A DNA stretch of 32,000 nucleotides from Geobacter metallireducens GS-15 (GCF_000012925.1 NC_007517.1:1860001-1892000), one strand, 5' to 3'. Counted from the first letter of the stretch, positions 1-32,000 are shown. Notes: generated by a model not told the origin, from the sequence alone. Translations and numbers: made by a program.

Positions 1-483
1 GGAATCATTGAAGAAGTGATGGATGAAAACGGTTCTGATGTTGGTTTCGATGAATGCGGAAGGCACGGAGAAGGCAAAGGCAGCCACGGCTCGTGCTGTG
101 TAGTGTCCTATGCCGGGGAGCTTTTCCAGTTCCGCGATGGTGGAGGGAAGGGTGCCGCCATATTCTGTTACGACTGCTTCGGAGCACCGCTTCAGATTGA
201 GGGCGCGCCGGTTGTAGCCGAGCCCTTGCCAGGCGGCAAGAACCGCGTCAAGTGGGGCTGCGGCAAGGGCCCTGAAATCGGGGAACGCCGAAAGGAATGA
301 CATATACTTACCTGTCACCCTGTCGACCTGGGTTTGCTGAAGCATTATCTCGGAAACGAGGATGGCGTAGGGGTCACTGGTTTCACGCCACGGAAGGGTG
401 CGCCCGTGGCGCCGGTAGTGGCCATAAACAATCTGTCGGAAGAGGGTGGCAGCCTCCGGGGTGAGTCCCCCGGAGGTATACAT
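1..483 (-). CDS. HhH-GPD base-excision DNA glycosylase, MutY/EndoIII-like (N-terminal 161 codons; continues off the left edge)
   Basis: It is not in the ORF track because no stop lies inside the window. My hand translation of the reverse strand from the ATG (complement of 481-483) is open to nt 1. It reads MYTSGGLTPEAATLFRQIVYGHYRRHGRTLPWRETSDPYAILVSEIMLQQTQVDRVTGKYMSFLSAFPDF...AAWQGLGYNRRALNLKRCSEAVV...LEKLPGIGHYTARAVAAFAF, which is the classic MutY/Nth helix-hairpin-helix pattern. It starts 24 nt after the upstream gene's stop. Confidence 0.75.
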   Translation of the reverse strand, partial: MYTSGGLTPEAATLFRQIVYGHYRRHGRTLPWRETSDPYAILVSEIMLQQTQVDRVTGKYMSFLSAFPDFRALAAAPLDAVLAAWQGLGYNRRALNLKRCSEAVVTEYGGTLPSTIAELEKLPGIGHYTARAVAAFAFSVPSAFIETNIRTVFIHHFFNDS

Positions 484-506
484 TTCCCTGATGTGGCTTT
501 CCAGGC

Positions 507-917
507 TCAATGGTCGTGATAGCCGAGAACGACCAGGATGCAGGTCCCGTCGGCAATGACGCTGATTCCGTGTCTGCGGCATGCCTCCACGGCGGCATCG
601 CTTTCAGCGCCCGGTTGCATCCAGATGTTCTTGATCCCCTTGCGGGCCGCCATCTCAACCACCTGCTCGGTCACCGGGGGAGGGGTAATCACCGAGATGC
701 TCTCCACGTCATCCGGAAGACCCGTTACGTTCGGAACGCACGCCGTTCCCTCGATTTCCTGCTCCTTTGGATTGACCGGGATAACCCGCAGGTTCTTCTG
801 CTGGTAAACGCGCAACACCTTGTTGCCGTACTTGTGTCGGTCCGCCGAAGCGCCGACAACGCCAAAGGCCTTTGACTGGAAAAAGAGATCAAGCTGTTCC
901 TTGGTATTCATGGTCAC
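507..917 (-). CDS. CoA-binding domain protein (YccU/YneT-like)
   Basis: The 136-aa ORF contains FGVVGASADRHKYGNKVLRVYQQKN...VIPVNPK...IWMQPGAES, typical of small CoA-binding (Rossmann-like) proteins. A GGGAGGAG RBS lies upstream. Confidence 0.85.
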   Translation of the reverse strand: MTMNTKEQLDLFFQSKAFGVVGASADRHKYGNKVLRVYQQKNLRVIPVNPKEQEIEGTACVPNVTGLPDDVESISVITPPPVTEQVVEMAARKGIKNIWMQPGAESDAAVEACRRHGISVIADGTCILVVLGYHDH

Positions 918-951
918 TCCTCCCTGAAGCGTCTTTGGTCACTAGTATCCG

Positions 952-1317
952 TCATTTCAGATGCTTTGCAACCAGCATCTCGATAAGTTCACCGATGGTT
1001 GTCCGTTTGTGTGCCGCGGCAATCTTCAGCTTCAGGTGGAGATCCTCGCGGATATTCGCCGTGAGGCGCACATCCCCCTCGGGCACCAGTCCCGATGTAG
1101 AACGGGCCTTGGCCGTTCCTTTGCTCTTACCTCGCGCTTTCTGGCTCGGTTTCCTCGTTGCGGCTTGTTCCCGGGCAACGACTTTTTTTACTTCCTTTTT
1201 CTTGGGCGTTTCCGAATCTTTTCCTCTGGCAGCCTTCTTCGGAGCGGGCTTCTTCTTTTCCGGTTCCGCAGGGGTTTCAAAGAGGGCCATTTGCCCTTCA
1301 AGGGGTTCGCTGTTCAT
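952..1317 (-). CDS. Ribbon-helix-helix (CopG/Arc/ParG-like) DNA-binding protein with a long Lys/Pro/Ala-rich N-terminal tail
   Basis: 121-aa ORF. The C-terminal DVRLTANIREDLHLKLKIAAAHKRTTIGELIEMLVAKHL fits a beta-strand/helix/helix RHH pattern. Roughly residues 15-75 are basic low complexity (EKKKPAPKKAARGK...KKKEVKK...KARGKSKGTAKAR). Confidence 0.7.
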   Translation of the reverse strand: MNSEPLEGQMALFETPAEPEKKKPAPKKAARGKDSETPKKKEVKKVVAREQAATRKPSQKARGKSKGTAKARSTSGLVPEGDVRLTANIREDLHLKLKIAAAHKRTTIGELIEMLVAKHLK

Positions 1318-1406
1318 GTTGACCTCCCGGCATGCAAATCAATGCGAAATTTAACCATACATACTTACCCAAGTAAACAGAAAGGTCTCGCCAACAGGGA
1401 GATATT

Positions 1407-1435
1407 TTGCATTTTGGCACCTCCCATGGTACTAT
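1407..1435 (+). promoter_or_regulatory. Candidate sigma70 promoter of the queD operon (TTGCAT-N17-TACTAT)
   Basis: TTGCAT lies at 1407-1412, followed by a 17-nt spacer and TACTAT at 1430-1435, about 50 nt upstream of the queD ATG. Motif match only. Confidence 0.35.
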
Positions 1436-1485
1436 CGCCTCGCTAAAAAAGCTGCTAATGAAATCATTGATCAGGGGAGCAACCA

Positions 1486-1854
1486 ATGTACAAATTGGCG
1501 ATTCACACATCTTTTGCCGCTGCCCATTGTCTCATCAACTACCAGGGAGACTGCGAGAACCTCCACGGGCACAACTGGAAGGTGGAAGTGACCGTGACGG
1601 CCCGGGAGCTTGACAAGGCCGGCCTCGGGATCGATTTTAAAATCCTCAAGCAGGAGACGAACGCAATCCTGCGCACCCTCGATCATAAATACCTCAACGA
1701 GTTGACCCCGTTCCGGGAAATTTCCCCGTCTTCCGAGAACATTTCCCGCTTTCTCTACGAGGAGCTTTCCAAGCGGCTCAATGACGGCAATGTCAAGGTC
1801 GAGAGCATCACCGTCTGGGAGTCGGACAACGCTGCCGCCACCTACTATGAGTAA
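1486..1854 (+). CDS. queD: 6-carboxy-5,6,7,8-tetrahydropterin synthase
   Basis: The 122-aa ORF contains AAHCL...CENLHGHNWKVEV...LDHKYLNE, the QueD/PTPS signature with Zn-binding His residues. A GGGGAG RBS sits 7 nt upstream. Confidence 0.93.
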   Translation: MYKLAIHTSFAAAHCLINYQGDCENLHGHNWKVEVTVTARELDKAGLGIDFKILKQETNAILRTLDHKYLNELTPFREISPSSENISRFLYEELSKRLNDGNVKVESITVWESDNAAATYYE

Positions 1855-2599
1855 GCCGACCGCAGAGCTGGCCGAAGTTTTTTCCTCTGTCCAGGGAGAG
1901 GGGATGCTGATAGGGCTGCGGCAGGTTTTCGTCCGTTTTCGTGGCTGTAATCTCACCTGCGACTATTGCGACACCCCCACTGAAATAACCGCCGAGCCCT
2001 GCCTTGTGGAGCAGACTCCCGGCCGGCGCGACTTTGTCCCCACCGCCAACCCCGTGGCCCTGGATCGTATCGTCTCACTCATCGACGGATGGCAGCGGGG
2101 ATGGCCGGGGGTCCACCATTCAATCAGCATTACCGGCGGGGAACCGCTTCTCAGTCACACCGTTCTTTCGGCCTGGCTCCCGGAACTGAGAAATATCCTT
2201 CCCGTCTATCTGGAAACCAACGGCATCATGCACTCGGTCCTTGGGCTTCTCATAGACCATATCGATATCATCGGCATGGACATCAAGATCCCTTCCACCT
2301 CGGGATGCACCGGCCTGTGGGACGACCACCGGAGTTTTCTTCAAATTGCCGCCAGAAAGAATGTCTTTGTAAAAATTATCGTAGGGGATGAAACGGAGGA
2401 ATGGGAAATTATCCGCGCCAGTGAACTGATTGCCGCCATAAACAGCCATATTCCCCTGATCCTCCAGCCCGTCACCGAACCGGGGGGGAGAGTTGGCATT
2501 AACCCCGTCAGGGCGCTGGAATTCCAGGAGATTGCCTGCCGCCACCTGGATGAAGTTCGCATCATCCCCCAGACCCACAAGTTCATGGCCCAGCTGTAA
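1847..2599 (+). CDS. queE: 7-carboxy-7-deazaguanine synthase (radical SAM)
   Basis: The product is MSKPTAELAEVFSSVQGEGMLIGLRQVFVRFRGCNLTCDYCDT..., showing the QueE N-terminus and a CxxxCxxC cluster. The start ATG at 1847 overlaps the queD stop (ATGAGTAA). The track ORF start at 1781 is an out-of-context extension inside queD. Confidence 0.9.
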   Translation: MSKPTAELAEVFSSVQGEGMLIGLRQVFVRFRGCNLTCDYCDTPTEITAEPCLVEQTPGRRDFVPTANPVALDRIVSLIDGWQRGWPGVHHSISITGGEPLLSHTVLSAWLPELRNILPVYLETNGIMHSVLGLLIDHIDIIGMDIKIPSTSGCTGLWDDHRSFLQIAARKNVFVKIIVGDETEEWEIIRASELIAAINSHIPLILQPVTEPGGRVGINPVRALEFQEIACRHLDEVRIIPQTHKFMAQL

Positions 2600-2616
2600 G
2601 GGAGGACGGGAGCAAC

Positions 2617-3336
2617 GTGATCGTCGAAACAATGACCATGGTCGAATTCGAGGAGGGGCTGAAGCGGACCAGGACGGTTTTCGTCCCCTTCGGGTCCGTT
2701 GAAGAGCATGGTTGCCATCTGCCGCTTTCCACCGACACCATCCAGGCCTACGAGGTGGGGAAGAAGGCAGCCCTGCAGATTTCGCTCTTCGTGGCCCCGC
2801 CCATTCACTACGGCTCTTGCCGCTCCACCTCATGCCACCCCGGCACCATCTCCATCACCACCGCAACCCTCAAGTGCCTCATGAAAGACATCGTTCGCTC
2901 GCTCTACGCGCAGGGGATGAGGAATTTCATCATTCTTACCGGCCATGCAGGGGGCTCCCACCGCATGGCCCTTCAGGACGCCGGCGAGGAGCTTCTGCCG
3001 GAGATTCCCGACATCAGGATTGCGGTCGTCACCGAATACGAGCTTGCCAGCCGGGAAGGGAAAGGGATCATCGAGACGGAAGGGGACGCCCATGCCGGCG
3101 AGATCGAGACGTCGCGGATTCTGCACACCCATCCGCATCTGGTGCAGGGAAGGGGAGAGCGGGAATTCCCCTCGTTCCCCACGGGCATCCTAGTCCGGAA
3201 CAAGAGGAAATACTGGCCGAACGGCGTCTGGGGCGATCCCGCCAAAGCCACCGCCGAAAAGGGGAAACGGCTGGAAGAGCTGGTCGTGAAAAAGATTGTC
3301 GAACTTGCTGCGGCACTGGAACAGTTTCAGGAGTGA
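2617..3336 (+). CDS. Creatininase-family metal-dependent amidohydrolase (creatinine amidohydrolase/ArfB/MftE superfamily)
   Basis: The 239-aa ORF contains VPFGSVEEHGCHLPLSTD, LTGHAGG and DAHAGEIETS, the creatininase-fold metal-ligand motifs. The GTG start sits 9 nt after an AAGGGAGGA RBS and 17 nt after the queE stop. Confidence 0.85.
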   Translation: MIVETMTMVEFEEGLKRTRTVFVPFGSVEEHGCHLPLSTDTIQAYEVGKKAALQISLFVAPPIHYGSCRSTSCHPGTISITTATLKCLMKDIVRSLYAQGMRNFIILTGHAGGSHRMALQDAGEELLPEIPDIRIAVVTEYELASREGKGIIETEGDAHAGEIETSRILHTHPHLVQGRGEREFPSFPTGILVRNKRKYWPNGVWGDPAKATAEKGKRLEELVVKKIVELAAALEQFQE

Positions 3337-3411
3337 ACAGGGGCCGGACTCCTATCCATGATCCAACGCACAGGGACGGGGCGATTATGGTGGGTAAGGG
3401 AAAGCGGTTTG

Positions 3412-3440
3412 TTGTGTATTGCACATTTTTGGTGTAGTAT
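3412..3440 (+). promoter_or_regulatory. Candidate sigma70 promoter of the TA operon (TTGTGT-N17-TAGTAT)
   Basis: The hexamers lie at 3412-3417 and 3435-3440 with a 17-nt spacer. They overlap a weak TGTG-N5-CACA dyad that could be an autoregulatory operator. Motif match only. Confidence 0.3.
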
Positions 3441-3464
3441 TGAGCATGAAGGGAGGTGCTCACA

Positions 3465-3872
3465 ATGCTGCTGACTCAGATTCGACCGTCGGAAATTGAC
3501 CTGCACAGCACGGAAGCACGCGGCGCCTTGGCCAAAATGATCATCAAGCTCTTTACCCATTGGGGGCTGTCGACTGCCGACCAACTGGAATTGCTGGGCC
3601 TCAGCCCGAAGAGCCGCGGTCTTCTCGCGAAGTATGCAAAAGGTGAGGCTTTACCTGAAGGGCGCGACTCCCTTGACCGGGTCGGTTATCTTCTGTCAAT
3701 TCACAAATCGCTGCGGCTGCTCTATCCATACAATCCCGAAATCCGTTATTCCTGGGTGAATCGACGCAACACGGCATTCAACAATCTCACCCCTCTGGCG
3801 GTTATGAAGGAACAGGGAATTATCGGGCTCGCCAGGGTGGCGCGATATCTCGATTATTACCGAGGGCTCTAG
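3465..3872 (+). CDS. Xre/MbcA/ParS-like antitoxin (DUF2384-type toxin-binding domain)
   Basis: The C-terminal half (...AFNNLTPLAVMKEQGIIGLARVARYLDY) matches the antitoxin partner domain of RES toxins. I prefer the ATG at 3465 (GGGAGG RBS 8 nt upstream) over the track's GTG at 3456. The stop overlaps the toxin's start (TAGTG). Confidence 0.8.
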   Translation: MLLTQIRPSEIDLHSTEARGALAKMIIKLFTHWGLSTADQLELLGLSPKSRGLLAKYAKGEALPEGRDSLDRVGYLLSIHKSLRLLYPYNPEIRYSWVNRRNTAFNNLTPLAVMKEQGIIGLARVARYLDYYRGL

Positions 3873-4558
3873 TGAAGGCCCTGTTCGTAAGAACCAATGA
3901 TTTCCAGGGGGACGTATTCCGGAATATCGTCTCATTGCGTGAATCGCTCGATCTCTTTGACGATCTCACCGACGAGGCGGGCCAGAGTCAGTATGCGACC
4001 GTTGCTGAAGCAAGAGTTAAAGAATTAATTCCCATCGGCCTGATCGATAGGGGTTTTCACTACACGACAGCCATTGACTACCCGTTCACCAAAGAGCCAT
4101 TTTTACTTTCGCGCTATGGGAACGGGACGTTCGGCGTGTGGTATGGTTCCCTGCAATTGGAGACCAGCATCCATGAAACCGTCTTCCATATGATGAGAGA
4201 GGAATCGATGGTTGAAGGGGTAACGGGGCGATTGGTGCGGGAAAGGGCTGTCTACCTGGTCCGCGCCCGCGCTGTTCTGATAGATCTGGTCGGGAAGGAA
4301 AAGCGATACCCGGATCTTGTTTCCGATGATTACAGCTTCACGCAGCAGATCGCTGAACGATTGCACAAAGAAGGGCATCCCGGGCTGCTGGCTCCCTCGG
4401 CGCGGTGTGCTGGAACGAACGTGGTGGCGTTCACCCCGAATATCCTGAATGACCCGCGGGTGAACTGTTATCTGACCTATACCTACGATTACCAGGCAAA
4501 GAGTGTCGAGGTTGAGCGGCAGCCTGGAGATGTCATTTATTCTCATCAGTTCACTTAG
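3872..4558 (+). CDS. RES-domain toxin (MbcT/ParT family NAD-utilising toxin)
   Basis: The R-E-S signature appears in order: LLSRYGNGTFGVWYGS (Arg), LETSIHETVFH (Glu), GLLAPSARCAGTNVVAF (Ser). At 228 aa it is translationally coupled to the upstream DUF2384 antitoxin. Confidence 0.85.
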   Translation: MKALFVRTNDFQGDVFRNIVSLRESLDLFDDLTDEAGQSQYATVAEARVKELIPIGLIDRGFHYTTAIDYPFTKEPFLLSRYGNGTFGVWYGSLQLETSIHETVFHMMREESMVEGVTGRLVRERAVYLVRARAVLIDLVGKEKRYPDLVSDDYSFTQQIAERLHKEGHPGLLAPSARCAGTNVVAFTPNILNDPRVNCYLTYTYDYQAKSVEVERQPGDVIYSHQFT

Positions 4559-4576
4559 GCGGATTTTTGAGAGAGC

Positions 4577-4603
4577 GCTGGCACCTGCGACCCTGGTGCC
4601 AGC
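4577..4603 (+). other. Perfect 9-bp stem-loop (GCTGGCACC-N9-GGTGCCAGC) downstream of the RES toxin gene
   Basis: I read it directly: the arms are 4577-4585 and 4595-4603 with a 9-nt loop. No clean U-tract follows (AATGAATTTC), so it is at best an atypical terminator or an RNA stability element. Confidence 0.35.
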
Positions 4604-4629
4604 AATGAATTTCACAAATGGAGGGAAAC

Positions 4630-4914
4630 ATGGCAGTAACCGTTGTTGCAAAGGTTGTCGTGAAAAAGGAGTTCATCGAACCGGTAAAAGCCGAGCTTCT
4701 CAAGCTGGTCGACCCGACGCGGCGAGAGAGAGGGTGCATGGAGTACAGACTCCATCAGGACAACGAAGATCCTGGGGTGTTCATATTTTATGAGAACTGG
4801 GAAAGCATGGCCTCCCTGGAGCAGCACATGAACAGCGACCATTTCAGGAACTATGTCTCTGCAGTAGAAGGAAGGCTTGTCAAGAAGGTCGTGAATAAAA
4901 TGACCGGAATCTGA
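4630..4914 (+). CDS. Antibiotic-biosynthesis-monooxygenase (ABM) domain protein, YgiN-like
   Basis: MAVTVVAKVVVKKEFIEPVKAELLKLVDPTRRERGCMEYRLHQD...PGVFIFYENWESMASLEQHMNSDHF is a typical ABM ferredoxin-like fold pattern. The ATG at 4630 has a GGAGGG RBS 4 nt upstream. The track start at 4618 lies within that RBS. Confidence 0.8.
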   Translation: MAVTVVAKVVVKKEFIEPVKAELLKLVDPTRRERGCMEYRLHQDNEDPGVFIFYENWESMASLEQHMNSDHFRNYVSAVEGRLVKKVVNKMTGI

Positions 4915-4952
4915 GTTGATGTACCATGGACTTTGGCGAAACGATAAAGTGA

Positions 4953-6113
4953 GTGATGACTGAAACCGCACCACCTCGCATGGACCTTCGCCTGGCCGCG
5001 CTCCTGATAGGGGTCATCCTTTCAACGGTCGATTCCAGCGCACTCAACCTGGCTCTGCCGACCCTCGCCGCCCATTTTGGAACCGATGCCAGCGCCGTCC
5101 AGGGGGCAATTTCGCTCTATCTGGTCGGTTCTGCCCTTGCGTTTCTTCCCCTCTCCAGCATTGCCGGACGGGTCGGGACAGTCAGGGTCTACCGCGTGTC
5201 CCTGGCTGCGTTCGCCGTCATCTCCCAATTCCTTGCCTTTTCTCCAAACCTTCAGACGCTGCTTGTACTCCGTTTTCTCCAGGGAATTGCCGGTGCCGGC
5301 ATTGTCGGTCTTGTCCCGGGGATGACTGCCGCCACCTTCAGGGAGCACCGGGGATGGGCGTTGGGCATGGTTTCCGGCTCGGTGGCCGCGGGTACCCTGA
5401 TCGGCCCGCCCCTCGGGGGCTTCCTGGTTGAATGGTTGGGTTGGCGTTCCATCTTCTACATAAACCTTCCGTTCGGCTTGCTGGCGTTGTTGTTGTCGAG
5501 CCGTTTGACCGAACTTATGGGTGTCGGCCTTGTCGAGGGACTGCGACGGATTATCCGTGCTCCCCGTTTCATCTTGGCACTGACCTCCACTGTCTGCTTT
5601 TTCATCCACTCCTTCGGCACCAACCTCATCTGGCCCTTTTATCTGGAAGCGGGAGGGATGTCTCCCGCCAAGGTGGGGCTGTTCATGCTGGTTCCGCCCG
5701 TCATGCTCATGGTCGCCGGTCCATCGTGCGGCAAGATGTCCGACAGTAGAGGGTATGACCGGGTAAGCTGGCTTGGGAGTGCCGTGCTGATGGCTGCTTC
5801 CCTGGGCCAGGGGCTCAGCGGCTCCGTTATCATCGGCTTGATGGGGATCGGCATCGGGAGGGCACTGTTCCAGGCTGCCAACAACGCGGCCGTTTTGTCA
5901 CAGGCTCCCGAGGGGACGAACACGGTCGCCTCTGGCCTTCTGTCCATAGCCAGAGTGAGCGGTCAGGCGTTGGGAAGCGTTCTTGCCGGTATCTTATGGG
6001 GAAAACTGGAACATGGCGGCACCAGCAGGGCGTTTCTCGTGGTCAATCTGGTGATGGCCGCTGTCGCCGCACTCGCCGGGTGTCTGATCATCGGACGGAG
6101 TCGGATCAAGTAA
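4953..6113 (+). CDS. MFS transporter (12 predicted TM segments, drug/H+ antiporter-like)
   Basis: The 386-aa hydrophobic ORF has an N-terminus (LSTVDSSALNLALPTLAAHFG) and LRFLQGIAGAG resembling DHA-type MFS motifs. I count about 12 hydrophobic spans. The start could be the GTG at 4953 or the ATG at 4956. Confidence 0.85.
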   Translation: MMTETAPPRMDLRLAALLIGVILSTVDSSALNLALPTLAAHFGTDASAVQGAISLYLVGSALAFLPLSSIAGRVGTVRVYRVSLAAFAVISQFLAFSPNLQTLLVLRFLQGIAGAGIVGLVPGMTAATFREHRGWALGMVSGSVAAGTLIGPPLGGFLVEWLGWRSIFYINLPFGLLALLLSSRLTELMGVGLVEGLRRIIRAPRFILALTSTVCFFIHSFGTNLIWPFYLEAGGMSPAKVGLFMLVPPVMLMVAGPSCGKMSDSRGYDRVSWLGSAVLMAASLGQGLSGSVIIGLMGIGIGRALFQAANNAAVLSQAPEGTNTVASGLLSIARVSGQALGSVLAGILWGKLEHGGTSRAFLVVNLVMAAVAALAGCLIIGRSRIK

Positions 6114-6141
6114 TCGCGGATCAGCGATAGTGGTCAGCGAA

Positions 6142-9100
6142 TTATCGACGCAGGGTCCTCTTCGAACGCCAATTGCCCACCCATTCACTCATACGTTCCA
6201 GGACCACATAGAACACCGGAACGAACGGGATGGCGAGAAGGGTGGAGGAGATCATGCCCCCGAAGACGACAGAGCCGATGGCACGTTGGCCCGCCGAACC
6301 CGCTCCGAACGCGACCACAAGCGGAACGACTCCCAGGATGAACGCGAACGAGGTCATGACGATCGGACGGAACCGGCGGCGGGTTGCCTCGATGGCGGCC
6401 TCGGCTATGGACATCCCTCCGTGGTGGAGGTCGCGGGCGAATTCCACGATAAGGATGGCGTTTTTGCTCGCCAGTGCAATCATCAGCACCAGCCCCACCT
6501 GGGTATAGAGGTTGTTGTCGTAGCCCCGGATGATGAGGGCCAGAAGGACTCCGACCAGCGCTATCGGGACCACGAGAATGATCGCTGCGGGCGAAGTCCA
6601 GCTTTCGTACAGGGCCGCCAGGACCATGTAGACCAGGATGACGGAGAGGGCGTAGATGAAGTAGGCTTGTTTGCCCACCTTCTTTTCCTGGAAGCTGGTG
6701 GAGGTCCAATCGAAGTCAATCCCCTCAGGGAGCTTTTCGGCGGCCATCCTCTCCATCAGAGTCAGGGCCTGACCGGAGCTGAAGCCGGGGGCGGCAGAGC
6801 CGAAAATGGCGGCGGCCGGGTAGAGGTTGTACCGGGTTATCAGTTCGGGGCCCTGGGTCTGCCTGACATTAATCAGGGCGCCGAGGGGAACCATCTCCCC
6901 CCGTTGGTTGCGCACATAGAGTTTTCCTATGTCCTCGGGCCTGATGCGGTAAGGGCTGTCGGCCTGAATATAGACCTGGAAGACCTGGTTGTATTTGTTG
7001 AAGAGGTTCACGAACGAGGAACCGAGGTATGCCTGGAGGGTCTCGAAGACATTCGACAGGGGCACCAGGAGGGCCTCCGCCTTGGTCCTGTCGATATCCA
7101 GGTACAATTGGGGGCTGCTTAGGCTGAAGGTGGAGGCGAGGCCCTTCAGGTTAGGCTGTGAGTTGCCGCTCCGCATCAGCTCGTCAGCGGCATCCTTGAG
7201 CCGTTCAAGACCGACGCTCCCCCGATCCTCCACCATCATCTGGAAACCGCCAGTCTGACCGAGGCCCCGGATCGGCGGAGGGATGACCACAAACGCCTGT
7301 GCCTCCTGGATCTCGGCAAGCTGGCGATTGATGCTCGCTATGATCCTGTCCTGGTTCAGGGCGGAGCCCCGCTCGCTCCAGTCTTTGTAAACGACGAAGG
7401 TGGTGGACATGTTTGAGACGTTGGCACCATCCAGGATCGACAACCCGCCGATGTGGACCCAGAAGTCGACACCGGAGGTCTTTTTGAGAATCTCGTTGAT
7501 CTGCACCGCCACCTTCTCCGACCTGGGCTGTGAGGCCCCTTCGGGGATGCGGGACACCAGGACGCCGTAACCCTGGTCCTCGGTGGGGAGAAAGCCGAGG
7601 GGGCGATTTATGAATACCAGGAAAGAGGTTGTGACGATGATGGCGAAAATGACAACGAACAGGACCGGCCGTTTCACCATCCGGGCGACGATCCCAATGT
7701 AGACATTGGTGAAGGACTGGAACGCCCGGTTGAATCCCCGGTAGAACCAGTTAGGCCGCTTTTCCCCGCGCGGCCTCAGCCACAAGGCGCACTGGACCGG
7801 CTTCAGGGTAAGTGCGTTGATGGCGCTGATCACGGCCGTTGAGGCGATTACCAGGGCGAACTGGCGGAATATCTGCCCGGTGATTCCCGGGAAGAAGGCC
7901 GCCGGAAGGAAGACCGCGACCAGGGCAAGGGTAATCCCCATCACCGGCCCGGTCAGTTCCCGCATCGCCTTGATGGTGGCCTCCTTCGGGGCAAGCCCCT
8001 TTTCGATATAGTATGAACTGCTCTCCACGATAACGATGGCGTCGTCCACCACGATCCCGATGACCAGCACCAGCGCGAACAGGGTCATCAGGTTGATCGT
8101 GAAACCGAGTCCGGCCATGGCGATAAAGGCGCCAATGATGGTGACCGGCACAGTGGTGGCCGGAACCAGCATCGCCCTGATGTTCTGCAGGAACAGGAGG
8201 ATGACGAAGAGCACCAGGAATGCGGCTATGAAGAGTGTGTCGTAGACGCTGGAGATCGCCTCCCTGACAAACTTGGTGGTGTCGTAGCGGATGGCGTATT
8301 TCATCCCGTCGGGGAATTTCTTGCTCATCCCGTCCAGGGCCTTGTAAACGCTGTCGGCCACATCGATGGCGTTGGCGTCCGGAAGGGCGAAAACCACGAT
8401 CTGGGCTGATTTGTGGCCGGTGAACCGGGCGTAATTGCTGAAGTTCTGCTGGCTCAGATCCACCCGTGCCACGTCTCGCAGCCGCACCACCTGCGGAGCC
8501 GGGCCGGTTGCGGTCTTGACGACGATATCTTCGAACTGCCCCACATCAGAGAGCCGGCCAAGGGTGGTAACGGTGAACTGGAAACTCTGGCTCGCCGGAA
8601 CCGGCGGGGCCCCGAGCTGTCCCGCCACCACCTGGACGTTCTGTCTCTGGATGGCGGTCAGAATGTCGCTTGTGGTGAGGTCGAAGCTCTGGAGTCTCTT
8701 GGCGTCGAGCCAGACCCTCATGCTGTAGGGACCAGCGCCGAATACCCGCACCTGGCCGACGCCGGGGAGCCTGGCCAGCGGGTTTTGCAGGTTTATGACG
8801 GCATAGTTGGAGAGGAAGATCTCCTCGAATCTCTCATCGTCCGCATAGAGGCTGGCCACCAGCAGGATGTTGGGCGAGACTTTTTTTACGGTGACTCCCT
8901 GCTGCTGCGCCCCGCCCGGAAGTTGGGCCAGGGAGGTGTTTACCAGGTTCTGGACAAGAGCCAGGGAGGTATTGAGGTCGGTTCCGACATCGAAGGTGAT
9001 GGTCAGGTTATAGGAGCCGTCACTCCCGCTGGTGGACGACATGTAGATGGAGCCTTCCACGCCGTTCACCGCCTGTTCGATAGGTACTCCGATGGTCGCC

Positions 9101-9276
9101 GCGACAACCTCCGCGCTTGCGCCGGGGTAGCGCGCGGTCACCTGTATGGTCGGGGGCACGATCTGGGGGTACTGGGCCACTGGCAGGCGATTCAGGAAGA
9201 TCAGCCCGATGATGACCGTGACCAGCGCGATGACGTTGGCGAAGATGGGACGTTCGATGAAGAACTGGGAAATCAC
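6142..9276 (-). CDS. RND efflux transporter permease (AcrB/HAE1-like)
   Basis: The N-terminus is (V)ISQFFIERPIFANVIALV, the TM4 motif is IVVDDAIVIVES, and the length is about 1044 aa. I place the start at the GTG 9276, which overlaps the MFP stop (GTGA). The 40-codon upstream extension in the track ORF (Cys/Gly/Pro-rich) overlaps the MFP gene. Confidence 0.93.
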   Translation of the reverse strand: MISQFFIERPIFANVIALVTVIIGLIFLNRLPVAQYPQIVPPTIQVTARYPGASAEVVAATIGVPIEQAVNGVEGSIYMSSTSGSDGSYNLTITFDVGTDLNTSLALVQNLVNTSLAQLPGGAQQQGVTVKKVSPNILLVASLYADDERFEEIFLSNYAVINLQNPLARLPGVGQVRVFGAGPYSMRVWLDAKRLQSFDLTTSDILTAIQRQNVQVVAGQLGAPPVPASQSFQFTVTTLGRLSDVGQFEDIVVKTATGPAPQVVRLRDVARVDLSQQNFSNYARFTGHKSAQIVVFALPDANAIDVADSVYKALDGMSKKFPDGMKYAIRYDTTKFVREAISSVYDTLFIAAFLVLFVILLFLQNIRAMLVPATTVPVTIIGAFIAMAGLGFTINLMTLFALVLVIGIVVDDAIVIVESSSYYIEKGLAPKEATIKAMRELTGPVMGITLALVAVFLPAAFFPGITGQIFRQFALVIASTAVISAINALTLKPVQCALWLRPRGEKRPNWFYRGFNRAFQSFTNVYIGIVARMVKRPVLFVVIFAIIVTTSFLVFINRPLGFLPTEDQGYGVLVSRIPEGASQPRSEKVAVQINEILKKTSGVDFWVHIGGLSILDGANVSNMSTTFVVYKDWSERGSALNQDRIIASINRQLAEIQEAQAFVVIPPPIRGLGQTGGFQMMVEDRGSVGLERLKDAADELMRSGNSQPNLKGLASTFSLSSPQLYLDIDRTKAEALLVPLSNVFETLQAYLGSSFVNLFNKYNQVFQVYIQADSPYRIRPEDIGKLYVRNQRGEMVPLGALINVRQTQGPELITRYNLYPAAAIFGSAAPGFSSGQALTLMERMAAEKLPEGIDFDWTSTSFQEKKVGKQAYFIYALSVILVYMVLAALYESWTSPAAIILVVPIALVGVLLALIIRGYDNNLYTQVGLVLMIALASKNAILIVEFARDLHHGGMSIAEAAIEATRRRFRPIVMTSFAFILGVVPLVVAFGAGSAGQRAIGSVVFGGMISSTLLAIPFVPVFYVVLERMSEWVGNWRSKRTLRR

Positions 9277-10469
9277 GGCTTGACCTTCGGTCCCGCGGTG
9301 GTGCGGGAAGGGGCAGACGCAGGCTCCGCATCCTCCCGTACGGGGGTTACACGGCTTCCAGAGGGGGCTTTCAGCTGTCCTTTGACGATGACCCATTCGC
9401 TTCCGTCAAGGCCTTGTTCGATCACGCGCAGGGAATCCTCCTGGTGGCCTGTCTTGACGGCGCGCCGCTCCACCGTATTTTTGCCGTTCACGGTCAGCAC
9501 GTACGACCCCTGCTGGTCGCTTCTTATTGCCGTGTCGGGAGTCAGGAGAGCGACCCTTCTCTCCAGCGGGAGACGGACCTTCGCGTACAATCCGGGGAGT
9601 ATCCTTCCTGACGGATTCCGGAAGACGCCCCGTAACAGCAGCGTTCCGGTGGTAGGGGTGAGGCTTGTGGCGGCAAAATCGACATAACCCTTGTGCGAAT
9701 AACCCTCTTCCTGTGCAAGGGCGATAAAAACCGGGCGTTTTTCTGTTTTGGCAACGCCGGGAAGACGGTTTGTCTTGAGCAACCGGGCCAGGTCCAGGTC
9801 GCTGACCGTGAAATACACGTAAATGGGGTCGATCTGGATGAGTTGGGCAAGAACGGTGTTGTTCGTTTCAGAGCCCACCAGATTTCCCGGATCCTGCTGT
9901 CTCCGATCTATCCGTCCGCTAAAGGGGGCCGAGACCAGGGTGTAGCCAAGATTGAGCCTTGCGAGGTCCCGATTCGCCTCCGCGGCTTTCAGGTTAGCCC
10001 TGGCGGAGTCCCGCTGGTATCTCCAGTTGTCCACGTCAGTCTGGGTAGCGGCCTTATGGGGCAACAGGTTGGAGTAGCGGATCAGTTGACCTTCGGCGTA
10101 CTCAAGCTGCGATTTCAGCGCCATGACCTGGCCTTCGGCCTGGCGGAGGGCGGCCTCATAGGTGTTCCGCTGTAGCTGAAAGAGCGGTTGCCCATTGGTG
10201 ACCATCTGCCCGTCCCGGAAAAAGACCTTCTCAAGATACCCGGGAACACGAGCGACCAACTGCACAGAGTTGACGGCCTGGGTGTTGCCGGTCAGTTCCA
10301 GGTAATCGGTAACTTCACGTTTCAGGGGGTGAGAAACGGTCACCTTCGGGGGCGGGGGAGGGGGCGGCGGGGGCTTCTTGCATCCGGCCTGAAGAAGGGC
10401 GAGAAGTGGCAGGACCCAGAGCACAAGGCAATGTAAGGGTTGGAAAGTGGTTTTCATTCCGCGAAACAT
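9273..10469 (-). CDS. RND efflux periplasmic adaptor (MFP) lipoprotein
   Basis: A lipobox (LLQAGC) is followed by KK-P9-K. The remainder is a typical HlyD/AcrA-like layout with coiled-coil and barrel regions. A GGGAGG RBS lies about 10 nt upstream of ATG 10469. Confidence 0.9.
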   Translation of the reverse strand: MFRGMKTTFQPLHCLVLWVLPLLALLQAGCKKPPPPPPPPPKVTVSHPLKREVTDYLELTGNTQAVNSVQLVARVPGYLEKVFFRDGQMVTNGQPLFQLQRNTYEAALRQAEGQVMALKSQLEYAEGQLIRYSNLLPHKAATQTDVDNWRYQRDSARANLKAAEANRDLARLNLGYTLVSAPFSGRIDRRQQDPGNLVGSETNNTVLAQLIQIDPIYVYFTVSDLDLARLLKTNRLPGVAKTEKRPVFIALAQEEGYSHKGYVDFAATSLTPTTGTLLLRGVFRNPSGRILPGLYAKVRLPLERRVALLTPDTAIRSDQQGSYVLTVNGKNTVERRAVKTGHQEDSLRVIEQGLDGSEWVIVKGQLKAPSGSRVTPVREDAEPASAPSRTTAGPKVKP

Positions 10470-10553
10470 AGCCGCATTGCCTCCCTGGTCCGCATCAGAC
10501 TATCGAATGTCTCCGTTCAGTACTGATCTATTCATGATGCCGCGGCAAAACGG

Positions 10554-12194
10554 TCACCAGTCCGGCCCCCGGACTCCTGGCTTGTGCTCCGGGGGGGCGG
10601 GCGGATTGTATGACGCCGGGGCAAGGAGCTTTCCCCAATCGGTTCGCTGTTCCATTTCTTTTCTGATCTCAGGGGGAACCAGTTCTTTTCCTTCCCGTAT
10701 CTCCCAACCGCCCCCCAGTGCCCGGTACACACCAACCAGACTGCTCGCGATGCTGCCCATGGTTGTGGCCAGGCTGTCCTGCTCATTCAAGAGGGACTGC
10801 TGCGCGATAAGTACCGTGGTGAAGTCCTTGATCCCCTGCTGATACTGGAGGACCGCGAGATTGAGAGATCTCGCCGCAGCGGCTGTGCTCCGCGCCAGGA
10901 ATTCGGCCCGGTCGCGGGCCCGCAGGAAGGCCACCAGGTTGTCCTCAACCTCCTGCTGCGCGGTGAGCACCATGTTCTGGTAGGTGATGAGCAGTTCCTG
11001 GAGCCGCGCATCCTGGAGCCGGACATTGTTCGAAATCCGGCCGTAATTGAGGATGTTCCACTGGAACGAAGGGCCTGCCTGTATGAAACGGCTGCTCCAG
11101 TTGAACATGTCGCTCAGGCTGGCACCGCCGATATCGGTTGAGAGGAAACCAAACGTGCCGGAGAGGGAGAAAGCGGGATAGAGGTCAGCCTTTGCCACGC
11201 CGATCTGGGCGCTCTGGGCCGCTGCACGGTGTTCCGCGGCGCGGATATCGGGCCGGCGGCGTAGCAGGTCGGCCGGGATGCCGAACACAACCTGGGGGGG
11301 AGAGACGGGGATAGTGGCAGGACCATTCAGATAGCCGGACAGATCGCCCGGCGCCATTCCCAACAGGACGCTGAGGCCGTGTTTTGTCTGCCGGAGTTGC
11401 GCTTCCAGGGAGGGGGTCGTGGCAAGGGTGGTATTGAGCGAAGTTTCTGCCTGATCCAGATCCAGCTGCGTTGCTGTGCCGTACTTGAACCGGGCTTCGG
11501 CGATGTTCAGGTTCTCTCTCTGGGTTTGCGTGTTCCGGCGGGCAATGTCGAGCCGCGTTTCCAGGGTCCTGATGGTTATGTAGGAATTGGCGACATCCGC
11601 CGTAAGAGCCACAAGTGCATTGTCGTAGTCGGCCACAGAGGCAAGCCAGCTTGCATCGGCCGATTCGATGGCCCGCCTGTACTTGCCCCAGAAATCGAGT
11701 TCCCAACTGGCCGTCAACCCGATCTGCGATTGCCAGAACGATAACCCGGAGCCACCTCCGAGCGACGCACTGCTTTGGCTGGCGGAAGATTGTTGGGTGC
11801 CGGTCTGCACAGACCCCCGGCTTGTCCTGTTGTAGTGAACCGAGCCAAAGCCCTGCTGGGTCTGCGGGAAATACTCTCCGACCACTATGCCGAGCAGCGC
11901 CCTGGCTTCGAGCACTCGCGCTCCGGCGATCCTGAGGGTGAGGTTCTCACGGTAAGCGAGGTCAATAAGGCGGTCGAGGATCGGGTCGTTGAATACCCGC
12001 CACCAACTGCGATAATCCGCGGGGCCGGTTTCCCCCTGGTTTTCTCCTGCCTCCGTCCAGTCAGATGGAACCGCGACATCTGGCCGGTGAAAATCCGGCC
12101 CCACCTTGATGCAACCAGAGAGGATGAATACGGCTGCCAGCACTACGCATTGACGCCGGCTTTTGTTGAAGGTGGTACGTCTTTGAACAAACAT
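10554..12194 (-). CDS. Outer-membrane efflux factor, NodT-family lipoprotein
   Basis: Lipobox ILSGC followed by VGPDFHRPD..., then WW..FNDPILDRLI and SWELDFWGKYRR, the NodT/OprM family signatures. 546 aa. It is the first gene of the OMF-MFP-RND operon. Confidence 0.9.
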   Translation of the reverse strand: MFVQRRTTFNKSRRQCVVLAAVFILSGCIKVGPDFHRPDVAVPSDWTEAGENQGETGPADYRSWWRVFNDPILDRLIDLAYRENLTLRIAGARVLEARALLGIVVGEYFPQTQQGFGSVHYNRTSRGSVQTGTQQSSASQSSASLGGGSGLSFWQSQIGLTASWELDFWGKYRRAIESADASWLASVADYDNALVALTADVANSYITIRTLETRLDIARRNTQTQRENLNIAEARFKYGTATQLDLDQAETSLNTTLATTPSLEAQLRQTKHGLSVLLGMAPGDLSGYLNGPATIPVSPPQVVFGIPADLLRRRPDIRAAEHRAAAQSAQIGVAKADLYPAFSLSGTFGFLSTDIGGASLSDMFNWSSRFIQAGPSFQWNILNYGRISNNVRLQDARLQELLITYQNMVLTAQQEVEDNLVAFLRARDRAEFLARSTAAAARSLNLAVLQYQQGIKDFTTVLIAQQSLLNEQDSLATTMGSIASSLVGVYRALGGGWEIREGKELVPPEIRKEMEQRTDWGKLLAPASYNPPAPPEHKPGVRGPDW

Positions 12195-12241
12195 TGCCGT
12201 ACGAGCCCATCCTTGGTCCGTTCACTGCTGGAATCGAGGTT

Positions 12242-12285
12242 TCGGTAGCACCTTTCGGCGGTCGTTCGGCAGTGACAGTCGGCAG
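12242..12285. repeat. Four phased direct heptamers TCGG(T/C)(A/G)G in the efflux-operon leader
   Basis: TCGGTAG at 12242, TCGGCGG at 12255, TCGGCAG at 12266 and TCGGCAG at 12279, with start-to-start spacing of 13, 11 and 13 nt. Read directly. Function unknown. Confidence 0.4.
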
Positions 12286-12324
12286 TAATGCTGTTTCACG
12301 CATGTCTGAGAATGACGATAATAA

Positions 12325-12352
12325 ACCCTAGCAACAATACCCCTTATGTCAA
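12325..12352 (-). promoter_or_regulatory. Candidate sigma70 promoter for the OMF-MFP-RND operon (TTGACA-N16-TAGGGT on minus strand)
   Basis: The reverse-strand TTGACA is the complement of 12347-12352 and TAGGGT is the complement of 12325-12330. This would give a leader of about 125 nt. Motif match only. Confidence 0.3.
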
Positions 12353-12374
12353 GAAAGGAGGCGCGCCGGAGAGC

Positions 12375-13988
12375 TTACTGATACTCCTTCCCTGAATATG
12401 ATTGTATTGGGATAAAGACACTAAAGGTTGTCCCCACTCCCGGTATTGATTCGCACTCGATCCGTCCCCCGAAGCGACGCACAAGGGTCTTCACGTAGGC
12501 GAGGCCCATCCCTTCGCCCACGGTATCCGGGCAGTTTCCCCGACGGAACAGCTCAAACACTTTTCCCATATCCCCCGGTGCTATTCCGCGTCCGTTGTCG
12601 CTGATGCGGAGAGTCGTTCCATCCGCTTCTTCGTAGGCGTTGACTTCGATGCGTCCGGGGCGTTCCGGTGCCAGGTACTTGACCGCATTGTCCAGCAGGT
12701 TGCCAATGATCTGCTCAAGCGCCATCTTGTCTATGATGATTTCCGGAAGCTCGCCGACCGTGACCGTGACGCTGCGCTGCTCAAGCTGGTGTCGCAACGA
12801 TTGCAGGATTGAATTGACGATCGTCGTGACGCAGACTGTTTCGAGCCTGATTTCTCGCCGCCCTATATAGGAGAGTTGCAACACCGCGTTGATGAGCGCA
12901 TCCATCCGGTTGACCGAAGAGCTGATGAATCCGAGCGCCTCTGGTGCATCCTGCTGCAAGGCGAACCTGACCTGCTCACGTTCTTTTCCGCTCAGCGTGG
13001 TAAGAGATTGCTCAAGAAGGGGGAACGCGTCCTTCAGCGCCAGATCGAGCTCGGAAGCAAACCCTTTAATGTTGATGAGCGGTGCCCGAAGATCGTGCGA
13101 GACCATATAGGCAAAGCTTTTAAGCTCATCGTTGATGTCCCGCAGTTCCCCGGAATAACGTTGCAGCTGCTCTTCAGCGCGCTGGCGCTCCACAAGCTCA
13201 CGCTGCAGCTGTTCGTTGGCGTCCGCGAGTTCCGCCGTACGGCTTGCCACTGTTTGCTCAAGATGTCTGCGATGCAACTCCAACTCGTTATCCCTGCTCT
13301 GAATCTGGACCAGCATCTCGTTGAACCCTTGCGCCAGGGAGCCGAGTTCGTCATCATTCCATGCCGAGGCCCGCACGGAATAGTCACCCTCGCGGGAAAC
13401 GGTACCCATAACCTGTACCAGATCAAGGATGGGGCTGGTGACAGCCCGTTGCATCCTTGACAACAGGAGGAAGGCAACCCAGAGCGATCCCGAGAAGACG
13501 ATGACCATGATCGCTGTATACCACCCCAAGCGTCCATGCAGTTCTCTGAGATCCGATTCGATCAGTATGGTGCCGATCGGCTCCTGGTCGAGGATGATGG
13601 GCTCGACCACAACAATGCTGTTGGCAGCAATAGAGTAGCCGTTCTTCGGGGGAGGGGAGATCGGTTTGACTCTCTCCCCGGTTCGCAGGTAACGGGCAAA
13701 TACCTCACCCTCGCGGGTATGAATTGTCGCTTGGACGATATTGGGCGCAGCGCTCAGAGCCCCCAACATTTCATGTGCCACCCTCGGATTGTTAAAGCTC
13801 AGTGCCGCCGTACTGTTGCTGCCGGTGATCCGTGCCTGAACCGTCAAGCTGTTCACCAGGGAGCGGCGGTATGAAACCATCTCATTGAATATCAGGACAA
13901 CCCCGGATATGAGCAGTGCTACGCCGGTCGTCGCCATGCTGATCAGCATCATTTTCCGCTTTATCGTCGCTTGTCGAAATATCCGCAT
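12375..13988 (-). CDS. Sensor histidine kinase: TM-periplasmic CHASE8-like domain-TM-HAMP-coiled coil-HisKA-HATPase
   Basis: Two hydrophobic spans flank a periplasmic region of about 130 aa (SNSTAALSFNNPRVAHEMLGALSAAPNIVQATIHTREGEVFARY), a pattern I recognise as CHASE8/YfiN-like. It has HAMP (DELGSLAQGFNEM), an H-box (SHDLRAPL), and N/G boxes (DNAVKY, DNGRGI, GMGL). It starts 9 nt after the yfiR-like stop. Confidence 0.88.
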   Translation of the reverse strand: MRIFRQATIKRKMMLISMATTGVALLISGVVLIFNEMVSYRRSLVNSLTVQARITGSNSTAALSFNNPRVAHEMLGALSAAPNIVQATIHTREGEVFARYLRTGERVKPISPPPKNGYSIAANSIVVVEPIILDQEPIGTILIESDLRELHGRLGWYTAIMVIVFSGSLWVAFLLLSRMQRAVTSPILDLVQVMGTVSREGDYSVRASAWNDDELGSLAQGFNEMLVQIQSRDNELELHRRHLEQTVASRTAELADANEQLQRELVERQRAEEQLQRYSGELRDINDELKSFAYMVSHDLRAPLINIKGFASELDLALKDAFPLLEQSLTTLSGKEREQVRFALQQDAPEALGFISSSVNRMDALINAVLQLSYIGRREIRLETVCVTTIVNSILQSLRHQLEQRSVTVTVGELPEIIIDKMALEQIIGNLLDNAVKYLAPERPGRIEVNAYEEADGTTLRISDNGRGIAPGDMGKVFELFRRGNCPDTVGEGMGLAYVKTLVRRFGGRIECESIPGVGTTFSVFIPIQSYSGKEYQ

Positions 13989-13997
13989 ACCGACACT

Positions 13998-14546
13998 CTA
14001 TTGCGAATCGCGAACGATTCGCGCCAGGCTCAGGAGTTTGGAGCTTATCTGCAGGCCTGCGCGTTTCCCGGCATCCACATTGATTTCAAAGCCGACTTTA
14101 TCGTTTTCAACGACGAAATTTATCACCCCGCCTTTCTGGGCAAACTTCCTCATGTCGCCGACCGAAAGGATCTTCGCTTGCCTGAGGAAGGGGATGATAC
14201 GCGACAGATGGTTTTTTTCCGAACTGCTGACGAAGAGGATATGACAGTCTCGTATGTCGTCGACATCCTTGAATTTGTTGATGAGGACCTTCCTTCCATG
14301 AATGGTCTTGCCCCTGATCGAAGCGAGGGAGGTGCCAAAAGGATCGTCGCCGAGAATCCCCAGGACGATCGGTGAAGTGGCATCGGCAAACGCGTCCTTG
14401 GGCCACTCGACGAACCGGGCGAAATTGAGGAGAAACGCCAGCTTGACCTGGTACTCGCTGGGAAGGCGCTCCTCTGCCTGAACGGTGGGCAGACTCAGTA
14501 TGCACCACGCCAGTATGATGAGTATTGTGACAGCTCTCTTGATCAC
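13998..14546 (-). CDS. YfiR-family (DUF4154) periplasmic protein
   Basis: A signal peptide (ILAWCILSLPTVQA) is followed by YQVKLAFLLNFARFVEWP...ILGDDPFG...CHILFVSSSE...ILSVGD...GGVINFV...FEIN, the characteristic YfiR/DUF4154 pattern. Confidence 0.85.
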   Translation of the reverse strand: MIKRAVTILIILAWCILSLPTVQAEERLPSEYQVKLAFLLNFARFVEWPKDAFADATSPIVLGILGDDPFGTSLASIRGKTIHGRKVLINKFKDVDDIRDCHILFVSSSEKNHLSRIIPFLRQAKILSVGDMRKFAQKGGVINFVVENDKVGFEINVDAGKRAGLQISSKLLSLARIVRDSQ

Positions 14547-14606
14547 AGGGTCTTTTCTAGATATCCGTTGTCTTGGTTGACTTCGATGTGGCAGCGTTGC
14601 TGCCGA

Positions 14607-16682
14607 CTAATAGCGCCAGGTGATTTTCCCGTAATAGCTGCGCTCCACCTCGGTGGGGGCGGTGGCAATGATCGCCGAATTGAATTCGGGATGGTGACTG
14701 TCGGCAAGGTTCCTGCCAACGAGTGAAAACTCCAGGTTTCTCGTTGGTTTCCATGCCAGACGGGCATCAAGCGTTACATAGCGGTTAATATCGAATTCTG
14801 GCAGTTTATCCACATACCGTACCCAGACATCCAGTTCGACGCTTCTGCCTAACTCCATGGAAGAGCGAAGTGAACCCTGATGCCGCGGGCTCGTCCCTTG
14901 GGTAAAACCAAGATAAAACAGTGAGTTGCTGTCAGGATCAAGGCGCATCTGCATCTCCAGGAAACTGTATGCGGCTTGCAAACGCCACCATTCAAGCGCC
15001 AACCAGTCTGCGGCCACTTCAATTCCATAGGATTCACCATGCATCTTATTTGCGGTTATCCCAGGCAGAACGAGATGTGGTGACGGGGAGACTTCAAGAT
15101 AGGGTGTACCGAACTCAAGCGTGCGAAGACGCGAGAAATTGTCGTAAAATGTAGCGATATCAACTGAAAAGTGTTCAGCTGGGGCAACGCGATAACCGAG
15201 CTCGTAGGCAATCACGTCTTCACTCTTGAAGTCCCTGGAACCGAAGCCGGAAAAGAGTACGGGGAGTGTCTGGTTGACAGTTCCAGGAGGATAAACGGAA
15301 ATATCATTTCGAAAATGTTCCTCGGCGCTGGAAGGTGTCCTCACGGCGCGTGAAACAGCAGCCCAGACAGTCTGGCGATAGTCAGGCGTCCAGATAAGAC
15401 GGGCATTGGGCTGGATCTCAAGACCGGTAAAGTCGTTATGCTCAAACCGTGATCCCAGAACCAGCCGGAGTTTCTCTTCAATGAGCGCTATGTCGTCCTG
15501 TACGAAAAGGCTGTAAAGATTGTCACTACGCTTGTCGGGGACAAAGGAGATCGGGATTCGGTTGGTGATGCTTTCATGGCTGAAACGGTAGCCTAATCCC
15601 CACATGATTTCTTGCCGGGAGCCCCACCTGAACCGGTTCTGGAAGTCGACATCAATGGTGTCCCGGGTTTCACCAAGGATTGCCATGTCACGTTCAGTCC
15701 GGTCATAGTAAAGCTGCAGCGCCATGTCGGCAGTATCGGAAAACTTGCGCGTCCAGCGGGACAGGACATTCCCCCCGGCGATATCGGTATCCGAGTTGAA
15801 GGTTCGGGAATAGGGCGGTACCACGAGAGGTACGGAGAACGTTTCTTCTTCTTTCCCATGGTACATGTCACCTTGGACGGTCAACGAATCGTGTGCAGTC
15901 AGGTCCGAATCCACACGGAATCCTCCCCGCAGGACACTCCAGTCGTCATTCCCCTCGTTGCCGGCGACATCGACGCCACCATCCCTGTTGAAATATTTCG
16001 TGTACAACCGGTAATAGGTATCGTCACCAACACGGCCGCCATAGCGCACCCCGCCGAACCCTCTTTCTTCCGTTCCAGCACCGGCGCTCAGAAGCCCTCC
16101 CTGGGTTTCCTGGGCGTGCTTGGTAATGATGTTGATGACGCCATTGAAGGCATTGGCTCCCCAGAGGGCAGCTCCCGGCCCCCGAATCACCTCGATGCGG
16201 TCTATGTCTTCGAGCATCGTGTCCTGGACATCCCAGTACACACCGGAAAAGAGGGGGGTAAAGACGGTCCGGCCATCCATCAGGACCAGCAGCTTGTCCG
16301 CGAAGCGATCATTGAAACCCCGTGCAGAGACAGCCCACTTGTTCGCATCGAGACGCGCCACCTGAATGCCCGGCACCATGCGGAGCACTTCGGGTATGCT
16401 GGTAGCCCCGGAGCGTCGGATATCTTCCCTGGTGACGACGAAGACAGCCGCACCGGCATCGGATAGCTTCTGCTGCTTTTTCGATACCGATGTCACCTGA
16501 ATATTCATCAAGTCTTCGAGACCGAGTTCACTGAGGTTCAGGTCTTCGTGTTCCGATCCCCACGACGGGTCGATCAAGCCTATGAAGGGGATCGTGCAAA
16601 TCATCAGGGCAGGTGCCAACTTGGAAAGCAGGAGCATATAGTACCTCGCGGGAATTCTCTTTTGCGCCCTTGGATGCGCCAT
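14607..16682 (-). CDS. TonB-dependent outer-membrane receptor
   Basis: The plug region reads LEDLMNIQVTSVSKKQQKLSDAGAAVFVVTREDIRRSGATSIPEVLRMVPGIQV...IEVIRGPGAALWGANAFNGVINIITK. A long beta-barrel follows, ending in ...GKITWRY. The true start may be the internal Met at 16637. Confidence 0.88.
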   Translation of the reverse strand: MAHPRAQKRIPARYYMLLLSKLAPALMICTIPFIGLIDPSWGSEHEDLNLSELGLEDLMNIQVTSVSKKQQKLSDAGAAVFVVTREDIRRSGATSIPEVLRMVPGIQVARLDANKWAVSARGFNDRFADKLLVLMDGRTVFTPLFSGVYWDVQDTMLEDIDRIEVIRGPGAALWGANAFNGVINIITKHAQETQGGLLSAGAGTEERGFGGVRYGGRVGDDTYYRLYTKYFNRDGGVDVAGNEGNDDWSVLRGGFRVDSDLTAHDSLTVQGDMYHGKEEETFSVPLVVPPYSRTFNSDTDIAGGNVLSRWTRKFSDTADMALQLYYDRTERDMAILGETRDTIDVDFQNRFRWGSRQEIMWGLGYRFSHESITNRIPISFVPDKRSDNLYSLFVQDDIALIEEKLRLVLGSRFEHNDFTGLEIQPNARLIWTPDYRQTVWAAVSRAVRTPSSAEEHFRNDISVYPPGTVNQTLPVLFSGFGSRDFKSEDVIAYELGYRVAPAEHFSVDIATFYDNFSRLRTLEFGTPYLEVSPSPHLVLPGITANKMHGESYGIEVAADWLALEWWRLQAAYSFLEMQMRLDPDSNSLFYLGFTQGTSPRHQGSLRSSMELGRSVELDVWVRYVDKLPEFDINRYVTLDARLAWKPTRNLEFSLVGRNLADSHHPEFNSAIIATAPTEVERSYYGKITWRY

Positions 16683-16745
16683 TGCCGCAAACGATAATCA
16701 GGACCGGCATTACGATAACGTTGACGGAGCGAACCTATCTAACCA

Positions 16746-16774
16746 ATGTTTTGGAAAGTCTCAATGACAGGCTT
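16746..16774 (-). promoter_or_regulatory. Candidate sigma70 promoter for the TBDR-yfiR-kinase genes (TTGAGA-N17-TAGATA on minus strand)
   Basis: The hexamers are the complements of 16769-16774 and 16746-16751. Motif match only. Confidence 0.3.
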
Positions 16775-16824
16775 GAGGTATTTGAGGCAGGACCAGGCGC
16801 GTGGAGCTGTAGCGTATCAGTTGT

Positions 16825-18009
16825 TTAATTGGCTATGGGTGAAAGGGTGAAATAGAACGTCGCACCTTTACCGACTTCACTTTCAGCCCAAATTCTTCCA
16901 TTGTGGCGTTCGACAATGCGTTGGACTGTTGCGAGCCCGATTCCGATGCCTTTGAATTCATCCCCGAGGTGCAGCCTCTGGAAAAGCTCGATCAGTTTGC
17001 CGGAATTACCCAGGTCAAAACCGATTCCGTTGTCGCGCACGTAATATGCCATCTCCCCGTTTTGAAACGATTTTCCGAACTCGATACAGGCGTCAGGCAG
17101 AGTTCTACTGAACTTCCATGCATTCCCCAGCAGGTTCTCCATCATAACTCTAAGCAGGGCAGGATCACCTTCCACTTCCATGCCGCCGGTTATCCTGACG
17201 TCAACCTTGTGTTGTTGCTCGAGGTCGTGCAGCTCCTGTGCGATTTCCCCTGCGAGGTCGCTCAAGTTCACGGGTTCGAGGCGTGGTTCGTCGGTCGCCA
17301 TTGTTGAAAGGTCGAGCAGCGCGTCAATCAGCTGCACCATTCGAGTGGCGGCCGCGCCTATTTTCGAGAGACACCGTCTGCCGGCATTATCCAGTCGATC
17401 ACCATACTCTTCGAGCAGAACCTCGCTGAAGCCATTGATCGTACGGAGTGGGGCCGAGAGATCATGTGACACGGAATAACAAAAAACTTCCAGTTCCCTG
17501 TTGGAAGTCTGCAGATCCTCGGTGCGTTCCAGAACCATCCGTTCAAGCTGGGCACTGAGCCTTCTGTATCGATCCTCGCTCTCCTGAAGGGCCTTGAGCA
17601 TCTGCTCGCGTTCCCGGATCAACTGCTGTTTCTGCAAAACCTGATCGATGACGACGGGAAGAAGTTCCAGATAACCCATATCCACATCTTTCACGATGTA
17701 GTCGCTGGCCCCCAGTTGCAATGCTTCAACCGCGATTTTTTCATTCCCTCTGCCGGTTAGCATGATCACCGGAGGAGAGGTTTTGCACTCCGCCATGATC
17801 CGCAAGACGTCGATGCCATCGCATGAGGGCATGCTGTAATCGAGCAGCACGACATCGAAGGGTGCTTTCCCGAGCGTAGCCAAGCCGTCGTCACCGTTTC
17901 TGGCGATTTCAACCGAGAAGGACTGTCGCTGCAATTTTCTCTGCAACAGCCTGGCTAAACCAGCGTCATCTTCCATATACAAAATGCGAACGGACTTATT
18001 CTCGACCAC
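16825..18009 (-). CDS. Hybrid response-regulator receiver / histidine kinase (REC-coiled coil-HisKA-HATPase)
   Basis: The N-terminal REC domain shows ILYMEDD...DVVLLDYSMP...KDV. It has an H-box (SHDLSAPLRTINGF) and N/G boxes (GNAWKF, DNGIGF, GIGLA). The GTG start lies 4 nt after an AGGAGG RBS. Confidence 0.9.
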   Translation of the reverse strand: MVENKSVRILYMEDDAGLARLLQRKLQRQSFSVEIARNGDDGLATLGKAPFDVVLLDYSMPSCDGIDVLRIMAECKTSPPVIMLTGRGNEKIAVEALQLGASDYIVKDVDMGYLELLPVVIDQVLQKQQLIREREQMLKALQESEDRYRRLSAQLERMVLERTEDLQTSNRELEVFCYSVSHDLSAPLRTINGFSEVLLEEYGDRLDNAGRRCLSKIGAAATRMVQLIDALLDLSTMATDEPRLEPVNLSDLAGEIAQELHDLEQQHKVDVRITGGMEVEGDPALLRVMMENLLGNAWKFSRTLPDACIEFGKSFQNGEMAYYVRDNGIGFDLGNSGKLIELFQRLHLGDEFKGIGIGLATVQRIVERHNGRIWAESEVGKGATFYFTLSPIAN

Positions 18010-18374
18010 AAATCCTCCTGATTAATTCCATCGCATGGTTCCACACAGCTTGTGAAGTAAAGCCGCCAGGTCTATTCCCCTGGCCGCTCAGCAATGCTTA
18101 CTTATCATATCCGAGCATTGTTGAGCAACGCTTAAACTGGTTGTCTTTCCCATATAAAACAAGCGGTTCAGCAGCTGTTGGGCCGGAATGGTCCGACAAG
18201 TTCCCGTTGCGACAAACCAGTGAGCCTGTCTCCGCCACCCTTGACACATCTTCTGGAAGAATGTAGCGTCGTACGGAGTTTCCATCGTTGCCTCTTCTGT
18301 CGCCATCGACGAATCTCCCGTTAATAGACAGAACTACGGCAACGCCCAGTCTCTTTACGGAGCGAACTGTCATC

Positions 18375-20369
18375 GTGGTTTCCTGTTTGATCGTTACCTT
18401 CAAGCGTACGGTTCTTTTGACTTCATTCGGCCTGTTCACGGCTCTCCTTCTGGTCTCATCGGCTCTAGCCCAGGGGAATATCGCCAAGTATCCCTATCTG
18501 CCGTCAGGCTATTCGTCGGTCAAGGTTTTTGACCGCAGCGGACGGTTTGTGGGCCGTATCCTCCCCGAGAAACGCTACTGGGTCTCCATAGATCACATCC
18601 CCGCTTTCCTGCAAAAGGCGGTGGTGGCTGTGGAAGATGCACGGTTTTTTGAGCATGGAGGCATTGATATTCGCGGGATCGCCCGGGCGCTCGTGAAGGA
18701 TGTGGTCAAGGGCAAGCTGGTGGAAGGGGGATCAACCATAACCCAGCAACTGATCAAGAACCGATATCTCTCCGGGGAGAAAACCATCGAGCGGAAGCTT
18801 GAGGAAGCCCGGATGGCCATGGAGTATGAGAAGATCTATACCAAGAAGCAGATTCTTGAGATGTATTTCAACGAGATTTACTACGGCAATGGGGCGTGGG
18901 GCATTGCCCAGGCGGCCCGGGTCTATTTTGACAAGACCCCCGATCAGTTGACCGATGCCGAATGCGCCCTGCTGGCTGGAGTGCCCAAGAACCCGGGCCG
19001 GTACAACCCCCTCGGGAAAGCGGTCGATGTCAGCAGACGAAGGGACGTGGTTCTTGCTCGCATGCTGGACCTCAAGATGATTTCGGCGCGGCAGAAGCAG
19101 AAGTTGAGAACCCGCCCCATTACAACGGTGCAGCGCAGTCAGGCGCCCTACTATCTGGCCCATATCCGGAACGAGCTTGTGGAGCGCTTCGGCCCTCAGA
19201 TCATCGAACGGGGGGGACTGGAAGTTACTGCCGCCATGGACTTGAACCTGCAGAAACTGGCCGAAAAGACCTTGAAGGAAGGGGTGAAAAGGATTTCCCC
19301 CGAGCTTCAGGGGGCATTGGTTTCTCTGGATCCTGCAACGGGTGATGTGCTGGCAGCCGTCGGTGGGGTAGACTTCACGAAGAGCCCCTATGATCGCGCC
19401 TTCCTTGCCAGGCGTCAACCCGGCTCAGCCATCAAGCCGCTGATCTATGCCGCAGCCTTGGAAATGGGGATTACCGCCGGCAGCGTCTGGGATGATACGC
19501 CGGTTGCCTACGATCGCGGATACAATCAGACCTGGAAGCCCCTGAACTACGGGAAGGAGCGGTATGGCCAACTGTCGCTCCGGCGAGCCCTGGCGTACTC
19601 GAACAACATCATAGCGGTCAAGTTGCTGGACACGATCGGAGTCCCGTACTTTGTCGATTTTGCCCACAAGGCAGGGCTTCCCCTGCGTCCCAACAACGAT
19701 CTTTCCCTGGCCCTCGGAACGGAAGACGTTACCTTGCGCGACCTGGTAAGAGCATACACCCCCTTGGCCAACGGAGGGCTCAGGTCCGAACCGAGAACAA
19801 TCGTGCGTATCTATGACAGGAATCGCCGCGCCTGGACGGAAAACGCTCCGTCAGTTGCGCCGGCCCTCTCGCCGGCGGCCGCCTTTGTCACCACCCGGAT
19901 GCTCAGGGACGTCATGGTGTACGGCACCGCAAAATCCCTCAAATCCTTCAGCCAGAAGCGACCGTCCGCCGGGAAGACCGGTACCACCGACGATTACCGC
20001 GATGCCTGGTTCATCGGCTACACTCCCCAGGTGCTGACCGGCATCTGGGTGGGATACGACAAGCCGCGGCCGGGGGGGAGAGGGTTTACCGGCGGGGCAG
20101 TGGCGGCGCCAATCTGGCAACGGTTCATGGGGCCGGCTCTGGCATCAAAGCCGGTTGCGGATTTTCCGAAACCCGATACGGTTGTCTCCGTTTCCATCGA
20201 CCCGGCGACCGGTTACCTGGCAACGCCGGACTGCCCGGAAAAGCGCGACGAATTCTATGTCGAGGGGACCCAACCCACCGAATACTGTCCCAAACATGGC
20301 GGAGATCGCCTTAATCAGGTACCGCCCGTCCTGTCCCTGCCCAAGGAGGAGGCTCCGCAATCCGAGTGA
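18375..20369 (+). CDS. Class A penicillin-binding protein (PBP1A-type glycosyltransferase/transpeptidase)
   Basis: The GT51 motifs are AVVAVEDARFFEHGGID, GGSTITQQLIKN and RKLEE. The transpeptidase motifs are the SxxK-type SAIKP and KTGTT. The start is uncertain: there is no in-frame ATG before the TM helix, and the track uses TTG 18288. I prefer GTG 18375, which gives MVSCLIVTFKRTVLL plus the TM helix. The stop at 20369 is firm. Confidence 0.88.
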   Translation: MVSCLIVTFKRTVLLTSFGLFTALLLVSSALAQGNIAKYPYLPSGYSSVKVFDRSGRFVGRILPEKRYWVSIDHIPAFLQKAVVAVEDARFFEHGGIDIRGIARALVKDVVKGKLVEGGSTITQQLIKNRYLSGEKTIERKLEEARMAMEYEKIYTKKQILEMYFNEIYYGNGAWGIAQAARVYFDKTPDQLTDAECALLAGVPKNPGRYNPLGKAVDVSRRRDVVLARMLDLKMISARQKQKLRTRPITTVQRSQAPYYLAHIRNELVERFGPQIIERGGLEVTAAMDLNLQKLAEKTLKEGVKRISPELQGALVSLDPATGDVLAAVGGVDFTKSPYDRAFLARRQPGSAIKPLIYAAALEMGITAGSVWDDTPVAYDRGYNQTWKPLNYGKERYGQLSLRRALAYSNNIIAVKLLDTIGVPYFVDFAHKAGLPLRPNNDLSLALGTEDVTLRDLVRAYTPLANGGLRSEPRTIVRIYDRNRRAWTENAPSVAPALSPAAAFVTTRMLRDVMVYGTAKSLKSFSQKRPSAGKTGTTDDYRDAWFIGYTPQVLTGIWVGYDKPRPGGRGFTGGAVAAPIWQRFMGPALASKPVADFPKPDTVVSVSIDPATGYLATPDCPEKRDEFYVEGTQPTEYCPKHGGDRLNQVPPVLSLPKEEAPQSE

Positions 20370-20427
20370 ATTCTCTCTCCTCCTTTCCCTTCATCACACC
20401 TGTTGGCACTATTGCTCGCACTGCCAG

Positions 20428-20856
20428 TCATCCTGCCGTTTTGAACATGATGACCTCGGCCTCGGCCATGGTCTGACCGTCCAGTTCGATGACCCCGCGC
20501 ACATCGATGAGCCGGCGCCGGTCGCCAACGATCTCGCCGATAACGGTTACCTCGCTGCCGGTGGGCACCGGTTTCCGATAGCGCAGGCGCATTTCACTGG
20601 TCACCACCTGGAGTCCTCGGGCCATGCAGGCCTGGACGCATATTTCGTCCATAAGGGCCGAGAGGATGCCGCCGTGGACTATCCCCTGCCACCCCTGGAA
20701 ATGCTCCGGAATACTGACCCGGGTTTCAGCCCGGCCCTTTTCCGGATCGGTTGTGAAAACGGCGTGAAGTCCGATGGGGTTATTGCTGCCGCAGATGAAG
20801 CAGTGGTTGTCGTCGATTACCTGCATGGGGCCTCCTGTGGTTTCATGATTTGACAC
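20428..20856 (-). CDS. PaaI-family hotdog-fold thioesterase
   Basis: CFICGSNNPIGLHAVF...QGWQGIVHGGILSALMDE is a typical PaaI/YbgC-like hotdog pattern. An alternative start is Met11 at 20826. Confidence 0.85.
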   Translation of the reverse strand: MSNHETTGGPMQVIDDNHCFICGSNNPIGLHAVFTTDPEKGRAETRVSIPEHFQGWQGIVHGGILSALMDEICVQACMARGLQVVTSEMRLRYRKPVPTGSEVTVIGEIVGDRRRLIDVRGVIELDGQTMAEAEVIMFKTAG

Positions 20857-21008
20857 TCGGCAATCCAGTAGATCTGTTTGTGCTGGACGCGGGTCAGGGC
20901 AGTCAGTTGTCGCTCGGCGGCGGCGCGGTTGGGGAAGGTGCCGACCAGAAACCGGTTGCCGTTGTCGTCCTGGCGCCAGAGTTCAAAGGCGGTTTCGTTC
21001 CGGTTCAC
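20817..21008 (-). CDS. Small conserved-looking hypothetical protein (63 aa)
   Basis: The GTG start lies immediately after the DUF3443 stop (TGAGTG). FELWRQDDNGNRFLVGTFPNRAAAERQL...HKQIYWI resembles small proteins I recall from deltaproteobacteria. The 3' end overlaps the thioesterase ORF. Confidence 0.5.
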   Translation of the reverse strand: MNRNETAFELWRQDDNGNRFLVGTFPNRAAAERQLTALTRVQHKQIYWIAECQIMKPQEAPCR

Positions 21009-22262
21009 TCAGTAAGCCCAGTAGGGACCGGTGCCCAGGCTGGAATTCCTTCTATCAATTCCCACGAAGACGGAACGGCCATAGAAGAAGGGGAGGCCCC
21101 AGTCGAAACTGCTTCCAAAGCCCGGCCCGCCAAGTTCAGCGAAGGCACTATTTGACGTGCTGAACAGACTGGTCGCATTGCCTATGTAGAATGTTACACG
21201 ACCCCCTGTTGCGTTGTTGCCGTAGTTTATGGCCTCCAGTTGCAATGGGGACGACAGGGAGACTGGTGGGCAGTACCAGTCCTGGTGGGGAGACGAGCAG
21301 ACAGGCAAGAGACTTGTGGGAACATTGAAAAAAAGTCCATTCGAGCCGCTGTCGATGAAACTTGTATCGAAGGTCGTACCATTGAATTTAGTTGTGAAAT
21401 ATCCAGCATAATAGCCAGAATTATCGATGAAGTATGGGGTCGTACCGGAGGAGGCGTTGTTCGTCTGGGTGTCAATTCCGAGGATGAGCTTCCCGCCGGC
21501 TGTTCTGGACCCTCCCGCGGGGATGCTCGTCATTTGCACGATAACGCCGTTGTTGTCTTGGTCCAGATGGGCCACTGGATTCTGTACTTGGCTGGCAAGT
21601 GGAACGGGGGTCGAGGAGCAGTTTGATCCGCTACAGGTGAAATACACGTCGTTAGTGTCGCTCCTGGCACATCTGTCTCCACAATCCTCGACAAACAGAC
21701 CAACGCCGAGAATCCCGTTATAACCGGCATCATCGGGGTTTGTATCTAATCCTTTTACTTGCGGTGATTGACATTGGCTAGGGATGTTGCCTTGGAAATA
21801 TGTGGCATCGATAATCTGTATCGGGATATTGGCGGCGGTTTCTCCGCCGAGCTTCACATCGGCAATCCTTACTGGTCCCCAAGTCCCGGTGTTATCCAGA
21901 TATTGAATGCACTCGGCGATGGGAGCGGAACCGACCAGTACCTGTGGCAATGAAATATTGGGTGCGGCCTGCTTGAAAATCCGCAGGCCATAACTGCCGG
22001 TGTCCAGGAGCACGTTGTCGACGGTCTGGCATTTTCCCGTGTCGGGTTCACAGATCGTGACGGTGACGGTCGGTTTGTTGGGATATGAGGGGTCATTGAC
22101 GGTGATGTCCAGCACATTGGCCGCCGTGTTGGTTCCACCGCCACTGCCACCACCATCTCCGCCTCCTCCTCCTCCGCCTCCCCCTCCTCCTCCGCCGCCA
22201 CCACCACAGCCGGCAACAAGTCCAACGAGAAGGATTAAAGAAACAGCTTTATTTGATTTCAT
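21009..22262 (-). CDS. DUF3443-like lipoprotein with pepsin-like (A1) aspartic-protease motifs and a poly-Gly tether
   Basis: It has a lipobox (LVAGC19) and then a linker of about 24 residues, mostly Gly. It carries LLD87TGS, GILGVG, GGKLILGID, FID304SGS and DWGLPFFYGRSVFVGID in pepsin order, with several short Cys-Cys loops. 417 aa. Confidence 0.85.
   Translation of the reverse strand: MKSNKAVSLILLVGLVAGCGGGGGGGGGGGGGGGGDGGGSGGGTNTAANVLDITVNDPSYPNKPTVTVTICEPDTGKCQTVDNVLLDTGSYGLRIFKQAAPNISLPQVLVGSAPIAECIQYLDNTGTWGPVRIADVKLGGETAANIPIQIIDATYFQGNIPSQCQSPQVKGLDTNPDDAGYNGILGVGLFVEDCGDRCARSDTNDVYFTCSGSNCSSTPVPLASQVQNPVAHLDQDNNGVIVQMTSIPAGGSRTAGGKLILGIDTQTNNASSGTTPYFIDNSGYYAGYFTTKFNGTTFDTSFIDSGSNGLFFNVPTSLLPVCSSPHQDWYCPPVSLSSPLQLEAINYGNNATGGRVTFYIGNATSLFSTSNSAFAELGGPGFGSSFDWGLPFFYGRSVFVGIDRRNSSLGTGPYWAY
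22134..22205 (-). repeat. (GGN)n homo-glycine codon tract (G16-D-G3-S-G3) in the lipoprotein gene
   Basis: The plus strand reads as a C/T-rich run, tccaccgccactgccaccaccatctccgcctcctcctcctccgcctccccctcctcctccgccgccaccacc, covering codons 20-43 of the gene. Confidence 0.9.
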
Positions 22263-22719
22263 TTATTGTCACTCCGTCAGGGACCAAGCCAGGCACGTAA
22301 GCTCGCCCCTGCAGGTTGCGCATATGTCCCCACTTTTCGACCACGACCTGGTTGGCCTTTACCTGAGAACGCCGCTGCCCCCGCTGTCGGGGTGCCTGCC
22401 GTAAAGCCTGCTTGTACTCGGTGAGGTACGACCCCAGCAGCAGCGTGAGATCGGGGTGGGAAACCCCGTTCCAGGCCACAGCAAACACGATGCCCGACGG
22501 CGCGATGTACTCACGGACGGTGTTACCTCCGGTTACGAGTTCCTGAACCGTATAACCCTTGCGGGTCGTGGCGGCGCGCTGGGTAGCGGAAAGTGCCTTG
22601 CGGTCAACGGCCACCGATGCCGCAGGTTCACCAAGGGCTGCTTCCGACTGCCGGGCAGGCATGAAGGGTGTTGTCAGAAGTCCGGTAACAAGGCTCATGG
22701 CGACGAATATTCTCCTCAT
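22249..22719 (-). CDS. DUF2844-like secreted protein
   Basis: A signal peptide ([22 protein letters not shown]) is followed by [44 protein letters not shown]...[23 protein letters not shown], which I recognise from memory as DUF2844-like. An AAGGAG RBS is present. It overlaps the downstream lipoprotein gene by 14 nt. Confidence 0.8.
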
Positions 22720-22925
22720 ATCGGTACCGCTCCTTTCAGGTGTTGAAATTGCGGCAGATATTTTCCCACTCTAGCCGAAGGGTGTCCAGTAAATCCTGGC
22801 AATTCCGGCACCGCTCCGGTGGAGGCGTGGAAAAGAAAGGGTGTAAAAATCGGAGTCCCTCTTGCGCAACCCGTCTCTTCACGGGACAATTGCGATACAG
22901 CAGCCAACTATTCCGCGAGGTGGCC

Positions 22926-24416
22926 ATGAGTTATATCCTTGCCCTGGATCAGGGCACTACCAGTTCCCGCGCCATTGTCTTCGACACCACCGCAACGATC
23001 CGCGCCATTGCCCAGCGGGAGTTCCGCCAGATATTTCCCCGGCCCGGCTGGGTGGAACACGACGGCCGGGAGATCTGGGCCACCCAGGTGGGCGTGGCGG
23101 CCGAAGCCCTGACCCGGGCCGGCATCTCTCCCCGGGAGGTACGGGCCATCGGCATCACCAACCAGCGCGAGACAACGCTCCTCTGGGACCGACGAAGCGG
23201 CGAGCCGCTCCACAACGCCATCGTCTGGCAGGACCGCCGCACCGCGGAACTCTGCGACCGGCTCAAGGCCGACGGCCTGGAACCCCTGTTCCGGCAGAAG
23301 ACCGGCCTGGTACTGGATGCCTACTTTTCCGGCACCAAGCTGGCCTGGCTGCTGGAGGCCATACCTGGCGCCCGCAGCCGCGCCGAAGCGGGGGAGCTGG
23401 CCTTCGGCACGGTGGATTCCTGGCTGGCCTGGAACCTGTCGGGAGGAAAGCTCCATGTCACCGACGCCAGCAACGCCTCCCGGACGCTCCTCTTCAACAT
23501 CACTACCCTGGATTGGGACGACGAGCTGTTGGCGATCCTCGGGATACCCCGGGCAGTGCTGCCGCGGGTGGTGGATTCCGGCGCCGTTTACGGCGAGACC
23601 GCCGGGGATATTTTTGCTGCGGCGATTCCCCTTGCCGGCATGGCCGGGGACCAGCAGGCGGCCCTCTTCGGGCAGGCCTGCGGCACGGCAGGGATGGCCA
23701 AGAACACCTACGGCACCGGCTGCTTCCTGCTGATGCACTGTGGAACACGGCCGATAGAGTCCCGGCACAACCTGCTCACCACCGTTGCCTGGCAACTGGG
23801 CGGACGGGCTGAATACGCCCTTGAGGGGAGCGTGTTTGTGGCCGGCGCTGCGGTGCAGTGGCTCCGGGACGGCCTGGGCATCATCCGCTCCTCCGGCGAG
23901 GTGGAGGCCCTTGCGGCCAGCGTTCCGGACAGCGGCGGTGTCTGCCTGGTTCCCGCCTTCACCGGACTCGGCGCCCCCCACTGGGATCCCTACGCCCGGG
24001 GCACCATCGTCGGCATAACCCGCGGCACCACCGCGGCACACATCGCCCGGGCCACCCTGGAGAGCATCGCCTTCCAGAGCGCCGACCTCCTCACCGCCAT
24101 GGAGGCCGACGCCGGCATCAGCCTGGCCGAATTGCGGGTCGACGGAGGCGCAACGGCCAACGGGCTCCTGATGCAGTTCCAGGCCGACCTCCTCGGGGTG
24201 CCGGTGGTGCGGCCCCGGATCAGCGAGACCACGGCCCTGGGGGCTGCCTACCTGGCGGGACTGGCGGTGGGGCTCTGGCGTGACCGTCAGGAGATTGCCG
24301 GCCACTGGCAGGTGGACCGGATCTTCGAGCCGGCCATGGGCCGCGAGCAGGCGGCAGAGCTACGGGGAAGGTGGGGGCGGGCCGTGGAGCGGGCCCGGGG
24401 GTGGGCGGCGCCATGA
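22926..24416 (+). CDS. glpK: Glycerol kinase
   Basis: [20 protein letters not shown]...[13 protein letters not shown]...[10 protein letters not shown]...TYGTGCF... shows the canonical GlpK/FGGY motifs. The ATG is at 22926. The track's 62-codon upstream extension is non-protein-like. Confidence 0.95.
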
Positions 24417-25963
24417 CCCGTACGAGGCTCTTGCAACAGCTTGAAGAGGAGAAGTGCTGGGATCTCCTCGTTATCGGCGGGGGCGCCACCGGGCTCGGCG
24501 TGGCCGTTGAGGGGGCGAGCCGGGGCTACCGGACGCTCCTCCTGGAGCGTGACGACTTCGGCAGCGGCACCTCCAGCCGGAGCACCAAGCTCATCCACGG
24601 CGGGGTCCGGTACCTGCAGCAGGGGAATCTCTCCCTGGTACTGGAGGCCCTCCACGAGCGGGGAATCCTGATCCGCAACGCCCCGCACCTGGTGCATAAC
24701 CTCTCCTTCGTGGTCCCGCTCTATGACTGGTGGGAAGGTCCCTTCTACGGCATCGGACTGAAGCTCTACGACATGTTGGCGGGAAAGCTGGGACTCGGCC
24801 CGTCGCAGATACTCTCCCGGGAGGAGACCCTGCGCCGCATCCCCACCGTGGAGCCGGCAGGGTTGCGGGGCGGGGTGATCTACCACGACGGCCAGTTCGA
24901 CGATGCCCGGCTTGCCGTGGCCCTGGCCCGCACCTGCGCGGACCTGGGGGGAGTTCCCCTGAACCGCATGGAGGTGGCAGGCCTCCTCAAGGGGGATGGC
25001 CTGGTCCGCGGCGTAGCGGCCCGGGACCGGGAGAGCGGCCGCGAATACGAGATCGAGGCGCGGGTGGTGGTGAATGCCACCGGGCCCTCCTGCGACGCCA
25101 TCCGCCAGCTGGACGACCCCGGCGCGCAGCCGGTCATTGCTCCGAGCCAGGGGGTGCATCTGGTCCTGCCCCGGGAATTCCTCCCCGGCGACAGCGCCAT
25201 CATGGTCCCCCACACCGACGACGGGAGGGTGCTCTTCGCCGTCCCCTGGCACGAACGGGTGATCGTCGGCACCACCGACACGCCGGTGGAGCGGGTCACG
25301 GCCGAACCCCGTCCCCTGGCGGCTGAAGTGGGGTTCCTCCTGGAACATGCGGCCCGGTATCTCTCCCGGGATCCCGCCACGTCCGACATCCTCAGTGTCT
25401 TCGCCGGGCTCCGCCCCCTGGTGCGGGGTGAAGCAGTCAATACAGCGGCCCTTTCCCGTGATCACACCATTATGGTTTCGACCGCCGGTCTGGTCACCAT
25501 CACCGGCGGCAAGTGGACCACCTACCGCAGGATGGCCGAGGATACGGTAAACAGCGCTGTCAGGATGGCGGGGCTGGCAGAGAGACCGTCGCGCACGGCC
25601 GACCTCCCCATCCACGGGTGGCTGGCCAAGGGGGGTGTTGACGGGGAGTGGGCGATGTATGGCGCCGAAGCCGCTGCCCTGGAAGAGCTGTGCGCCGTGC
25701 AACCGGCCCTGCGCCGGCAACTCCATCCCCGGCTCCCGTACCGGCTGGCCGAGGTGGTCTGGGGGGTGCGGTACGAATGGGCGCGGAGTGTTGAGGATGT
25801 GTTGAGCCGCCGTACCCGGGCACTCATTCTCGATGCCCGTGCCGCCATGGAGGCGGCCCCGGAGGTTGCCGCCCTGATGGCGACGGAACTGGGGCGCGAT
25901 GAGGCCTGGCAGGCGGCAGAGGTTGCGGCTTTTCGCGCCCTGGCTGAGGGGTATCTGCCTTAG
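24413..25963 (+). CDS. glpD: FAD-dependent glycerol-3-phosphate dehydrogenase
   Basis: [52 protein letters not shown] is the GlpD N-terminal FAD fold. The start ATG overlaps the glpK stop (ATGA). Confidence 0.92.
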
Positions 25964-25999
25964 TTCATGGTTGCTTCATGAAAGTCGTATTCTGTTCAG

Positions 26000-26803
26000 T
26001 CAAGGGGAGTTGGTTGGAGGGAGGGCGATACGTTTAGTCCGAAGCTTCAACGCCCCTTCGGCGTCCACGGATTCTTCCCTGCATTCGATGGCTTGGGAGC
26101 CGGCCCATTTGGGGTCGCGGCAGCGCCGGATTTCCGCGAGCTTTTCCCCTGATCTGCCGAACACGACCACATCATGGAGGAGGTGATTGCCCGCCTCCTG
26201 CCGTGCGCAGTGAAATGCGATACGCCCCTGTTGCGTGGCCATGGGGCCGGGACTGGGGCAGTTTTCTTCCAGTACCAGTCGTTTGCCGGACGGTTCCGCC
26301 AGCATCACGCTCTCCCGCCTTCCTTCGAGGGGACCATCGGCTGCTGGAGCAAAGGAGCGCACGATGACGATGCTGCGCCCGTCGGGAAGGGGGCGGGCGG
26401 TGGAGATCCGATCCTTCTCCTCCCAATTGACCGCCGTTTCCGGGACATTCGCGACGGACGGGTCCACTGCGGTCACCCGCAGGGCCAGGAGTGTACCCGG
26501 TCGTGCGTCGCAGCGCTTTACGTACGCATCCTTTGCGGTGGCCCGCACGCGGGAAAGAGCGGCACGCGCTGCTCCGGGAGAGGCCGCAATCTCGGGCACC
26601 CAGGCAAAGATGCTCCTCTTGTCGCCACAATCACCGGTCCGGACAACGAGGGCGTTGGGGGCAGTGGGGACCAATGACTTGGCCTTTCGCGCTATCCCCG
26701 TGGCGGTGCGGTCGCTGGCGCCGACCACGAGCCAGAGCCGCTCTCCCCAAGCCGGCAGTGTTGAGCCAACGATCATGGCTGCAACAAGGGCTGCCTTGAT
26801 CAC
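26000..26803 (-). CDS. Secreted hypothetical protein (267 aa), coupled to the M15 peptidase gene
   Basis: The GTG start overlaps the upstream stop (GTGA). It has a signal peptide (MIKAALVAAMIVGSTLPAWG). The N-terminal ~90 aa have a loosely SPOR-like beta-alpha-beta pattern. I recognise no family with confidence. Confidence 0.65.
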   Translation of the reverse strand: MIKAALVAAMIVGSTLPAWGERLWLVVGASDRTATGIARKAKSLVPTAPNALVVRTGDCGDKRSIFAWVPEIAASPGAARAALSRVRATAKDAYVKRCDARPGTLLALRVTAVDPSVANVPETAVNWEEKDRISTARPLPDGRSIVIVRSFAPAADGPLEGRRESVMLAEPSGKRLVLEENCPSPGPMATQQGRIAFHCARQEAGNHLLHDVVVFGRSGEKLAEIRRCRDPKWAGSQAIECREESVDAEGALKLRTKRIALPPTNSP

Positions 26804-27498
26804 AGGCCGCTCTCCCGTTTGACCCGGCCAAGTTCATCATTAGGCACCAGCTGTACGTGGGCCCAGTCGCGGAAATTCACCCAGTCCCCTCCCCAGACGA
26901 GGCCCAGTTCCTTGGCCTCCTCGCCAAGGGCTTTCCAGAATCCCGTCTGTTCCGCCTCCGGAGCCCAGCCGAAGCGGCTGTCCACAATATCTGCCGCATA
27001 GGCGTTGGGGATTCCGTCGGGATGCTGGGCGTTGTGGAAGCTGAACTTCACCTTGCTGTTCCCCTGATAGTAGAGCTGCATCTGGACCGCCACCGAGCGC
27101 CAGCCATAAAAAACCTTCGGCTGGAAGCCGCGTCCGGCGAGCGCCTGCAGAACCGCTGCAACCTTCTGGCGCAGTTCCGGATGCATGCTCTGGAGTTTCT
27201 TCTCTTGGGACCATCGGGCGCTGTCGCCGCACCACGGGGAAAGATCGGCAGTGGCTGCGCCACCCGTGCCCGCAAGTTTGAGCCAGGTCTTGCGCCCCGG
27301 TTCTATGAGCCCGTCGGGGTTCGTCATGAACGTGGCCTGGAAGCTGCGTATCGCCGCGATGGTGTCCTTGCCGCAAACGCCATCAATCCCCTTTGGGTCA
27401 AAGCCCTTGGACTTCAGGAGGCTTTGGACTGTTTCCACATCATTTTCGATATTTTTCCCCAAATATCCGACTGAAGCCTGGAGTACACTCATTAACAT
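26800..27498 (-). CDS. Peptidoglycan-binding domain + M15-family (VanY/endolysin-like) zinc peptidase, no signal peptide
   Basis: The N-terminal PG_binding_1 pattern is VETVQSLLKSKGFDPKGIDGVCGKDTIAAIRSFQ. The C-terminal M15 metal ligands lie in FSFHN...AADIV...GGDWVNFRDWAHVQL. The start is likely the ATG at 27492 (GAGGAG RBS 8 nt upstream) rather than 27498. Confidence 0.85.
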   Translation of the reverse strand: MLMSVLQASVGYLGKNIENDVETVQSLLKSKGFDPKGIDGVCGKDTIAAIRSFQATFMTNPDGLIEPGRKTWLKLAGTGGAATADLSPWCGDSARWSQEKKLQSMHPELRQKVAAVLQALAGRGFQPKVFYGWRSVAVQMQLYYQGNSKVKFSFHNAQHPDGIPNAYAADIVDSRFGWAPEAEQTGFWKALGEEAKELGLVWGGDWVNFRDWAHVQLVPNDELGRVKRESGL

Positions 27499-27612
27499 AT
27501 CTCCTCTGGTTGTGGTGGTCGGGAATCACGGGTGGGGCCCGCCATTCAATTAAATCACCAGAACGATTCCCGTCAATCGACTGCGTTCCTCCTTCCGGCG
27601 GCGTAGCGGCGC

Positions 27613-27641
27613 AAAAAAAGGCCAGTCCTTGCGGGCTGGCC
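27613..27641 (-). terminator. Rho-independent terminator of the small secreted-protein gene
   Basis: The minus-strand RNA reads GGCCAGCCC-GCAA-GGACUGGCC followed by U7: a 9-bp stem (one G-U pair), a GNRA tetraloop and a U-tract. It lies 26 nt after the stop at 27667. Confidence 0.7.
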
Positions 27642-27666
27642 TTCATGGTGCTGAGGAGGTGAGGCA

Positions 27667-27966
27667 CTACTTTTTCTTTTCAACCTTCTTTTCTGCCTTC
27701 TTCTCTGCTTTCTTCTCGCCCTTTGCCTCGATGCTGGCGGCCTTCATGGTGTACTGGACCGTAACCTTGGAGCCGACCTTCAGGTCGCCGGTCACCTTGG
27801 TGTCCTTGTCCTTGGCGATTTCCCACTTCTCTTTCCCCTTCTGGACAACGATCATGTCGTCCTTCACTTCGAGGACGGGACCGGTTGCCTGGTAGGTCTT
27901 GGTGGCGCCAAAGGCAAGAGACGAGGAGAGCATCAGGGCGGCGGTGAGCAGTGCGGTACGTTTCAT
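27667..27966 (-). CDS. Small secreted protein with Lys-rich C-terminal tail
   Basis: A signal peptide (MKRTALLTAALMLSSSLAFGA) is followed by a beta-rich core (YQATGPVLEVKDDMIVVQKGKEKWEI...VTGDLKVGSKVTVQY) and the tail EKKAEKKAEKKVEKKK. A strong AAGGAGGA RBS is present. Confidence 0.75.
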   Translation of the reverse strand: MKRTALLTAALMLSSSLAFGATKTYQATGPVLEVKDDMIVVQKGKEKWEIAKDKDTKVTGDLKVGSKVTVQYTMKAASIEAKGEKKAEKKAEKKVEKKK

Positions 27967-28011
27967 GGGGTTCCTCCTTGGTGATGTGGGAATATAAATT
28001 TATGGTTTGTA

Positions 28012-28039
28012 ACAATACTCAATAGAACGCTGTTGTCAA
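28012..28039 (-). promoter_or_regulatory. Candidate sigma70 promoter (TTGACA-N16-TATTGT, minus strand) for the small secreted-protein gene
   Basis: TTGACA is the complement of 28034-28039 and overlaps the M23 gene's stop. TATTGT is the complement of 28012-28017. Motif match only. Confidence 0.35.
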
Positions 28040-28761
28040 TGGGAAGTTTTCACTATGCCGCGCCCGGCTCCGACGAGTTCCCGGTAGGGGTTGATGGGAA
28101 GCATCCTCCCATCGGCGTACGAGAGGACCATGAAATGGAGGTGGGTGGGAGACCGGCGCGGGTAGGCGTTTTTCCCGGTCCTCCCCAAAAAACCGATGGG
28201 CTCGCCCGCGGTAACGGTCTGCCCCGGCATTACCGTCACGGACGAAAGGTGGGCATAGTAGTAATAGCGTTCCTCGGCGGTGTTGAAGATCCAGACGTAC
28301 TTCCCGCCCCGTACGGGACTGGGATAATCCCAGGAGGGATTCGTGGCGATGACGACCCCGTTAGCGGACGCCACGATGGTGACCGGCTTGCCGGTGGCGT
28401 CATCGAGGGAATCCTGGTTCCGGTCATGCACGAAGATGTCGTGGGCCGGATGGCCGCCGTGCCGGACTCCCTGATAAAAGGAGTACCCGCCGGGTCGGTA
28501 GTCGTTGCCGTGCCGCCCTCCGATGGCGCGGTAATCATAGTCCGCCACCGGGAAGACCTTTGCCGAATTGGCTGCAGTGGTGCCGTAGGTATCGAGGAGG
28601 AGCCGGTGGAGTTGAGCGATGCGGGTTTTGGCGGAAATCCGGTCGATCCGGCCGTCGCGGATTTCCTTCTCCAGGATGTTCCAGTCGTCACAGGGGCTTG
28701 CCGCGGCAACCCCGTTAAGAGCCAGAAACGCCGCGACCGCCAGGAGGATAATCTGTTTCAT
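28036..28761 (-). CDS. M23-family metallopeptidase (LytM/lysostaphin-like), secreted
   Basis: It has a signal peptide (MKQIILLAVAAFLALNGVAAA), an HxxxD motif (GHPAHDIF) and an HxH motif (THLHF), plus GEPIGFLGRTG, which is typical of M23. Confidence 0.88.
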   Translation of the reverse strand: MKQIILLAVAAFLALNGVAAASPCDDWNILEKEIRDGRIDRISAKTRIAQLHRLLLDTYGTTAANSAKVFPVADYDYRAIGGRHGNDYRPGGYSFYQGVRHGGHPAHDIFVHDRNQDSLDDATGKPVTIVASANGVVIATNPSWDYPSPVRGGKYVWIFNTAEERYYYYAHLSSVTVMPGQTVTAGEPIGFLGRTGKNAYPRRSPTHLHFMVLSYADGRMLPINPYRELVGAGRGIVKTSH

Positions 28762-28873
28762 CGTTTCATCTCCCGATCAGATATAGATATTGATAATGGA
28801 ATGTGCCAAGACTGGACTTTGCCAGCGTATGCATTTGCCCCAAATCAGAAATCCAGCGGACTTTTCGGCTCCT

Positions 28874-28984
28874 TTACCGTTCTGACCGGATGCTCCACTC
28901 GACACTCACCGTATGGAGGTCGGAGTGGCAGACCCGCAGTTCCTCCAGAGCCAGGGAATGGTTTTCGCACCTCTTTTCCCGCAT
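28874..28984 (-). pseudogene. Possible remnant of the 5' end of a zinc-dependent alcohol dehydrogenase gene
   Basis: The minus-strand frame reads MREKRCENHSLALEEL-RVCHSDLHTVSVEW then stops. LALEEL and (G)VCHSDLH..GEW are hallmark N-terminal Zn-ADH segments, but the ~20 residues normally between them and the rest of the gene are missing. Confidence 0.3.
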
Positions 28985-29033
28985 GCAGTGAGGCACGATA
29001 CGATTCGGGTGGCAACTGAAGGCACTCGATGCT

Positions 29034-30278
29034 TTATGGCGCCGGCGCACGCCGGGCCGACGATGCTCGGGCAACCCCGACAATGGCACACCAGCCCAGC
29101 ACCCCGCAGAGAGCCATGGTAGCGGTCATCGGTACCGCCGTCCCGTTGTGGAACATCCCCACGAGCGCACCCGCGGTTGCCCCGAGGGTGTACTGGATCG
29201 TCCCCAGAAGCGCCGACGCGCTCCCTGCCGCCTTGTCGAAGGGGGCCATGGCGAGGGCGGTCACGTTGGGATAGAGGAACCCGGACGTACAGAGGCAAAC
29301 GAACAGGAGTGCGACCTGGACAGGAAAACCACCGATCCCCGTGAACCCTGCAACCGCGAGAAGAAGGGCTCCCACCGCATTGACGGTGGCTGCGGTGCCC
29401 AGGATACGTTGGGCGCTGAAGCGGCGAAGAAGGCGGCGGTTGACCTGGGAGGCGCCGATCAGTCCGCAGGCGTTGGCGCCGAAGAAAAGGCCGAAGTGCT
29501 GGGGGGTGACGCCGTGCAATTCGATGAAGACGAATGGTGCACCCGAGATGTAGGAAAAATTGACCCCGGCGACGCAGCCAAGGGCGATGGCGTAGCGGAG
29601 ATAACGGTTGTTGCGGAGAAGGTGAGCATAAATGGTACCCATCTCGACAACGCCGCGCCGGCTGCGACGCTCCGCCGGCAGGGATTCGGGAAGGAACATT
29701 GCCGCCGCGGCGAGGGAAAGGAGACCGAAGATTGCCAGAAAGCCGAAAATGCCGCGCCATCCGGTGATCAGCAGGAGCTGTCCTCCCACGATAGGAGCCA
29801 GTATTGGCGCCGCGCCCATGACCAGCATGAGGAGCGAAAACATCCTCGCCGCTTCGGCGGTATCGTAGAGGTCGCGTACCACAGCGCGCGAGATCACCAT
29901 GCCGGCTCCCCCTCCGACCGCCATTACCACGCGCCAGAAGAGGAGACCCTCACCCGTGTGGACGAAGGCACATCCGAACGCTGCCGCGACGTAGAGCGTC
30001 AGTCCCAGGAGGAGGGGCGTTCGCCTTCCCCACCGGTCGGCCATCGGGCCGTAAAACAGCTGCCCGGCGGCCGAACCGAAGAGGAAGGCGGAGATGGAGA
30101 GCTGCACCATACCGAGCGGCGCGGCGAGATCCCGGGCGATCTGCGGGAAGGCGGGGAGGTACATGTCGATGGACATGGAACTGAAGGCAGTCAGCGCCCC
30201 GAGGATCAGGACCAGCCGTGCCAGTTGGCGTCGGGTCATGTCTGCTGGTTGGATAGCCGGCGCAGCGGTCATTTCCAT
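29034..30278 (-). CDS. MFS multidrug transporter, Bcr/CflA subfamily
   Basis: LILGALTAFSSMSIDMYLPAFPQIARDL...GPMADRWGRR are the Bcr/CflA signature segments, with 12 hydrophobic spans. I prefer ATG 30278 (MEMTAAP..., GAGAAAGGA RBS) to the track's TTG 30302. Confidence 0.9.
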   Translation of the reverse strand: MEMTAAPAIQPADMTRRQLARLVLILGALTAFSSMSIDMYLPAFPQIARDLAAPLGMVQLSISAFLFGSAAGQLFYGPMADRWGRRTPLLLGLTLYVAAAFGCAFVHTGEGLLFWRVVMAVGGGAGMVISRAVVRDLYDTAEAARMFSLLMLVMGAAPILAPIVGGQLLLITGWRGIFGFLAIFGLLSLAAAAMFLPESLPAERRSRRGVVEMGTIYAHLLRNNRYLRYAIALGCVAGVNFSYISGAPFVFIELHGVTPQHFGLFFGANACGLIGASQVNRRLLRRFSAQRILGTAATVNAVGALLLAVAGFTGIGGFPVQVALLFVCLCTSGFLYPNVTALAMAPFDKAAGSASALLGTIQYTLGATAGALVGMFHNGTAVPMTATMALCGVLGWCAIVGVARASSARRAPAP

Positions 30279-30398
30279 TATAAATCCTTTCTCCAAGCTC
30301 AAAACAGTTTCCTAGTTGATCATGGCGTGAGTATGAAGGGGTGTTTCGATGCGTTGGTAGCTTTATTCATTAGATGAAGATACCAATGGATTAAATAT

Positions 30399-30407
30399 AA
30401 ATAAAAT
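30399..30407. repeat. Left copy of the 9-bp target-site duplication AAATAAAAT
   Basis: It is identical to 31722-31730 and immediately abuts the IS terminal inverted repeat. Confidence 0.75.
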
Positions 30408-30420
30408 TACTACTGTCCGG
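30408..30420. repeat. IS left terminal inverted repeat
   Basis: TACTACTGTCCGG; the reverse complement of the right end is CACTACTGTCCGG. Confidence 0.8.
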
Positions 30421-30538
30421 TAAACTTTGATTGTACAGCTGTAACTTGTTGAACTTTATTGCTCTTTGGCACAATTGTTCTTTTTTCGACATGAATTCGT
30501 TCTGGGTGTAGCCTTCCTCCCTTTACAGGAGGGGAGCA

Positions 30539-31708
30539 ATGCACACCGGTCCGACCGTTTTCAAACAACTTCTGCAGTTTCTGCCCCGGTACGAATTCAA
30601 TCTCTGCGTTCGCCGACACCGTGGCGAGTATCGGGAGAAGAAGTTCTCGACCTATGACCAGTTCCTCTGCCTGGCTTATGCCCAGATGGCTGGCCGTGAG
30701 AGCTTGCGGGATATCGAGACCTGCCTGAACTCCCACCAGGAGAAGCTGTACCACATCGGCTTTCGTGGTGATGTCTCCCGCACGACCCTTGCCGACGCGA
30801 ACGAGCGCAGGGACTGGCGTATCTTCCAAGACTTCGGTCATGTACTGATCGGCATAGCTCAGCAGCTGTACCAGGCTGATGCCATCGCCGTTGAGCTTAC
30901 GCAACCGCTCTACGCCTTTGACTCGACCACTATCGACCTGTGCCTTACGCTGTTCCCATGGGCCGAGTTCCGCAAAACCAAGGCGGCGGTCAAGATGCAT
31001 ACGCTCATTGATCTGCGTGGTCCCATTCCAACCTGGGTCACTATTACCACTGGCAAGGTCCACGATGTCAGGATGCTGGACCATCTGCCGGTTGCAAAGG
31101 ATGCCATTTACACGATGGACAGAGGGTATGTCGATTTTGCCCGGCTCCACTCCATCCACAAGCAGGGAGCATTCTTCGTAGTTCGGGCAAAGGACAACCT
31201 GAAATGCCAGCGGTTATATTCCCATCCGAAGGACAAGGAATCAGGTGTACGGGCAGACCAGATTATCACCCTGGTGACGCAGAAGTCGAAAAAGGGGTAT
31301 CCGGAGAAACTGCGCCGGGTCAGCTATGTTGACAAAGAACGGAACAAGCGACTCGTATTTCTCACGAACAACTTCGAGATTCCGGCAGCGACGGTGGCTG
31401 CGATTTACAAGCAGCGCTGGCAGGTGGAGCTGTTTTTCAAATGGATCAAACAGCACCTGCGGATCAAGTCGTTCATCGGAACGTCAGTCAATGCCGTGAA
31501 GAGCCAGATATGGGTTGCCTTGTGCATCTATCTGCTGGTGGCGATCACGAAAAAGAAGTTGGGGGTTCCGTGTTCGCTCTACACTTTTCTACAGATTCTG
31601 GAGGTCAACTTGTTCGAGAAAAAGCCCATTTCATCGCTGGTTGCGGAGGCTCTCAAGCGAAATGCTGATTATCCTGAGCGCAACCAACTGAACTTATTCA
31701 ACTATTAA
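30539..31708 (+). CDS. IS4-family DDE transposase (N-terminal DUF4372-like region + DDE_Tnp_1)
   Basis: The catalytic triad context is AFDSTTIDL (D), IYTMDRGYVDF (D) and YKQRWQVELFFKWIKQ (E, in a Y-R-E-K signature). An AGGAGGGGAG RBS is present. The stop lies directly before the right IR. Confidence 0.92.
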   Translation: MHTGPTVFKQLLQFLPRYEFNLCVRRHRGEYREKKFSTYDQFLCLAYAQMAGRESLRDIETCLNSHQEKLYHIGFRGDVSRTTLADANERRDWRIFQDFGHVLIGIAQQLYQADAIAVELTQPLYAFDSTTIDLCLTLFPWAEFRKTKAAVKMHTLIDLRGPIPTWVTITTGKVHDVRMLDHLPVAKDAIYTMDRGYVDFARLHSIHKQGAFFVVRAKDNLKCQRLYSHPKDKESGVRADQIITLVTQKSKKGYPEKLRRVSYVDKERNKRLVFLTNNFEIPAATVAAIYKQRWQVELFFKWIKQHLRIKSFIGTSVNAVKSQIWVALCIYLLVAITKKKLGVPCSLYTFLQILEVNLFEKKPISSLVAEALKRNADYPERNQLNLFNY

Positions 31709-31721
31709 CCGGACAGTAGTG
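31709..31721. repeat. IS right terminal inverted repeat
   Basis: CCGGACAGTAGTG, the reverse complement of the left IR except for the outermost base. Confidence 0.8.
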
Positions 31722-31730
31722 AAATAAAAT
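31722..31730. repeat. Right copy of the 9-bp target-site duplication AAATAAAAT
   Basis: It is identical to 30399-30407. Confidence 0.75.
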
Positions 31731-31763
31731 ATATAATATTTATGTTCGCCATAATTAGTTTTT

Positions 31764-32000
31764 ATGGAAAGGGTTCATGTGGATATCCGCCAGTTGCAAT
31801 TTTTTGCCGAGATCGTCAGATACGGCAGCTTCACCAAGGCTGCGGAACGGTTGCACGTAGCCCAGCCGGCAGTGAGCATGGCTATGAAGAAGTTGGAAGA
31901 GGAACTTGACCTCATACTCTTCAACCGTCAGGAGAGGAGAATTTCCCTGACCGCCGAGGGAGAGATCTTTCTGCGGCATGCGGAGAAGATACTGGATGAG
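31764..32000 (+). CDS. LysR-family transcriptional regulator (N-terminal HTH part; continues off the right edge)
   Basis: It is not in the ORF track. My translation from ATG 31764 reads MERVHVDIRQLQFFAEIVRYGSFTKAAERLHVAQPAVSMAMKKLEEELDLILFNRQERRISLTAEGEIFLRHAEKILDE, the canonical LysR HTH. It is open to nt 32000. Confidence 0.85.
   Translation, partial: MERVHVDIRQLQFFAEIVRYGSFTKAAERLHVAQPAVSMAMKKLEEELDLILFNRQERRISLTAEGEIFLRHAEKILDE

Follow-up and report, generated by a model that had tools for sequence, protein, structure and literature searches.

A coupled bacterial gene pair predicted to encode a lipid-anchored pepsin-type aspartic protease (DUF3443) and a dedicated secreted partner (DUF2844)

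The eukaryotic single-chain aspartic peptidases of family A1, exemplified by pepsin, endothiapepsin, rhizopuspepsin, BACE1 and the plasmepsins, have a bilobed fold in which the N-lobe carries a D-T-G-S motif, the C-lobe a D-[ST]-G-[ST] motif and both lobes a psi-loop; they further have an aromatic residue in the flap at Tyr75 and an inter-lobe motif of the GG-x-L-x-x-G-G-x-D type, and they are secreted, disulfide-bonded and acidic. Bacterial aspartic proteases in general have been described as rare (PMC6819658), and bacterial homologues of pepsin as cytoplasmic proteins of a few species (PMC2761423, PMC4814920). Shewasins A and D, which are bilobed, lack a propeptide and have an intact Asp dyad, belong to A1 by sequence, have neither signal peptides nor disulfides, are cytoplasmic, come from seven species and are proven pepstatin-sensitive acid proteases (PMC2761423, PMC4814920). 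In the mycobacterial proteins PecA/PE_PGRS35, PE_PGRS16 (PDB 4EHC) and PE26, a pepsin-like domain in a single chain, bearing DTG and DSG motifs, forms the C-terminal part of a cell-surface protein, behind a module for secretion and anchoring and a Gly-rich linker; PecA is an active enzyme that processes surface proteins (PMC6819658). The bacterial retropepsin-like proteins RloA/RimB and APRc (PF13650) have clan AA chemistry in a single lobe and must homodimerise, and in Gram-negatives some proteases of this kind are secreted or associated with membranes (PMC12239564, PMC4140852).

Here we describe two genes from a window of 32,000 nucleotides of Geobacter metallireducens GS-15 (NC_007517.1:1860001-1892000) that probably form a cassette for a lipid-anchored extracytoplasmic pepsin-type (clan AA, bilobed) aspartic endopeptidase, a member of DUF3443, and a dedicated secreted subunit, a member of DUF2844. 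A literature search on DUF3443, DUF2844, PF11925 and PF11005 returned no relevant paper, the matches to PF11xxx being Plasmodium gene identifiers. DUF3443 has in common with the A1 pepsins the features listed above, its flap aromatic, secretion, disulfides and acidity being predicted, but it is negative for PF00026, is only 13-18% identical to them, has a lipobox and a Gly tether instead of a propeptide, and is encoded with a separate and near-obligate partner. Its five conserved disulfides (predicted), of which C71-C78 lies before the first Asp, are by sequence position not the three familiar ones of pepsin. The bilobed form, intact dyad and absence of a propeptide are shared with the shewasins, from which DUF3443 differs in being exported and lipidated (both predicted), Cys-rich, partnered and present in at least 550 species. 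The order of anchoring module, Gly-rich linker and C-terminal catalytic domain, and a predicted cell-surface location, recall the PecA group; that group, however, is exported by the type VII route via its PE domain, rather than by Sec with a lipobox, uses a PGRS linker in place of poly-Gly or Big_2, and has no DUF2844-like partner, and in PecA the two Asp residues are 177 residues apart as against 217 in the Geobacter protein. Sequence similarity to the PecA group is below threshold, two DUF3443 members weakly matching PE-PGRS_C (PF20729, best E 0.004). With the retropepsin-like proteins DUF3443 shares clan AA chemistry, and the N-lobe of the Geobacter protein matches Asp_protease_2 (PF13650) at 16.2 bits (E 0.017), below the gathering score of 24.3; unlike them, it holds both lobes in one chain and finds its best structural matches among the pepsins.

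Both genes lie on the (-) strand, the DUF2844 gene upstream, and both reading frames of the original prediction are real: 22249..22719 encodes a partner protein of 156 aa (about 129 aa mature) and 21009..22262 a lipoprotein of 417 aa. The family assignments, made there as guesses, are borne out by PF11005 for the former (164.7 bits against a cut-off of 22.4, E=1.3e-48, residues 26-155 on model positions 2-130 of 130) and PF11925 for the latter (478.3 bits against a cut-off of 25, E=1.9e-143, residues 46-417 on model positions 2-367 of 367), while NCBIfam has no model matching either. The partner is 100% identical to the G. metallireducens protein ABB31906.1/WP_004511389.1 and begins with a predicted signal peptide (residues 1-27, 22639..22719) cleaved between SEA and ALGE. 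A GGAG Shine-Dalgarno-like element (22730..22733) stands 10 nt 5' of its ATG. Further upstream, a weak sigma-70-like match, TGGACA-17-GAAAAT (22760..22788, 9/12), is a promoter candidate only, since it does not rise above shuffled expectation. The claimed 14-nt overlap of the two genes, ATGAAATCAAATAA, was read at 22249..22262, with the partner TAA at 22249-22251 and the lipoprotein ATG at 22260-22262; a second GGAG element, inside the partner gene (22272..22275), precedes this ATG by 9 nt. By itself the overlap suggests that the two products may be co-expressed stoichiometrically. Around the pair the window also holds a 63-aa ORF and a hotdog thioesterase gene downstream, as well as a PBP1A gene and glp genes.

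That the two families occur together was part of the original prediction, and in genome and metagenome loci the association proved near-obligate in both directions. Of 79 assessable DUF3443 genome loci, 77 encode DUF2844 on the same strand, about 75 of them immediately upstream, and DUF3443 follows in all 53 of the DUF2844-anchored metagenome loci that could be assessed, i.e. those with at least 700 nt downstream of DUF2844. Paired loci span at least six phyla and are found in Geobacterales, Nitrospirota, Myxococcota, Syntrophia, Burkholderiales, Acidobacteriota and Neisseriales. Junctions range from -26 to +13 nt: the -14 arrangement recurs in Geobacterales and Anaeromyxobacter, while the junction is -4 or -1 in other phyla and +8 to +13 in Paraburkholderia. 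These loci show the DUF2844 gene to be a near-obligate, translationally coupled upstream neighbour of DUF3443 across phyla. One exception (L077) encodes an intact DUF3443 protein with DTGS and DSGS and has no partner within 6 kb. No conserved third gene was found around the pair in the loci compared; the 63-aa ORF, the thioesterase, PBP1A and the glp genes do not recur beside it, and the neighbourhood thus offers no clue to the substrate.

The lipoprotein begins with a signal peptide ending in the lipobox L-V-A-G-C19 (22206..22262), read from the sequence; Cys19 is at the residue claimed and satisfies the pattern [LVI][ASTVI][GAS]-C, lipidation being predicted. In the family alignment the column of the lipobox Cys is kept to at least 90%, and most of the 80 loci compared encode a lipobox with CGGG. 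The Gly-rich tether, put at about 24 residues, has exactly that length (residues 20-43, G16-D-G3-S-G3; 22134..22205) and leads straight into the domain, so that the proposed absence of a propeptide holds. Many homologues replace or lengthen the tether with Big_2 Ig-like stalks, with which family members reach 1793 aa; homologues have tethers or Big_2 domains, and no prosegments, before the domain.

The domain itself (residues 46-417, 21012..22127) bears every motif that had been quoted for it, each at its residue in the translation: LLDTGS at 85-90, IQYLDNTGTWG at 119-129, YNGILGVG at 181-188, AGGKLILGID at 255-264, FIDSGSNGLFF at 302-312 and DWGLPFFYGRSVFVGID at 387-403, together with the Cys loops CEPDTGKC (71-78), CGDRC (194-198) and CSGSNC (210-215). 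One coordinate needs amending, in that nt 21993-22004, given for LLDTGS, cover DTGS only. The codon of D87 is 22002-22004 and that of D304 21351-21353. In an hhalign alignment the claimed pepsin register was recovered throughout. The N-lobe catalytic motif D87-T-G-S (21993..22004) aligns with pepsin D32-T-G-S, and Y121 of the flap-like segment I119-G129 (21876..21908) with Y75. Within the N-lobe psi-loop motif N182-G-I-L-G-V-G188 (21699..21719), on pepsin D118-G-I-L-G122, I184-L185-G186 fall on I120-L121-G122, so that GILG186 matches GILG122. The C-lobe catalytic motif D304-S-G-S (21342..21353) aligns with D215-T-G-T, and in the C-lobe psi-loop motif F386-D-W-G-L-P-F-F-Y-G395 (21078..21107) W388-G389 lie on L301-G302, G389 taking the place of G302 of the I-L-G triplet.

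Structural likeness to pepsin, as predicted, is strong. The AlphaFold2 model of the lipoprotein (pLDDT 96.5, pTM 0.94) gave 307 Foldseek matches in the PDB at E<=1e-3, with E from 1.3e-12 and probability 1.00, and the best 50 of the 307 are all A1 peptidases; endothiapepsin, rhizopuspepsin, penicillopepsin, BACE1, plasmepsin II and Candida SAPs are among the matches. The alignments have TM scores of 0.55/0.61 (about 0.55-0.61) at 13-18% identity. This very confident model shows residues 46-417 as a single-chain two-lobe pepsin-like domain, and the global structural match and in-register alignment imply that the carboxylates of D87 and D304 would be apposed. Among sequence-based methods, comparison of profile with profile alone detected the relationship to A1. 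Pfam Asp (PF00026) had no match at E<=1 in the query or in any of 110 homologues, and a profile HMM of the 110 homologues found no A1 chain at E<=10 among PDB sequences, which places the relationship beyond HMM-to-sequence reach; profile-profile comparison of the family alignment with a validated A1 profile by hhalign gave a match with E=2.9e-4 over 267 columns, at a probability of only 41%. Weak Pfam matches recurring among the homologues are all to clan-AA aspartic peptidase models, namely Asp_protease_2 (19/110), gag-asp_proteas (4/110) and PE-PGRS_C (2/110). A search of PDB sequences with the whole protein matched through its poly-Gly tether only; these artefacts were discarded and the tether was left out of later searches. 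When the N- and C-lobes were compared with each other only the 15-residue catalytic motif aligned; in pepsin, too, the lobes are alike only there (PMC2761423), and the comparison is uninformative beyond its agreement with this pattern.

DUF3443 is a large family, with 2327 clusters at 50% identity (E<=1e-3). Among 110 diverse homologues (39-70% identity) both predicted catalytic residues are conserved, D87 in 108 and D304 in 109. The rest of the N-lobe motif is kept almost as strictly (T88 106/110, G89 107/110, S90 107/110), and in the C-lobe a Ser or Thr after D304, G306 and the next Ser/Thr are each found in 110/110. The ten Cys of the mature domain are each kept in 103-110 of the 110, as are G183 (106) and G186 (109) of the first psi-loop and G389 (110), P391 (108) and F392 (108) of the second. 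In the flap-like segment W128 (108/110) and G129 (110/110) are conserved; the Tyr claimed at position 121 is present in the Geobacter protein, but the family has Phe there in 72/110 and Tyr in 38/110. Judged on the alignments, the motif set and its conservation are far beyond chance, and the reading of the lipoprotein as a pepsin-like protease is supported. Counting against pepsin-like activity, enzymes of this type usually need acidic pH, and Geobacter is a neutrophile.

In its model the partner, of about 129 aa, is compact, with the order alpha-beta4-alpha-beta3. Geobacter-type and Paraburkholderia-type partners, at about 40% identity, share 18 invariant positions, among them Leu29-Gly30 at the mature N-terminus and the basic residues R69, H132 and R134, and the pattern A-x-A followed by x-L-G recurs in partners of different phyla. 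Model confidence is lowest at the conserved N-terminus (pLDDT 58-70). Foldseek comparison of the partner model with the PDB gave nothing at E<=1e-3, the best matches having E 0.012-0.16 and TM 0.35-0.54; the weak matches include BLIP-like 4fr9 and the DUF2874 proteins 4ipb, 4hbr and 4k61 (E 0.03-0.16, TM about 0.35). BLIP and PepSY domains are protein inhibitors of hydrolases, and the periplasmic DUF2874 proteins presumably have PepSY-like, inhibitor-type folds. The likeness of the partner to such BLIP-like or PepSY-like periplasmic proteins, small repeats of helix and antiparallel sheet, is weak, and no Pfam PepSY or BLIP match was found in any of 71 partner family members.

In the mechanism that we propose, the lipoprotein would be exported by Sec and lipidated on Cys19, the 24-residue poly-Gly tether holding the domain off the membrane as the Ig-like Big_2 stalks may do in other members. 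The domain would fold oxidatively outside the cytoplasm, stabilized by its five Cys pairs, and D87 and D304 would activate water and cleave peptide bonds in the manner of pepsin. By analogy with mycobacterial PecA the substrates could be proteins of the cell surface or envelope, or perhaps environmental peptides. The partner, translated just before the enzyme and exported separately, would bind it as a regulatory subunit; most plausibly, again by analogy, it acts as a regulator or 'prosegment in trans', and its likeliest task would be to keep the enzyme latent and/or to aid its folding. The analogues for such a role are the pepsinogen prosegment, Ascaris PI-3 and yeast IA3, from all of which the partner differs in that it comes from a separate gene, carries a signal peptide of its own and folds compactly, with no detectable similarity to any of them.

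The likeness to these analogues is that a basic partner (+8) would bind an acidic enzyme (-14), that its flexible, conserved N-terminus might insert into the cleft or lengthen a sheet, and that it would be made before or together with the enzyme. Binding may involve the poorly ordered invariant Leu-Gly segment, or R69, H132 and R134. The pI of 10.2 of the Geobacter partner and that of 4.3 of the enzyme make a pepsinogen-like release at lower pH plausible. Acidity of the enzyme is general, with a pI of 4.1-5.0 in 67/67 loci, whereas the partner is basic in 28/67 and near neutral in Paraburkholderia, so that charge complementarity lends partial support to a prosegment-like role. The fuller proposal, that DUF2844 catalyses folding of a propeptide-less pepsin-like protease and also holds it in a latent state until some trigger sets it free, is a tentative one; envelope acidification, for example in acidic soils or peat, could be that trigger.

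A doubtful alternative is that the partner is not an inhibitor, and instead is a chaperone for folding, assembly or sorting, or an adaptor that recruits substrates to an always-active enzyme. A dedicated helper of this kind would fit the location of its gene upstream, the tight coupling and the near-obligate pairing as well as an inhibitor does, the inconsistent charge of the partner points the same way, and an enzyme with five conserved disulfides and no propeptide may need help in folding. A phage tail assembly chaperone model weakly matches 7 of the 71 partners (best E 0.0039), probably as noise. However, the partner has no significant likeness to known chaperones or to LolA-like folds (3bk5, probability 0.08), the orphan enzyme of L077 exists without it, and its best fold matches, weak as they are, are the BLIP-like and DUF2874 periplasmic proteins with their inhibitor-type folds.

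It is improbable that the partner is a dedicated substrate, a secreted pro-protein from which the protease frees an active fragment or peptide. A variable Arg-rich loop of lower pLDDT (residues ~106-122) does separate its two structured halves, its conserved N-terminus lies immediately behind the signal peptide, and bacterial surface aspartic proteases of the PecA type process specific secreted proteins (PMC6819658). Yet this loop, the putative cleavage site, is the least conserved part of the chain and is shorter and not basic in Paraburkholderia, and the partner is conserved throughout as a compact alpha/beta domain with the 18 invariant residues distributed along it, which is unlike a carrier of a pro-peptide. 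Nor do further conserved genes provide any visible downstream effector logic.

It is more improbable still that DUF3443 is a non-catalytic binding protein with a pepsin fold, in the manner of the plant TAXI-type xylanase inhibitors and other pepsin-fold pseudo-enzymes. No activity is on record for any DUF3443 member, the flap Tyr is often Phe, and a crystallized bacterial pepsin-fold domain, that of PE_PGRS16, is without detectable activity (PMC6819658). Pseudo-enzymes, however, normally lose their catalytic residues, whereas both D-[TS]-G-[ST] motifs, including the Ser/Thr after the Gly, are near-invariant in the 110 members, and even the orphan of L077 retains DTGS and DSGS. The last reading, a chance resemblance beside an unrelated gene, could appeal to the commonness of short D-T/S-G motifs and to the negative sequence-only searches against A1, but is effectively refuted by near-invariant conservation, by six motifs in pepsin register in the hhalign comparison, by 307 Foldseek structures at probability 1.00 of which the best 50 are all A1, and by pairing in 77/79 and 53/53 loci across phyla with nothing else conserved nearby.

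If DUF3443 proteins are active, bilobed aspartic proteases anchored in the envelope would be the products of thousands of sequence clusters, from Geobacterales, Nitrospirota, Myxococcota, Acidobacteriota, Burkholderiales and further groups, and would add a new protease class to proteolysis in the bacterial envelope; function would be assigned to two sizeable DUF families, and bacteria may be where the gene duplication and fusion behind the pepsin fold took place. Regulation of a propeptide-less pepsin-type enzyme becomes directly testable through the near-obligate DUF2844 partner, with Paraburkholderia, Trinickia and Geobacter as genetically tractable hosts. Should the partner prove to be a prosegment in trans, the pepsin fold would have its first zymogen system made of two genes, and bilobed pepsin-type proteases would be old and widespread in the bacterial envelope, not a rare eukaryotic import.

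The DUF3443 lipoprotein of G. metallireducens (417 aa; called as an ORF and by Pfam at 21009..22262, minus strand) had been predicted to adopt the two-lobe fold of pepsin, and the AlphaFold2 model built from an alignment of 110 DUF3443 homologues, which is very confident (pLDDT 96.5, pTM 0.94), agrees with this. Foldseek comparison of the model with 350,542 PDB chains returned 307 matches at E<=1e-3, the best 50 of which are all family A1 peptidases, among them endothiapepsin, rhizopuspepsin, penicillopepsin, BACE1, plasmepsin II and Candida SAPs (E from 1.3e-12, probability 1.00, TM 0.55/0.61, identity 13-18%). To check this independently at the profile level, an A1 profile was made from five pepsin-family sequences; its validation search of the PDB recovered pepsin, cathepsin D, plasmepsin, rhizopuspepsin and endothiapepsin chains at E 1e-120 to 1e-152. 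In hhalign, 267 columns of the DUF3443 alignment aligned with this profile (E=2.9e-4, probability 41%), with the motifs in register: D87 falls on pepsin D32, Y121 on Y75, G183-I-L-G186 on G119-I-L-G122, G-K-L-I-L-G-I-D on S-V-V-L-L-G-G-I-D, D304 on D215 and G389 on G302. Similarity between the N- and C-lobes of the DUF3443 protein is confined to the surroundings of the catalytic Asp, as is likewise the case for the lobes of pepsin (Rawlings and Bateman, PMC2761423).

The similarity is seen in structure and in profile-profile alignment, and not in direct sequence searches: the Pfam pepsin model never matches the query or any of the 110 members, and searching PDB sequences with the family HMM brings up no A1 chain. 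The weak Pfam matches that recur across these members are all to clan-AA aspartic peptidase models (Asp_protease_2 in 19, gag-asp_proteas in 4 and PE-PGRS_C in 2). In the alignment, whose members share 39-70% identity, D87 is kept in 108/110, T88 in 106/110, G89 and S90 each in 107/110, and D304 in 109/110, with S/T305, G306 and S/T307 kept in all 110; R94 and G389 are likewise invariant, G186 of the GILG motif is kept in 109/110 and each of the ten mature-domain cysteines in 103-110. By sequence criteria DUF3443 is not a member of A1, and we conclude that it is a distant, separate family that has the bilobed pepsin fold and whose catalytic apparatus is complete and under selection. The protein is almost certainly a pepsin-like homologue with an intact dyad, and is likely to be an active protease. 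The family is large, with 2327 clusters at E<=1e-3 in a scan of 1.84 billion representative proteins, 1075 of them at E<=1e-30, and at least 550 species hits in the genome collection.

Up to Cys19 the protein carries a lipoprotein signal that includes a lipobox, whose Cys is at least 90% conserved in the alignment, and the pattern of a lipobox followed by CGGG... is found at nearly every locus. A propeptide is absent, its place being taken by a Gly tether. In many homologues the lipobox and the protease domain are separated by one or more Big_2 Ig-like domains, the longest form reaching 1793 aa (P0302, at 4001..9382 of locus L084), which suggests a long stalk displaying the protease away from the membrane. 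The DUF3443 domain is acidic in all 67 of 67 loci (pI 4.1-5.0), which together with the ten conserved cysteines fits an oxidising extracytoplasmic compartment. The protein is very probably an extracytoplasmic lipoprotein, its export, lipidation, disulfide pairings and place at a given membrane and face all being inferred. A collection of 15 billion proteins lacks this 417-aa product in exact form and has only a 368-aa version (P0001, Logan assemblies) with a GTG start at Val50. This start (within 22115..22262, minus strand) would remove signal peptide, lipobox and tether; since homologues keep the full N-terminus, it was probably miscalled by a gene finder.

The DUF2844 partner (156 aa; 22249..22719, minus strand, by ORF call and Pfam) is 100% identical to ABB31906.1/WP_004511389.1 of Geobacter metallireducens, and its gene overlaps that of the lipoprotein by 14 nt, ATGAAATCAAATAA. 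This overlap was re-read in the sequence, and all motifs, residue numbers and codon positions of the original prediction were reproduced, as were its family assignments (Pfam DUF3443, 478 bits, residues 46-417; DUF2844, 165 bits). The sole further Pfam match in the pair is a sub-threshold one to Asp_protease_2 (residues 79-162 of the lipoprotein, scoring 16.2 bits where the cut-off is 24.3), and NCBIfam has no model matching either protein. By sequence reading, a GGAG precedes each start, at 22730-22733 (minus strand) for the partner and, inside the partner gene, at 22272-22275 (minus strand) for the lipoprotein; upstream of the pair there is only a weak promoter-like match. The pair lies among unrelated genes, for PBP1A, a hotdog thioesterase, glycerol kinase and a GlpD-like oxidase. 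On the base that follows the stop codon of DUF3443, a 63-aa ORF (20817..21008, minus strand) begins with GTG and runs into the thioesterase ORF (20428..20856), overlapping its annotated start; the sole match of the 63-aa ORF is a faint one to SPOR (E 0.14), and it is beside the cassette in none of the other loci retrieved. A few kb away, a 267-aa ORF without a Pfam match at E<=1e-5 (26000..26803, minus strand) abuts a 232-aa protein with a PG_binding_1 peptidoglycan-binding domain (26800..27498, minus strand), the two apparently being an uncharacterised pair of envelope genes.

The proposed co-occurrence of the two families is upheld across genomes. Anchoring on DUF3443, 80 genome loci were retrieved from Geobacterales, Nitrospirota, Anaeromyxobacter, Smithella, Paraburkholderia, Trinickia, Acidobacteriota, Neisseriaceae and Bdellovibrionales, of which 79 were assessable (L013 is cut by a contig end). 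DUF2844 lies on the same strand in 77 of these 79, directly upstream in about 75; copies lie downstream in L025 and ~700 nt upstream in L073. Only one locus, in a Bdellovibrionales MAG (L077, 5746..7092), lacks DUF2844 in the 6 kb to each side; its DUF3443 is a true orphan with DTGS and DSGS intact and a lipobox-like N-terminus. Conversely, DUF3443 follows in 53/53 DUF2844-anchored metagenome loci with at least 700 nt downstream, and of 13 contigs that are shorter and in which no DUF3443 domain can be detected, most have a signal-peptide ORF beginning at the junction, typically (within L090-L149) a lipobox then a Big_2-like stalk. Junctions range from -26 to +13 nt, being -14 nt in Geobacterales and Anaeromyxobacter, -4 or -1 nt in Nitrospira and Acidobacteriota and about +11 nt in Paraburkholderia. 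The partner is retained in second paralogous cassettes and, directly upstream, in many of the Big_2-bearing members, the giant form included.

No further conserved neighbour was found at the retrieved loci. Two complete cassettes (L005 and L083) occur in Geobacter sp. OR-1, and one of them (L083, 3544..5197) adjoins phage-type integrase, TumE and AlpA-like genes, a hint that mobile islands can carry the cassette. It also duplicates locally, given the tandem second DUF3443 copies in L010 (2..1288 and 5307..7098) and L033 (2193..3978 and 5077..7134); the first copy in L033, split over three frames, looks like a pseudogene. In the Geobacter-related L001 the cassette is flanked by a GH94 protein resembling cyclic beta-1,2-glucan synthase (1..4769 side) and a GT4 glycosyltransferase with an amylase-like gene (7686..8846 side), a context not conserved at other loci.

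The DUF2844 protein has a signal peptide and a mature chain opening with an invariant Leu-Gly. Between Geobacter-type and Paraburkholderia-type members (~40% identity) 18 positions are invariant, including R69, a G-x-V-F-x-x-x-W-x-G-x-x-x-P-D-L block, G131, R134, G138 and Y141; H132, beside G131, is nearly so. In its model (pLDDT 82.5) a helix and four strands are followed by a second helix and three more strands; confidence is lowest over the 20 conserved residues at the N-terminus. Foldseek gave no significant PDB match; the best fold match, to S. aureus SAV1118, is weak (E 0.012, TMq 0.54), as are those to the DUF2874 family and BLIP-like periplasmic proteins (E 0.03-0.16, TM ~0.35), and no family recurs in a Pfam scan of DUF2844 members.

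The fold and chemistry of pepsin are textbook knowledge. The DUF3443 protein would be a Sec-exported, disulfide-stabilised bilobed aspartic endopeptidase, lipidated on Cys19, in which D87 and D304 play the part of D32 and D215 in pepsin, and would be made together with its dedicated secreted subunit through translational coupling. A physical or functional complex of the two is probable. As its most likely role, advanced tentatively, the subunit may bind the enzyme and regulate it as a prosegment in trans, as an inhibitor conferring latency and/or a folding factor, because the enzyme has no prosegment, the partner is translated before it, is under the kind of constraint expected of a stable binding partner and has a flexible conserved N-terminus, and the two are electrostatically complementary in G. 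metallireducens (partner +8, pI 10.2; enzyme -14, pI 4.3); basic partners are found in only 28/67 loci. That DUF2844 acts instead as a chaperone or adaptor seems unlikely, and that it is a substrate of the enzyme, improbable. Many loci come from peat, palsa and acidic-soil metagenomes (e.g. L006, L010, L014, L020, MFD/SMAG MAGs), and other carriers are Paraburkholderia, Trinickia and Acidobacteriota; this distribution is compatible with an acid-active envelope enzyme, a speculative reading, and an ecological tie to low pH would suit an enzyme of the pepsin type.

In the literature searched, the bacterial A1 homologues are the shewasins, reported from seven species, which are cytoplasmic and lack signal peptides, propeptides and disulfides (PMC2761423, PMC4814920). 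The secreted bacterial aspartic proteases described so far are the single-lobe, retropepsin-like RloA and APRc (PMC12239564, PMC4140852) and the mycobacterial, type VII-secreted PecA group (PMC6819658). The only functional analogy for DUF3443 is PecA, a surface aspartic protease which bears DTG and DSG motifs and processes proteins of the cell surface (PMC6819658). Our literature search, over roughly 8 million papers, found none mentioning DUF3443 or DUF2844, and the NCBI names are still 'DUF3443/DUF2844 domain-containing protein'; novelty is tempered by the plausible placement of PF11925 in an acid-protease clan already by Pfam clans, InterPro superfamily or ECOD. DUF3443 is predicted to represent a large, sequence-distinct, lipid-anchored and partner-dependent branch of the bilobed aspartic peptidases.
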